Source: Schizochytrium sp. TIO01
Lineage: Eukaryota > Protista > Bigyra: Labyrinthulomycetes
Length of the DNA: 64,000 bases
Reading direction: 5' to 3'
NCBI GenBank assembly: GCA_004764695.1
Contig: SMSO01000031.1
Span: 3,634,436-3,698,435, forward strand
The notes under the pieces are model-generated. The model saw only the letters and a program-made list of their open reading frames with translations, did not search any database and was not told where the DNA came from. Below are positions 1 through 64,000 of this stretch, one piece after another. Every line of letters begins with the position of its first letter. The first letter of the stretch is position 1. A program made the translations under genes and the position numbers.

Positions 1-3000
1 CTCCACTGGATTGCCTTGTTCGGGCGAGGGCAACCAGTGGCTCTGGCACAGCTGGGTGCAGATTGAGCGGTGATGTGTGTTTAGATGGCAGCTGGGCAAC
101 GAGCGAGCGAGCGAGCGAGCGAAGGAGACCGTTCTTGCCAAACAAAATAATCGACCGACAATGGTGACTGGCCTGATCCAGGCGGAGGCAATGCTAGAAG
201 TTCTTGCATTGACAGATACTTGTACAGCAGCGAGACTTTTGATGCGGTGTCGCTGCCGTGGACATATGCATGAAAAAAAGAGATGGCAATTATGATTATT
301 CTTTTGGAAATAAGTCTTGAGAAGTGCAGCATCGCCGCGGAGAGCAAACTAATTTTAATTGGCGAGAACCTCGGTCAAGTCCTACTGCCCATTTCTTTAA
401 AGCAGGCATTGGACAGCTTTGCAAGATTTTGAGTTCGTTGTCCAAGTCATTTATTTTGTGGATCGATCGTCTGTTCGATCAGTTGTTCACTAACTACTGC
501 TTCAGTTCTGAAAGTTGTTCAGAGATCGTCGTCTATTTTTTCCAAGTACCTATCGTAGAATACTGCGGTTCCAATCATTCTTGCAATTGGAAATACTCCA
601 AGCTAATCATTGGAGATTGTTCTGCATGCAAACGTAGCGTGTTGTTCTTAGAATCAACTTGTGGGGAATGGCAGCATCAGTTGGGTACAATGTCACTCAT
701 ACAATTACTATTCCTGCTATTTTACCATTCCAGCCATGAAGGTTTAGTTTTTTTTAGTTTTAGTGTTTTTCTTCTGTTTTCTGTTTCTGTTTTCTATTTT
801 CTTTTCTTCTTTTTAAAAACTTAGCTAGCTACCTAAGTCAACATCAGACTTGTGGTACAACTTCGACTTTGGTTTTACTAGCAGATACCAAGGCCTATGA
901 AACTAATTTGATCACAAACACGACTTTCTAAATCTGGTGGGGCTCATGATTGCTGTCACGTAATTATTCTTTGAATCATTGCTTCTGTTTGAAGTCGTAG
1001 AATAAATTTGAGTCGTGAAACTAATTTGTGAATTCATAAAAAGCTAAAATGCCACAGTGCTTTGAGTGTTTTGAGCATCGAGTGCAAAACTTTTGGGGGA
1101 TCTATGAAGGGCTGATGCAGAGTCTAATATTTCATGAGTCTAGGACCATTGGTTGATCGTAAACTAAGAGAAACAAAGCTCTGGGCTTATCTCGAGTTTA
1201 AGACTTTCTCCGTTACCAAGTTTCATGTCCACGAAAAAGAAATCTCTTAGAGTGTCAAAGCTAGCCTAATTAGTAATATTCTTAGTAGATTGTAATTACC
1301 CATTTTCATTTTTAATCTTATTTGTTACCTACCATGAACTAGTACAGTTTAATTGTAAATTTTAAAATTAAAAACGCTCTTTAAAGGTTCAGCTTAGTAT
1401 AATGGTATGGTCATGTATGCAAAGAATGGATACCATGAAGAAATCGCGCGTTTCAATCGTGAGAAAGTCGTTGATCAATTGCATCAACTGCAGAAGACAA
1501 GAATAAATTCCCTAGGTTTATTGCCAACTATGTTTTATGTTGTTTCTTTATTCCAAATTGAATAAAAATTGATAGAACTCATAAGTAGTGAGGTTTTAAC
1601 AATTGAACATTGACGTAGCAACTAGCGTTTTTGGTTGTTGTGATTCTCTTGTGCATCTTTTTTTGCTCGAAAGTACTATTTGTTCGCCACCGATATTGAG
1701 CCATGAGGAAAAAGACATGCATGCAGCTGATGTCGGGAACTATAAAAGAATGTCCTGGACCATCTCATTATCGAAGTTGCAGCGCCTGAGACTCATTCAT
1801 ATCGTAGCGAATATATGCATCGGTCACAGTGTAGATTATTTATTCTGCAGCAACCGATGTATCAAGTACCACTGATTTGTGCCTGATACCAGTTTCCTTC
1901 GTTCGTCGTATACAGTTCCCCGCTGAAGACTCAGTAGCCATGGAGTGTAGGCTATTTCCTTTCCATCTTTTTGAAACCTCTTCCAAACAACCATGAAAGG
2001 AAGACGAAGTCTTTAAAACGAAGCTTGCTTGAGTCGCTTCGTAGAATTTATAGTAGCTCTGAAATAGTCATCTGAAACTTTTAAAAGGCGTTATGATAAC
2101 TTCCTTATGATTTTTAGGTAGTTATCTATCTACCTACCATTACCATGTGTTAACACAACTATCGTATTCGTTATGGATCAATTTTGAAAAAATAAGAAAG
2201 AGATATCACATAATTTAGTCCTATAATATATTAATTATTTTTATACATTAGTCACGACTAAGGGAAAAGATAGTTGATCTTGGGTTGACTATAGTACTTC
2301 ATTTATTTTTTCTTTTCTTTTTTAAAGTAGCCTGCCGAGATACACCCTTAGTACTTTGACACAGTGCAGGAACTAGACTTGGACGATTGGGCATTCAGAA
2401 TATTGACTCTTGAAGCAGTGTCATGAGTTCGAAACACTTCTTCAAAGTAGATAGGAGCTGAGTTTGAGAAAAAACTTTTAGGAGTCAAATGCTGTGGAAC
2501 TATAGAATCAGACCAAGTGGCTTTTGGTTGCAGGCTTTTGTAAGGACACTGACAGTGGTCATTCTTCATGCATTTTCCACTTTGCAATATGCCTCTTGCT
2601 TAGCTGTCCAAACCACCAGACCTTGTCTCAACAGTAATACATTGATTTAGACTCCAAACAAAGTTGCAGTAGTAGCAAAGAAGAGGTGATCGAATAAATT
2701 GTTGAATAAAGTTCTACAACTACAAGACTAACTATTGTTTTTATTCCTTTCTTAATGTTCGGACGTACTTTTCTCCTTTCTTTTTGTCTACTATATGATG
2801 AAACTCTACCTAGTCTGGCCGAAAGCTTTCAAATGTGTTATTTCTGATGCAACTCTTTCTTTATCCATTGGTCGCGAAAGAACAGAATTAGTTTACAAAT
2901 TTTCATTAAAAGTTGGTACTATTGGCAAAGTATTAAAAATGATAACATTTTCAACTAGAGCCGTTACACTAATACCACACTTGAAGGAGAGGGAAAATTG

Positions 3001-3848
3001 GATTCTGCAAGTGTCGCTGTCGCCACCAGCAAAAATTAACTTGATTTAAATGATGTCCTTTAAGGTCTAAGGCGATAGATTGCATGGCTGCCAAGAAAGT
3101 TGACCCATCTTTTTACTTCGACTTAGTTTGGAAGAAAAAAATGAACAACAACATGAATTACTTGATTACTGTCGATAATAACATATGAAGCCGAGGGCTA
3201 CGAATGAGCAACGTTCATGACCATAATAGTACTTCGAAGTGAATGTCATAGGTGGAGTTTGCAAACATGATAGGAGAGAGTCAGAAAGTTACTTTGCCTA
3301 TATTTAGAAAGTTAAACTAGTCGCTTCGATATGGTAACTTGAAGTTCCTTGTAAGCTGTTTCTGACATGATCAGCATGTGTTGAAGAACTTCCAGAGAAT
3401 TTTTAGCAAGACAAATACTAAGGTCGCCGTGTACTTGCATTCATAAATAAATTGATTTTGTTTAAGTTTACTGGGTGCCTTGATCAATTAAATTTGAAAA
3501 GTCACAAGTGATACATTAAAAAAGTATATTTAAAAAATGGAGTTGCCGTCTTAGTTCAATTTCCTAACTCTCAACCCTTGAATTCTCTGCTCTGCATCGT
3601 ATCAAGTCTATTTACATATAGTCTCTCTTTTTCTTTATTTAAAAAAGAAAAAGGGGACTCTTCTGGAACAAATAAGCATAGAAACAGGACCTAGACATTG
3701 CTTTTTAGTTTAAACTTCCTAAGATTGGGAAATGGTTTTACTGAAGAAAGGAGAATTCAATTCGTGTCGAATTTCCTGTCTTGATTTCTGGCGTACTGCG
3801 GTGGACATTTATAACTGCTTGTATTACAGGACGTCATCAGGTTGAATT

Positions 3849-4499
3849 CTAGTTAAAGAGGTACTTGTAAGTGAGGCCAGCAGTCGAGAGTAAAGGAACC
3901 AAGAATGCGAGGTAACCAAATGGGCGGACAGCCAGAGCGCCCTTGAAGTCAACTTCCATGAGGTAAAAATGCATCGTACTCAGGCCGAGCGCAGAAATTA
4001 TGCTAGGGGTTGTCATTGGATAGTACTCGAAAAGCCAGGCATTCACAATAAGAGATGAAGCCATGCCACAAAGCACCGAAATCTTTCGCTTCAGAGCAAC
4101 TTGATCCTTTGGCAAGTCAGACTTGGCATCATCTAGGATGCTTGCGAAAGACTTTACCTCTGGGATATTCGGTGTGCCGTAGTACTTGTAGACGCTGTAC
4201 ATACTATGAACACTGAGCATACCTGCAGAGATGTACATGAGTTCGTATGGGTTTTCAACAAGATCCATGGCCACTGGGGAAAGAGAAATGCCCAAGGTGG
4301 TAAGGCCAGCAAGTGAGATAACCTTATTCCATTGCACTGCGGAGTGGTCTGCTCCCTTGCGAACCGCGAGAACGTCCACAACATCATCCAGCTTCAGCTT
4401 CTTCTCGTTTTTATTGTACGCAGTGTACAAACCGAGATAAGCAACTACCGTGCCAACACTCCACGCCCAGGCGGGAGCCTTTCCAGCCGAAAAGTCCAT
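3849..4499 (-). CDS. Uncharacterised multi-pass membrane protein (216 aa)
   Basis: Intact ORF from the first in-frame ATG (4499; the track start at 4526 is GTG), coding-like codon usage, several hydrophobic segments (e.g. WAWSVGTVVAYLGLY, VISLAGLTTLGISL, FGYLAFLVPLLSTAGL). No family recognised. Confidence 0.75.
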   Translation of the reverse strand: MDFSAGKAPAWAWSVGTVVAYLGLYTAYNKNEKKLKLDDVVDVLAVRKGADHSAVQWNKVISLAGLTTLGISLSPVAMDLVENPYELMYISAGMLSVHSMYSVYKYYGTPNIPEVKSFASILDDAKSDLPKDQVALKRKISVLCGMASSLIVNAWLFEYYPMTTPSIISALGLSTMHFYLMEVDFKGALAVRPFGYLAFLVPLLSTAGLTYKYLFN

Positions 4500-5226
4500 A
4501 TTGACACTTGTATTCTTCAAGCTCACCCCAACGTAGAACCTCGCGCGTGAACTGAAGGTCTCCTCTAATCACTTTTTGCTTTTATCAAGACTTTCGAAGC
4601 GAAGCCCAAGACGGACCAAGTCTTGCACTGCGTCGGGAGTTTTTGCGCTGATTCCTGATCTCTCTGGTTTCCAAAACCCGCAAACGCAGCGTATCGAGTA
4701 GGCTCCTGCTATCGTGCACTAGGACAACTCGACAGCTTTCTGGCACGCCACCTGCGCCTAATTTCGGTTCTGGTCTCCGGCTTGGCTTCAACCGGACCAG
4801 CTTCGACGCACGAGCAAAGAGTGAGCTCCTTTCTTTAATAACTCGTATTGTATGTCGAGCCTACTAGAGTTCTTGCATTGCTTGCTACCTTTGATGTAAC
4901 TAAAGAAAGATCTTGAAGACGTTTGGGACATCTGAGGCTACCGTTTACACTAAGCGCGCACAGACTCGGAAAGTTTTATTCTTCCAGTGCATCTAGTGCC
5001 TAGCAGTCTAGCTAGGAAGAACGGCACCACCTACTTACGACAAGGTGCACTACATCGACGCCAATGGTATCGGCCTCAGACAATTGGTTCGTGCATCCGA
5101 AATGGTCGATCACTCTTCATCAGAGGTTTGAGGACTTTATTTGGTGTCCATTGACCGCATTGAGGACCATGAGCAGCATTGCTGGGCCGGGATACTTTAG
5201 ATTGAAGATCTTGGCAACTTGTTTGA

Positions 5227-5283
5227 TGAATGAATGAATGAATGAATGAATGAATGAGTGAATGTATGATTGATTGAATGAAT
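5227..5283. repeat. (TGAA)n microsatellite, degenerate at its 3' end
   Basis: Directly visible tandem TGAA units in the divergent intergenic region before XPB. Confidence 0.95.
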
Positions 5284-5840
5284 TGAGTTATGGAAGAGCC
5301 ACGAACCCAAGGCTGGAAAGAAGAGCTGGTTCATAGAAGACGCCAGCAGGGCGACAAAAAGTACAAATGAAGCCGCAAGAAGACGAGGGTAGGTGGTCGA
5401 TTGATCTCCATTTGTAACGGCGTAAGCGAGCAGAGACGGGGAACTGCGCAGACTGAGTCCAAATAGCCTTCTCTTTGAAGCTGGGAAATACCTACCCTAG
5501 CTAGGTTGTAGTAGACACTAGTGTGTTAGTATGTAATACTAGTCTAACAAGTACCGGTGAATGTTTCTTTTTTCTTTTTCTTTGTCTTTTGTTTTTGTAA
5601 GCGAGCTTGCGATTTACAGTTTGAATCGAGAATTAAAGGCGCACAAGAAGCTTATAGGAATAATCGATACAAGCAAATATTTGAAGATTGACTTTTCACA
5701 ATATACTATAAGTGAAGAATGGAAGGTATAACCCACTTGTGAAGAGCAGCCGAGGCTGAGGATCATTCGAAGGAGCTGATGAAGGATTTGAACAACTTGA
5801 AGTTGAAAGGTCTTGTAAATCAAAGTTTGTATACAAGATC

Positions 5841-8544
5841 ATGGCGTCCGTGCTAGATTTGACTGAAGACTCGGAGACAGAGGTTTCGCGGAAAAGGCCT
5901 CGACGCCGAGCAGCTAATCGCAAGAGCAAGACCTCGGCAACTCAGGATGACCGAGTGGATCAGGATGAAGAAGATGCCATGTTTGAGGCACTCTCCGAGG
6001 AGGAACGGGAGGAAGAAGCTCGTGAAGAAGACGAGGAAAATCAACTTGAAATTCTGGATTTTCGAGGAATGGACCTCAAACCTGACCATATCATCAGACC
6101 AGTCTGGGTATTACCTTCAGGCAAAGTTCTCCTCGAGGCATCTTCTAGGTTCTACAAGCAAGCGTATGACTTTTTGGTCGCTGTTGCAGAACCCGTATCT
6201 CGGCCAAGGTTCGTGCACGAATACCGACTTACGTCGTACTCACTTTATGCAGCAGTATCTATTGGGCTAACAGCAGACTCAATCATCTCCGTGTTAGACC
6301 GTCTTTCCAAGGTCTCGCTGCCGATGGATGTTGAGAAATTCATCCGAGAGTGCACAACAAACTTTGGCAAAGCCAAAATTGTTTTGATTGAGAAGCGCAT
6401 GTTCATAGAATCACCTGATAAGTCAGTTCTTCAACGCCTAGTCCAAGCTCCAGAAATCCAAGCAGCACGTATTTTCGATATTAGCCACAGTGGCGATGGT
6501 TTCGGTCAAGGCGAGATGGTTCAACAGGAAGGTAATCACCTAAATAGTATGACCGATATAAACATCGAAGCTGCCGAAGAAGATGATGTGAATGCAGATA
6601 TCACAGACGAGCGCATGCTACTTAATAACACCAATTCAGAAGCTGTTACTAAGGTAGATGTTAAGGACGAGACAATTGCTCCTGAACCATCACCCCAAGA
6701 GCCTCAGGTGGAGGAAGAACGGCTGCGTGTTTATCGTTTGGAGATTGAAGCTTCGCATGCAGAGCGCGTTCGAAGAGCATCCCTTGAACTTGACTTCCCT
6801 CTTATGGAGGAATATGACTTCCGCGATGATCAATCTAGCCTCAAGCTACCAATTGAATTGAAACCAAGTACTGAAATTCGTCCATACCAAGAGCGAAGTC
6901 TTAGCAAAATGTTCGGTAACGGCCGGGCACGTTCTGGGATCATTGTATTACCATGTGGAGCTGGCAAGACGTTGACGGGTATTACAGCATGTTGTACAAT
7001 TAAAAAAAGCTGCATCGTCCTCTGCCCAGGTGGAGAGGCTGCGGATCAATGGCGACGTCAACTCCAACAGTTTTCAACCGTTGACGAGAAGAAACATATA
7101 TTTACATTTACTTCGAAAGTAAAAAATGAAGTTGACCGGACGACGCCATGCATTCTAGTCACAACCTACAGCATGATGGCTGTGACTGGTGCGAAACGCT
7201 CGAGGCATGCCAAGGAAGTTCTGGAAGCCATCTGGTCTCGTGAATGGGGTCTGATGATTCTTGATGAAGTTCACATGGCTCCTGCTCGCTACTTTCGCAA
7301 AGTCATGACCAACATTAAGGCGCATTGTAAATTAGGTCTTACAGCAACGCTCGTGCGTGAGGATGAAAAAATCAAAGATCTCAACTTTTTGATCGGACCA
7401 AAACTCTACGAAGCGAATTGGCTCGATCTAACTGAGAGTGGTTATCTTGCTCGTGTCATGTGCATGGAAGTACGTTGTCCTATGACACCTGAGTTCTTTT
7501 CTGAGTATCTTCATGAGCCCTCAGCGAATATTAAACAGCTCTTGTACACTATGAATCCAAACAAGTGCATCACCTGTGACTATCTTGTCAATTATCACGA
7601 ATCCCGCGGAGACCGGGTACTGGTGTTTTGTGACCATCTCATCGTCGGTAGATTTCTGGCAGACCTTTTGAACCGCGATTACGTATCAGGTTCAATGCCT
7701 TTGAAAGAGCGCATCGTAAAGTACAGCCAGTTCCGGTTGAGTCCTGCAGCTAGCACCCTTATTCTTTCTAAAGTTGGTGACGTAGCTATTGATTTACCAG
7801 AGGCAAATGTAATTATTCAAATGTCTGGTCATTTTGGCTCTAGACGCCAAGAGGCGCAGCGTCTGGGGCGCATCCTTCGACCGAAAGGAGATCGTCGGAG
7901 TAGCACTAGTTTTGATGCTCACTTTTATACACTCGTGTCATCAGATACAGAAGAACCTTTATACAGTGCAAAACGCCAACAATACCTTGTTGATCAAGGG
8001 TATGCATACAAAGTTTCCACAGATCTTTGTGATAAGGCTAAGATTGCACTGATGCAGGGAGCAGAGGGGAGAGTTCCCTCTGAAAATATTTTGCGTCTGC
8101 TTGATCTCGACGAACAGCTGCAGCTCTTGCAACGAATATTGGTCTTATCCAAGAACGCAATGAATGAGCGTTCCAATCAGTCCCGCATTTCAGCAAAAGC
8201 AAAGCAAAGCAAAAGAATCCTCAACCGCGCAGCAACCAGGCTTTGAAAGGAGGTACTGGTGCTGCTGGTGATCGAGACGAGTATGAAGAGGACCACGATG
8301 GAGGTCACGACTCCGAGGATGATGGAGAAGAAGAAGAGGAGGAGGAGGAGGAGGAGGAGGAAGACGATGGTGGAGCTGAAGAAGAAGAAGAAGAAGAAGA
8401 AGAAGAGAAGAGGAGGATGATGACATTCTTCCTATGGTGAACACCAGCCGGCCTTATGCAAAACGCGCGAAAACAGATATGAATCTTCTCTCGGGAGCAG
8501 GATCTCTTGAATATTTTGAATTTAAATCTGGAGAGAAAGAATAG
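5841..8544 (+). CDS. XPB: TFIIH 3'-5' DNA helicase/translocase subunit XPB (ERCC3/SSL2/RAD25). Main ORF 5841..8246; the true C-terminus continues to TAG 8542-8544 across two apparent 1-nt deletions
   Basis: XPB N-terminal domain (DFLVAVAEPVSRPRFVHEYRLTSYSLYAAVSIGL), IRPYQE, Walker A LPCGAGKT, DEVH box, RED motif (GLTATLVRED), motif VI QEAQRLGRILR. A frame-shifted tail reads ...DMNLLSGAGSLEYFEFKSGEKE*, resembling the conserved XPB MSSMSGADDxVYMEY motif. Confidence 0.96.
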
Positions 8545-9004
8545 ATATTGAGAGCATTGAATTTAATTTGTCAAGCAATTCGTCTCAGTAAATGTTCTTT
8601 TCAGCTTTATATGTTCTCAGAACCGCACACTGAAATGACCGATCTCCGTTCCCTCCTTTTTCGTCCCATTAACTTTTTGCATAGATGATTGCTCGCCTAT
8701 AATTTCTTGCATCTTGTTGTAATTGTTTGCGAAAATACGCCTAGCTAGTATCATGATAGTTCGTAGGTACCCATTATCTATTTACATTGAAAAAACTCGG
8801 TCGTCAAAGTAAAATTTGGGATCTTTCTCTCAATGTCACACTATCTACTATCCTGTTATCTATCTACTACCTTTACCTCTTTTTCTTTTAAACTTTTTTT
8901 CTTTACTCCTTTTAAAGGTTCGGAGTCAACGGCTCGTTCCTGAAAAAACTCTAAATTTATTTTCAACAACATTTAGCACAAGCAAAAGACAAATATCAAG
9001 GACA

Positions 9005-10699
9005 ATGGAGCCACCTACACCAACCCCATATGTGCGTGGTGGAAAGTTTCTGGCCGCCTATCGGAAACTATCCACTCGATTGGAGGAGTTAGATCCTGAA
9101 TCTGGCGCACAAAAGCGCACACCTCGCCAAGATGGTTGTGAAGCAATTCCATGTTGGAGACCTCATAGTACAGCCTACGTTCTTGGAAATGCAGACGAGG
9201 ACGTAGCCCTTGAGATTGCAGCAGCTCTTTCTCAATTTGAGCCTGTCACAGTCTTTGTAGAGGGTCGACAATCATACATTCGCGCTCGGCGATCGCTTCC
9301 AGATCACATTCGACTCGTCCAACTCTTCGACGTACCTTCTAAATGGAGTGAAGCCAATCCAGTGTCTTTTGCCCATGCTAGAGCTGGAGATGTACGTCTT
9401 ATAGAATACAATTGTGCGAAAGCGCCGCAAGGTGCAAAATCAACTGTTTTTCGACAGATCTGTGAAGTTGAGCGTATTCAGCGGTATCAGGGACCGGAGT
9501 TATTGCGAGGTTCTACACTTGCGCCAGAGCAGCCTTTTGTGGAAGTGAATGGTCGAGGCCAGGCTCTTCTTAGTCCTGAGCACGATGATTCGGATATAGA
9601 AGAAGCGTCTAGTCGTGAGGAGGGGAAATACATAAGTCCAATGCGACCAAACGAAATGGCTCTCTTTGTTGAAGGACAGCGTAATATTGTCTGTATGCCA
9701 AACTCACGTTTTGCAGAAGATGGGGGTATCATTGTACCTCGCACAACCACCAAAGCTAGCTCTGAGGCCTTGAAATCTCAAATTTCTCCAATACATCAGC
9801 TCGATGAACGATATATGGGTTTCTATATTGCAAACGGAGGAATTCTTGTTCCATCTTATAATAACCCTGAAATTGACCTGCGTGCAATGAAAGTCCTTTC
9901 GGCACTATTTCCACGACGTCGCGTCGTGCAAATCCAAACAAATCGCTCTAGCCTTAACATTAATGAGTATGTTTTGGGAATGCCAGGCTCTGTAGCCAGG
10001 AATCTCCCGGCCTCAAGTATTGCTAGAGCATCTGCTGCACTTACTCAGATGAACGAAGCACAACAAGAGGTCCTTCGTCATCGTATGGTCATGGATCGCC
10101 GCCGTACGCGCAAGTTCCACATGCACTTTGCAGACGAAGATGACCAACTATCAAGACATGAAAGCAAATCTTCTTTTACAGACCATGATATGTCTGGCGG
10201 GGCCGAACACAGATTGAGTTTTAGGAAATCAAAACCAACCAGTCTTCTCCATTCATTTGATGGTGGCTCAAACCAAGAAACAGTTCTTCTAGAGTCGGAA
10301 TCAAAGTCAAGACCAAACGACAATCTGTCGATTGTTGAGCAAGCTTTGACAAAAGAATCGCCTGCGCATAGTAACGAAAACATTTCAGATGCCGAGGAGT
10401 CCCCAAGTCGCCACATTTCATCCCAACATGAAGACGACGCAGAAAGCCTACAAGATGCACAGGAAGAGCCAAAATCGAATTCAATTAGTGGTCATAGTAA
10501 TGATGACTCGTTGAAGCAACTTGCACCATTAGAGCCTCCAATAGATCCTGATACTGTCGGTATTGCTGACGATCCGCAGGATAATGTTGCCTTTCTGGAG
10601 CCACCTACTGTCAACGCCGAGCAGAGGAAAACATTTGGAAATCTTTTTCGCAAAGTTTCCACACGTAAAAGCAAAGTAGCTTCTCTAAAGAAAGCATAA
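9005..10699 (+). CDS. Agmatine deiminase (PAD_porph/AguA)-like domain, apparently catalytically degenerate, plus acidic disordered C-terminal tail (564 aa)
   Basis: First ATG at 9005 (track start is TTG). Motifs resemble AguA: WRPHS (cf. EWEPH), EIAAALSQFEPVTV, YMGFYIANGGILVPSYNNPEIDLRAMKVLSALFPRRRVVQI (cf. SYVNFYIANGGIIxPxFGDxxDxxAxxxLxxxFPxRxVV). The terminal GGNIHCITQQ motif is not present. Confidence 0.75.
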   Translation: MEPPTPTPYVRGGKFLAAYRKLSTRLEELDPESGAQKRTPRQDGCEAIPCWRPHSTAYVLGNADEDVALEIAAALSQFEPVTVFVEGRQSYIRARRSLPDHIRLVQLFDVPSKWSEANPVSFAHARAGDVRLIEYNCAKAPQGAKSTVFRQICEVERIQRYQGPELLRGSTLAPEQPFVEVNGRGQALLSPEHDDSDIEEASSREEGKYISPMRPNEMALFVEGQRNIVCMPNSRFAEDGGIIVPRTTTKASSEALKSQISPIHQLDERYMGFYIANGGILVPSYNNPEIDLRAMKVLSALFPRRRVVQIQTNRSSLNINEYVLGMPGSVARNLPASSIARASAALTQMNEAQQEVLRHRMVMDRRRTRKFHMHFADEDDQLSRHESKSSFTDHDMSGGAEHRLSFRKSKPTSLLHSFDGGSNQETVLLESESKSRPNDNLSIVEQALTKESPAHSNENISDAEESPSRHISSQHEDDAESLQDAQEEPKSNSISGHSNDDSLKQLAPLEPPIDPDTVGIADDPQDNVAFLEPPTVNAEQRKTFGNLFRKVSTRKSKVASLKKA

Positions 10700-10844
10700 A
10701 GAAGTAGCATGAAAAACAGTAGAATACAGCAATGTAATGTCAACAAAAAATTAATTTGTAATATGTATATGCATAATAATACTAAGAAATATCGACCTAT
10801 GAAATGCTTAATTTCGTGTTTAGCTGCATTCACGCTAAAAAATG

Positions 10845-13800
10845 TTAAGCCCGATGACAAACCGGGCAGTTATCCTCGCCTCCGAGTTCAACAAAGCAGG
10901 TACGATGAAACAGGTGACGGCAACCACGACAGTGCACAGCTTTCATAATTTGGAAGGCATACAGCAGGTCTTCCTCATCTTTGCATACAGCGCAAACCTC
11001 AGACTGGCTCTTACAGTATGTGCAGTCCATGGTAATATGCTTAGCCGCTTGCTCAACAGCACGCATCAACAGAGGAATCAAGCTGCCTATGTTCAGTTCA
11101 AAAAGGTCATTAATGGCATACATTTCTGTCTCTGAAGCAAGATGCTCGCGAGTTCGGAGCACCGGAACAGTAAATTCCATGGAGCTTCGGCGATTTGGAC
11201 ATTTTTCTAAAGTCTCCCGAGCATGGACCAATTGCAATCGCAGTAATCGAGCATGCTGTAGATCTTTCACCTCACCAAAGAGCTGAGGACTCTCTGCTGA
11301 TATGCAGAGTACAGGGTGCTGATTGATATTATCGAGGAAGTCTGCTGCCTCCTTAGATACTGTATATTCCTCGAAATCCCAGTGATGAAGAACTCGAGTG
11401 GGAAGAAATCGCCGGAACTCTGGTCTATTCTGCATGTGAAGAGGCTGCTCAGTATCTTCGTCTTCGTCAAGCCCAAGATCATCTTCATCATCTGCACCAT
11501 CATTGCCCCAATGAAAACAATGAGGACAAAACCATCGCTCTGTATAATGGCAATAGCGCGCCGAACGGTGAGCAGGGTTCTGCATAGTCCTGAGCAACCC
11601 TGACGTACGCCCGAGAGCGATGCTAATATCCTTCCCACAGCTTATGCAGCGAAAGTCTTGTTCAGCAAGACCAGTGCTATCTCGAGTTTCTAGAACATGA
11701 GGGTCGCCACGGGGTTCTGTAATAAGTGCAATGTGAAAACCGTGTTTAGCACGCGCAAGACGAGACAGTGGATCTACCACCGAGTCCATAGCTACACCTG
11801 AATCATCCCACGGTACAATTGTACCGCGAGTTAAAAAGTCGATAATCACAGGGTGCTCTCTCGCAGCAATGTCTGCAAAGTCCAACGTCATCACATCCTG
11901 AAGAAAGTCGTCCAGAGCAATTCGTTTACGAGTGATGTAATCTTCCGCAAATGATCGAAGCCACCCAGTCTTAGGAAGAGCAGGAATTAAATCGGGCTCT
12001 AAGGCCGCATCGGCTGCAGCTACAACTAACGCGGCACGGAACTTTTTGAAATCGTTAAAACGACGGTGAATTGTAAAGATTGCAGAACGAGAAGTTGGTG
12101 TAGATAGTGACTGTGGAGAGGAAGGTACATTCGACTCTTGCAGGATCGACGCATCATTATCAGAGGAATTCCATGAAGATGCATCGACAATGCCGATGTT
12201 GTCATGATCGGAGCCACCTATTCGAGCAATTTTACGCAGGTGGACTCGTATAACAAAACGAACGTGCATATCAGATGATTGTTTCGAAATGTAGTGACCC
12301 ACTACTCCAGCGCTTTCGACCCTGGTGAGGTTTGCGTTTGAGGAGATTTCAATATCAATTGAGACGTCATCATCATCCTCGCCACTGCTCTCTGCACCGC
12401 CTTCACTAATAACCCCTGTGCGAGATGTTCTCACAGTGTTCAAACTCGGTGCAAATTCCTGAGTTTCAGAAATTGAAGATGAGCCTGAGGTATCCCCCCA
12501 TAAAGAGAGACGCCCTGGTAAGAGTGAAAAGATACCTCTGCGCGAGCTATCATCCTTCTTACCATGGCGTGGCTTTCCTTCTGAAGAAGGGTCGTTTGTC
12601 TGCGCATGACTTGTTTCGTCTTGAGCCTGAGTAGCAGCACCTTTGTGCTTGCTGGTTCTATCATTATCATGAAGAAGTACACGAGGCCCGATCTCATAAC
12701 CGGCAATATCATAAATTTGATGTGCAAGCTCTCGTCCAGTCTTGCTATCCGGGTCTTCACAAATATACGATCTAACAAGCTTTTCATATGCTCCTCTGGT
12801 TACTTGGGGGGCATGCAGCCCACCATCTTCCTCCGATGCCTCCTTTGCTCGCGATGCATTATACTTTTTAGCCCCCTCTTCACTACTCTGAGATTGAGAG
12901 CTAAGTCGTTTCGCGTGTTCTGCTTCCTGTTCAGCAATAAATGCTGCTAGTGATTCTTCCTCTTCCCTTGCATACCGCGTCATACGTTCCTCTTCTGTTT
13001 CTTCACCCTGACTACTTTTATCAAGATCGCCAGGTGTTGTGAAATCGTCATCGCTAGAATCGGATTGCACACTTACAATATGTGAAGTATTGAGAAGCAA
13101 CTCACTGTCTCGTTGAATAGCTGCCACCCCATGCTGAGCAGCAAGACCAATTTGAGACGTGTGCATAACCACCGGACGAGACGACCGCCGCTTTCTTCCT
13201 GATGTTGTATTAAACATGTCAAGAATATCTAAAGACGAATCTAGTTGGGTTTCCCCATCTTCAATTCGCGCCATGGTCACACGAATATTACCTTTTCGAC
13301 GTGGATTTGACATAAAAGTCTTTGTGGAATTTGATGATGCAGAAGATGAAGAGGAGACTGATGAAGCCATAGACAGACCGCGACCGCTCAGAGTGTCTGG
13401 ATGAGCATGACTGCTGCTTTCACCTTCTATACCGGAGTAGCTTGTAGTACTCAGTGCATCAAGCGCTGCATGACTGCTACTTTCAGCCTCTAATCCGCTA
13501 TAGCTAGCAATGCTAAGTCCATCGGGCGGGACATAGCTATTGCTTTCGCCGTCAAATCCAATGTAGCTTGTAATACTAAGCGCATCTGGAGCTACATGAC
13601 TGACGCTGTCACCTTCATAACCGTGACCACTAGCATAACTGCTTTCCTCCTCTTCTGTTCGTGCAAGCATATGACCAATATTCTGAAACTCCACATGGCC
13701 CCTTCTAGACGAAAAGTCATTCAATCTGGATTCCAGGCTCAATGACTCGTGCGCATCAATGTGCGATGAGGATTGACTTACCTCGTCATATATTTGTGAG

Positions 13801-16800
13801 TTTGCTGTATCATCCGCATAATCCGGGTCATGCTCACTCGATGTAGCAAGTGCTTCGTCATGATCTGAAGGAATGTTGTCTTCAACTTCAGATCCGTCTG
13901 CCTCCCTGCTTGAGATATCAGGGTTCGAGTCTAGGTCATCTTTGCCTATCGAAGGCGAATTACGAGGCTCTGAACTTGTTTCGACAGATGCGGTCGGGGT
14001 ATCATCCTGCTCCATAGTCTCTTGGTCAATTCTGCTGATAGTGCTGTCTCCTTCTTGAGACTGGCCCTGAATATCACTTGATTCTGTACTGCCAAATGTA
14101 GACAAGTTCAGAGAAGGGGTTGAAATGTTCAGTGATCTAACAGTCCCGAAGTGATTCCCATCGTTTGAAGATGACTCGGACTCAACTCTTGAGAGAAATG
14201 TCCCAACGCCACTTCCCCTAGGTTCTTTTGAACCAGCGCTTTCGCCGCTAGCGGTTGACCAGTGGTTTAGGAAGGAAGTCTGCTGATCTGAAGCAGCTAG
14301 GAAAATGTTGGCTTCATGTTCATCTTTCGTCACCTTTCCATCATCAGGGTTCTTACCAAGGTGGATGTCTGCCAAGTTAACTTCTGATCCATCCTGGCTA
14401 GATTGAACTGTCTCTAAAGTCTCTTTCGCAATTCCTGACGTGTCTTCAAGTTCTTCATAATCACTTTGCTCGCTAGTTGAAATATTATCTGCCGAGCTCG
14501 CGTCCGAATTCACCTTTGGATGTTCTGAAAGAGCTCTTTTAATAGAAATCTCCTCAGGACTACGGTCAGACAGCTCCTGCGCTGCCTCAGCACCATCATC
14601 ATTGACACATCTAATGTTGTTGTCCGGCATTTCTACATATTTGACTACTACAGAGGTCTCCTTATCAACTTCTTCAACCTCTGATTCAAAAGTGTTGCTT
14701 GAAACACCAGTCATGGTTAAGTCGCCAGGCACTGCCTTAAGAGTATCAGTTTCATTTTTCAATCCCATTTTTGAATCAAAATTAGCCCGTTCGTCATCGG
14801 AAGAATGAGTATTAGCATCTACGTCGATGGACGATATTGTTGGATTCCCAGAACCATAGTTGACACTTCTTTTATTCGAAGATGGAACTTCTTCTTCTTC
14901 AATAGTTGATGACAAGTCGCTAGCCTTGACTTGCTCACTATGTAATTCAACATCTAGCAATTTGGGTGACGTGTTATCCAAATTGACGACTTGGCATTCT
15001 AAGAATTCGGACGCTGTGTTGGAAGAGGGCACTGCGCTGCTGGCGTGTAAGAGTGAATCTGATTTTTTATCTTCAGACAAATCCTCAAATCGTACACGAG
15101 CAGCTCCCGAAGTCTCTTTCCGCGTAACTGACAACTCGACCACATCATTACTACCACTATCACGAATTATTTCTACTTTTTTGTTGCCAGCCACATCCCC
15201 CTCGGTTGAAATTGTGTTGATCTTACCATTATCATGTTCATCACCACAGACTAGATCTTCATTGTGAGTGACGCAGTGAGGGTTGACCGCAGATTCTGGC
15301 TGAGAAGTGCCGCCTTCGTCCGCACTTTCACTATCAGTGTCTTCATCATTCATAATGACTTCTGTGATACTTTTTTCACTTTGAACATCGTGGAGGTCAC
15401 CGTCAGCCTGGTCTACAATAGATGCAGATATCCTATCTACTGCGGCTTCAGACATCATACTAGTGCTATTTTTCATCACACCATGTGTAGTAATATCACT
15501 GTTGCTCTGGTTCTCAACCTTATCTGCACTGGGCTTTTCGTTTTTGAAGTTGGCTCCAATTCCAATAGCAGTCTCAGACGCACATTCAGCTTCATCAGTT
15601 AAAGGTATCCTTAAATTAGCTGCCCGAATTGTCTGTTCATCAGAAATGGTAGTTTCATGGGTGTCATCACACACACTTGACTCTTCTGCAGGGCTTGAAG
15701 TAAGTTCAGCTCTAGAACTTGCGTGCAGGATATCAGAGGCATATTCACCATCCAAGGAGCTGGATTGTTCGATAGTTGTTTGACTGCTTTTGACGGTGCT
15801 ATCATATTTGTCTATTTCAGCATGGTCTGTTTTGGAAGTATCTGCTTCAGAATTGACACTGCAAACAGACGGTTCCTCGTGGAGATTGGAAAGTGTCTTA
15901 ACGGTTTCGATGACAGCAGTGTTTTGTTTGCCTTCATGAAACATAGTAGAGTTCCTATCGCTTAAGGACCCATCATCAAGAGAAGTAGTAGTGTTGATTA
16001 ATTTATCTGAGACTGATGGACTCTCGCACGGCATCTCAGCCTCGACAGAGGTACTTCCGATTTCGTTGATGATGCCTTCTGCATCTTCTTCTTTTGGTAA
16101 GCCTGAACTGGGTAGAATGGTCTGAGAAGGAGTGTTATTATCACATTGGGATATATAGACCAATGATTCAGTTGCTACGCGAGACGCTTCAGGAGGCACC
16201 GGGGGACTGGAACTAGCTATCTCTAAACTAGGTTGAGGTTCTCCCTCGCTGATAGCTGCTTCCTCTGAATTAGGTCGAGGATCTTCCTCCCTGCTAGGTG
16301 CTTCCTTTAAACTAGGTTGAGGATCGTCCGTTCTTTGATTTATTTCCTCTAAACTAGGCTGCAATTTTCTCTCATTGGTATGCGTTTCTATCGATTCATC
16401 TGTATTGGCTGCAGCAGTTGTGTCTGTTTCCTCGTTGATTGCAATTTTACGGACTTTATCAAGATTCTCCCGGATATGCTTAAGCTGAAGTACCTCAACA
16501 CGAATAGCTTGAACTTCAGATCGAAGAAGATTACCCCATTTGACTTTGGTTTTTCCTGGATGTATACGCGCCCTGATACTTTGTGAGTGCAACATTTGCA
16601 CTAGTTTAGGGGGTTTGTCAAAGTCAGCTTTTGCATATTCTGCAACCTCCCAATCATTACAGGGTACAAGGCCATCGGCAGTTGCCTTGGCAAAATACCT
16701 ATATTGACTTTCTTTTGGTGGGTAGATCGCCCATAGTGCGTTTTGATCTTGGGATTTCGCATTGAATCGTAGTTGATATCCTGTGATTTTGTTTCCATAG

Positions 16801-17615
16801 AGCCCTTGTTGCAGGAATATGTATCGACCTGTTGCAGGTGGATCAACAGATGAGGCCACCAGCACTGATGGCGGGTCATCTGAGGACTCTGAGCATGCAG
16901 CAGCTAAAGCAGACTCGACCGTGATTGTACACACAAGTGAATTCATAGTGATATAGTTAGCTGGGCCTTCAGGTGGAGGGCGGTCAAGATGTTCACCTGC
17001 GACCTTGAGCATGAAGCCGACATTGTTAAGTAATCCGAGGAGAGAGAAAAATAAGGTTCTGTTGGTTTCCGTGGACCAGCGTAAGAATCCCCAGTCCTCG
17101 TAATAGTCAGATCCAGAGGATGCTGCAAGTCTGCACAACGCTCTGATTGTGAATTCAAGAGCATTTTGGTTTAAAAGCATTCGTATCCAGGCACGGCAGA
17201 GGCCAACTCTAGTAGCGCAGTGTGAGTTAGCTCGCACCAACATAATTGTTCCTCCAAAAGCAGAGGGATCAACACGTTCTAGCAAGAGGACAAATTCCCA
17301 AAAATGATATGTGTCCGGGCTCGAGGTCGAGTTTTGTCTAGGCCGGGTTTGCTTTTTACGACGACTCTGTGTACGAAGCCCGTGCCAGAGGATAAGTTCA
17401 AGAATATCCAAGAGAGCTTTGACCTCAGTAGAGTTGTCGAGAAGTTCTTCATCAAGGTCAATCTCGCCTTGGATGCGTCTTTGGCGTTTTGAAATGGCAG
17501 CTTGGACAACTCTTCGTACACCATCTTGAAGCCCCATGACTAACATCGCATGAACCAGAGCCGTGTCTTCATTTGAGCTTGCACTTCCCCCTCCACCACC
17601 ACCGAATGAAAACAT
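10845..17615 (-). CDS. RUN + PX + Rubicon-homology (zf-RING_9/DUF4206) protein, PLEKHM1/DEF8/Rubicon-related (2256 aa)
   Basis: N-terminal RUN (LLDILELILWHGL...VGLCRAWIRMLLNQNAL...YYEDWGFL); about 1400-aa Ser/Asp/Glu-rich linker; PX (FTIHRRFNDFKKF...PALPKT...RKRIALDDFLQDV); C-terminal RH zinc domain (GLAEQDFRCISC, RYCHYTERWFCPHCFH, LPTRVLHHWDF, CTYC, CAVC, CRGC..FHRTC, CPVC). ATG at 17615 (track start is GTG). Confidence 0.88.
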   Translation of the reverse strand: MFSFGGGGGGSASSNEDTALVHAMLVMGLQDGVRRVVQAAISKRQRRIQGEIDLDEELLDNSTEVKALLDILELILWHGLRTQSRRKKQTRPRQNSTSSPDTYHFWEFVLLLERVDPSAFGGTIMLVRANSHCATRVGLCRAWIRMLLNQNALEFTIRALCRLAASSGSDYYEDWGFLRWSTETNRTLFFSLLGLLNNVGFMLKVAGEHLDRPPPEGPANYITMNSLVCTITVESALAAACSESSDDPPSVLVASSVDPPATGRYIFLQQGLYGNKITGYQLRFNAKSQDQNALWAIYPPKESQYRYFAKATADGLVPCNDWEVAEYAKADFDKPPKLVQMLHSQSIRARIHPGKTKVKWGNLLRSEVQAIRVEVLQLKHIRENLDKVRKIAINEETDTTAAANTDESIETHTNERKLQPSLEEINQRTDDPQPSLKEAPSREEDPRPNSEEAAISEGEPQPSLEIASSSPPVPPEASRVATESLVYISQCDNNTPSQTILPSSGLPKEEDAEGIINEIGSTSVEAEMPCESPSVSDKLINTTTSLDDGSLSDRNSTMFHEGKQNTAVIETVKTLSNLHEEPSVCSVNSEADTSKTDHAEIDKYDSTVKSSQTTIEQSSSLDGEYASDILHASSRAELTSSPAEESSVCDDTHETTISDEQTIRAANLRIPLTDEAECASETAIGIGANFKNEKPSADKVENQSNSDITTHGVMKNSTSMMSEAAVDRISASIVDQADGDLHDVQSEKSITEVIMNDEDTDSESADEGGTSQPESAVNPHCVTHNEDLVCGDEHDNGKINTISTEGDVAGNKKVEIIRDSGSNDVVELSVTRKETSGAARVRFEDLSEDKKSDSLLHASSAVPSSNTASEFLECQVVNLDNTSPKLLDVELHSEQVKASDLSSTIEEEEVPSSNKRSVNYGSGNPTISSIDVDANTHSSDDERANFDSKMGLKNETDTLKAVPGDLTMTGVSSNTFESEVEEVDKETSVVVKYVEMPDNNIRCVNDDGAEAAQELSDRSPEEISIKRALSEHPKVNSDASSADNISTSEQSDYEELEDTSGIAKETLETVQSSQDGSEVNLADIHLGKNPDDGKVTKDEHEANIFLAASDQQTSFLNHWSTASGESAGSKEPRGSGVGTFLSRVESESSSNDGNHFGTVRSLNISTPSLNLSTFGSTESSDIQGQSQEGDSTISRIDQETMEQDDTPTASVETSSEPRNSPSIGKDDLDSNPDISSREADGSEVEDNIPSDHDEALATSSEHDPDYADDTANSQIYDEVSQSSSHIDAHESLSLESRLNDFSSRRGHVEFQNIGHMLARTEEEESSYASGHGYEGDSVSHVAPDALSITSYIGFDGESNSYVPPDGLSIASYSGLEAESSSHAALDALSTTSYSGIEGESSSHAHPDTLSGRGLSMASSVSSSSSASSNSTKTFMSNPRRKGNIRVTMARIEDGETQLDSSLDILDMFNTTSGRKRRSSRPVVMHTSQIGLAAQHGVAAIQRDSELLLNTSHIVSVQSDSSDDDFTTPGDLDKSSQGEETEEERMTRYAREEEESLAAFIAEQEAEHAKRLSSQSQSSEEGAKKYNASRAKEASEEDGGLHAPQVTRGAYEKLVRSYICEDPDSKTGRELAHQIYDIAGYEIGPRVLLHDNDRTSKHKGAATQAQDETSHAQTNDPSSEGKPRHGKKDDSSRRGIFSLLPGRLSLWGDTSGSSSISETQEFAPSLNTVRTSRTGVISEGGAESSGEDDDDVSIDIEISSNANLTRVESAGVVGHYISKQSSDMHVRFVIRVHLRKIARIGGSDHDNIGIVDASSWNSSDNDASILQESNVPSSPQSLSTPTSRSAIFTIHRRFNDFKKFRAALVVAAADAALEPDLIPALPKTGWLRSFAEDYITRKRIALDDFLQDVMTLDFADIAAREHPVIIDFLTRGTIVPWDDSGVAMDSVVDPLSRLARAKHGFHIALITEPRGDPHVLETRDSTGLAEQDFRCISCGKDISIALGRTSGLLRTMQNPAHRSARYCHYTERWFCPHCFHWGNDGADDEDDLGLDEDEDTEQPLHMQNRPEFRRFLPTRVLHHWDFEEYTVSKEAADFLDNINQHPVLCISAESPQLFGEVKDLQHARLLRLQLVHARETLEKCPNRRSSMEFTVPVLRTREHLASETEMYAINDLFELNIGSLIPLLMRAVEQAAKHITMDCTYCKSQSEVCAVCKDEEDLLYAFQIMKAVHCRGCRHLFHRTCFVELGGEDNCPVCHRA
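13390..13640 (-). repeat. Coding tandem repeat, about 4 x 63 nt (21 aa), within the RUN-PX-RH gene
   Basis: GYEGDSVSHVAPDALSITSYI / GFDGESNSYVPPDGLSIASYS / GLEAESSSHAALDALSTTSYS / GIEGESSSHAHPDTLS. Boundaries approximate. Confidence 0.8.
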
Positions 17616-18457
17616 GTTTACGAAATGCACACAAAATTCTCAAGGATATATTGCTTCGTTTCGAGCTTAGATTTGAAGTCAAAGGTGCAACTTCTGACGA
17701 GAAACAAATGAAGAATAACTACAAAGCCTCGATCCGCTAAAATATTTAATCAATTGCATGCAATGAGTCCCACGAATTTAGAGCACAATCGATCTCAGGC
17801 TGAAGCCTATTTGAGTAACACTATAATGAAGAATGTATAAACGTTGGTACGATTGTAATAGTGCCTTCCCAGGGCGAACGAAGCGGGAAAGAACACGCCT
17901 TGCGAGACTGGCGAGGCGCCTCGAACGGTCTACTCAGACCCAAACCCAGCCCCAGCCCCAGACGCCAAGGAGGCGCTTGCCGACAGCGCTGCGACTCGAA
18001 CCCCTCTCGCGGCAGGAGTGGAGTTTGTTGAATAATCAACACTGTTGAATTCAAGTTAGAAAGTAATTATAATAATCAATCATAACTATAATAATAACCT
18101 TTTTCTAAAAGGCTAATAACAATTTGAAGACATAGAACCAAGAGAAGGGTAAAAAAGATAGGCACTACAACTGAGCTATTCATTGCTAAGTAGACTAAAC
18201 TCAGAACCCTTTTTCTTTTCTTTTTCTCTCCTTTCGCTTCTTTTCTTTTCAGGCTATGACCCCTGAGCGAGCGCATAGCGCGCAGTGCCTTGGCGCCCGT
18301 TGTTCTCGTTTAGACTTTGCAGGGTAACCATCTTGAGCTCCTTTGCCACCTTGAGGAGCCGAGGGAATTGAGATTTAGATTAGCTTCGGGCGCCTCGCGG
18401 TTGGACACTTAGACGTTATCCTATTGCTGGCGTGCCGCAAGCTCTGTGGAGGCCATC

Positions 18458-20884
18458 ATGGAGCTCAGCGATGCGGACTTGTACCTGTCACGGGACCACC
18501 TTGGCCAGCGTCAGGAGAAGCGTGGGTACCGCCATAACTACGGGAGGAGAGATGGTGAGCCGTCGAGATCTCAAGATCAACTTTATGACACATTCCTCAC
18601 AAATGAAAGCATTGCTGGTGGCCATGGGCGATACTTTCAGGATAAATCTCTAAGAGACATGAGCATGGACAAATACTATGACGAAAGCGAGTCTCAAAGT
18701 GCCCAGAGGAGCGAGGTCAAGTCAACAGATTGGGCAGCTCAAGATAATGAAAACCATGGTGCGTTTAACGATATTCCAGACCTAGATTCTGTGGCGTCTT
18801 CAGTGCCTGGTACTAGAATTCGCCTTCATCGCAGTGGAAGTGTTGACATCTCCGTAGATTCTTCAGAGGAGCATCCTGGGTTTGAAGAAATGTCAGAACT
18901 GGAGAATAGCAGTGAACCCCCTCTGCCACCCTACGTGGTCCGCGCAGAGAAGGCTCACTACACTACTGCAGAGCCCGATGTGATGTACTCCAGCTCCTTA
19001 CATGGGATGCAAGGATCTCGCGTCACAGCATCGCAGAAGTCAAGCTCCGTTTACTCTAACTCTAGCTTCAAACGCCAGCCTGCACGGCTTAGTTCAAGAG
19101 CATCTATCGATAGTTTTCCGCAGTCCCCTCATCATACTCCATCGTCAAGCACACGATTTGACCGAGCTTCGACAACTTCATCCAGCTGGGCTCGTGCTCA
19201 TCAAATACAAAATGTGCCCGCACGAAGCGCCGCAGTAATTTCGGCCATGAGCGCCCTGCAGGACAAGATCAGGTCACTCGAAAAGGGTTTGGACCAGGAG
19301 CGGGAACGCACCCTCACGATGCGAGCTGAAATGGAGAGTGAAAAGCAGTCTTATGAAAGCAAGATTCGTACTCTATGTGCTGAAAATGAAGAGCTAGAAT
19401 CAAAGTTGCGACAGTCTGAAGAAGCGAAACATTCATCTTGCCGCAACGCTGAGAGTTTCCGTTCTAGACTTGCTGATGTGAGTGCACAACTAGAAAAAAC
19501 TCAAATTGAGCTTGAATCTTTGAAACAGTGCAATGCAGACACTGAAGAACAACTCGCAAATATAAAATTGGAACGCACTCGGATTGAAGAAGACCTGTCA
19601 AACAAACTTGTAGAAGGGAGTACTCAATTAGAGATGCGGGAGTCTCGGGTAAAATCTTTGCAAGAGGAATTGGTGGCAATGGAGTCGCAAAAAATTGAGG
19701 CCCAAGCAGCAATTCGTAATTTGTTGGTGCTTAACGAGGATTTGATGAATAAGCTCTCACAAGCCACTAGTCAGTCTACGACAAAGCGTGCGAGTAGCGG
19801 AGGGAGCACAATAAAGAAGAAAAAGTCTGTATCATCGGGTATTAAAAGGGGGGCGACCCGTTCTTCAATAGCTGCGACAAACGTATCATCGAAAACTTCA
19901 CCAGTTGCGTTGCAACAGGTTAAATCAGTAAGCTCAAGTAAAAAGAAGGCTGTACGGATAAAGAAAAGAAATGGGACTGGGGCGATGACAACAAGGAAAG
20001 CAAAGCCGCAAACTAGCACGGCAAAACCAGGAGTGCCAGACTATCATCATGAACAAAACGGGGTGTTTAACCATTCTAGCATGGGTTACAGAAAGACCCG
20101 TGGGCTGAGTCTTGATAAAGAGCTGTTTCAGGCAAATGGAGATAAACCCGTGCCTTTTATATTAGGTGCAAATATTGGTCCTTCGTTCTCGATCTATGGG
20201 CGTGTACAGGAGAGCTTAGCCAACCACTATGCCTATGGCATACAAAGCCCTCGAGAACGTCAGAGAAAGCAGAAATCATCCAGCAATGATGAATCCGAGT
20301 ACCAAGTTAGTGGAGACGGTAGCAATTCAGATGAAAACGAGTACGAAGAGTATGAAGAAGCCAATGTTTCTGAAGTTCATCGCCCTTTTTTACAGGTTGA
20401 TGAGACTGAGGAAGGGGTATCGCCGCGCAATGTATTAATACCGGGAAATGATGATACAAATCACGCTCCTCGCTTTACCACAGCTAATCGGTTTCTTAGT
20501 TCTGCTCAAGAAGCTGCTCTCGCACATGCCCAAAAATTTCGCATCCCTTCCCCGCGATCCACTCATGGTCTACGGAACTTGGAGACGTCCCTGAGACGAG
20601 AACTTGACGAATTAAGAGCTCGCTATCAGGAATCTGTCACATATTTATCTCGTGGTCAAGATGGAACTGGGGTAGCAGTACCCAGCCTAAGTAAATCTCG
20701 TGAATTGACTGATCTGGTGGAAAGAATAGAAATAAAGTCCCAGCAGCTCGCCGCTTTGGACGAGATGGAAAGATCTTCAAGCGGTCGTCCGCGTAGTCCA
20801 GTTCGTAGCCCAGAAGCATATGAACGTAAGGTACATGCCCTTCGCACTCTCCATGAGTTCAGAGACGACCCTCCATTCCTTTGA
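18458..20884 (+). CDS. CEP57: Centrosomal protein Cep57/translokin-like (808 aa)
   Basis: AVISAMSALQDKIRSLE (cf. Cep57 centrosome-localisation domain AIFSALKNLQDKIRRLE) followed by coiled coil; VPFILGANIGPSFSI..VQ (cf. IPFVAGKSTSPSHSV..NVQ); C-terminal ELTDLVERIEIKSQQL (cf. microtubule-binding LEALVGRMEAKANQI). ATG at 18458. Confidence 0.75.
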   Translation: MELSDADLYLSRDHLGQRQEKRGYRHNYGRRDGEPSRSQDQLYDTFLTNESIAGGHGRYFQDKSLRDMSMDKYYDESESQSAQRSEVKSTDWAAQDNENHGAFNDIPDLDSVASSVPGTRIRLHRSGSVDISVDSSEEHPGFEEMSELENSSEPPLPPYVVRAEKAHYTTAEPDVMYSSSLHGMQGSRVTASQKSSSVYSNSSFKRQPARLSSRASIDSFPQSPHHTPSSSTRFDRASTTSSSWARAHQIQNVPARSAAVISAMSALQDKIRSLEKGLDQERERTLTMRAEMESEKQSYESKIRTLCAENEELESKLRQSEEAKHSSCRNAESFRSRLADVSAQLEKTQIELESLKQCNADTEEQLANIKLERTRIEEDLSNKLVEGSTQLEMRESRVKSLQEELVAMESQKIEAQAAIRNLLVLNEDLMNKLSQATSQSTTKRASSGGSTIKKKKSVSSGIKRGATRSSIAATNVSSKTSPVALQQVKSVSSSKKKAVRIKKRNGTGAMTTRKAKPQTSTAKPGVPDYHHEQNGVFNHSSMGYRKTRGLSLDKELFQANGDKPVPFILGANIGPSFSIYGRVQESLANHYAYGIQSPRERQRKQKSSSNDESEYQVSGDGSNSDENEYEEYEEANVSEVHRPFLQVDETEEGVSPRNVLIPGNDDTNHAPRFTTANRFLSSAQEAALAHAQKFRIPSPRSTHGLRNLETSLRRELDELRARYQESVTYLSRGQDGTGVAVPSLSKSRELTDLVERIEIKSQQLAALDEMERSSSGRPRSPVRSPEAYERKVHALRTLHEFRDDPPFL

Positions 20885-23190
20885 TCATTTAACTCCTGTT
20901 TTTGTCTGCCTTTTCTTTTCTTTAAAAGGATGTTGCTCCGGCTGCTTATTACCTTACTTATTTTAGAACTTGAAGGTCCAATATGCTAAACTAGTAACAT
21001 TAAGTTCTGTTGCGGAACAAAGATGATTTTCAATATTTTGTGAAACTGCGCCTTTGTGATTGCAAGATCCAGCACGCATGAATCCCACGATGATCTCACA
21101 CTTGCAGTTTCTGAAAGAGTATAGTAAAGTTTTTAAACGAGCATTTTGGGTCAATATAAGCAACGAAGCAAGTCAGGCAAGAGTTGATCAAGGTCTTTAG
21201 ACCTTAGAACGTAAAAGCCTCTGTGGCTTACTTTCGCTCACTTCTGATACTTTCAATCTCCTGCCTTCATCTCGCATCGACGCAAGGTTCCGCTCTTGAA
21301 GCAATTTGCTAGGCTTTAATCATTCAGTGTCTTGCAAAAGCAATAAAAGGTATCCATGATTCGCCTAATGACGTCTTGCTTCTTAAAGAGAAACTTACTT
21401 TCGCATCCGAAGCCCGAGTCTATCTTTCGAAGCAATCTCACCATAATTTTAATGGCATGGTGTGGGGATGCTTTTGCTATGCCTCAATCAACTAGCCATC
21501 TGCTCATGTTAGGACTTTCAATGCTCAACGACAATCGAGAGTAGCTCTCAGAGCTTTGACCCCAGGATATTCTAAGCAATATTCTGCACCTAGAATTTTT
21601 ATTTCTTTTCATCCTCATCGATCCAAATGCTATAGTAACGCCTGGGCCCGTGCCAAAGAGTTTGGCTTATGTACAGTGCTCCTGTTCCTGTAACAAATGG
21701 TCTCTGCACTACCTAGTCGAGTAGACGAAGAAGATTAGTTGTCTTTAACTGCTTCGTCAATAGTTGTCCAGTTTGCTCAGCGCACTTTCACGTTTGCTGT
21801 CTATTTTAAAACTTTTTTGTAGATTTTGAAAAGCGTACCTCAACATGCTTGTTGAGACGGTGCTATTTCTACTACTAGGACTTAATTAGGGTAAAACTCA
21901 AGCAATATGTTTGGTCCGTTAGGTAATGATCTGAGAAGATCAGGTAGTAACTAGGTTTCTTCAAAGTCGGAAACTGCAGGCCCAGATCAATGAATTCGAA
22001 AGCACGGATCTAGAAGGCTCGAACTTTCGAAGAATGCGGTTGCTTCACGCAAACCAGCGTCAAATTGCGCACTACTAAACCAGGTTCGGTAAACCGCTTT
22101 TAAATAATAAAAATACAGGTGTTCCAAAAAAGAAAAAAATACATTTTGAAAAAGGCTTGACGGAGAAGAAATGACCAGCTCCATATTTGCCAATTTTGCT
22201 TGATCAGGACCAGTACTAGTCTGAACCAACGCCACAACTCTCTATATAACTATTACTCAATCTCATAACAAGTTTCTAGTCTTGAAACTCCATCAGTAAA
22301 TATTTTATTTATCAGAAAATTTTGGTTTGTCACTGCAACCGATATTGTATGGTGATTAGTTAAATCTCGAACAGCTTTAGAAAAAAAATGTGCGCTGAAT
22401 AGTGTGTACCTGCATATCACTGACATCCCAATAACCAATACTAATACTAGTAGTGTAGAAAGCATTGATGTACTTTTTGTACAAGAAACAGTGAAGCGGG
22501 ATAGAGGCTGTTATAATTAATCCCGGGAGCGCCCTCCCTTACTAATATTCTGCTGAGTGCGGCAACCCCCGCATATATAAGTATTTGTAGAAGTGTTGGG
22601 CAAGAGGGTATCTAGGATTAAGCAGCTGGGATGCAAGTATTTATGCCGGCACGTGAAAACGTGCTAATATCGAAACATATTTCTTTCTTTTTTACAGAGG
22701 GAATAGAATAGTACTTTTCAAAAGTTCAGTTAATCTACTAGTATGATTTCTACTAATTAGTACTTATCTTGAACGTCGATGTTTTGGGGGGGGTTCTTTA
22801 AAAGATATGAATAGTCACTGTTTATCGTAATAATAATATACTTGTATTTTTAATTTTTTTCAAATAAATATAATAATAGAAATAATAGAAAAGAATTATG
22901 ATGCTACACGCTTATCAATCTTGGCAGGGCCTGGCAAACCCTTAACCGAGGTCTGTATGCGTGTGACAGGAATAGGTGGCACTGGGGCGAGAAAATACGT
23001 CGTAGAAAGGCATCGAGCTTGAAACTCGCGCGTCCAGACTAGGGCCTGCATGGTTGAACAGCTGCGTTGATTCTGAAAATAGTACACCCGAGGAAGCGGA
23101 GACTATCGTTTAAGTGCAGTGACACGAAGTTTATTTTTTTCTGCCCAGGACTTAGAGAAGCGATTTACTCCAAGGTTATCCAAGAGGCAA

Positions 23191-26100
23191 ATGTTGTCAA
23201 CTGATAGGACTGGTTGCTCTTCGTACGAGAAGCTCAAACGTGGTGAATACGAACATGAATCTCACGAAGGAATGCTACATAAAATTGAAGATTGGAGACT
23301 TAAAGAATCATCGAGCAATTTGCTTTTTGTGATTGGCAATAGTGGAACAGGAAAAAGTGTTCTCTTGGCTGAGTTTGTAGGCAGATTGAGGGACGCTAAG
23401 GAGAGTGAAGAGAAAAGGACCTCGCAACGCAAACCCAACCATCGCTTATCCCCAGCAACAAGTGCTATCACCACTCATTTTCTCTACCGATTTGACCCTG
23501 GCGATTGTAGTATTCATTCTGTCATAGTCTCCATTGCCTCACAAATCGCACAGTCCAACAAAGAATTCGCGAAAGCTGTCAATCTCAACAATCCCGATCG
23601 GAGCAGCAATTCTTCGATCGAGGATTTCTTCCATGATTGGATTGCTGATCCATACAAAAAAGTGATACACGATGATCGTGCTACACGTTGCCTAGTTGTA
23701 ATTGATGGCTTGGATAATGGGGTGATACCAAAAAACGATGTTGATGAGTTCTTCCAAACCATTGCAAAATGGCTATCAACTAAACGCGAGAGACCACTAA
23801 ACATACACTTTATCCTTTCCTGCGCAGAAAGAGATATTTTGTGTACGGAAGAATTCGACGAATTTGACTTAATCACCATGACAGCGAGAAGCCACTCTGG
23901 TGACATTGCTGCGTATTTGCAAGCCAACGTGCGAGACTATGTTGGAGATGATCAGCTGCTGAAGAAAGTTGTCAAGAAAGTTGGCCGATCTTTCGACTTC
24001 GCAACCCACACACTTTACCTCCTAAAAGGACGATATGAACTGAAGGGTAGGCTCCTACAAGATAAAGATTTGAAGAGAGTGTTAACAGCTGTTCCTTTCT
24101 TCCATCGTTGGCGCAAGATGGAGAAAGCTATGAAATGCGAGAATTTTGACCTCTCCTATATCCCTGCCTGTCTTTACGCAGCAAAGCAGCTCCTGTCGGG
24201 GCCTGTCTTTCAAGAAATTTTGAAGGTTGACACGAGAAAGTTTCGTCAGATTCTCAGGATTCTTGATGGGCTATTAGCTAAGGGTGATGACAATTGTATC
24301 TATATCACAAATACTGGTTTCGCTAGATGGATTGAAACAGATCTTGCAGAGAACCCAGACACTACTCTTATGGGGCATGATTTGCTTGCTGAATGGACCC
24401 AAAAGAATCCAAGAAGCTCGTATTCCCGTGAATATGGGAGATACCACTCCCGAAAAAAGAATTTCGGAAGTATCCTTGAGAGCAATAACGACTGTGGCTT
24501 GATTGTCGCCTTACATGAAGAGCTTCTTGCAATCGGAGATTCATCTGGTCGCATTACTCTACATGATCGTTTCTGGGGGAGTTTGTTGGTCGAATTATCT
24601 AAACCTAGAGAGCTTGCTCCGGGAGGTGTTTCAGCGTTGGTTTTTTACAAGAACTACCTCGTGTCGGGAAGTGCAGAGGGCATTTGGCAAGTTTTCGATC
24701 TTAAAAGCCTTGGCTTGAAATACACTTTCGAAACGCCAGCTCCTCGCCAAAATCCCCAAGTTGTTGTCAATAGCTCTGGCCTGATGGTAGCAGCAATAGG
24801 TGAGGACGCGGCCTACGTATGGGATTTGAATACAGGTTGCAAGATACGCGAGCTTCGTCCCTATGGACGCGGAGGTCAGGAGGTTCAGGCGGGTAGAACT
24901 TGTAGCGTAGCAATCGATGAAGAGATCATTGCTGTAGGTTTTCAACATGGGCAAGTATTTATCTATTCATGCAAAGATTTCCTGCAAAAAGCTCGAATTG
25001 GTTCTCCAACCCACCACAAGAAGATAACTTCTATTGCTCTCCACGGAGCCATTTTAGTGACAGGGACGAACACTGGTGTCTTGAATATGTGGAATCTCCC
25101 AAATCCATTGCGAGGGCTGCCCAACGGTGGAAGAAACCCATATGATAAATTGCATGCAATGACCGGGGGATCTTCCATTGACTTTTTGCTAAATCTTGAA
25201 GCTGGGAAATTAGTCGCTGCATCTCGAAAAGGAAACGTGGTTCATGTCGCTTGCGATTCTTTATCTGGGCTTTCCCAAATCCCTGGTGATTCCAGACTTA
25301 GCCAGATCAAGGAGAGTATCTCCAGCATTACTGCCGACAGTTTGTCTCTGGTTTGTGCTTGTCTAGGCCCAAACAATCTCTTAATTATTGAAGACGTAGA
25401 CGATAAGGTTACATCGACTCCAAGTGATGGTTTGGGATCACACGGATCCTTTCCAGAGGGTTCAATTCGTCACTATATCATTAAAGCTCGTGACAGAATG
25501 CGACGGGTAAGCAATGAATCAAAAGGCTCTCATACCAGTGAGGGTTTGCCCCCGGCTTTTGATGTGATGCGCCATAATTTCGAAAAAAAATCGATAAAGT
25601 TTACTCAAAGCCGTTTGGGCCTTTGGAAGGGCTGCAACGACAGCCTTGGATCCATTGTTGTCATGAATGATCATTTCATCGTAACTGGGGGGAGTGCAGG
25701 AATAATTAACGTTTATGACAAAATGTGTGATACCCGGAAATCGATAAAAAGTCCCAACGTGCGTACGGTTTCCATGTGTCTCTGTGGTGACTACCTCGTT
25801 TCGGTTGACAATGATAGCGTCGTATTTATCTGCCACTTACCTACATCGAAGACTGCGATAACTCTTGAATGTCCCGGTGTACACTGTATTGCAAGTAACG
25901 ACTCGGCATTTGCACTAGCCAGCCAGCAAAAAGTGCAATTGTGGAACTTGCCAGAGGAGGAGGATTTACCACCCGCTTGCTTCCTCGAGCTCAAATTTAC
26001 GTCAAACGTTACTGCTCTAGATATGAGTGATAGATTTCTTGCCGTCGGACTAAATTCAGGAACGTTGGAAATCCATACACTCGATAAGATATTGCATGAA

Positions 26101-26634
26101 CGAGCTACTGTAAGGCCTAATGACAGCCTCACACCTGCAAAAGTTGATTTTCAACTAAAAGGCCAAATAAGCGCAATTGCCTTAGACAATGAAAGAGTTG
26201 CGGCTGTTGCAAATGACAACTTCACATCCAAAAGCTGTGTTTGTGTATGGAACTGTGTTGATTGCACAGAAATCTACAACTTTCGAACTCAGAAATTGAC
26301 TACGATACGCTCGCTAAGTCTCCAAGATAATAACGTATTCACTGCGGGCTCAAGCGGTGTGCGATGCTGGGATCTTCGCGCCTGTAATGAAACAACAGAA
26401 GATAGCAGTCTAAGATGGACTTATGGAATGGATATCACATCATTTTGTGCCAACAAATCTGAATTCGTGTTTGGTCTTGCTGATGATGCTGTATTTTTTA
26501 TTCCAAAAAACCTAGAACGTAAAGACGCGCGTTTCTTTATGAATCATCACCTAAATGAGAAAGATCAGGAAAAGATGGGGGGGTTTATCCATGAGATTTT
26601 AAATACTCCCCTCAAATTGGAAGGACAAAACTGA
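23191..26634 (+). CDS. STAND NTPase, NACHT + WD40-repeat protein (NWD/NLR-like); 5' end may include an upstream exon
   Basis: Pre-P-loop MLHKIEDW, Walker A VIGNSGTGKS, SVIVSIASQI helix, Walker B LVVIDGLD, GHDLLAEW, then many WD40-like blades (YLVSGSAEGIWQVFD, AYVWD, LVTGTNTGVLNMWN, FTAGSSGVRCWD). First ATG 23191; in-frame pyrimidine-rich CAG acceptor at 23146-23148. Confidence 0.85.
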   Translation: MLSTDRTGCSSYEKLKRGEYEHESHEGMLHKIEDWRLKESSSNLLFVIGNSGTGKSVLLAEFVGRLRDAKESEEKRTSQRKPNHRLSPATSAITTHFLYRFDPGDCSIHSVIVSIASQIAQSNKEFAKAVNLNNPDRSSNSSIEDFFHDWIADPYKKVIHDDRATRCLVVIDGLDNGVIPKNDVDEFFQTIAKWLSTKRERPLNIHFILSCAERDILCTEEFDEFDLITMTARSHSGDIAAYLQANVRDYVGDDQLLKKVVKKVGRSFDFATHTLYLLKGRYELKGRLLQDKDLKRVLTAVPFFHRWRKMEKAMKCENFDLSYIPACLYAAKQLLSGPVFQEILKVDTRKFRQILRILDGLLAKGDDNCIYITNTGFARWIETDLAENPDTTLMGHDLLAEWTQKNPRSSYSREYGRYHSRKKNFGSILESNNDCGLIVALHEELLAIGDSSGRITLHDRFWGSLLVELSKPRELAPGGVSALVFYKNYLVSGSAEGIWQVFDLKSLGLKYTFETPAPRQNPQVVVNSSGLMVAAIGEDAAYVWDLNTGCKIRELRPYGRGGQEVQAGRTCSVAIDEEIIAVGFQHGQVFIYSCKDFLQKARIGSPTHHKKITSIALHGAILVTGTNTGVLNMWNLPNPLRGLPNGGRNPYDKLHAMTGGSSIDFLLNLEAGKLVAASRKGNVVHVACDSLSGLSQIPGDSRLSQIKESISSITADSLSLVCACLGPNNLLIIEDVDDKVTSTPSDGLGSHGSFPEGSIRHYIIKARDRMRRVSNESKGSHTSEGLPPAFDVMRHNFEKKSIKFTQSRLGLWKGCNDSLGSIVVMNDHFIVTGGSAGIINVYDKMCDTRKSIKSPNVRTVSMCLCGDYLVSVDNDSVVFICHLPTSKTAITLECPGVHCIASNDSAFALASQQKVQLWNLPEEEDLPPACFLELKFTSNVTALDMSDRFLAVGLNSGTLEIHTLDKILHERATVRPNDSLTPAKVDFQLKGQISAIALDNERVAAVANDNFTSKSCVCVWNCVDCTEIYNFRTQKLTTIRSLSLQDNNVFTAGSSGVRCWDLRACNETTEDSSLRWTYGMDITSFCANKSEFVFGLADDAVFFIPKNLERKDARFFMNHHLNEKDQEKMGGFIHEILNTPLKLEGQN

Positions 26635-27147
26635 TTACAAAAAAAGCAAACAGACAAAGAAAGAAAAAAATGATGTAAAGGGGAACCGAATTTCCCGATG
26701 GTTTTTCAAAGGGAAAAATAAAATTGAAAAACTAAAGGAAAACATGATTAACATCGGTTGAAATAGGGAATAATAGGGCATGACGAGAATTTTTTTAGGA
26801 AAGGCACTATTAGATCGAGAATTTTAGACAACAGAAAATACCTCACCAAACAGCAAGACAGTGCTTTCGTGATACAAAACGAAAAACGTACATAAGCATT
26901 GGAAGGTTTTGGCTTCGACCATTTGCATGCAATATCAGCTGGAAACTAACTATAATAACTTAGGCTTCTCTGTCTTCTATCTCTCTTCCTCCATACATAA
27001 AATATTTTATCTGAATAATTTCTTGGAACAACGTTCAATGACCGTGAGTAATATTTCCACTTGCACGATTTAAAAATCCCAAACTAGCGCGGTCAAATGC
27101 CGCCCACACATAATTATAAAAAAAATTGAACAATGTGGAAGACATTT

Positions 27148-30100
27148 CTACTTGTGTTTAAAGTTTTCCTGTGCCCTCGACTTGGATATTTGCCCTAAAA
27201 AAAACTCTAAATCATCGTTAGTAGTTGTTTCATGAAGAATTTGTAATTCGAGTAGACGAGCCTGATCTCGTTTCAGTTGATTTACATCTTCGCGTGTGGC
27301 ATAGTCAGCACCTGTTAAATCAGCAAGGTTCCTTTCGGATTCTTTGTAATTTGGGACTTGTGATTGTGGACTTTCGCACACCACAAATTCAGGTATATTT
27401 GGATCACCTGGAGGCGAACGAGCAATGTGACCGTCCAAGCTTTCAGAAAACGCAGAATAAGAAGGTGCATTTTCCGTTCGATCGAAAATCTGGGATCTCG
27501 ATGAACTGTTACTGCACTCTCGCAGAGGCGTCTGATTGTCTAAGGAGACTTCATCAAAGTACTGTGATGCTTCCTGAAAGCACGAGCAATTAACTGCCAA
27601 CCTAGGAGTTCTGGATGATTTATAACTGGTCGAATTGTCGTGACCATAGGCAACCTTTTCATTACCCCATGACCGAGAGCTATTTGATTCTTCTCCTTCT
27701 TCACTGCTTTCGTTTGATGAAGGCGTGATGCATCTATCTTGATACGACAAAGCTGATTTTACAGATGGGTCGACACTTTCCCTCTTGTAATTTTCAAAAA
27801 TCTGATCTCTAGACTGAGCAGAATCTGAATTATTCTGTACGACCCTCTCCTTGTTTGGGAAGGTCTGGCCTTTGTGAATGGAAAAATTGTTCTCACGGAT
27901 AAAGACAGCTGGTGTCCTGTTGTTTGAATGGTTCTGCTTCAGTAGAGAGCTTCTAACATAAGTTTGCTCTTGATGCTTGTTCACAGTTTCTGTCGGAGAT
28001 TGTGATTGCTCACTTCTCCTAGACAACCCTACATTTCTGTTACTTCGCGAGCTTTTCGGCAAGGAGAAGTCGATATGGCGAGCATAAGGTTTCCTCGTTT
28101 TACTAGAGTTTGGATTGCAAGATCTAGGAGCATGAGATGCCATATCCTTATATTGAAGGTGACGGGCGTGTACGGGTATTCCTCCTTGATAGTGGTTGTG
28201 ATTCACCTGGCCTGTCTCGTCTCGTTTCCCAGACCTTTGCCTAACTTTGGATTCTAGACTTAAATTGGGACCACAAGACTGAATGGCATGTATGTTTTCC
28301 GTCCCATGCTTTAAGTGGTGATAATTTTGAGATATAACTCCTGCTTTCGAATAATGTTCTCTGGAGCAAAAACCACTATCTCCCTCTGTGGTTGAAAACA
28401 CGTTTTCAGCTGATGATAATGTGGACACAGATTCGTCAATCCCTTCCTCATATTTATCTCTATTTAAAAAGTCTCTTGTAAGAGTTCCTCGAGTTTGCTC
28501 GGTGGCAAGGTTTCCTTGCGCAGGGCTTAACCCACACTCTGGCGTAGTTGGCTGCGACATATATTCAGATTTGCTTCTCATAGCTACAGAATTCATAGTA
28601 TGCGGGTACAGATTCTGAAACCCAATAGTCGTAGAATGCTCAGATTCTACAATGGGAGTTGAGGCTAGGCTATGAATTGGTTCTTGTCTCGAGGGAAAAC
28701 CTCTTAAATCCTCTGGAGGTTTAGATGGAGCTTGACTTACCGGGGAGGTGAGTAGACTAGGCACTAATGGACTGATTGAGGTTTTACGATAATGCAAACT
28801 CTCCCTCCCTGTCCTGGTGGGAATTGTTGAACCTGAGCCATTCTCTCTTAACTGCTCCCTATTGCCCGAAACCAACATATACCTCGATAATGGAATCTCA
28901 AGGTGATTCTGGTTTAACCAATTTTAAAGGCCTCAATGGCACACCAGTTAGCTTTGAGTAAAGCAAAGCTATGAAAAAGTAAGTATTGACAATGCTTGGT
29001 CAGGTGAGCACAGAGCAAAGATATGCCAAGATCCTTTCTATTCTCGTTTAAAGACGTGTAAGCTTGAAAAAGTTTGCTTGATGCAGCATCTAGGTCAATC
29101 AATTTCTTTTTGTAGATCTTTACATCGACTTTAATTTGAGTCAAAGTCAGGAGCTTGTTAAATGCCATCTTTAGAACATGTCGCCTGTGTATCTGCGCGG
29201 AGATTCGAAAAAGAGATCGTCCTAGTTTATTGAGCAAGCTATACCTATTGGTACGAATCAGCCAAACGCGAAAAGCAGAACGAAGAAGTGCACGGCGACG
29301 AACGAAAGAAACAGCCACAATGTTCAAGCGGGATAGTTGTTTTCCACAAGCCTGAAGCTCCCTCCATTTTGCAAAGTTTACAGAACAAAGACTTTTCTCG
29401 CGAAGAGAGACTAGCCTTAACAGAAGCTTTCTTTGAGCTACAAACATAAACCATTTGCCAAGAAAGTATCGCTTCAACGCAAATTGCCGTTGATGGCCTA
29501 AATAAGAAGATATGTCTTCCTGTAATAGAGTTACAAAAGCCATATTAGTCCTCCGCAAGGCAGCAATGCGCCAATGGTTAAAAGCACGACGGGTACGGCA
29601 ATGCCAAAGAGCGTGATACAGATGCCGTGCTGCCTGCACAGGATAAAGGACAACTTTCTTCCAAACTGCGAAGGCATAATGAGTAGACCACATATTAGCC
29701 ATGACAAGTTGTCGCGTAGAGGCAAGTTTAATTGTGCTTCTTTCCAAGTGTATAGACCTCACATTCAACACTACATTCGTCCACCTTTCAAAAGCTATTT
29801 TTTTTTGGGTAAGAAGTTTCATTCGAAAAAGTGCTGCAAGACCCCGAGCGCTTGATGCGTGGGCTAAGGAAACAACACCCTGCGCAACCAGATCCATTGT
29901 ATAGTCGCGGCCTTTGAGAATAGATACACGGCTCCATCTAGAGAAAGTTTGACGTAGTAAGAGGCGACGAAGGTTGTGCAGCAGAGAGAAAAACTTTGTC
30001 CGACGAATGAGATGTCTTTTCCAGCTTGCAAGAGCCTTGCGAAGAGCCATCTTTCGAAGCTTGTCTACTGCTCTAGCTACATACATACGTTGGATTATTC

Positions 30101-31829
30101 TTTCGCGAAACGTATTGAAGCTGATTTGCAGACGAAACCGCTCTGCAAGTTTCTTCCTTTTCATCAAGCCTGCCCATTCATTAAAAAATGTATGCAAGCT
30201 TTCCTTAATGAAACATGAACGGCTCTTCTTACGCAATAAACGTATCTCACAGGAATCTATGTACTGGGCATTCCTGCAAAGTACATCAAATCCTCGACGC
30301 TGCAATCCTCTGTGGTAGCGCTCCATCAACCTATAAATCAGTATACAGGCTGCGTTCTTGACTACAACTTCACGTTGAGTCAATTTGTCACAAATGGTTT
30401 GATAACGGAATTCATGCTTTCCACTTTGCTCGTGATGTCTCACATTATATATTGCCCATTCATACCAGTTTCGCAAAGCTGCAGACATCATCTTCTTCCA
30501 TAGCTTAATAAATAGTAAATGTAGTGACGATTGTTTTCGAGTGCAAATCTTCCAAGCGTTGAAGCCCCCGCGAAGTTTGCGAATTCGAAAAGCTCGCAGG
30601 CATACGTTGAGTGTAGCACGAGCGGTTTTCCTTTGGAGAACACGGCAGCTCCATGCGAGCCAGGTTCTGCAAAGAGTCTTGAATTTTATACATCTGAGCG
30701 AAGCCTTGCATGCTATTTCAGATACTTTTTGTTGCATTTCTGCATGGCGTGCGCCTTCAAGAGCGTGATAGAGATGAGACCATGCATCGAGCAAACGGCG
30801 TTTATTGTAGTTGTCGAATATGCGTCGTAAAGCTTGGGCCTTCCCTTTGCGGTGTACTTTTGAATTTACTAGCCAAGAGTGGAATGCAGCTGCCTTGCGT
30901 TGCTTATGAGATGCTAGTTCGTAGGCACCTCTTTCTGCGGTCAGAATTGACGTTTGGCGTTCCTGCTGAGTTTTGTGAAAGTGTTGTTGCAAGATCCGAG
31001 TATATCGTTCTGTCTGGAGTCTCCATGATGAGAACGCACGAGCAAGTAGTCTTCGGCGTTGAGCTCGGCAAGCTGACCATAACACCCATACCATATTATG
31101 GTGCTTTTGAGCATTGCGTTCCATCGCCAATGAGGCCTTCATGGCAGACTCTAGTCTTTCTTTATAGTGTGCAGCCTCTTGTTGTTCAAAATTCCTCTCC
31201 GAAACCAAATCGTAGTTCTCGTGCAGTCGTTCAAGTGCATCTCTCACCTCATCTCGCGTTTCATTAAGCTCAGATAGATACCGTTCACGTTGCTGCCTCG
31301 TTCGCATCTCAATTGCATACATATCACCATTTTGGTGATATTCTCCATTCCCGTGACTGTCTAAATGCCGTTGGAGGTCATCCTTTCTAAAATCCTCCAA
31401 AAGACTAGCCTTTACTTCAGGTCTTTCGGGTTGTCCAAGCTTCGCTTGGACGTCAATTTGCAAAGGTTGTGAATTGCCCTCCTGAGCATTTGGGTCTCTT
31501 GAGAAATCATCCATCAATTTCGGGTTTGTGGCGACCAGCTGCTGGTTATGCTGCTGGTGCTGGGCGGGGAAGTTCATCAGACTAGGCTTCTGTAGGCGCC
31601 TCTCGAGATCATGTCTGGCTCTAGTTAGAAGAACCTCAAGCTCTTGGGCTCGGCGTTGTGCCTGCTCACGCTCATGACCCTCCTTGCTGAGCAGACGTGC
31701 CATGTGTCGTGCATGTGCCTCCCCACGTCTTGCCTCATCCTCGAGAGCTGTGGCACGGCCTCGCGCGGCATTAAGGTCCGCGCGAAGCCGCTCCACCTCA
31801 CGCTCCAGCGCCGCCGACCGCGGGCCCAT
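27148..31829 (-). CDS. Sfi1-like (centrin-binding AFxxW repeat) coiled-coil protein with disordered Ser-rich tail; the two track ORFs (28914..31829 and 27148..28878) are probably one gene of about 1560 aa split by a missing base at 28922-28925
   Basis: About 15 basic repeats with L/A-F-x-x-W (LLARAFSSWR, AAAFHSWL, LRGGFNAWK, LRKALASWK, LRQTFSRWS, KIAFERWT, RRAFNHWR, LRSAFRVW). Adding one A to the minus-strand AAAA run gives ...IEAFKNWLNQNHLEIPLSRYMLVSGN..., which fuses both ORFs and creates another AFxxW unit. Confidence 0.72.
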
Positions 31830-32487
31830 CTGCCGTGCCTAGGACAAATGGTTTTAGTGACGTTTGACGTTTCGAGGTTCGACTTTTTCGTTTGAGATAA
31901 CAAAGGTGCAAACAAAGTTGCATTGAATCAATGAATTTTCAAACCTCAGGCCTTAATAGAAAACATAATTGAATTCTCTGAGATATGTTGCGAAAACGAA
32001 CTGGCGTGTGGGTGGGTAATTAACCCTGTTTGAGAAACTCGAATAAGGAAGTCAAGATCATGTGAATTAATGACATGAAGAATTCTGGGAATAGCAATGG
32101 ATATTTATGAGCCTCTATATATCGATAAAGAGTCAACACAGAGGCAAGTAGTTTCCGAAATGCGGGTTGTTAAGAATTCAAGCCTTGAGGTTACATTTGC
32201 GTTGACTTGAAAGAAGGTTGCTCTGAAAGTTGAAAGTCGGATTGTGTTGAACTGAATTTGTCATTATTTTAAGGTTGTGGAGATAGCTAAATTTATCTTC
32301 CCTATACTTAAGGAAGACTAAAAACGACTCACTCTGACTTTTAATTGTCCCTAATACAAGTTCATGTCCAATCAGCATTAGCAGCGACAGCAGCTACAAG
32401 AAGAACAACAACATCATTGGTGTTCTAAAAGTGATAGTTTATTTGATAATTTTGGAAAGTTTAGTCCATTGCGTAGCGCAAGATTTA

Positions 32488-35400
32488 TTAGGCAGTAGCA
32501 GATACATCATCAGCCCGGGGCGCGATAGTGAGAAAATCCGACTTCAAATAGGTTCGGTGTTCAGGCTCGTAGTATAAATATGCGTGGGTAGCATGAGTGG
32601 TGAACTGCCCAATGTGTCGCGCAATGAATACCAATGCGATTTCCTCTTGTGCTTTTGCTTCAAGCCCACGCCAGTAGAGTGTCACTAGACCAGGTGTAAC
32701 CTCAAACATCTCTATGCCATTTTCTGTTGAACTGACGAGGGAGCGAAGGGCTTCCATATCAGGTTCTAGTCCAGACTCATAGCCAACTCGGAGAATTGGC
32801 ATAGAGACAGGAACCCGCCTGGTATTTGTGATTTGCAGTTGCTTCGTTACAACAGAACCAACCATGGTTGGCGGCGATGGTAAGAACTGCCTTGCACTGG
32901 TTGTCAAACGCTCAAATAACGTGATTTTAGGTGTGGCAAAGGCAATATGAAGAGCGCATGCAGTACTTGATACAGGATGCCCAACCTTGTACTTGACGGA
33001 AAGAAGGTACGGCACATTTTCACGAATATGGTTTGCCAGATACTTGACAAGCATGTTAACCTGAAACTTACTCTCTTGCCCAACATCATATTCTTCAACT
33101 ATATTTTGCTTTGAACTAGTGAAGTTCAATTTTGTTTTCGGAAAGGCATTTACTCTGAGGGCGAGAACACCTCTGGCTTCCTTTCCTTTCTGAGCCTCAT
33201 TCCATAAGGTGAAAGCCTGCAATGCCAGTGCTGTAGCTTGAGTGGAACCAAAATTATTGTTTTGCATGCGTGCTGCAATGCATTGGATAGCACGGCGTGC
33301 ATTTGGCTGCCAGATTTGCTGCTTACTTTCCAGCCAAGCAATTGCAGCAAGTGCGGTCACCTCGTTAAGGTAGCCAAAAGCGTTGACCTGCGTAGTAATT
33401 GTCATGGCCTCAGGTTTCTCCACACACCCTGTCACTTTGGACTGCATGGTTGTCAGTTTGAATAAAACCGCATCTATAGCCTTTTGTTGCTCTATGGATT
33501 GCACAGCGATAAGGGCCGACACTGACAGAGCCAAAACATAAGGGTCGATGCTCTGTTCCAAGTTGGCTCTCATCTGCAGAATTTCTGGTTGCAGGTCCGT
33601 GGAGGAGAGCACTTGAGAACGAAGAAGAGACCACGTGATGTATGCATTAGTTGTCAATTCCGGTGCACGGCCAAAGCTATCAAGAGCCTTGACAGATCTT
33701 TTAAAACTGCCTTGGCCGTCGCGGCGACTCATTAACCAGTTTTTCGTTCGTGCAAACATTTCCTCATCCACGAGATTTCCAAGACCAAGCTCTGGGCGAC
33801 GCATTTCTGCAAATTGCACAAGGCCGTAGGCGGTCAGCGCTTCATGACCAGGACTTCGTCCAAACCAGTCGTACCCGCCCGTGCTGGCTTCAAACTTAAT
33901 CAATCTAGCATAACCATTTCGAAGCTTCGCCTGCGCTTCGCCAATTAGTTGCTGTACGCCAGGATCACGCTGGTCCTCTAGATCAAGACTCAACAAACTG
34001 CGCAGTAGAAGTAGCATAGGATAGGTTGTAGAACTTGTCTGCTCGAAACAGCCATGTGGTTCGGCGATAAGCGAACCCAGGGATTTGATTACCTGAGAAC
34101 CCATTTGAAAGAATACCTCAGCTTCGACAGTTACCTTCTTTTTAATAATGTTATCAGGAAGAGGCCCAAAGTTCTCTTCTACTTCAGTGACTTCACCCTT
34201 TGTAATGCCACCAATGTTTTTCACAATATCCACTCCGTAGTCATTGACCTGAAGACTGTACTGCCCACGTTTCTTGCCACCAGACTCCGAGTGAGCATAA
34301 ACACGAAATGTATTGACGCCAACTTGGTGCAAGTTGGCGGTAATTTTGGCCGAAACCAAACCTTCAGAATTTGCCTTTAGTTGACTCTCATAGATAACGC
34401 CGGGTCGTTTTCCTGTTGAGTCTTGCTTGTTGTTGGAAGGTAAAGGATAGTGAGTAATGAAAGTTTTGATTTCCTCATGAGGCTTTGCGCGTAAAACAAG
34501 TTGCAGAATGAGCACATCTCCAGTGAACGCATGCGCGGGGATGTCGAGTTCGATTGAAAGAGGTTCCGACACCACGAGTTCTTTGTCAGCCTGACCGAGG
34601 GCACCATTTTCATCCCATGCGTCAATCCGTACCAAATAAGTGCCAGCTTTCATAATATTGAAATTCATAGCCCAACTATAGGTTTGAGACCGGTGGTCAA
34701 AAACTGTCTTGCCCTCAAGGTTAGCATAGATCGTCTCTGATTGTTGTCGAATTCGAAAACCACCGTGTCTAGCCATGCGCTTGGCTAGCATTGGGTTCTC
34801 TGGAACTCCAAAATCCTCTGCTATGTCATCTTGGTCGAAGATGTTAGCGTTTTCCTGCTCGCCCATAGCGGGTAGTGCCATTGCATTCTTGAAGTGAACA
34901 AATCGTTGAAAACGAGCGTCACGGTGGTTTTCAACTTGGAGCATACCACCTACAGCGGCGAAAGCAACTAGGTCTTGCTGTTCATCCTGGTTCCACGGGG
35001 ATTGGAATCGAATTATGGATTTACGAGTACTGCGCTTTGGGTCTTGGGCTCCGAAGTACAGCTGGGTCTCAGGCACACCCAACAACTTGGCAAGGCGCAA
35101 AGACTCGCCATTACTATTTCTTTGGGACCATCTTGACTTCAAGTTGTTGAAGAGACGCTTCCGCCAGCCTTGAACCCCAAGCAAGAGATCAAGAGCCTTT
35201 CTGTTCTCTCCTAAGTAGTCATTTACAGAGAGGAACTCATCCACCTCGTTCTCAAGTAGAACACTTTCCCGGAGCGAGGGATGCCAGCGCCGTGTAGGGT
35301 ATTGTTTCAAACGAGAAAGGTCCACAACAGTGATGGCGAGACTTGCTTGTTTGTTTGTCGAAACCTCTAGTGAGATTGCACTGTTGGAAGTAACAGTGGA

Positions 35401-37071
35401 CTGGCCTGAGATCTCAACATCGATCTTTTGCAGAGGATCTACGAACTTTAAAATCTCTCCGTACAAAGTCTCTAACGATGATTGAGAGTGCTGCTCCGAG
35501 GAGGCAGACAGACGAAGTACACCACTATATCCTTTCAATTGAAGTGAGTGTTGTGAGGTCAAGTATTTAGTTGACTTTGCAGTGGTGCTGCTGATAAGAA
35601 GGTCGTTCTTCCAAAGGTTCAAGCTGATTGACGTTGTTCTTGAGGAGCAAACTTCAAAATGAATCGCCTCATCCTCGTATACGCTGGAAGAGTCCCCCGA
35701 CGGCTCTGAGTCGATGGAAATGCCAGGACTAGCACGAGGCAACTCAAACGTCTCGCGCGAGTCGCTTCCAGTGAGACGCAAAAAATACGCTTCGTTCTCG
35801 ATTGGTGTAAGAAAAAACCAGCCCCGGCCTTCATGACCTGTTTCCACTGGTTCATGAGATATCACGTTTTCTTTACTGTCAATGACATTTCCACGAATGT
35901 CAACAGGTTCACCAGTTCGTGAGGACCTTGCCTCAAAGAATACCTTATTTTGGCAACCTTCTACAAGATGTCCGCTATTTGGGAAGAAGTTGACATGAAC
36001 CTCTTGAACAAGTGGAATAGGGACAACGTATGTTCTAATGCGCGGATCTTTGTTTACCTGAACGCTGAGTGTAGCTTGGTGAAAGGGTTCACTCGGCAGG
36101 GAAAGCCAAAAAGATCGAGTGCCTTGAGCATCGAGAGGTAGAACTGACGAGGCCCATCGACGCACTCCGTCAACAAGCAGATGTGCCTGCACAAATACAC
36201 CCTGACGAGAACCATCTCCGATACTCAGATCTCTTACATTTGAAACTGTTGCTTGAACCTTTTCACCAGGCCGGTAACCCCTTGCATGGAGTTGTACCTC
36301 TGCAGATAGCTGGGGGTTCGCTTTGGAGTCAAGTCGAACTTCAATCTCACGAGTTCCGGGTCCTAATAGAAGGATTGGCCCAAGATCTGCTCGAGTTTGA
36401 GCATGCTGTTCTCCGCGCACCTGTTGAATTTTAATTTGATAAACGCCTCCAGGTAAATTACTTGGGATAGGTGCGTTTTGAAAATAACTCATTGCCCAGA
36501 ACACAGGATGCCTTTCTACTTCGACCTGTTTTTGATTAAGAAGTACAAACTCAAACTGGGATCTTTGAAGAACCTCTTCAGGAATTGCATCTCCAGTATG
36601 TAAATCGTACGCTGTCACCCAAAATTGGATTGATTCGCCAGGACGATAGAGGGGTCTATCTGTGAGTAAGTGCATGCGGCCACGACGCGGCGCTGCCATA
36701 AGTTTTGTGATATCCTCAAGTGGATAGTGCAAGGCTTCTAGTTCCTTGCTTACATGTTCAAACTCCCAGTCATAGTAGAAATTCTCCAAGGTTTGCAGAA
36801 TGTCTTGAGAAAACAAGATGGACATAAATATGGCTGTGTACACGACTATGGTGGTGAGAATGATCTTCTGTTTGGACATCGCACGAGATCTTTGATGGAC
36901 ATCATTTTGTACCGTGTGGTTGTTTCGTTCTGAGTCAGATACTTTCGCCCCTTTGACAGAAGTCTCCAACGCACTTACAGGTACCAAGAGGTCCTTGTCT
37001 TGTGCGTAGGCACCATCGGCAGTACCATCCGGGATCTCTTCGCCGCTAGCGCGTACCTCACGTTTACGCAT
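32488..37071 (-). CDS. Alpha-2-macroglobulin family / thioester-containing protein with N-terminal transmembrane anchor (1527 aa)
   Basis: TM segment IILTTIVVYTAIFMSILFS; MG-domain motif LLTDRPLYRPGE; VNFFPNSGHLVEG; ALDLLLGVQGWR; thioester motif EPHGCFEQTSS (34039-34053); GGYDWFG..GHEALTAYGL; FGSTQATALAL; C-terminal HAYLYYEPE. ATG at 37071 (track start is TTG). Confidence 0.92.
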   Translation of the reverse strand: MRKREVRASGEEIPDGTADGAYAQDKDLLVPVSALETSVKGAKVSDSERNNHTVQNDVHQRSRAMSKQKIILTTIVVYTAIFMSILFSQDILQTLENFYYDWEFEHVSKELEALHYPLEDITKLMAAPRRGRMHLLTDRPLYRPGESIQFWVTAYDLHTGDAIPEEVLQRSQFEFVLLNQKQVEVERHPVFWAMSYFQNAPIPSNLPGGVYQIKIQQVRGEQHAQTRADLGPILLLGPGTREIEVRLDSKANPQLSAEVQLHARGYRPGEKVQATVSNVRDLSIGDGSRQGVFVQAHLLVDGVRRWASSVLPLDAQGTRSFWLSLPSEPFHQATLSVQVNKDPRIRTYVVPIPLVQEVHVNFFPNSGHLVEGCQNKVFFEARSSRTGEPVDIRGNVIDSKENVISHEPVETGHEGRGWFFLTPIENEAYFLRLTGSDSRETFELPRASPGISIDSEPSGDSSSVYEDEAIHFEVCSSRTTSISLNLWKNDLLISSTTAKSTKYLTSQHSLQLKGYSGVLRLSASSEQHSQSSLETLYGEILKFVDPLQKIDVEISGQSTVTSNSAISLEVSTNKQASLAITVVDLSRLKQYPTRRWHPSLRESVLLENEVDEFLSVNDYLGENRKALDLLLGVQGWRKRLFNNLKSRWSQRNSNGESLRLAKLLGVPETQLYFGAQDPKRSTRKSIIRFQSPWNQDEQQDLVAFAAVGGMLQVENHRDARFQRFVHFKNAMALPAMGEQENANIFDQDDIAEDFGVPENPMLAKRMARHGGFRIRQQSETIYANLEGKTVFDHRSQTYSWAMNFNIMKAGTYLVRIDAWDENGALGQADKELVVSEPLSIELDIPAHAFTGDVLILQLVLRAKPHEEIKTFITHYPLPSNNKQDSTGKRPGVIYESQLKANSEGLVSAKITANLHQVGVNTFRVYAHSESGGKKRGQYSLQVNDYGVDIVKNIGGITKGEVTEVEENFGPLPDNIIKKKVTVEAEVFFQMGSQVIKSLGSLIAEPHGCFEQTSSTTYPMLLLLRSLLSLDLEDQRDPGVQQLIGEAQAKLRNGYARLIKFEASTGGYDWFGRSPGHEALTAYGLVQFAEMRRPELGLGNLVDEEMFARTKNWLMSRRDGQGSFKRSVKALDSFGRAPELTTNAYITWSLLRSQVLSSTDLQPEILQMRANLEQSIDPYVLALSVSALIAVQSIEQQKAIDAVLFKLTTMQSKVTGCVEKPEAMTITTQVNAFGYLNEVTALAAIAWLESKQQIWQPNARRAIQCIAARMQNNNFGSTQATALALQAFTLWNEAQKGKEARGVLALRVNAFPKTKLNFTSSKQNIVEEYDVGQESKFQVNMLVKYLANHIRENVPYLLSVKYKVGHPVSSTACALHIAFATPKITLFERLTTSARQFLPSPPTMVGSVVTKQLQITNTRRVPVSMPILRVGYESGLEPDMEALRSLVSSTENGIEMFEVTPGLVTLYWRGLEAKAQEEIALVFIARHIGQFTTHATHAYLYYEPEHRTYLKSDFLTIAPRADDVSATA

Positions 37072-38103
37072 GGTTCGCAATAGTGTTGTCGATTCGAGTT
37101 TGCTCTGTTTTTTTCACGAGCAAACATTTTATCCTTTTCCCAAATTTACCTACTAGTAATATGTAGATAATACTAACTGCTAGCCATTCTTTATGACGCC
37201 TAATGTTGGAAGTACTTATACTATGATGGGTAAAGGAAGTCATACTCAGAAACTGTGCATTCGTTTGATCCATCTTTTCATTTCTTGACCTCGCACATCG
37301 TATCGAATGACAAACACTACTGCATACTGCGCATTTTCAGCCATACGGGGGTCGAGATTTGACGAGGTGTCGTTTTGTGTGGCTGCAGCACTAATGGAGC
37401 TGGCTTGGTGTGTCGCATATACATTCATTGTTGGATGATGTATTTTCTAATGAAGCCAGCCAGTCCAAAGGTCTTCAGAAGTAACTTAATTCATTTTGAA
37501 GCAATTTGTAGTTGCAAGATTCAGTGTAGTATAGCTCGGCAAGGGAAAAAGGAATCTTTAATAGTTCTTTGATAGCCTAAATATCGAGAAATGAGAATAT
37601 GGTTGATCGAAATTCACGCTCTTCTTGTATGATGTTGTTAAACCTTGCTTCAAGAATAGGCGCACGCTCTGAGGGAGAGAATGCGATCGAAACCGGCAGA
37701 AATTTGATGATGAATGCTCGTGAAAATTTGATAGCTCAGCTATATAGAAAAATATCTAACATCGCAAAAAGTGAAGATCTGGCCCATTACAGGTCAGGCT
37801 ACCTCTTAATGCTTTATATCCTCTTTGTAGAGATCAACAATATGAAGACTGGATGCAGTGCTGAATATTTTTAATCGCACAATAAATAATCTCTGTTATA
37901 TAATGCAATTTCCTGATTTACTCGGGGTGATGATTGAGGCATCAAACGTCGACATGATTTTTGGTGGATTGAATAACCCCCACCGCCACCTTGAGAACGC
38001 TTTGAAATAATATGAAAAGTAAATTGTATTCTATCGTGGGTCAAGTCGATCAACAAATTTGAGAATCCTATACTTGGTTGAAAAATATTTGTTCATATAA
38101 TGT

Positions 38104-39351
38104 TCAGTATTTCTTTTTGCTAGACTTAGATTTCTTAGATTTCTTGCCAGATTTTTTCTTTCTGGTTGATTTTGATCGTGGCTCTTCGGGAAAGCTATCT
38201 ACTTGGGATTCGGATAGAACTGTATCCATGGAAGTTCCTGTTTCAAGGAAGCTCATCACGGAGTCATAGGATATCCAATTTTTTCCATAGCTTGCCCCAA
38301 ACTCTGTAACGGGTCCTACAAGCATATGTAAATGAAGATACCCAACAGTTGGCCGAACATGAAATCCGAATTGAACTTGAATCGGCTGTATCCATTGTTG
38401 CAGAGGGATGCCACACAGATCTTCGACTTCGTCAAGGCCCCTATATCGGGAAAAAAACCAGCGACGGTTAGCCTGTACAAAATCTAGCCCAGCTTTATGC
38501 ATGTCTTGAAGAAGCGATATATGCTGTGGGCCAAGGTCAAAGGCCCAACGAAGCTTTACATTGCCTTCAATGCCATCATCTTCGTCATCATCTGCGAAAG
38601 TAACATAGTCATACTTTGGTACAATAAGCACATGCAACAAACGCGATAAATCTTCAGCACCAGCCCCAAAGAAAACTAGAAGGTTTGAGCGGTCCACCAG
38701 TCGTTTTGCACGAATATCACCATTTTCAGCCTGCTCAGGCATTCCTGGAAGACGCTCGCCTTTCATGATTGGGACAAAAATGTTAATTCCGCGCATGATC
38801 GCATCAGGGTTAAGCGCTGCATTCTCGATGTTTATACATTCGGGATCATATGTACCATTGGGAAATTCATCACTCGTTTTCTGTGATTCGCCATGTGTTA
38901 TATCAGTACGGGAGTCAAGTCGATAGATTTCAGACCGAGATGGGGATAATCGACGAAATATGGTGTCAGATTGGACTCCACGGTTCTGTCGGGAGCGTGA
39001 GGCTCCTCTGGATTGCTGCTGCCTATCACTAAATGTTTCGAAAGCATTTTCAGAAGGGAAGGGGATTCGAGCTTTCTGATGAAAGCACTCTGTATCAGTT
39101 ATTGAGGGGCTACCTCTGGCCCACGTATCATAAGGACTAAAGTTTGGATGGCTAAGGTTGTGAGACTCGAAATCTACTTGTAAAGCATCAATTTGTTGAT
39201 GCTGCACATTGCCTTGCGAGCATTGTAATGGGGTTTCATAAGGTAGTGGTTCTTGTTGAGATGTTGAAAATCCAGACCTAAAGCTAGATGCTAGTCTAGA
39301 TAATGATCTTCGTGTGCTTGCAAAGGCACTTTCAGGTTTAGAAGGATTCAT
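38104..39351 (-). CDS. HIT-superfamily nucleotide hydrolase-like protein (DcpS_C/aprataxin/HINT3-like C-terminal domain) with disordered N-terminus and Lys-rich C-terminus (415 aa)
   Basis: LHVLIVPK, LGPQHISLLQDM, and FGFHVRPTVGYLHLHML (cf. aprataxin GYHAIPSMSHVHLHV). Terminal RKKKSGKKSKKSKSSKKKY is NLS-like. ATG at 39351. Confidence 0.72.
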   Translation of the reverse strand: MNPSKPESAFASTRRSLSRLASSFRSGFSTSQQEPLPYETPLQCSQGNVQHQQIDALQVDFESHNLSHPNFSPYDTWARGSPSITDTECFHQKARIPFPSENAFETFSDRQQQSRGASRSRQNRGVQSDTIFRRLSPSRSEIYRLDSRTDITHGESQKTSDEFPNGTYDPECINIENAALNPDAIMRGINIFVPIMKGERLPGMPEQAENGDIRAKRLVDRSNLLVFFGAGAEDLSRLLHVLIVPKYDYVTFADDDEDDGIEGNVKLRWAFDLGPQHISLLQDMHKAGLDFVQANRRWFFSRYRGLDEVEDLCGIPLQQWIQPIQVQFGFHVRPTVGYLHLHMLVGPVTEFGASYGKNWISYDSVMSFLETGTSMDTVLSESQVDSFPEEPRSKSTRKKKSGKKSKKSKSSKKKY

Positions 39352-40250
39352 TTTCAAGAATCAGCTAAGAGACGATAGGTGGAAAATCGAAATCCGGCAA
39401 TTTACTTTGCCCTTGTTCTTTGGAACTCTTTCAACCCTCAAAGCTTATATTGCATGCGTGGTGCTCACTTTCGGGTTTGGTGGCTTGTCGGTGTCTAACA
39501 TTTTGAATAGATTCCTGATGAATAAAGGCCAGCCATCAACTCATGACAACGTCGTAAGCTACCTCTTACTCCCTGAGGGTTGAGTACTACTACATTGATC
39601 GCAGTAGTCAAATATCAGGGTTTGTAGTCTGAATTATTCCCTCTTCAATGATTATCTTCGGATCGAATTATTTCCATGGTTAAGTTAGTATAGCAGTATG
39701 ATAGTGAGCCTAACGAAAGGAATGCCCTCGCCGCAGTTTTCCTTATTTCCCATTGGCAGATGGTCGTCGCTCGATTGCACTACCCACCATAGGGCGATCT
39801 TTTCCACCAAAAAAGTTCTTTTGCATTCGATCATTTTCTAAGAAATGACGCTCGTGGCACTTTGGTACCTCAACAGTTGTGCGCTGCAAAACGATACCTG
39901 GTACCTACCTATCTACTACTAGATAGTACAGAATGCTTCTCAAAGGAAGTTTTCCAGCTTCGAAACCTGAGTTGCTCCAATATAAACAAGGTACCTGCTA
40001 GGTTTCATTAGGATACTACTATTATAGCTGGGTTCTGGTAGCTGCAGCTGCAAATGCTTCTAAAATTCAGTTACCTTCTCCCGACTGCCAGTGATAGAGA
40101 TGTGATGTCATAGTAATGTGCTGTAGCACTACAGACTCTACATGATCAACATCGTATCGTCGTCGCCATCATCACTGCTTTGTCCGAGTGGCCCACTGTG
40201 ATTCTCCAAGCTTTTCATTTGTCGCACAAGCCTCTGGATCTTCGAACAAG

Positions 40251-40295
40251 TTGAAAGAGCTTGAAAGAGCTTGAAAGAGCTTGAAAGAGCTTGAA
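40251..40295. repeat. Minisatellite (TTGAAAGAGC) x4.5
   Basis: Four perfect head-to-tail 10-mers plus TTGAA, with no spacers. Confidence 0.95.
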
Positions 40296-41496
40296 TACTG
40301 TGAAGACTTTTACGAATATCATGACAAATACCACTGAGCTATTTCCGAGAAACCAAGCTAACAACCAAGACAAAAAAATCATGCCGCGCCTTGTCATTCT
40401 CTCCGACTCGCACTTCCGGTACTATGCTGACGATATGGCAAAGCCGATTTGAAGATTACCTACTCGTAGGTTTGAATGTTGAAGTGTCAGTGCTTGTGCA
40501 ACAATGAATTCTTTTGTGTAGAATGCTAATTAAGCTACTTGTTAGTACAGAATACGATAGTCAACGATGACATCGTAATGTTTGAGTTAATCGCCTGGCA
40601 AAAACTTAGTGTCCTTGACTCAAAGAAACCTGCTGGTATATCATTAATTCCAGGAGCGTAGCGTAGTTGCTCGCCATAATGCAATGCTTACGAGTACTTC
40701 ACATGTACTCTATGTAGGAAGCTAATTTTTAGTCTGACTAACTAACTCATTGGACTAATCCTCTTTTAATTTTTTGCGTATATAAACATATCAGCTTAAG
40801 CAGTCTTTTGCTTGTTTTTATTTTGTTTGCTAATCCATTGCTTCGAATATACTTGTATGCAAGTGTCATCATCATTTTGTAGTCTCCACCGCGACATAGA
40901 AAGTATACAACAGGCAAAAAAGACACAACTTGGTATTAATTTAGAGATTTGCAAACGAGCTAACTCTGCTATTTGACCTTTAAAAAAGAGTACAATGTGA
41001 TGTTCTTGAATTACTACCCCAACTTATAATAACAAAAGAAGCTTTCCAAAAAACAAAAAAAATCGATTTTTTGGATTGGAGTTTCACAGAACAGTTTACT
41101 CTGTGACTGATGTTGACTTGCAATATTCTTCTCAAGAGCCGGAATTTCGTATACTAGCATGATTTTCTAATTCAATCAAGTTTACTCATATGTTGCAACA
41201 GTGAAGAACAGTAGAAACCCAAATTGTTCGATGAGTGGACTGTCCCGCGAGACAACTAACTCATAAAAAGGTGATATTGGTGTATAAAAATGATTAGGTA
41301 GTGATGATCCCTTTTTAGTTTGTTTTCTCGCATTCTTTTCCGCCATTTCAGGATGATGATTCAAACATCAGGGAACTTAGATACTGGGAGCAACTCTTTC
41401 CAGACGGCGCAGTTTAAATGATAGGTTGATTCTTGATTTGATTTGTAAAGAAAAATAAATTTGTTTAATTGCGAGATAGATTATGCATGAATGAAA

Positions 41497-43500
41497 TTAC
41501 TTGCGCTTAGGGGGCTCAAGAACCATCTCGTGAAGCGGGGAGCCGGCAGGCACCATAGGCAACACAAAGACATCCTTGTCCACAAACACCTCAAGCACAA
41601 CAGGGCCCTCGTACTCGAGGAACTTCTTCAAGGTCTCCTTGAGCTCAGACTGCTTGCTGCAGTACATGCCCTTTGCGCGCATGGCCTCAGCAACCTGGTC
41701 AAAACGGGGGTTAAACATTGGGGTACCAGAGTGGCGCTCGTCGTAGAAGAGATCCTGCCACACCTTGACCATACCCTGGTAGTTGTTCTGGAGAATCAAA
41801 ACCTTGACACCAACGTTGAACTCGGCAGCAGTGATGAGCTCCATACCGGTCATCGAGTATGAGGCATCACCATCAACATCAATCACAATAGCGTCAGGCT
41901 TGGCAATCTTGGCACCGATGGCGGCAGGGAGACCGTATCCCATGGTACCAGCACCACCGGAAGAGATCCACTGACGGGGCTTGGTCCAGGTCAAGAACTG
42001 AGCAGCCTGCATCTGGTGGCTACCAACACCGGTGGTGATGTAGACTTCGCGGCCGGAGTTCTCCTGGATCTCGAGGAGCTGCTTGTTGAGCTCGGTGAGA
42101 ACCTGCTGGGGCTTGAGGATTTCGTCATCGGTCTTGGCGGCATCGTAGATAAAGGGGTGCTTGGTCTTCCACTCGGAGATCTGGTCGAACCAAGGCTTGC
42201 GCTCCTTGAACTCAACATGCGGTGTAATATTGGCAAGGTTCTCCACGACGTCACCGAGGACAGCAACAGTGGGCTGCACAACCTTGTGAAGGTTCTTGGG
42301 GGAGATCTCAAAGTGCACAATACCACCACGGCCCTCGCGCTCTGCGCGCTTAGCCTCAGGGGCAAATGCGTCTACACGTCCAGTGACACGGTCATCAAAA
42401 CGTGCACCAAGAGCAAGGATAAGATCGGCATTCTGCATGGAGTAGTTAGCGAAAGCAGATCCGTGCATACCAAGCATCTTGAGGGAAAGCGGGCTGCGCT
42501 CGTCAAATCCACCGAGACCCTGCATGGTGGTGGTGACGGGGATGTTTGCCTTCTCTGCGAGCTCCTTGAGCACGCCGGGTCCGTCGAGCTGGCTCTGCAT
42601 GATACCCTGGCCAGCGTAGATGACAGGGCGCTCGGCACGGTTGATCATCTCAGCGATAAGCTGGAAATCGGCAGTGCCCGGAGCTCCGATGCGCTCCTTG
42701 TGGAAGAGCTCCACCTTCTGCTTCTGACGAACAGCCACCTGAGGAGAAGAGTCCGGGATCTGCTTCAACATCACAGCGGTGACATCCTTGGGAAGGTCGA
42801 CAAGCACAGGTCCAGGTCTTCCGCTGGTGGCGATTTCGAAGGCCTCGTTGATGCGTCTAGGGAGGTCTTTGACATCCTTGACCATGACGTTCCACTTGGT
42901 GCAGGACCTGCTGATACCCACGATATCACACTCCTGGAAAGCATCCGTTCCGACGGCGGAAGTCGGCACCTGGCCAGTGAACACGATGAGAGGGGTACCG
43001 TCCATGTAGGCATCCATGATGGGGGTGATGGTGTTGGTGGCGCCAGGACCAGAGGTCACGAGCACGATACCGGGTTTGCCAGTGGCACGAGCGTAACCTT
43101 CGGCCATGTGGCCTGCGCCCTGCTCGTGGCGAGCAAGGATGAACTTGAAGGCATCGCTCTCGAAAATGGCGTCGAAGACGGGAAGGATGGCACCACCAGG
43201 GTAGCCAAAGATGGTGTCCACACCGTGCTCGCGCATGAGCTCGTGAAAGATCTGGGCACCGGTCATGCCCACAAAGCGGGCATCGTCGCTGGCCGCCTGC
43301 GAGGTGGCAGAGGCGAGGGAGCTCTGCGAGCGCAGGGAGGGCTTGGAGACGGCATCATTGGAGAGGTTGGTCTTGGCCTGGACGCCAGACGAGGAAATGT
43401 CGGGCACAGACGAAGACAGAGAAGTGGAGAGGGCACGGAGACCGGCGACGCGGGGGGCGCGGGAGAACACGGCCAGGGGCCGGGAAGCGGCTGACCGCAT
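41497..43500 (-). CDS. ALS: Acetolactate synthase (AHAS) catalytic subunit, copy 1, canonical (667 aa with mitochondrial-type presequence)
   Basis: IFGYPGGAILP, RHEQGAGHMAEGYARATG, TSGPGATN, GQVPTSAVGTDAFQE, RFDDRVTG, ThDP motif GDASYSMT...QNN, QGMVKVWQ. Arg/Ser/Ala-rich N-terminus from ATG 43500; strong C/G-ending codon bias. Confidence 0.97.
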   Translation of the reverse strand: MRSAASRPLAVFSRAPRVAGLRALSTSLSSSVPDISSSGVQAKTNLSNDAVSKPSLRSQSSLASATSQAASDDARFVGMTGAQIFHELMREHGVDTIFGYPGGAILPVFDAIFESDAFKFILARHEQGAGHMAEGYARATGKPGIVLVTSGPGATNTITPIMDAYMDGTPLIVFTGQVPTSAVGTDAFQECDIVGISRSCTKWNVMVKDVKDLPRRINEAFEIATSGRPGPVLVDLPKDVTAVMLKQIPDSSPQVAVRQKQKVELFHKERIGAPGTADFQLIAEMINRAERPVIYAGQGIMQSQLDGPGVLKELAEKANIPVTTTMQGLGGFDERSPLSLKMLGMHGSAFANYSMQNADLILALGARFDDRVTGRVDAFAPEAKRAEREGRGGIVHFEISPKNLHKVVQPTVAVLGDVVENLANITPHVEFKERKPWFDQISEWKTKHPFIYDAAKTDDEILKPQQVLTELNKQLLEIQENSGREVYITTGVGSHQMQAAQFLTWTKPRQWISSGGAGTMGYGLPAAIGAKIAKPDAIVIDVDGDASYSMTGMELITAAEFNVGVKVLILQNNYQGMVKVWQDLFYDERHSGTPMFNPRFDQVAEAMRAKGMYCSKQSELKETLKKFLEYEGPVVLEVFVDKDVFVLPMVPAGSPLHEMVLEPPKRK

Positions 43501-43588
43501 GGGTGCTAGGGGTCGAGGGGTCAAGAGAAGTGCCTGCCTGCCTCGGAGCGGAGCGATTCTGGTGCTGCTTGTTCAAAGGCATTGATCG

Positions 43589-43692
<104 letters not shown>

Positions 43693-43770
43693 TATCTCAT
43701 TTTTAAAACCAAATTCAAATAAATAACTTTCAATAACTTTCATTAACTTTCAATAACTACTTTCTCTAAT

Positions 43771-43922
43771 TAACTAACTAACTAGCTAGCTAACTAACTA
43801 ACTAACGAGCTAAATAATTTTTTACTGTCCTAATAATCTTCCATTTTAAAAGTTTATATTTTCTTTTTTCAAAGGGCATAATAGGTCAGAAACTCATGAG
43901 ACTGACTGACTGACTGACTGAC
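43771..43922. repeat. (CTAA/CTAG)n tract (43771-43806) and (GACT)n tract (43900-43922)
   Basis: Directly visible short tetranucleotide tracts. Confidence 0.85.
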
Positions 43923-44466
43923 GGCAATTCTCGCGAGGCGAGCGAAGGAGGAGCTCCTTCTCGCGTGGCGCAGCTCCTGCTCTCTCCCCGAGGGTCCATA
44001 TTCGGACGCGCCGTCGCTGCTGCCTCCTTCGCCTGCCGCTTCTCTGCTTTCTCTGCCCTGCCGCGCAGCTCCTCCCGAGGGAAAACGGATGACGATGGAC
44101 TCTCTCTCTGTCTCTTCAAGCCCCATCCACATTACGTGGTAGCTGGCTGGCTAGCCATAACGCTAGCACCTCCATGCATATACACATACATACATGTAAT
44201 ACATAATGCATATCATCAACAATACACATACATACATATATACATTCATTTATTCACATATATGGAGAGAGAGAGAGAGACACTCTTAAAGTTCATGCGG
44301 ACCTTCAGTTTATGGAAAGAGATCGATACATACAGACCGTCGTAAGTTCGGGTTGCGAAGGCGATGCTTTCTTTCGCTCCTCCGGCTCCCGCAGAGGTCA
44401 CTCAGGGCCTTGATCTTTGACAAGTCGCTGCTGCACATCATAACCATAACGCGGCAGATTGTATTG

Positions 44467-44648
44467 ATTCGTTCGTTCGTTCATTCATTCATTCATTCAT
44501 CCATTTGTGTGCTATATGTATATGATATGCATATGTATGTATATGGATGTATATGTATAAATGTATGTATAAATGTATGTATAAATGTATGTATAAATGT
44601 ATGTATATGGATGTATATGTATAAATGTATGTATAAATGTATGTATGT
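44467..44648. repeat. (TTCG)/(TTCA)n tract followed by a 12-mer minisatellite (GTATAAATGTAT)n
   Basis: Directly visible; about 6 copies of the 12-mer with one interruption. Confidence 0.9.
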
Positions 44649-45434
44649 AAGCACAGAATCGACCAATGCAGATATCGATGAATGTCCTGTGGAGCTGGAG
44701 TTGCGTTTCCGTGAGGGAGGGGGAGGCTGCTCTCAGACGGCCTGGATATGGGCTTTGGAGCAGATCGACAGGGCCAGGACAGTTGGTTTTCAGGTTCATT
44801 TTCAAGGAAGGCTAAGTTGAGAAAGGTAAAGAGCTTAACTTACGTTAAATTCAATGAAAGCTTTGAAAGAAATCGATTGTAGAATGAATGAAAGATTGAA
44901 ACTAAAACTAAATTCAAAAGGAATGTGGTGTGCCCATAAGAAGATGAATCAATCAACGACCCCTAAGTAGCCGCTAAGGGGGTCGTAGTCAACTTCGCCG
45001 CTCCGCTCTTTCAAGTCCTTCGCACGCCAGTTCATTTAGTTTCACTAACAATATGGAGAAAGAAGCAAACTAAGTACTTTAAAGTTCACTCACTCATTCA
45101 TTTAAGCATTTCTTCTTAGAGGCTTTTCAAACTTACCTCCTACGGGTTGCTATGCACATGCTATGCCACATGGAGAAAAACTTTCTGACCTCTCGATAGT
45201 ACGGGAGCGACTACCGATAAAGGTAGCACTGGTGGTTGTGTGATTTTCTTTTTACTGGTGCCTCTGAGGGCGCTTTCAAAGGCGTGGACTTCTTGAAAGG
45301 GGGCGCAAGTGGGGTATAGCGCGCCCTGCAAGTAAAGAATGGGGGCACTACAGTAGAGTATCCGGGGCCACAGTGGGTTATCCGGGACCGCACACACGGA
45401 GGGGAGAGCAACGAAGCACGCATAAGCAGTCACT

Positions 45435-45472
45435 AACAGACAGAAGACAGACAGACAGACAGACAGACAGAC
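45435..45472. repeat. (ACAG)n microsatellite
   Basis: Directly visible. Confidence 0.9.
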
Positions 45473-46020
45473 TAAAATGCAGACAGACGGCCTTCGAGGT
45501 CGGAGGCGCAGGCACAGCGTCGCAGAGGCCGACTCGTGCCCGAGGAGAACCAGGCCAAGGGCACGCGTACAGCGAAGGCCACGCGTAAGCAAGCGAGAGT
45601 GAGCGCTATCCACTGTTTTCGTACAGATTTATTATTATTATAATTATTAAATTAAATTAAATTAAAGTAAATTAATAAATTCAAAGAATAAATAAAAACT
45701 AAAAAAGAGAGTCACCACCGTCGATTAAAAATGTCCTTCCCTCATTCACTGCTCCTTGTGCCTTTATTTAGGTTGTTTTATTTTGAATTAAAAACATTAT
45801 TTTATTATTTTGAAAACGTTATTATTTTTATTACTATTTTTAAAGAAACTAATCTAGCAAAACTACAGTATAGTGGGAAGGAAAAAAGAAAAAAAAAAAA
45901 AGAGGAAGAGGGGCTACTACTTAATTGTAGGCCTAGCCGTGTTAGCATAATGGCTAGGTAGCATTTATTTCCTGTTCTATCTTCTTTTCACTAACAATAA
46001 AAGTAACAATAAGTGAAGGG

Positions 46021-46093
46021 AATGCAATGCAATAAGTGAAAGGAATGCAATGTAATGCAATGCAATGCAATGCAATGTAATGCAATGTAATGC
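46021..46093. repeat. (AATGC/AATGT)n pentanucleotide repeat
   Basis: Directly visible. Confidence 0.9.
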
Positions 46094-46199
46094 GATTCAA
46101 TGTAGCGGAATCGATGCCTTCCCTTAGGCCTCGCGCTGCCTCCAAGAGGCTAGGCGCACTGTGCAGATGCAGGAAGGAAAGTCTAGCGTCAGTGCCGTG

Positions 46200-46660
46200 A
46201 AAGCGGGCCGGTTTCGGGAGGTTGACCTCGATGCGTCAACGAATTGCACTCCGTTTTAGGCAGTCCCACACGCTTTCGGAAAGGAGGCATTCAGGCTGTA
46301 CTGGCGGAGCGCTAGATCCCAGTTATGGTTTACGTTAGGACTCCCTTGGCGGTGGGTGGCAGCGAGCAATTCGCCTACTTCCCGTGGATTTGTTGATGAT
46401 ATGTTGTTGCCATTGGTGGCCTTCAAGTTTGCGATTCCCAAGTCCTTCTTGAGTCTCGACCAACACATGAGGTTGAAGAACTAAGTGAGGGCGGCGACCG
46501 ACCTCAAGTGAGGATAACGCCAGTTGTCCAGTATGCCAAGTCTCCGTTGATGGCGATATTGAGGTGAATCTCGAGGTTGATCTTGGCTCGCGCTCCTTGA
46601 AGAGGTCAATATCCACGAGCTCCTCGATTTTGCGAGGAAAACAAGTATGTAGAAGGATGT
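46200..46660 (-). pseudogene. Probable decayed coding fragment of unknown identity
   Basis: Coding-like C/G-ending codons that switch frame several times (KIEELVDIDLFKERE / KINLEIHLNIAINGDLAYWTTGVILT / VAALT*FFNL...), with stops. Boundaries approximate. Confidence 0.35.
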
Positions 46661-48570
46661 GTTCACGCGAAGCTTGCTTCTTCTTCGTTGAAAGGGATGC
46701 AATTGCAGACAATGACAGTGTCAGAAGAAAGAACAACCGACCCTTTGTGGACGATGCATCGTGAGTCTTCAGCTTTGATCGTTTGCGCTTCACGAGAAAG
46801 AAACAAACAAGCACTCCTGTAGAAAATGTGAGCTTGTACCTCTAGAGGTATCCACTAGTTCTGTTTTTCTGTCGAAGTCATAAGGTTATTCATCTTCGAT
46901 CAACATTGCGATGTCGTCTAAAGCCGTGGCCAAGAACACACTCCTTTTTCTAATACCCTTTTGGGAAAGGCCACCAACTGCTAGTACAGCTCCACGAACA
47001 CGAACACGAACACGACTACGAGCACGAGCAAGCAGATCCGGATTCTCCACTTCACTTGCTATCATAGGTTAGAGTCCACCACCAATAAATAATTATAATT
47101 TTACCTTTTTCCTTTTTATGAATTCTAAAGTAATGGAACAACAAACTAGAAACTCAGGCAAACCCTGGTTGTCTTGACTGTCCACGGTTATATTCTGAAA
47201 GTTTGGGTCGTGGATCGTGATGGCACCGTCCAAAGGATGGTGATGTGGATAATTCTACCTAGGTAGCACGTGCTCTGCCTGCTTTTGTTTCTAAAACTAA
47301 AAAGCACACGCGCAGGATTGATGACGCCAGAATTGAAAGTCTACAATCGAAAACGATGTTGTATCCGCTCTGTAATTGATGTTAACTTAGTGCTAATAGG
47401 CGGCTCTTTTCCTCCCTTTGACTCCTTTCCGTCTTCTGTTCTCGGGCCACTCCCGCGAGTGCTTTTGAGAATGAGCTCACCTGTTTTAGTTTTTAGGTAA
47501 TAACATTAATCATGCATCGCAAGACGGCTATTAAGACCGACATCCATCCAGGTGCCCGTTATCAGCGCAGGTGATTCATAGAGATCTTCTTTAAAACTTT
47601 CTCGACTGCGTGTGCGATGACCTCCGTCTTTGACTCAGGTACCTAATGATTGCTCAAACGTTGATTGATTCGATTCAGGGCAATCTGGAACTGGCTGTCA
47701 GTCCGAAGGTGGTGGTGCTGGATGGAGGCCTTATAATAGGCCACCTGAAAGCACAGCAGAGAACTATACTGGTAATGGCGACAACAACAGAATCTGTAGC
47801 ACTGCACTTCACCACGACACGAATTGAGTTGCAAAGTGATAGTGCTACTTATTGAGGTGGTAGTGCCAGGCAGGTCCTATCTACGTAATCACCCTTGTAA
47901 TTGGTGCTAGTAGTAGCAGTTATAGTAGCTACTCCATGACTCTCTAGCAAGCTGATTGAGAAGTGACCAAGATATATGTGAGAAAATGTGTATTCGTTTT
48001 CAGAGCCTTGGAGTCTCAAGCATTGCCCTTAGGAAAGGAGTGATTGCATTGCTCGATGGCAAATGGTCAGCTTGTAGGATTATGTAATTTGTATGTTGCA
48101 GTGGTAGTGCAGTTTTGTAAGATCTCCTCAGCAGCGTAATCCCAAGTGGCTTTTCAAGAATTCCTTATAGTTCTTCGATGGTTCGAAGTGAGGAAAGAAC
48201 CTGCCGGAATTTCAACCACCATTGTTTCTTGATTCACGGCAAGAGGTCAGTGCTGCTAGTAGAGGTTGCTGATAGCAACTACCTACCCAAACCTTGCGAT
48301 TCCTCACAAAACAACCAACTTTGCTGACTGCCAAGCGAAAGAGATTTCTTTGCACTTGTGGTTCTTATTTTGAGCGGATATATTAGAAGGAAGCAAGATA
48401 AGATAGGATTGTTGGTTACTTCATATCGCTAACAGAATTGGGTAATTCAACGTCACAAACTTCACTCCAATGATCAAAGGAAAGCGTAAAATGTAATTAT
48501 AAAGCTTTATAGATTACTGCAATGCTGCTTCATGAAATACACATGTAAAGAAGGAATGACCTCCTCTAAG

Positions 48571-50583
48571 TTATTTACGAGAACGCTTAGGAGGCTCCAG
48601 AACCATCTCGTGAAGCGGGGAGCCACCGGGTACCATAGGCAACACAAAGACATCCTTGTCCACAAACACCTCAAGCACAACAGGGCCCTCGTACTCGAGG
48701 AACTTCTTCAAGGTCTCCTTGAGCTCAGACTGCTTGCTGCAGTACATGCCCTTTGCGCGCATGGCCTCAGCAAGATGGTCAAAACGAGGATTAAACATTG
48801 GGGTACCAGAGTGGCGCTCGTCGTAGAAGAGATCCTGCCACACCTTGACCATACCCTGGTAGTTGTTCTGGAGAATCAAAACCTTGACACCAACGTTGAA
48901 CTCGGCAGCAGTGATGAGCTCCATACCGGTCATCGAGTATGAGGCATCACCATCAACATCAATCACAATAGCGTCAGGCTTGGCAATCTTGGCACCGATG
49001 GCGGCAGGGAGACCGTATCCCATGGTACCAGCACCACCGGAAGAGATCCACTGACGGGGCTGGATCCAGGTCAAGAACTGAGCAGCCTGCATCTGGTGGC
49101 TACCAACACCGGTGGTGATGTAGACTTCGCGGCCGGAGTTCTCCTGGATCTCGAGGAGCTGCTTGTTGAGCTCGGTGAGAACCTGCTGGGGCTTGAGGAT
49201 TTCGTCATCGGTCTTGGCGGCATCGTAGATAAAGGGGTGCTTGGTCTTCCACTCGGAGATCTGGTCGAACCAAGGCTTGCGCTCCTTGAACTCAACATGC
49301 GGTGTAATATTGGCAAGGTTCTCCACGACGTCACCGAGGACAGCAACAGTGGGCTGCACAACCTTGTGAAGGTTCTTGGGGGAGATCTCAAAGTGCACAA
49401 TACCACCACGGCCTTCGCGCTCTGCGCGCTTAGCCTCAGGGGCAAATGCGTCTACACGTCCAGTAATACGGTCATCAAAACGTGCACCAAGAGCAAGGAT
49501 AAGATCGGCACTCTGCATGGAGTAGTTAGCGAAAGCAGATCCGTGCATACCAAGCATCTTGAGGGAAAGCGGGCTGCGCTCGTCAAATCCACCGAGACCC
49601 TGCATGGTGGTGGTGACGGGGATGTTTGCCTTCTCTGCGAGCTCCTTGAGCACGCCGGGTCCGTCGAGCTGGCTCTGCATGATACCCTGGCCAGCGTAGA
49701 TGACAGGGCGCTCGGCACGGTTGATCATCTCAGCGATAAGCTGGAAATCGGCAGTGCCCGGAGCTCCGATGCGCTCCTTGTGGAAGAGCTCCACCTTCTG
49801 CTTCTGGCGAACAGCTACGAGAGGTGTAGAGTCCGGAATCTCTCGAAGTACCACAGCGGTGACATCCTTGGGAAGGTCGACAAGCACAGGTCCAGGTCTT
49901 CCGCTGGTGGCGATTTCGAAGGCCTCGTTGATGCGTCTAGGGAGGTCTTTGACATCCTTGACCATAACGTTCCATTTGGTGCATGGCTGACTGATGCCGA
50001 TAATATCACACTCTTGAAACCCATCAGAACCTGCCACAGCTGTTGCGACCTGACCTGTGAACACGATGAGAGGGGTACCGTCCATGTAGGCGTCCATGAT
50101 GGGGGTGATGGTGTTTGTAGCACCTGGACCAGAGGTCACGAGCACGATACCGGGTTTGCCAGTGGCACGAGCGTAACCTTCGGCCATGTGGCCTGCGCCC
50201 TGCTCGTGGCGAGCAAGGATGAACTTGAAAGCATCGCTTTCATAGATAGCATCAAAAACTGGCAAAATAGCACCACCGGGGTATCCAAAGATCGTGTCAA
50301 CGTTATGATCCTGCATGAGTTCATGGAAAATCTCAGCACCTGTAAGACCAACAAATCGCGCGTCATCAGATGCTGCTTGCACAGTCGCAGCTGACCTTGC
50401 CAGCGAGCTTTGTGCCCTTACGTTTGTATCTTTAAATCCAACTTGACTGCTGCTTGAAGTCGAGTTGACCGAATTGTTTATAGTTGTGCTTGAAGATGAT
50501 GCACGCAAAATCTTCTTTGTGTGGCGTCCAGCCAGCATAGCTGGACTTCTTGCTAAACGCCTAGAGGTTGGAGTCAACAACAT
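48571..50583 (-). CDS. ALS: Acetolactate synthase (AHAS) catalytic subunit, copy 2, with altered inhibitor-binding loop (670 aa)
   Basis: Same catalytic motifs as copy 1, intact frame, different presequence (MLLTPTSRRLARSPAMLAGR; ATG 50583). Loop reads GQVATAVAGSDGFQECDIIGISQP; also RFDDRITG and PMVPGG. Confidence 0.96.
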   Translation of the reverse strand: MLLTPTSRRLARSPAMLAGRHTKKILRASSSSTTINNSVNSTSSSSQVGFKDTNVRAQSSLARSAATVQAASDDARFVGLTGAEIFHELMQDHNVDTIFGYPGGAILPVFDAIYESDAFKFILARHEQGAGHMAEGYARATGKPGIVLVTSGPGATNTITPIMDAYMDGTPLIVFTGQVATAVAGSDGFQECDIIGISQPCTKWNVMVKDVKDLPRRINEAFEIATSGRPGPVLVDLPKDVTAVVLREIPDSTPLVAVRQKQKVELFHKERIGAPGTADFQLIAEMINRAERPVIYAGQGIMQSQLDGPGVLKELAEKANIPVTTTMQGLGGFDERSPLSLKMLGMHGSAFANYSMQSADLILALGARFDDRITGRVDAFAPEAKRAEREGRGGIVHFEISPKNLHKVVQPTVAVLGDVVENLANITPHVEFKERKPWFDQISEWKTKHPFIYDAAKTDDEILKPQQVLTELNKQLLEIQENSGREVYITTGVGSHQMQAAQFLTWIQPRQWISSGGAGTMGYGLPAAIGAKIAKPDAIVIDVDGDASYSMTGMELITAAEFNVGVKVLILQNNYQGMVKVWQDLFYDERHSGTPMFNPRFDHLAEAMRAKGMYCSKQSELKETLKKFLEYEGPVVLEVFVDKDVFVLPMVPGGSPLHEMVLEPPKRSRK

Positions 50584-51897
50584 TTCTATCGATTGTAAAA
50601 TCCAGTAAAGGATATCACAATAAGACCACAGCACCGTTCCTCGAAAAGCTTACCGCTTACCAAGATCTTCGCGTTTGAGTATTCAGGTTTTGCCTCTCAC
50701 TTGAACAATGATTTATATTTCTTGCCATCCTGATAACCTGTATTAGTGTAGTATTATGTGCATTTTATTCAATCCTGTTTTGATTGGGCAATCACTCTTT
50801 GCAGGTTCCTGTCCTTTCTTGCCTCCCCCCGTAATACCTGTAATACCTCAGGGCAATGTTCTTGGCACGCCGCTAAAGTTAGTTCCCCGCGTTACCTCAC
50901 GTTACATATATGAAGAGCACTCCTTTGGATTCTGAAAGAACCTATCTGTTGCCGTAGTTGAGAACGGGTCGCATCGAGGTTAGCTCGATACTCGAAGTTT
51001 CTGCCGCGTTCCAGGCGAGCGACGCTGCTCTTAAACACTGGAAATCAATGTACAGAGCGACTCCTTGAATACTAAAGTTTAGTATTTGCCAAGTGAATGA
51101 GTAATTCTTGCTCGTGACCTCAAGTCTACCTGGGCTCAGAACTAGACCATAAAACGACTTACGTTTCATAACCTCACGTTTCATGTATAGAGGTTTCAAA
51201 ATGAGGTTTCATAAATGCCTTTCAGTTTAAGTAGGTTATAAATTTGGTGGTTTCGAAATCAAGGAGTTGATAACTATTAGCAGTATAAGGAACAGGGAAT
51301 CTTATGTTAGTGCAACAAAACGATGGATAGATAGATATATTACGTAAACGACGGTTCTCCTAAGCTGAACTAGGGTCCATTGTCGAGCAAGTTTCTGCTA
51401 TTGTCTATGGGTATCTCCGGATACGAGCCTAACTGATTCATGTTAATAATTTGTATTAAATGAGTTAGCGCAGGTTGAGCCCGTCTTGGCAGCCTCTGGA
51501 GGTAAGAATCATGATGATTGTTTTTAATTGTAGCGTTTGAGCATATTCTTCTGAGTCCTGTTCAAGGAATCATCACCACCGAAAGCCTAAGTTGGACCTT
51601 CGATCGTGCCACAGTCCATGTCGTTGGTTGCTGACAGATCATCATGCCAACCCAAGAAATCGTCGACCCTTGTAATGTAGTGGACTGGGAAGTAGGTGTT
51701 AGAGTAAGCTTTAGCTATAACGCTATCGACTGCTTGAGAAATAATGCAAAAAGTGAAAGAAAACAAAATTTTGATCGTCACAGAAAAAGCGCATCCTTGC
51801 AAGCAGGAATTGCGTAAAGTAGGTACCGACGTACTATTCTGCGCACCAAACCTTAAACCCGGGAAGAAGCGGGGTCGAGGGCATCAGCAATAGCACG

Positions 51898-53192
51898 ATG
51901 TCAAACGTTTGTGTCAGCCCACGACCAGGCTTTGTGGAGAAGGAGGCGACGGGAACGGGTCTGGACCCTCTTGGCCAGAATGGCCGTGAAGCTGTTGAAG
52001 GTGGCGTTGACGCAGACCCTGAGGATGACGAGGAGATCGAGGAGATTTATGGCCTCGAACAGCCTATAAAGCGTGGAAACTCTATCGTGGTGGGTCATAG
52101 AGGTTACAGTGCCGAGTATCCTGAAAACACTTGTCTTGCCTTTCGCAAGGCACTCGAAGCTGGAGCTGCGGTGGTCGAATGTGATGTCCAGATGTGTAAA
52201 ACAGGGTAAGTCCTCTTTCTCTAACTTTACTATTTCTAGTTATAAAACTTTATTTGAGCTTGGGAGTTCCATTGCATCTTCTCGCTGCAACCATAATCAC
52301 CACAATCTACAACTGGGAACTAACATGGAGAACTGAGTGTTTGTGTGAAAAAATGTATCTCGGTGCGGGTGCCTGGCTGGACATGGCATATGGTATGGTC
52401 TGACTTGGAGTATAAAGGGAGGTAATCATAATGCATGACAACACTGTGGATCGAACGACAAATGGCAGCGGCAAGATCCCGCACATGACCCTTGACGAAA
52501 TCAAGTCTCTGGATGCAGGTATTAAGAAAGGAGACAAGTTCCGAGGTGAGCAAGTGCCTCTTTTGTCTGAAGCACTAGAGATTTTCGCCGGTCGAGATGA
52601 TGACGCAAAGTTTCTCATTGAGCTCAAGTTTTTGATTACATGGGCTGGGCCAACACCATATAACGGGCTTGCGGAGGCAGTAGTTGAGATTGTTAAGGAC
52701 GCAGGGGCTGAGAATAAGGTCATCGTACACTCCTTCATTGACACATACTTATTCACTATTAAACAGCTTGCCCCAGAGATCGAATGCCATTTGTTGTGTT
52801 TTCCCTGGCGCTGGACCTCTCAACTCTTGCAGATTGATTATGTCGATGGTTTCAGTCCAAATGTGCATTACGTTTCCCCAACTTTTGTCAAACGCGTACA
52901 TGAGAGTGGGCGCAAGGTGTTCTGTTGGACAGTAAATGACAGTGACCACATGAGATACTGTGCAAGAATTGGAGTGGATGGAATCATCTCTGATCGAGTC
53001 GATGATGTCCGTGAAGTTCTCGCAGAAGAACTGACTCGAGAGATGACGCAGGAGCTAATGAATTGGAGACCGGCCAAGTCCTGGAAACTTTTTCTAGGCA
53101 ATTACCTCGTTCTCTGGCCGATTTCCTGGTTCAGTGGGTTTTATGCTTATTTTCTCAAACCCAAGCGATCCTTACCCACTGTCGTGCTGTAA
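51898..53192 (+). CDS. Glycerophosphodiester phosphodiesterase (GDPD), two exons: join(51898..52205,52418..53192)
   Basis: Exon 1 has VVGHRG...PENT..AF..A...VECDV; donor GTAAGT at 52206; branch-like CTGAC at 52400-52404; acceptor AAG ending 52417. Splicing restores [23 protein letters not shown], then [21 protein letters not shown]. Hydrophobic C-terminal segment. Confidence 0.93.
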
Positions 53193-54325
53193 AGATAGGA
53201 TAGCTTGGTTTCAGCATGTAAGCCAAAAAAAATTCTTTGAGGCAAGGAAAAAACCATGACTATATTCATTTCACCAGACATATTTTGAACTTCCTTGTAT
53301 CGTTCTAGTAGTTACAGTGGATACTCGACCCCTCACATCAGATTGTCTTAATTCTGTCTCATCTGCTTTTAGGATTGTTGCTATACCGACAAAGATTGTC
53401 TCTCAAGTACCTTTTCCTATTCTTTTAGTTACCTGTAGTAGTCTTTCATAACAACACACATTATTTCTGTCAATAATTGTGAAATTTCATTTAATTTTGT
53501 TTAGCCTCTTTGAATTGTAACAGCTGATACATGTCCTTTTTCGGGTTGTCAAGCCTGCTCTATTATTTTTAATTCGCCAAATTTTAGTGCAAGCTTTCAT
53601 GCCGATTGTTAATCGCAAAACAAGATTGCCCGTTGCCTTTATTCTACCTTATTACAATATTACTTATGACTCGCAGTCCCAGTCTATCCAATTCTTTCAC
53701 GGGCCGAACCGAATCGAATTGACCCCAACATTATGTGTCAAGGAATCTGTCTCTGTGCCATACACCAAATGCTGCCATTCTCCATGGCCCTATTTTTTTC
53801 TGTACTCAAAAGTACTAATAAACTGTCACAATCTAAATAAACAGATAAGTGCAAACATTAAGCGGTAGGTGAAGCAAATCCTTTTGCCCTTCCCCTCGCC
53901 GCACGGCGGCGTCCTAGTGGTTGATTGAGCAAGCGGGTGCATTGGGGCACTCTCTACTTGCCGATCTACCGCGAGGAAAGGCTGCACCGTGCCTTTCAAA
54001 GCAAACTTTCTTTTACTCGCTAGATTAGCTCAACCATCGTTGGTACCCTTTTATCCATCCCTTCTTCTTCTTGCAGACAGGGCTCCCAGCACTCCGGCCG
54101 CAAGGGACAAAGGTCTCGGTGCGGCGTCTATTCTGCAGGATATTGTTATCATTGGTGTTCTTGCGTATTTGTGCAGAGATTAACTTAGTTTACGAGAGGC
54201 GTCTACAGATTGAGGTTACTTCTTTTTGTCGATATCTCACTTACCCTCTCAAATCTGCACTCTCCAAATCCCCAAACCAACTTCAGATTTACCTAGGTAC
54301 CTAAAAGATCTCGTTTTAGGCAATC

Positions 54326-55954
54326 ATGGGTGATGTGGCAGATATTTTGGGCTTGGCCAAAGGTGGCTCTGGCGCTAATGGTGGTGGCAGCCGACCCAAA
54401 GGCAACACTGCGAAGCGCCCCGATGGCATGAGCAAGGAGGTCTTTGCCCTGCTAGCGAATGGCACAGAATTGCCTCCGTTAATGCCGAGCTCAAGCAATG
54501 CTGCCGAAATTTATAAACTTTTCGCTAAACAACCTGCTGTAAAGTGGACTTGGAAAGCCTTTAGCAGCTCTGCTCGCAGAGACAATTTGCAGCTGCATCA
54601 TTGGCAACGCGAGGCAGCAGAAGAGAGCGACTACGCGTTTGCGAGATTTAACCGCAGGAGCGCTACTGTATCCTACTCACCCGAGGAATATGAGGCTCTT
54701 GTGGCTCCTACTGAAGACGTTAGCGGGTGGACTCGGGAGGAAACCAATACGCTCTTCAGACTTTGCGCAGAGTATGACCTTCGCTGGCATGTTATTGAAG
54801 ATCGCTGGCCTCTCCCCAAGTCGCGTAGCGTCATTGAAATGAAAGCTCGATACTATACAGTGGCAAAGCTTGTGGTGCAAACCCGTAGGAGCAAGAAGGC
54901 CTCGAAAGCAGTCGCAGCTGCGGCAGCGTATGCTGTGGCTGCTGCCGCCGCCGCTGCCGCAGACTCGGCCGAGACCGGCAAGACAAACGTTGAGAGACCT
55001 GAACTTAGTGCTGAAGCGCTGGACGCTGTTATGGGCCGCGTGGAAGAGTCCACTGCTACAGTAAGCGCCAAAGCAATCGCCCAAACAGAAAATGCACTCT
55101 TGGAATATACTTACGATGAGGCTTATGATATCAAGCGCTATAAGCAGCTGCAAGTACTCTTCTCACGAACCTTGGAGGATGAAAAGGAAGAGATATCTCT
55201 CATAAACGAAGTACGGCGTATTGATACACAGCTTCGGCGCTTGCAAAAGGACCAGCCTCGTATTACAACTTCAAGCAAACGTAAAAACAAGATCAAGGGT
55301 CCTCCCATGTTGCATCAGTTTCCGCCAACACTCGTCGATAAACTTCTAAACAATCCCGCAGCACTAGAAAAGGAGACGAAAAATAAAAAGCCAGGTGTTT
55401 ACCTTCGAAGCGAGGAATTTTTAACTCCGTTATCTAGCACGGGTATTGGACCGCGTTTACAATCCAAGATGGATGATGTTTTGAACGAGCTGAATGTACC
55501 TCTGCGACCAGTGCCAACTATTGCTGTTTGCCAGGCGTACAACAAGATTCGTCAAGATATCCTTAAACTTTTGGCACTTCAAAGTAAACTTCACGAGCAA
55601 AATAGTCTAGCCCGTAAGCTTCAAGGCTTATCTACTGCTCCGCGTGCAAGCTCCTCCAAGGCTGCTCGGAACAACAAACGGAAATCCAGCGTGACAGCTT
55701 CTTCAACAGCCTCTTTACCGTCTCCTAGCCCTCCTGCATCCTCTGCTTACCCGGAAAGTGTCCCCCCGCCAGCAGCAACTACTCCAACTCCTAGCGATGC
55801 ACCGGCTCGTACAAGTGGTCGTAAGCGCCAGCCTTCGCAGGTTGTAGCAGAAGAGATGGCTTCAGCTTCCTCAGTAAAGTCAGAGCCAGGAAAACGCAAG
55901 TCCACAAGCGGAAGTGTAGCTGGTGCTCGAAACAAAAAGTCAAAAACGTCATGA
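54326..55954 (+). CDS. DMAP1: DNA methyltransferase 1-associated protein 1 / SWR1-NuA4 subunit SWC4 (EAF2) (542 aa)
   Basis: MGDVADILGL, KRPDGMSKEVFALL, WTWKAFSSSARRDNLQLHHW, DYAFARFN, SANT domain WTREETNTLFRLCAEYDLRWHVIEDRW..RSVIEMKARYY, GVYLRS, PTIAVCQAYNKIR. Confidence 0.93.
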   Translation: MGDVADILGLAKGGSGANGGGSRPKGNTAKRPDGMSKEVFALLANGTELPPLMPSSSNAAEIYKLFAKQPAVKWTWKAFSSSARRDNLQLHHWQREAAEESDYAFARFNRRSATVSYSPEEYEALVAPTEDVSGWTREETNTLFRLCAEYDLRWHVIEDRWPLPKSRSVIEMKARYYTVAKLVVQTRRSKKASKAVAAAAAYAVAAAAAAAADSAETGKTNVERPELSAEALDAVMGRVEESTATVSAKAIAQTENALLEYTYDEAYDIKRYKQLQVLFSRTLEDEKEEISLINEVRRIDTQLRRLQKDQPRITTSSKRKNKIKGPPMLHQFPPTLVDKLLNNPAALEKETKNKKPGVYLRSEEFLTPLSSTGIGPRLQSKMDDVLNELNVPLRPVPTIAVCQAYNKIRQDILKLLALQSKLHEQNSLARKLQGLSTAPRASSSKAARNNKRKSSVTASSTASLPSPSPPASSAYPESVPPPAATTPTPSDAPARTSGRKRQPSQVVAEEMASASSVKSEPGKRKSTSGSVAGARNKKSKTS

Positions 55955-57017
55955 AATCAGGAACAGCTTCAATAAAACTTCTCATTAGATCTCCATAGAC
56001 ACAAAGTAATCAACGTTTAGATTTAAACGTTTGACTCTTCAAAACGACAAGCTGAGAGTTGACGCTTTAGACTGCGAGACATTATTTTGGTGGGCAGGGT
56101 TTCGAGGCGAAGTTCTACCACTGATATGAAGTCCAAAACAACAACATTTCACTGAAACATGGTAAGTGAACAAGGCTTCTACAAGAACGTGTCGTTCTAC
56201 ACTCACATTTTTAATTATGGCTGAAGAAGTCCCCCAATCGTAAATGCAAATAGCAAGTCACTATGTGGGAACCTCATCCAATATCAGTGAGTTCTTGCTA
56301 CAAGTAGGGAGGGCTGTTTCTCACACAGTCTTGTTGAAGGTTCTTTAATGTACGTATTAAGCTATAAACTCTGCATTTTATAACTTTTCTTTCTTGTAAA
56401 TGATTCAATAATATGGATCGTTATTGTTCTTTAAAGAAGAAAAGGTAAAAAGAGATATTGAAATAGGGACACAGTTTCCTGCGCAGTATAGGTAACCAAG
56501 CTTCTGATACTGATCCTTAAAGTTCGTAATAATTGTCGGCTCCGAATTTACATAGTGGGGATCACATCAAGTCTATGACTCAACTTTCCATTCCAATGTA
56601 GCAGGTTGAAACTTTAGTTTCTTGTCTATGCCTCCTCGAAAAGCTAGGTGGCGCAGAGTTCTACGTATGTCTAGGGGTTTCAAGGTAAATATAAAGAATC
56701 GCCTTTCAAACTCGAGCTGGCCAAGCTATACAGCTTGTAACCTCTACCTAAGCATTTAGTTTACAGCAGGGGGGTGGAGATCGCATTGGGTTACTGTGAG
56801 GAGCAATATGCATGAAATTGCATGCTAATATATGAACAAGAATTTCTCGCGTTAATAGAAGTGGTAGACTTTGTTTTGTAAACGAATTCTTTAAAAGATA
56901 ATGCATTGATCCATGATTGTATCATAAATATGTCTCAAAATATAAAGTCATGCATTTGGGCAAAAGTAGTAGTATTCCGACATGAGCATTGGGTTCAATT
57001 CGTTGCATCATGGTGCT

Positions 57018-57824
57018 TTAGCGCGCACCAAGGCATCGGCGACCACCATCAATGGTGAGATGAGTTCCAGTAATAAAATCACTCTTGGACGAATCCGCGA
57101 GAAAGAGGATAGCTTCGGCTGCTTCTTCGGGCTTGCCAACACGGCCCAAGGGATGTGTGACTTCTACAGAACGTTTGAGGAAGTTATCGTATTGCTCATC
57201 GCTAAGACCACCACGTTTCTGCAATTCCGTCACAATGACGCCAGGGTTCACTGTATTGCAACGAATACCCTTTGGCGCAAGATCTACAGCAGCACAATCA
57301 GTGAGCATGTCGACACTGGCTTTCGAGGCGCAGTAAGCAGCCACTCCTCCAAATGATTGAAGGCCATTGACCGAAGAAACATTGACGATTGAGCTGGTGG
57401 GTTCGCCCTTGGCTTTGATCATGTAGGGGATAGCCTTAGTCATGAAGCAAAAGACGCCACGTGCATTCACATTGAAGTTAAAGTCCCAGTTTTCCATGGA
57501 AGCATCACCAACAGCTCCACCCTTAAGCACGCCGGCGCAATTGACAAGAATATCAAGCTTTCCATTATCACTCAAAGAGGAAACAGATTCTTGAACAATG
57601 CGTTCGACATCACTGTCCTGAGTGACATCGCCCGGGAAGCAGCCCACTTTGGGAGCGTCAGTACCAAGTTCTTGTTTGATCTTGTCCATGAGCTCTTTAA
57701 GAGCAGACTCTTGGCGGCCAGTGAGTGCAACAGAGCATCCATGTTTCGCCAAGGTCAACGCTGCAGCAGCGCCAATACCGGAGGAAGCTCCGGTGACTAG
57801 AGCAAGCTTTCCACGAAGCGACAT
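57018..57824 (-). CDS. Classical short-chain dehydrogenase/reductase (FabG-like) (268 aa)
   Basis: VTGASSGIG, LDILVNCAG, NVSS, YCASK, IRCNTVNPG, HPLGRVGKPEEAA, FITG..IDGG. ATG at 57824. Confidence 0.93.
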   Translation of the reverse strand: MSLRGKLALVTGASSGIGAAAALTLAKHGCSVALTGRQESALKELMDKIKQELGTDAPKVGCFPGDVTQDSDVERIVQESVSSLSDNGKLDILVNCAGVLKGGAVGDASMENWDFNFNVNARGVFCFMTKAIPYMIKAKGEPTSSIVNVSSVNGLQSFGGVAAYCASKASVDMLTDCAAVDLAPKGIRCNTVNPGVIVTELQKRGGLSDEQYDNFLKRSVEVTHPLGRVGKPEEAAEAILFLADSSKSDFITGTHLTIDGGRRCLGAR

Positions 57825-58654
57825 GATAAAGATCTTGCTTTGTCCGCTCTTCAAGTCTGTCAAAGAACAATCTCCTGCCTTCCACGCTGGCTAAAGGGGC
57901 TTTGCTCTGGGTTTGGATCTTTCAATATGTTTGATTGAGAAGAAGTAGTTATCCAACCGGGTTTGGCAAATGAGGTTTGCATAAACCTTTGTGTAGAAGT
58001 TGTATCTTCAAGCCTTTGCAATAATCTTTCCTAGATGGTGTGCCAGCACAAAAATGAGCAAGCCTATTAAAACAAGTAGTAGGAAGTTCTAGTAAATAAT
58101 AGGTACTTAGATGTGGCTAGAAGGTAGTATTGAACGATGCGAGGGTGTTTCCATCCTGCGATCTACCATGTTTGTGGTCTGAGAACATTCGCGGCACGTG
58201 CTTGCAAAAGATGATGAGCTCAATCTCGAGCAAACAGTACAGTGTAGTGAATGACCTTCTCAAATTAGTAGACAAGAACGATCTTTTAGCTATGTAGTGG
58301 GCGACACCTAACAGAAGTGACATTTGTATGGCACTTGCACGGAGCTCAAGTTTCCTCGTATCGGTAACATATTATGCCAAAGTGAAGCTGATTATTTTCT
58401 AAAAGTTGTATATTACTCGACTACATAAGGTTCTTACTGAAATCTCTTACTATTACTCAACAACTCAACATAAGTAATCTATCCGAAACACCGTTTGCAT
58501 TTTTATGAGATTAACCCAAAGAAAAATGGAATACCATGAAATGCCGAGTTCAAAACACGTATTCCACCATTGCAAGAGTTTAGTTCTAACAAGGAGCAAT
58601 TCATGCTCTACTATGCACACTTTGCGCCAGCAATCTCCTTTCGAATTGTGCAAT

Positions 58655-59722
58655 CTACAGTAATGATACTGCATCAGATGGCAACTGTGCATTCCACGAC
58701 TCCCATAAAGCGCTTGTAAATTCGCGGTTAAGACACGCTGGGTGTGCAGGCCAGAGAAAGAGTGACTCAGAGCATGCTGTAGCTTTTTGCATGTTTTCTG
58801 CAAGCCATAATGCAGCAGTCCGGAGTAAAAATGGTTTCTCACCCCAGAGAAGAAATCCTGGGACACGGTAAGGGATCAAAATTCGAGATGACGATTGGAT
58901 GTCTTCCATAGGAAAGTCATCAAATGCAAATGCAGCCATTAACGTGTATCTCGCTCCATCAAAGGTAGTGAATCTCCTTAACTCTGGAGGCCGAGATGGA
59001 TCTCCAGCACTAATAAGTTTGTCGCGTTGGTCAACTGGGATACTAAGATTTGATTGCACCATTCCAGGAGCAAATGCTTGAATTTGAACTTTGGATCCTT
59101 TGTGTTTTAATCGTGCAGCAAGCTCTGTAGCAAAAACATTGAGCGCCAGTTTGCTGTTCGCATAAGCGGCAAGAAGCCCTTTGAGGGAGTAATCAAATCG
59201 TGGTGGGCTTGTGAGCTGGTCTGGCTCACCAGCCCATTGAAGGATAGAACTAGTTAATACAACTCGTGCAGGGAGGTCAGAAGATTCGAGGCTTGGTAGG
59301 AGCAAATGTGTAAGCAGAATGGGACCAAGGAAATTGCTCGTGTACAAGAGATCCATTCCAGACGATTCGCTTTTCACAGGGCCTTTATAGCCAGCATACG
59401 ACATGCCAGCATTTAAGAAGAGGAGGTCGATCTTATGCAAAGACTTGGTGTTAAGCCAATCTGCAAGGTTGCGAACTTGGTCAAAGTTACTGAGATCAGC
59501 ATGCTGATACCACACCATGTCCGAGCCATATCTATTTGCTAACGCTTCGGCTACATTTCGGCAGCGGTTTTCTGATCTTCCGTGCACGAGAACTCTTGCT
59601 CCGCGTTCAAGCAGTTGTTTCGCTAGTTCCAGCCCAATGCCACTAGTGCTGCCTGTCACGACCGCAGTTCTACCTCGCAAAGTAGGCGGCAACTGTATGC
59701 ATATCTTGATCTGCTCGTCCAT
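58655..59722 (-). CDS. Short-chain dehydrogenase/reductase, retinol dehydrogenase/WWOX-like (355 aa)
   Basis: VTGSTSGIGLE, HADLSNFDQV, LFLNAG, NFLGPILLTHLLLP, RVVLTSS, YANSKLA, PGMVQSNL. First ATG at 59722 (track start is TTG). Confidence 0.9.
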   Translation of the reverse strand: MDEQIKICIQLPPTLRGRTAVVTGSTSGIGLELAKQLLERGARVLVHGRSENRCRNVAEALANRYGSDMVWYQHADLSNFDQVRNLADWLNTKSLHKIDLLFLNAGMSYAGYKGPVKSESSGMDLLYTSNFLGPILLTHLLLPSLESSDLPARVVLTSSILQWAGEPDQLTSPPRFDYSLKGLLAAYANSKLALNVFATELAARLKHKGSKVQIQAFAPGMVQSNLSIPVDQRDKLISAGDPSRPPELRRFTTFDGARYTLMAAFAFDDFPMEDIQSSSRILIPYRVPGFLLWGEKPFLLRTAALWLAENMQKATACSESLFLWPAHPACLNREFTSALWESWNAQLPSDAVSLL

Positions 59723-62700
59723 CACGAAAGAAAAAACTGCTTTTAGAATAACAGCTGAGAGCCACCGTCTCCGCCCAACTAGGCTTGCGCAATTGATAAG
59801 CACCAAGCGACTCCTATCGTGTATTGCGTGTTTCACGAAGTCTGGCGAAAAAAAATAACCATTGTGAAGATACTTTGATAACAACCACTACGATGTCTTT
59901 TTCTTTTAAGCTTCAAATTATTCATTCGTTCCTAGTGTGTTCAATATATTATTTCGCCCTAGTTTCCTTAGTTGAGGGAAAACCTTCAGCTGATGCCACG
60001 CGTAACTTCTTAGCCAGGTAGGTACCATGAAGTAGTCATGGATTCTGTTCTCCCGACAAGTACTTGAGAAAGGTAGTAGCACCAGCTGCAAGATTTAGAG
60101 CTTGGCCACTCTTAAGATGAAGGACAAGTATGCTACTTTGTCCATAAATAGGGTAAATTAAGACGTCATACAGCTCATCTTCTCCAAAAGAAACAAAAAC
60201 TGTGAATGGAAAATGTTATTTCAGCGAATTGTATGTGAGCATCACGAAACATGCCTTTCTCTGAAAAAGTTATACATCGACAAGCTCCGGAAAACGTGAA
60301 GTCGCATATTTGCGGAAGGTTATTGGAAATGACATTGCGGATCAATCTATACTCGATAGCATCTTATTTAAAAAGAGCAACGATCTCCTTCCGAACATTT
60401 GAGTTGATATTGTGGGAGGAAGTTTAGGTTGGAAATGACGAAGGGAGGGATACATGACACACTCTTTTGTTTGGTCTTCTTTTACTCCACGCCACTGAGG
60501 AAATTGAATTATTTTTGGGGATAAGTGACCCAACTAATAATGTCTTTTGTTTGAAGAAACACGTATGAGATACAAAGAGACAGCAGCGGAAAGTTAAAGG
60601 AGATTTTAAGGTGTAAACTATTCGAGCTGGAGGAGAAGTTGGGATCGGTATACTTAGCAATTGACGCAGTCTAGTACTTCTAGTGCAGTAAATCTACATC
60701 GGTATCTACAGTACTTTTGGCAAAAGACCCTTGCAATAGATTGGAAACCTCATGGATAAAACTAGTCTTAGTAGATCGCAAGCTTGCCAGACTCTAGTGA
60801 TGCATCAAGATATGTATGGCGACTGATTGCTTTGAACTTAAATGCTGAAGAAAACCAAGTTATTCATTTAATAATCTTGAATATTCTAGCTAAGAGGAGC
60901 ACGTTTAGATCTAGATCTAGCAATTTAGGTGCTCAGAGAAGGGAAGGCAATACACCAGAAGTTGACTCTCATCGCTAAAATAAGTTCGCCTACGGGTTAT
61001 CCATAAGCAAGCAATACGTCGAATTATATCATATTGGACCACTTCATCGTAGCACAGAAACCGCCACATTGCGTTAGCTTAGAAGGAGTAATGCAAATTG
61101 GTGGTTCAATCTGCTACACACATTTTTTATGGAATATGAATTTGCTGGAAAACCTCGTTCTTGAGATAATGCGTAAGTTGATGTAGTTTCTTTTTCTTTT
61201 CTTTTTTCCAAAACCTGCAAAACGTACTGATGTAATTTTTGTGGGTGATTGCAAGGTAAAGCCAACATTAATAAAAAGAAAGTTCTGGTCTCTTCAAGTC
61301 TGAATCAAATTATCTTAGAAGATCATATAGAAACTGTATCGAATTCAAAAGTAAAACTCTAATTGCTAATAACACGAAGACTATCCTAGATATTAAAAAA
61401 CAAACAAATACAAGGTTATGAAGCCAGGGAATTCAAGAATTGAAGCTGCAAATACGTTTTCAACAGGAGACATAGCATAGAGAAGATTAAATTGTTTTCG
61501 AACGAGATTATATAACTTGAATTCCTCACCTATGTGGATTACAGATCAAAGTAGTCTCTTAATTGCAACCAGGGCCAGGTCACTTGAGAGACCGGTTCCA
61601 AGATCAGCAGATCGCTAACCCTCAAGCCAGAGTAAAGAAAGCCTTCCTAAAAATTTAAATATTCAAGTCTCGTACCACTATCCTATGTGAATCTTTCAAT
61701 GACAAGTCTCGTCTTTGAGTAGGAATTCAACTGTTGGGAAGTTCATAACAATGAGTCTATAGCCTCTCAAAATATATAGAGAGGTTATGGTCAATAGTTG
61801 TTTCAATAAACTAACTCAAGACGTAGCTGTAAGTCCTTCGTGCAGGATTTACAACTAACAAATTTCTGTTCTCCTTTCTTGAGTATCACTATTACCAAAT
61901 AGCTACGAAGGGGAGACATCGCTCCCGCCGACTAAGTTCTATGTAAAATATCAAGGTAGCAGAGCTTGGATGACTCTAGTGCTTTCATGTGCTAGTTTGA
62001 GAAGCCCAAAGTGAAATGACAAGGTTCTCAACAAGCATACACTTGCCAAAAGAGGCCCTGGTCAAGATATCTACAAATATACAGAGATGAGTTGTTCGTT
62101 GGCTTGCGCAACACATTAAAAGATCTGTTTAATCGACCTGCTCTTCTGAATCACCTATACTTTTATTAGTATACTAGTCAATTGTGAGGTGTATTTTGTA
62201 GAGTGCAAGTAGCAAACTGGCCAAAAGTTTTGACTATACTTTGTAATCAAGAGCAACGTGATCTACCACGTGTCAAAGAAGTAGCTGACAACCCTGTTGC
62301 GTAGAAGAAGAACGTCTGATGATGCCTAACACATGCCTCAAATTCGTACCAATCAAATACTTGTTTGACAATGATGGCTTTGGTCTAAGTCAGAACAAAT
62401 ATTTGCATAGAATATTCCAAAACCCTAATATATGATCAACCTGTCAACATGACCTTCGCTCTCAAGTCATATTGCTTAGGGCTTTCTTTCTCATGAATAC
62501 AGAGTTTTCCCTGAAAGGAGTGACCACAGTTTGGGTAATTAGGTCATAAATACAACGAGCATATACAAGTACTATAGTGTTGTGAGACACCATGCAAAGA
62601 TTTGCTATTACACTTCATGCACAATCGAATTGTGATATCTACAACCAAAGACACTTATGGCCATGGCGTCAAAGTAGTTTCTGGCGTCCATTGTAAGCCC

Positions 62701-64000
62701 TCAACGAGTTAGGTCTTACAAAGAATCAGAACCAAAACAGCCATATGCATAATTCTGAACTCAAGGTAATCGAGGATCGGGAGTGGACATTTATATTTAC
62801 TAATCTCAAGTATGTTGAAGAATAAAATGATGGTTAAAAAGTTAGATGAAACTGGCCTTTTCATTTATCTTTAGTACTGATAAAGCCTTAGTTTCCTACT
62901 TATAACATGGATCAGTGTTTCCTGAAGCTCATTTTTTAGAGACAAAGCAGATGAGCATTCCAATTCTCTTGTCCTCAACTTCTTAACTAACCTCTAGCTG
63001 ACCAGAGTAACCTTTCACCAAATTATGAATAGGCACCACATAAGGAGAAATACTTCTACTGCGAAGCAATCAATAGGGGAAGGAGTAACTAACTCAAAAG
63101 AGGGCCATTGAAAAAAATCAACTACCAAAGCAAGCAAATTCTAGATAAAATGTTCGCGAGCGCGAAGGGCCATTTCAGGTTGCTGGAGATTCTGCTCACA
63201 GCTACAAAACATATTCAAATTACCAGGAGCGTGATGGTTTAATGAAGATGTGTAGAATGACGATTTTCTTTGTGAGCTGTTGGTGTAGCTTGACACTCTA
63301 ATTGATTATTGTCTATACTTAACAATTTGCAATAGCATGGGGTGGAAGCACGCGCAAGAGTTATTTGGATGCCTATATATGCATACAAGAGAAGCCAAAA
63401 GCGAAAGCAAGAGTCAAATGTTCAAAGCGGTACTTCTTAATTTACTTGCTGCAGCTGCACAGCCGAATTCAAGCACTCTGGCATGTTTTCTGTACACGAG
63501 GAGTTGGTTGAAGCCAACAAAGCAATAGCAGCACTGCGAGAAGAATCTGTAGCTCTTGAATATCCTAAAAGCATTGCCTCGAATGTAAAAAGACGAATCT
63601 CTACAAATATCTCAACAAATCAAGATTTCTCTTGTTTCGCATTCGGTTAGCCTAGTAACGTTTCAGTGTGGTGATGCTATTCGGACATTGTCGCAGACTT
63701 TAATCGTCAGGAATTTCTGCTGGTTGGGACTGAGAAACGCAAGAGCTAATCTATCACTATTGCTTTGGCAGGCCAAGCTAATTAACGATTCATGCATACT
63801 AGGAAGAAATCATCATTTTAGCCTTACATTCAATAAACCTGCTGTTTTCCTCTTGCTTTGGCTATCTTTAAAAATAAATTCTGTCGTCAGTTTGCTTTCT
63901 ATCAAGCTCGTGGATCAAGAGACGGCCCTCAACAGCCAAGTCTTTGGGCTGTGCCTGGGTTTAAGCAGCCTTCCATTTATAGTGCGTTCTCGAGAGTGTG

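Follow-up and report, generated by a model that had tools for sequence, protein, structure and literature searches.

The synthesis of valine, leucine and isoleucine begins with AHAS (ALS), an enzyme whose isozymes are well known in bacteria. No paper on AHAS isozymes of thraustochytrids was found in the literature. Insensitivity to inhibitors of the enzyme has been described in several settings. Ilv2p of Cryptococcus neoformans is intrinsically resistant to sulfometuron (Kingsbury 2004, as cited in PMC4302243). Resistant weeds carry exchanges at nine known AHAS positions (PMC11625580), and in Lolium the field resistance allele Pro197Ala confers sulfometuron resistance together with a pyruvate Km that is 41% lower (PMC2935867). 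Resistant AHAS/ALS paralogs that go with fungal biosynthetic clusters, namely those for harzianic acid, chlorflavonin, pterrespiramide and related compounds, serve as further precedents (PMC12616698, PMC12947280). Finally, for the transformation of Schizochytrium-type production strains, mutated ALS combined with selection on sulfometuron is an established marker (PMC6209683).

Here we analyze two AHAS genes within a stretch of 64 kb, referred to as the window, one of which departs from the canonical sequence in the channel loop. Our preferred reading, held with moderate confidence, is that this copy 2 is a real, transcribed second AHAS gene maintained by selection, converted for the most part by copy 1, and equipped with a remodelled channel loop that is predicted to bind sulfonylureas more weakly.

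Two AHAS genes and their mosaic

The 64-Mb genome contains exactly two AHAS genes, which are separated by 7 kb:

41497..43500, minus strand: AHAS catalytic-subunit gene, copy 1; canonical loop GQVPTSAVGTDAFQ, GC3-rich, first ATG at 43498-43500
48571..50583, minus strand: AHAS catalytic-subunit gene, copy 2; intronless, encoding 670 aa when read from Met18 of its ORF, stop codon at 48571-48573
50392..50583, minus strand: presequence at the N-terminus of copy 2 (aa 18-81), private to it; Arg/Ser/Thr-rich, the first ~50 aa without an acidic residue

The ORF of copy 1 covers 41497..43524 (minus strand), and that of copy 2 is unbroken over 48571..50634 (minus strand), with the start at 50583 corresponding to Met18. 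The 670-aa form is colinear with the MMETSP transcript P0121 and agrees with it in length and N-terminus. The Pfam domains TPP_enzyme_N (PF02776), TPP_enzyme_M (PF00205, the central FAD domain) and TPP_enzyme_C (PF02775) follow each other in this order, all well over the cut-off (E-values 1e-37 to 1e-47). The closest solved structures are fungal AHAS (6dek, E = 7e-234; also 1n0h), and copy 2 can be aligned with fungal AHAS over the full length (E-values 1e-225 to 1e-234). Bit scores amount to 744-781 for fungal AHAS, ~430 for plant AHAS, ~250 for glyoxylate carboligase and ~190-210 for catabolic ALS; these scores place copy 2 with biosynthetic AHAS, whereas catabolic ALS, glyoxylate carboligase and other ThDP enzymes are more distant. 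The fold of copy 2, which is 94% identical to copy 1 and ~60% identical to solved AHAS, is not in doubt.

Translation and alignment to yeast and Candida AHAS locate in copy 2 the catalytic Glu (RHEQ), the Phe-Gln-Glu motif, the Lys of LPKDV, the Asp-Arg pair, the QWQ-type Trp and the GDx...NN ThDP/Mg motif. RHEQ, FQE, GDAS...NN and the Trp of MVKVWQ are unchanged in both copies. The preliminary description of this DNA, which had proposed a second AHAS/ALS with intact catalytic motifs at 48571-50583, is thus borne out. Since the catalytic, ThDP and FAD motifs are all intact, copy 2 most probably works as an AHAS isozyme, and we regard it as a real, diverged and probably functional one. Neither the presequences nor the flanks of the two copies are related to each other. 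The composition of the copy 2 presequence and the fungal-type (mitochondrial) AHAS relatives suggest a putative role in mitochondrial targeting. A single ALS_ss_C match (PF10369, 68 bits, G000:C31:8416955-8417140) represents the regulatory subunit of the genome, with which copy 2 is predicted to be partnered.

In the comparison of copy 1 with copy 2, five private patches with saturated synonymous sites were found, and between them lie identical runs of 271-349 nt. The main segments are:

50230..50391, minus strand: unconverted patch A, aa 82-135; 51 of its 162 nt differ, GC3 0.33 versus 0.76 in copy 1
49966..50127, minus strand: unconverted patch B, aa 170-223, containing the channel loop; dS 1.57, dN 0.085
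49807..49851, minus strand: unconverted patch C, aa 262-276, the linker past the LPKDV Lys, from the copy comparison
48793..49806, minus strand: converted core, aa 277-614; 6 differences in 1014 nt, GC3 0.67, matching copy 1
48571..48633, minus strand: unconverted patch E, aa 668-687 plus stop, carrying Ala670Gly and a private C-terminal SRK

The identical runs, at 349, 295 and 271 nt, are longer than the longest one obtained in 10,000 permutations (225 nt; p < 1e-4), and further tracts of 102, 114 and 138 nt are free of differences. In patches A-C, dS is 1.3-1.6 or unmeasurable, and dN in the private patches is 0.085-0.12; the low dN of patch B against saturated dS reveals long-term purifying selection on the private parts of copy 2. 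Trees of the two kinds of segment are discordant. The core unites copy 1 and copy 2 (support 99/97), while a protein tree of the unconverted patches places copy 2 with the second AHAS of Hondaea (Hondaea B; 95/68). Along this line, the AU test on the core rejected the grouping of copy 2 with Hondaea B (p = 3e-5), and on the unconverted patches neither copy 1 with copy 2 (p = 0.31) nor copy 1 with the canonical Hondaea copy (Hondaea A) and P0122 (p = 0.155) was rejected. Identical tracts, saturated patches and discordant trees identify the pair as tandem paralogs under gene conversion and, judged from the sequences, as an old duplicate. Copy 1 has a GC3 of 0.70, compared to 0.35-0.50 in neighbouring genes. 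Since the private parts of copy 2 (GC3 0.33-0.56) resemble these neighbours and its core (0.67) resembles copy 1, we take copy 1 as the donor.

Copy 2 is present in 20 public runs from 11 studies with eight organism labels; in two other strains its loop is found at ≥99% identity on DNA contigs, which also span the private parts. It is therefore not an assembly artefact. Expression, on which the preliminary description had made its reading depend, is documented for the private 5' part: the MMETSP transcript P0121 carries the presequence, and copy-2-specific contigs reach depths of 12.6-23.6 (run X15) and 31 (run X17) in probable RNA assemblies, the RNA label of both runs being a guess. Relative to copy 1, the contig depth is lower, with ~3% for X17 and between about a third and a half for X15, contig depth being a poor measure of expression. 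In P0121 the ends of copy 2 are joined to a canonical loop; this transcript represents a chimeric assembly or, alternatively, a genuine allele whose loop was converted. It differs in its mosaic of copy 1 and copy 2 from P0001 (JGI). Because near-identical paralogs can assemble as chimeras, the long-range linkage of P0001 and P0121 is unreliable, and we used only their local copy-specific segments. The mosaic varies among the strains examined, so conversion is ongoing.

The channel loop and its natural variation

The substitutions of copy 2 outside patch E that are of interest here map to three features:

50011..50055, minus strand: channel loop GQVATAVAGSDGFQE, aa 194-208; Pro197Ala, Ser199Ala, Ala200Val, Val201Ala, Thr203Ser, Ala205Gly
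49984..49989, minus strand: Arg216Gln and Ser217Pro (GISRSC to GISQPC); Arg in 93% of 120 homologs and in 10/10 outgroups
49465..49467, minus strand: Val390Ile (DDRV to DDRI), GTC to ATT; a two-base island within the converted core

A codon-by-codon comparison with copy 1 recovered every exchange that had been listed before: Pro to Ala (CCG to GCA, 50044-50046), Ala to Val (GCC to GTG, 50035-50037) and Ala to Gly (GCT to GGG, 50020-50022) in the loop, Val390Ile next to the Asp-Arg pair (Arabidopsis 376/377), and PMVPAG to PMVPGG (Ala670Gly; GCC to GGT, 48625-48627). It added Ser199Ala, Val201Ala, Thr203Ser, Val212Ile, Arg216Gln and Ser217Pro. The correspondence proposed earlier also stands: aligned to yeast 1n0h, the loop matches yeast Pro192, Ala195 and Ala200, i.e., the Arabidopsis Pro197/Ala205 region, and the C-terminal site matches Arabidopsis Ser653. 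As had likewise been stated, Pro197Ala is a known resistance change, namely for sulfometuron (PMC2935867).

The loop of copy 1 is the same in Hondaea A and P0122. Among nine polarisable differing sites, eight (197, 200, 203, 205, 212, 216, 390 and 670) have the derived state in copy 2. The two copies differ at three of the nine weed resistance sites (hypergeometric p = 0.007), sites that are clustered and were chosen after looking. Six of the nine fall into unconverted islands, which make up 24% of the length; this corresponds to three of five independent clusters and is not significant (p ~0.1). Inhibitor contacts were taken from a docking table in PMC13631945. On the whole, the alignments support a concentration of private copy 2 sequence in the inhibitor/substrate channel loop.

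The same positions vary in nature. Pro197 is absent in ~28% of close homologs, with at least 23 changes at this site on the tree, and Ala/Val at 197, Ser203 and Gly670 each occur in 17-28% of close single-copy homologs. Val390 was found in 120/120 homologs of the first search; in a wider homolog set Ile390 (e.g., in Hortaea), Gly205 and Gln216 are also seen naturally. PDB chain 6wo1, which we take to be C. neoformans AHAS, shares with copy 2 the exchange of Pro197 for Ala and of Thr203 for Ser. Since the substitutions are natural in single-copy AHAS and the Pro site has changed so often, the copy 2 loop may represent an ordinary alternative state. The view of the substitutions as the mark of a special paralog thus holds in part: the divergence of the channel loop is derived and under purifying selection, but each single change occurs naturally in single-copy AHAS. 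A database search with the loop only returned no further organism with a copy-2-type loop beyond P0001. A coupled channel type was considered as well, as non-Pro197 is associated with Ser203 and Ile390 in raw Fisher tests (p = 1.7e-10 and 4e-4, respectively); phylogenetically independent pairs gave median p-values of 0.375 and 1, and the idea of a demonstrated coupling was dropped on this ground.

Hondaea fermentalgiana has a second AHAS (GBG30851.1, P0003) besides a canonical copy, the two being located on different contigs. It is non-ancestral at six of the eight sites derived in copy 2 (197, 200, 205, 212, 216 and 670), an overlap with Fisher p = 2e-5 overall and 2.6e-4 within the patches. 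At two of these sites its residue is the one seen in copy 2, namely Ile212 and Gly670. Hondaea B is far more diverged than copy 2 (branch length 1.81), lacks Gly194, Phe206 and Gln207, so that the Phe-Gln of FQE is gone, and is also altered around Ala122. The patch tree (95/68) speaks for orthology with copy 2 without proving it, given the AU p-value of 0.31 for copy 1 with copy 2. The search for the same paralog in other thraustochytrids, which had been suggested earlier, yielded this second AHAS with divergence at six of the eight sites and identical residues at two of them.

Readings of the second copy

Our preferred reading of copy 2 as a maintained isozyme could be pictured as follows. 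In an ancient tandem pair, copy 2 would be the older member and the one with the lower expression. Copy 1, codon-optimised and presumably housekeeping, would recently have overwritten about three quarters of the mature coding sequence of copy 2, leaving the promoter, the presequence and the five patches as private remainder. The largest functional difference would then lie in the remodelled loop (residues 197-217), which lines the substrate/inhibitor access channel, accompanied by Ile390 and Gly670. From these changes we infer looser binding of sulfonylurea-type channel blockers and modestly altered pyruvate kinetics and feedback in a presumably active, putatively mitochondrial enzyme, possibly with an adaptive role.

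A less probable, though still serious, alternative is that copy 2 is redundant to copy 1, evolves under relaxed constraint and stays intact only through continued repair by conversion from copy 1; the loop changes would then reflect neutral or mildly deleterious drift in parts that conversion has not yet reached. Lower contig depth and background codon usage in the private parts would suit such a gene, as would the differing mosaics among strains with their ongoing conversion. The polarisable changes at conserved sites are all on copy 2, and each substitution is tolerated in other natural AHAS. The divergent islands could be neutral leftovers. The very long branch of Hondaea B and its loss of Phe206 and Gln207 could mean relaxed constraint, too. 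However, the saturated dS of the private patches is accompanied by a dN of only 0.09-0.12, and these patches have therefore not evolved neutrally. Furthermore, ORF, presequence and every catalytic motif are intact, and the same channel positions have diverged in two genera, which random decay does not predict.

Extending the preferred reading, one may speculate that the Aurantiochytrium/Hondaea clade has kept a second AHAS lineage since before the genera split, and that selection in A. limacinum shields the loop, Ile390 and Gly670 from conversion, with copy 2 as a backup against channel blockers of marine competitors; we consider this combination unlikely.

It is quite improbable that copy 2, or more clearly Hondaea B, has turned or is turning into another kind of ThDP carboligase or decarboxylase that acts on other 2-keto acids. 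The remodelled loop also shapes the substrate channel, and Hondaea B is changed at Gly194, Phe206, Gln207 and the segment around Ala122. Copy 2, in contrast, keeps Phe206, Gln207, Lys256, Arg377, Trp574 and the remaining active site, as three quarters of it is copy 1 sequence.

Even less credit can be given to copy 2 as a self-resistance gene, i.e., as the insensitive target in an organism that makes an AHAS inhibitor, as the preliminary description had envisaged among other options. An additional copy of the target that is altered in its inhibitor channel, as seen here, has fungal precedents (PMC12616698, PMC12947280). The preliminary description had cited a resistant AHAS of the harzianic acid cluster; a resistant ALS does exist, but it sits outside the cluster, which itself contains a truncated ALS (PMC12616698), and cluster linkage is thus not obligatory. 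The genome also encodes one large NRPS. Yet the 64-kb window contains no biosynthetic cluster genes, the neighbours being DcpS-like, GDPD, DMAP1, SDR, A2M-like, XPB and Rubicon-like genes. The NRPS, the only one of the genome, is located on another contig (C24), where no adjoining AHAS homolog or fragment was found, and the literature yielded no AHAS inhibitor from a thraustochytrid. This part of the earlier interpretation, which as a whole is partly supported, finds no backing at the locus.

An artefact, whether through duplication in the assembly, a collapsed allele or insertion of an engineered ALS marker, is hardly conceivable: mutated ALS markers for Schizochytrium exist (pMON50201-3; PMC6209683) and P0001 and P0121 show that chimeric assemblies are possible at the AHAS locus, but flanks and presequences are unrelated, synonymous divergence in the patches is saturated, and copy 2 recurs across 11 studies (20 runs, eight organism labels), with DNA contigs of other strains spanning its private parts.

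If copy 2 is indeed a maintained isozyme, a native AHAS with Ala at the Pro197 position could alter the efficacy of sulfometuron selection in Aurantiochytrium and could itself provide a native marker allele. It also suggests that AHAS isozymes, familiar in bacteria, occur in a stramenopile protist. The locus is a clean natural tandem pair in which most of the gene is homogenised and the islands around the inhibitor-binding channel are old, and it suits the question of whether selection can hold functional differences against conversion. Should the copy 2 enzyme prove ordinary, the finding shrinks to a well-documented duplicate.

Comparison with known systems

The fungal Ilv2 enzymes of Candida albicans (6dek) and Saccharomyces cerevisiae (1n0h) are the same three-domain ThDP/FAD enzyme as copy 2. 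They have in common the catalytic Glu, FQE, Lys, Asp-Arg, Trp and ThDP motifs, an N-terminal presequence and a regulatory subunit in the genome. Copy 2 differs in being one of two genomic copies, in its loop (GQVATAVAGSDGFQE versus GQVPTSAIGTDAFQE), and in Gln216 and Ile390, where the fungal enzymes have Arg and Val, respectively.

Fungal cluster AHAS paralogs (harzianic acid, chlorflavonin, pterrespiramide, sdt cluster) are, like copy 2, extra copies of the target with changes in the inhibitor site. Copy 2, in contrast, has no linked biosynthetic genes or known inhibitor, resides in a stramenopile protist and belongs to a pair homogenised by conversion.

Ala197 and Ser203 of copy 2 are common to many fungal AHAS. 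A naturally insensitive AHAS, such as that of C. neoformans, is the sole AHAS of its organism, whereas copy 2 has a canonical Pro-type copy 7 kb away and carries Val200, Ala201, Gly205 and Gln216 in addition.

Resistant plant AHAS is altered by Pro197Ala, Ala205Val/Phe and changes of Ser653, and three of the nine known positions differ between copy 1 and copy 2. Ala205Gly and the exchange of Ala for Gly at the 653 position are not among the resistance alleles listed in the papers cited here. Moreover, the changes in copy 2 are old, being surrounded by saturated dS, as opposed to the recent, herbicide-driven point mutations in plant AHAS.

The second AHAS gene and its substitutions

Copy 2 is an intact, transcribed and constrained second gene for the catalytic subunit of acetohydroxyacid synthase (AHAS, also ALS), and by every sequence test it belongs to this family. 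Its open reading frame is uninterrupted, and 50583 corresponds to Met18 of the frame, giving a 670-aa product that matches the MMETSP transcript P0121 in length and N-terminus. All three ThDP-enzyme domains are matched in Pfam. The nearest solved relatives are fungal acetohydroxyacid synthases (6dek, E = 7e-234; 1n0h), and plant AHAS score about 430 bits against 190-250 bits for glyoxylate carboligase and catabolic ALS. In the mature part, the products of copy 1 and copy 2 share 94% identity; the catalytic motifs, already described as intact in copy 2, are intact in copy 1 too. Exactly two AHAS genes are present in the genome (64 Mb, 37 contigs), together with a single regulatory-subunit gene. 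No description of two AHAS genes in thraustochytrids was found in the literature searched.

A codon-by-codon table of copy 1 against copy 2 recovered every substitution of the preliminary description at its coordinates.

AHAS reading frames and listed substitutions (copy 1 to copy 2)
41497-43524, - strand: copy 1 open reading frame, first ATG 43498-43500
48571-50634, - strand: copy 2 open reading frame
50044-50046, - strand: Pro197Ala
50035-50037, - strand: Ala200Val
50020-50022, - strand: Ala205Gly
49465-49467, - strand: Val390Ile (DDRV to DDRI)
48625-48627, - strand: Ala670Gly (PMVPAG to PMVPGG)

Further changes in the copy 2 loop are Ser199Ala, Val201Ala, Thr203Ser, Val212Ile, Arg216Gln and Ser217Pro. 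Alignment to yeast AHAS bore out the proposed equivalences, i.e., of the loop with yeast Pro192, Ala195 and Ala200 (Arabidopsis 197 and 205), and of residue 670 with Arabidopsis Ser653. When the 28 differing mature positions aligned without gaps were polarised by ten other labyrinthulomycete-type AHAS, copy 2 was derived at 197, 200, 203, 205, 212, 216, 390, and 670, and copy 1 only at 270. The copy 1 loop is identical to those of Hondaea A and P0122, a 684-aa protein that we take to be, probably, the patented Schizochytrium ALS.

Judged by homologs, the substitutions of copy 2 are less unusual than first assumed. Among 120 close homologs, position 197 is Pro in 72%, with Ala (17%) and Val (9%) as replacements, and Ser203 and Gly670 occur in 18% each; Gly205 (2%), Val200 (3%), Ala201 (0%), Gln216 (0%), and Ile390 (0/120) are rarer. 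On a tree of 213 AHAS, position 197 changed between Pro and non-Pro at least 23 times. This wider set has Gly205 in Marasmius and Coemansia, Ile390 in Hortaea and others, and Gln216 in Clonostachys, and the carriers appear to be ordinary AHAS. A loop search of the database found the copy 2 residue combination in no other organism. Of nine positions known from resistant weeds (PMC11625580), the two copies differ at three (hypergeometric p = 0.007, for sites clustered and picked post hoc).

Twenty public runs, spread over 11 studies and eight organism labels, contain the copy 2 stretch, which is also covered by DNA contigs from two other strains with at least 99% identity and the same loop. P0121 carries the private presequence and C-terminus of copy 2. 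In run X15 (probably a transcriptome), contigs specific to copy 2 have depths of 12.6 (N-terminal part), 16.8 (loop patch), and 23.6 (patch C), against 26.5 for the N-terminal part of copy 1 and 55-88 for shared segments; in X17, presumed RNA, copy 1 reaches approximately 900-1150 and the 5' part of copy 2 reaches 31, where the RNA label of both runs is a guess and contig depth gauges expression poorly. The direction nonetheless agrees between the data: copy 2 is transcribed, at a lower and possibly variable level compared to copy 1. The X15 loop-patch contig encodes Val200Leu, as does the JGI protein P0001.

A mosaic of converted and private sequence

Only in the coding region do the copies resemble each other at the DNA level (41504-43218 in copy 1, 48584-50298 in copy 2; 95.3%); flanks and presequences are unrelated. 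Within copy 2, residues 82-135, 170-223, and 262-276 show a synonymous difference in nearly every codon (dS 1.3-1.6 or not computable, dN 0.09-0.27, Nei-Gojobori), and shorter divergent patches lie at 615-621 and 668-684. Tracts of 102, 114, and 138 nt between patches contain zero differences, and a 1014-nt core contains six. Permuting the 118 differences 10,000 times gave identical runs of at most 225 nt, shorter than the observed 349, 295, and 271 nt; at third positions the permuted maximum was 88 codons, and observed runs reach 207 and 113. In the core tree the two copies are sisters (99/97) and a grouping of copy 2 with the second gene of Hondaea is rejected (AU p = 3e-5); in the patch tree copy 2 joins that gene (95/68). 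The pattern is concerted evolution of old tandem paralogs through gene conversion.

GC3 amounts to 0.35-0.50 in neighbouring genes, 0.33-0.56 in the private parts of copy 2, 0.70-0.78 in copy 1, and 0.67 in the shared core of both copies. Since the core is high like copy 1 and the private parts of copy 2 resemble the neighbours, we infer that conversion went from copy 1 as donor to copy 2 as recipient. In the 5-kb spacer between the genes (43525-48570), all ORFs are short (126-159 aa) and lack Pfam matches, and the spacer has no DNA similarity to either flank; thus, the original duplication boundaries are erased.

Strains vary in which isolated copy 2 codons show the copy 1 state:

49511, 49062-49064, 49465-49467, 48774-48775: strain-variable copy 2 sites (runs X8 and X15)

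For example, the copy 2 contig of organism E has Asn375, and organism H has several copy 1 states; organism H also has Val200Leu in its loop. Such differences suggest ongoing conversion, with contig chimerism as the alternative. The public protein models P0001 and P0121 combine copy 1 and copy 2 segments in different ways, and their long-range structure is possibly chimeric. Linkage between patches should not be trusted in public sequences of this gene pair.

The second AHAS of Hondaea and selection on copy 2

Besides a canonical AHAS (GBG32071), Hondaea fermentalgiana has, on a different contig, a second one (GBG30851; P0003, GBG30851.1; Hondaea B) with the loop TDQVTASSKGTDDARE and the C-terminus PMVPGG. 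We compared 395 positions at which both canonical copies retain the outgroup state. Of the 8 copy 2-derived positions, 6 are derived in Hondaea B too, against 35 of 387 others (Fisher p = 2e-5); the counts are 6/7 against 13/83 within unconverted patches (p = 2.6e-4), and 5/6 against 5/38 in patch B, the loop-containing patch, alone (p = 1.2e-3), these positions being clustered and hence incompletely independent. The residue itself is identical only at Ile212 and Gly670; the other four common derived positions differ. The patch tree favours, without proving, a single old second-AHAS lineage whose channel loop was remodelled prior to the divergence of the genera; otherwise, the loop would have been released or re-tuned twice.

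Gly194, Phe206, and Gln207, all kept in copy 2, are lost in Hondaea B, which is also altered beside Ala122 (GHPGGASLPIF). Possibly, Hondaea B has ceased to be a conventional AHAS.

In patch B, dN is 0.085 and dS is saturated. Even when every replacement is charged to the copy 2 branch, its private sequence has long been held by purifying selection, which argues against a decaying pseudogene-to-be.

Expected function and known resistant enzymes

As far as sequence goes, copy 2 is an old tandem paralog, most of it replaced through conversion from the housekeeping copy 1, and the part that stays private is centred on the inhibitor/substrate channel, with a parallel in Hondaea. On balance, we lean towards copy 2 being an inhibitor-insensitive or kinetically distinct isozyme. 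That it is a tolerated redundant copy, given residues that recur in apparently ordinary AHAS on the one side and the constraint on patch B on the other, seems less likely.

For self-resistance to a self-made inhibitor, as envisaged in the preliminary description, nothing positive emerged. Biosynthetic genes are absent from the 64-kb window, where the neighbours are DcpS-like, GDPD, DMAP1, two SDRs, A2M-like, XPB, Rubicon-like, and NACHT-WD40 genes, including:

10845-17630, - strand: 2261-aa RUN-PX-Rubicon-homology protein
23119-26634, + strand: 1171-aa NPHP3_N/AAA plus WD40 (NACHT-WD-like) protein
32488-37080, - strand: 1530-aa alpha-2-macroglobulin/thioester-type protein (MG2, TED, A2M receptor domains), here in a stramenopile
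57018-59884, - strand: two adjoining short-chain dehydrogenase/reductase genes (281 and 409 aa), with nothing else biosynthetic around them

Outside the window, G000:C24:3816208-3824973 is a single, very large open frame (approximately 4400 aa). It encodes three NRPS condensation domains; PF00668 has no further match in the 64-Mb genome, and the surroundings of this frame contain no AHAS homolog. NRPS genes are, to our knowledge, seldom a topic in work on thraustochytrids. The harzianic acid precedent stands in that a resistant ALS exists, but this ALS is located outside the cluster, and the cluster itself holds a truncated ALS (PMC12616698). Absent linkage is therefore not decisive against self-resistance.

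The AHAS channel is shared between two monomers, one contributing its alpha domain and the other its gamma domain. As both proteins carry presequences, hybrid sites in mixed dimers would be a likely outcome, provided that both copies are expressed.

PDB chain 6wo1, presumably the Cryptococcus neoformans Ilv2p enzyme, has Ala at the 197 position and Ser at the 203 position. The intrinsic sulfometuron resistance of C. neoformans has been put down to its Ilv2p (PMC4302243). Positions 197, 200, 205, and 653 are among the herbicide contacts in a docking table (PMC13631945). Pro197Ala is indeed a known resistance change: in Lolium rigidum it gives full survival on sulfometuron, not on imazapyr, with a Km for pyruvate about 41% lower and feedback only slightly altered (PMC2935867). 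From these precedents, it is a reasonable prediction that copy 2 would bind sulfonylurea-type channel blockers less tightly.
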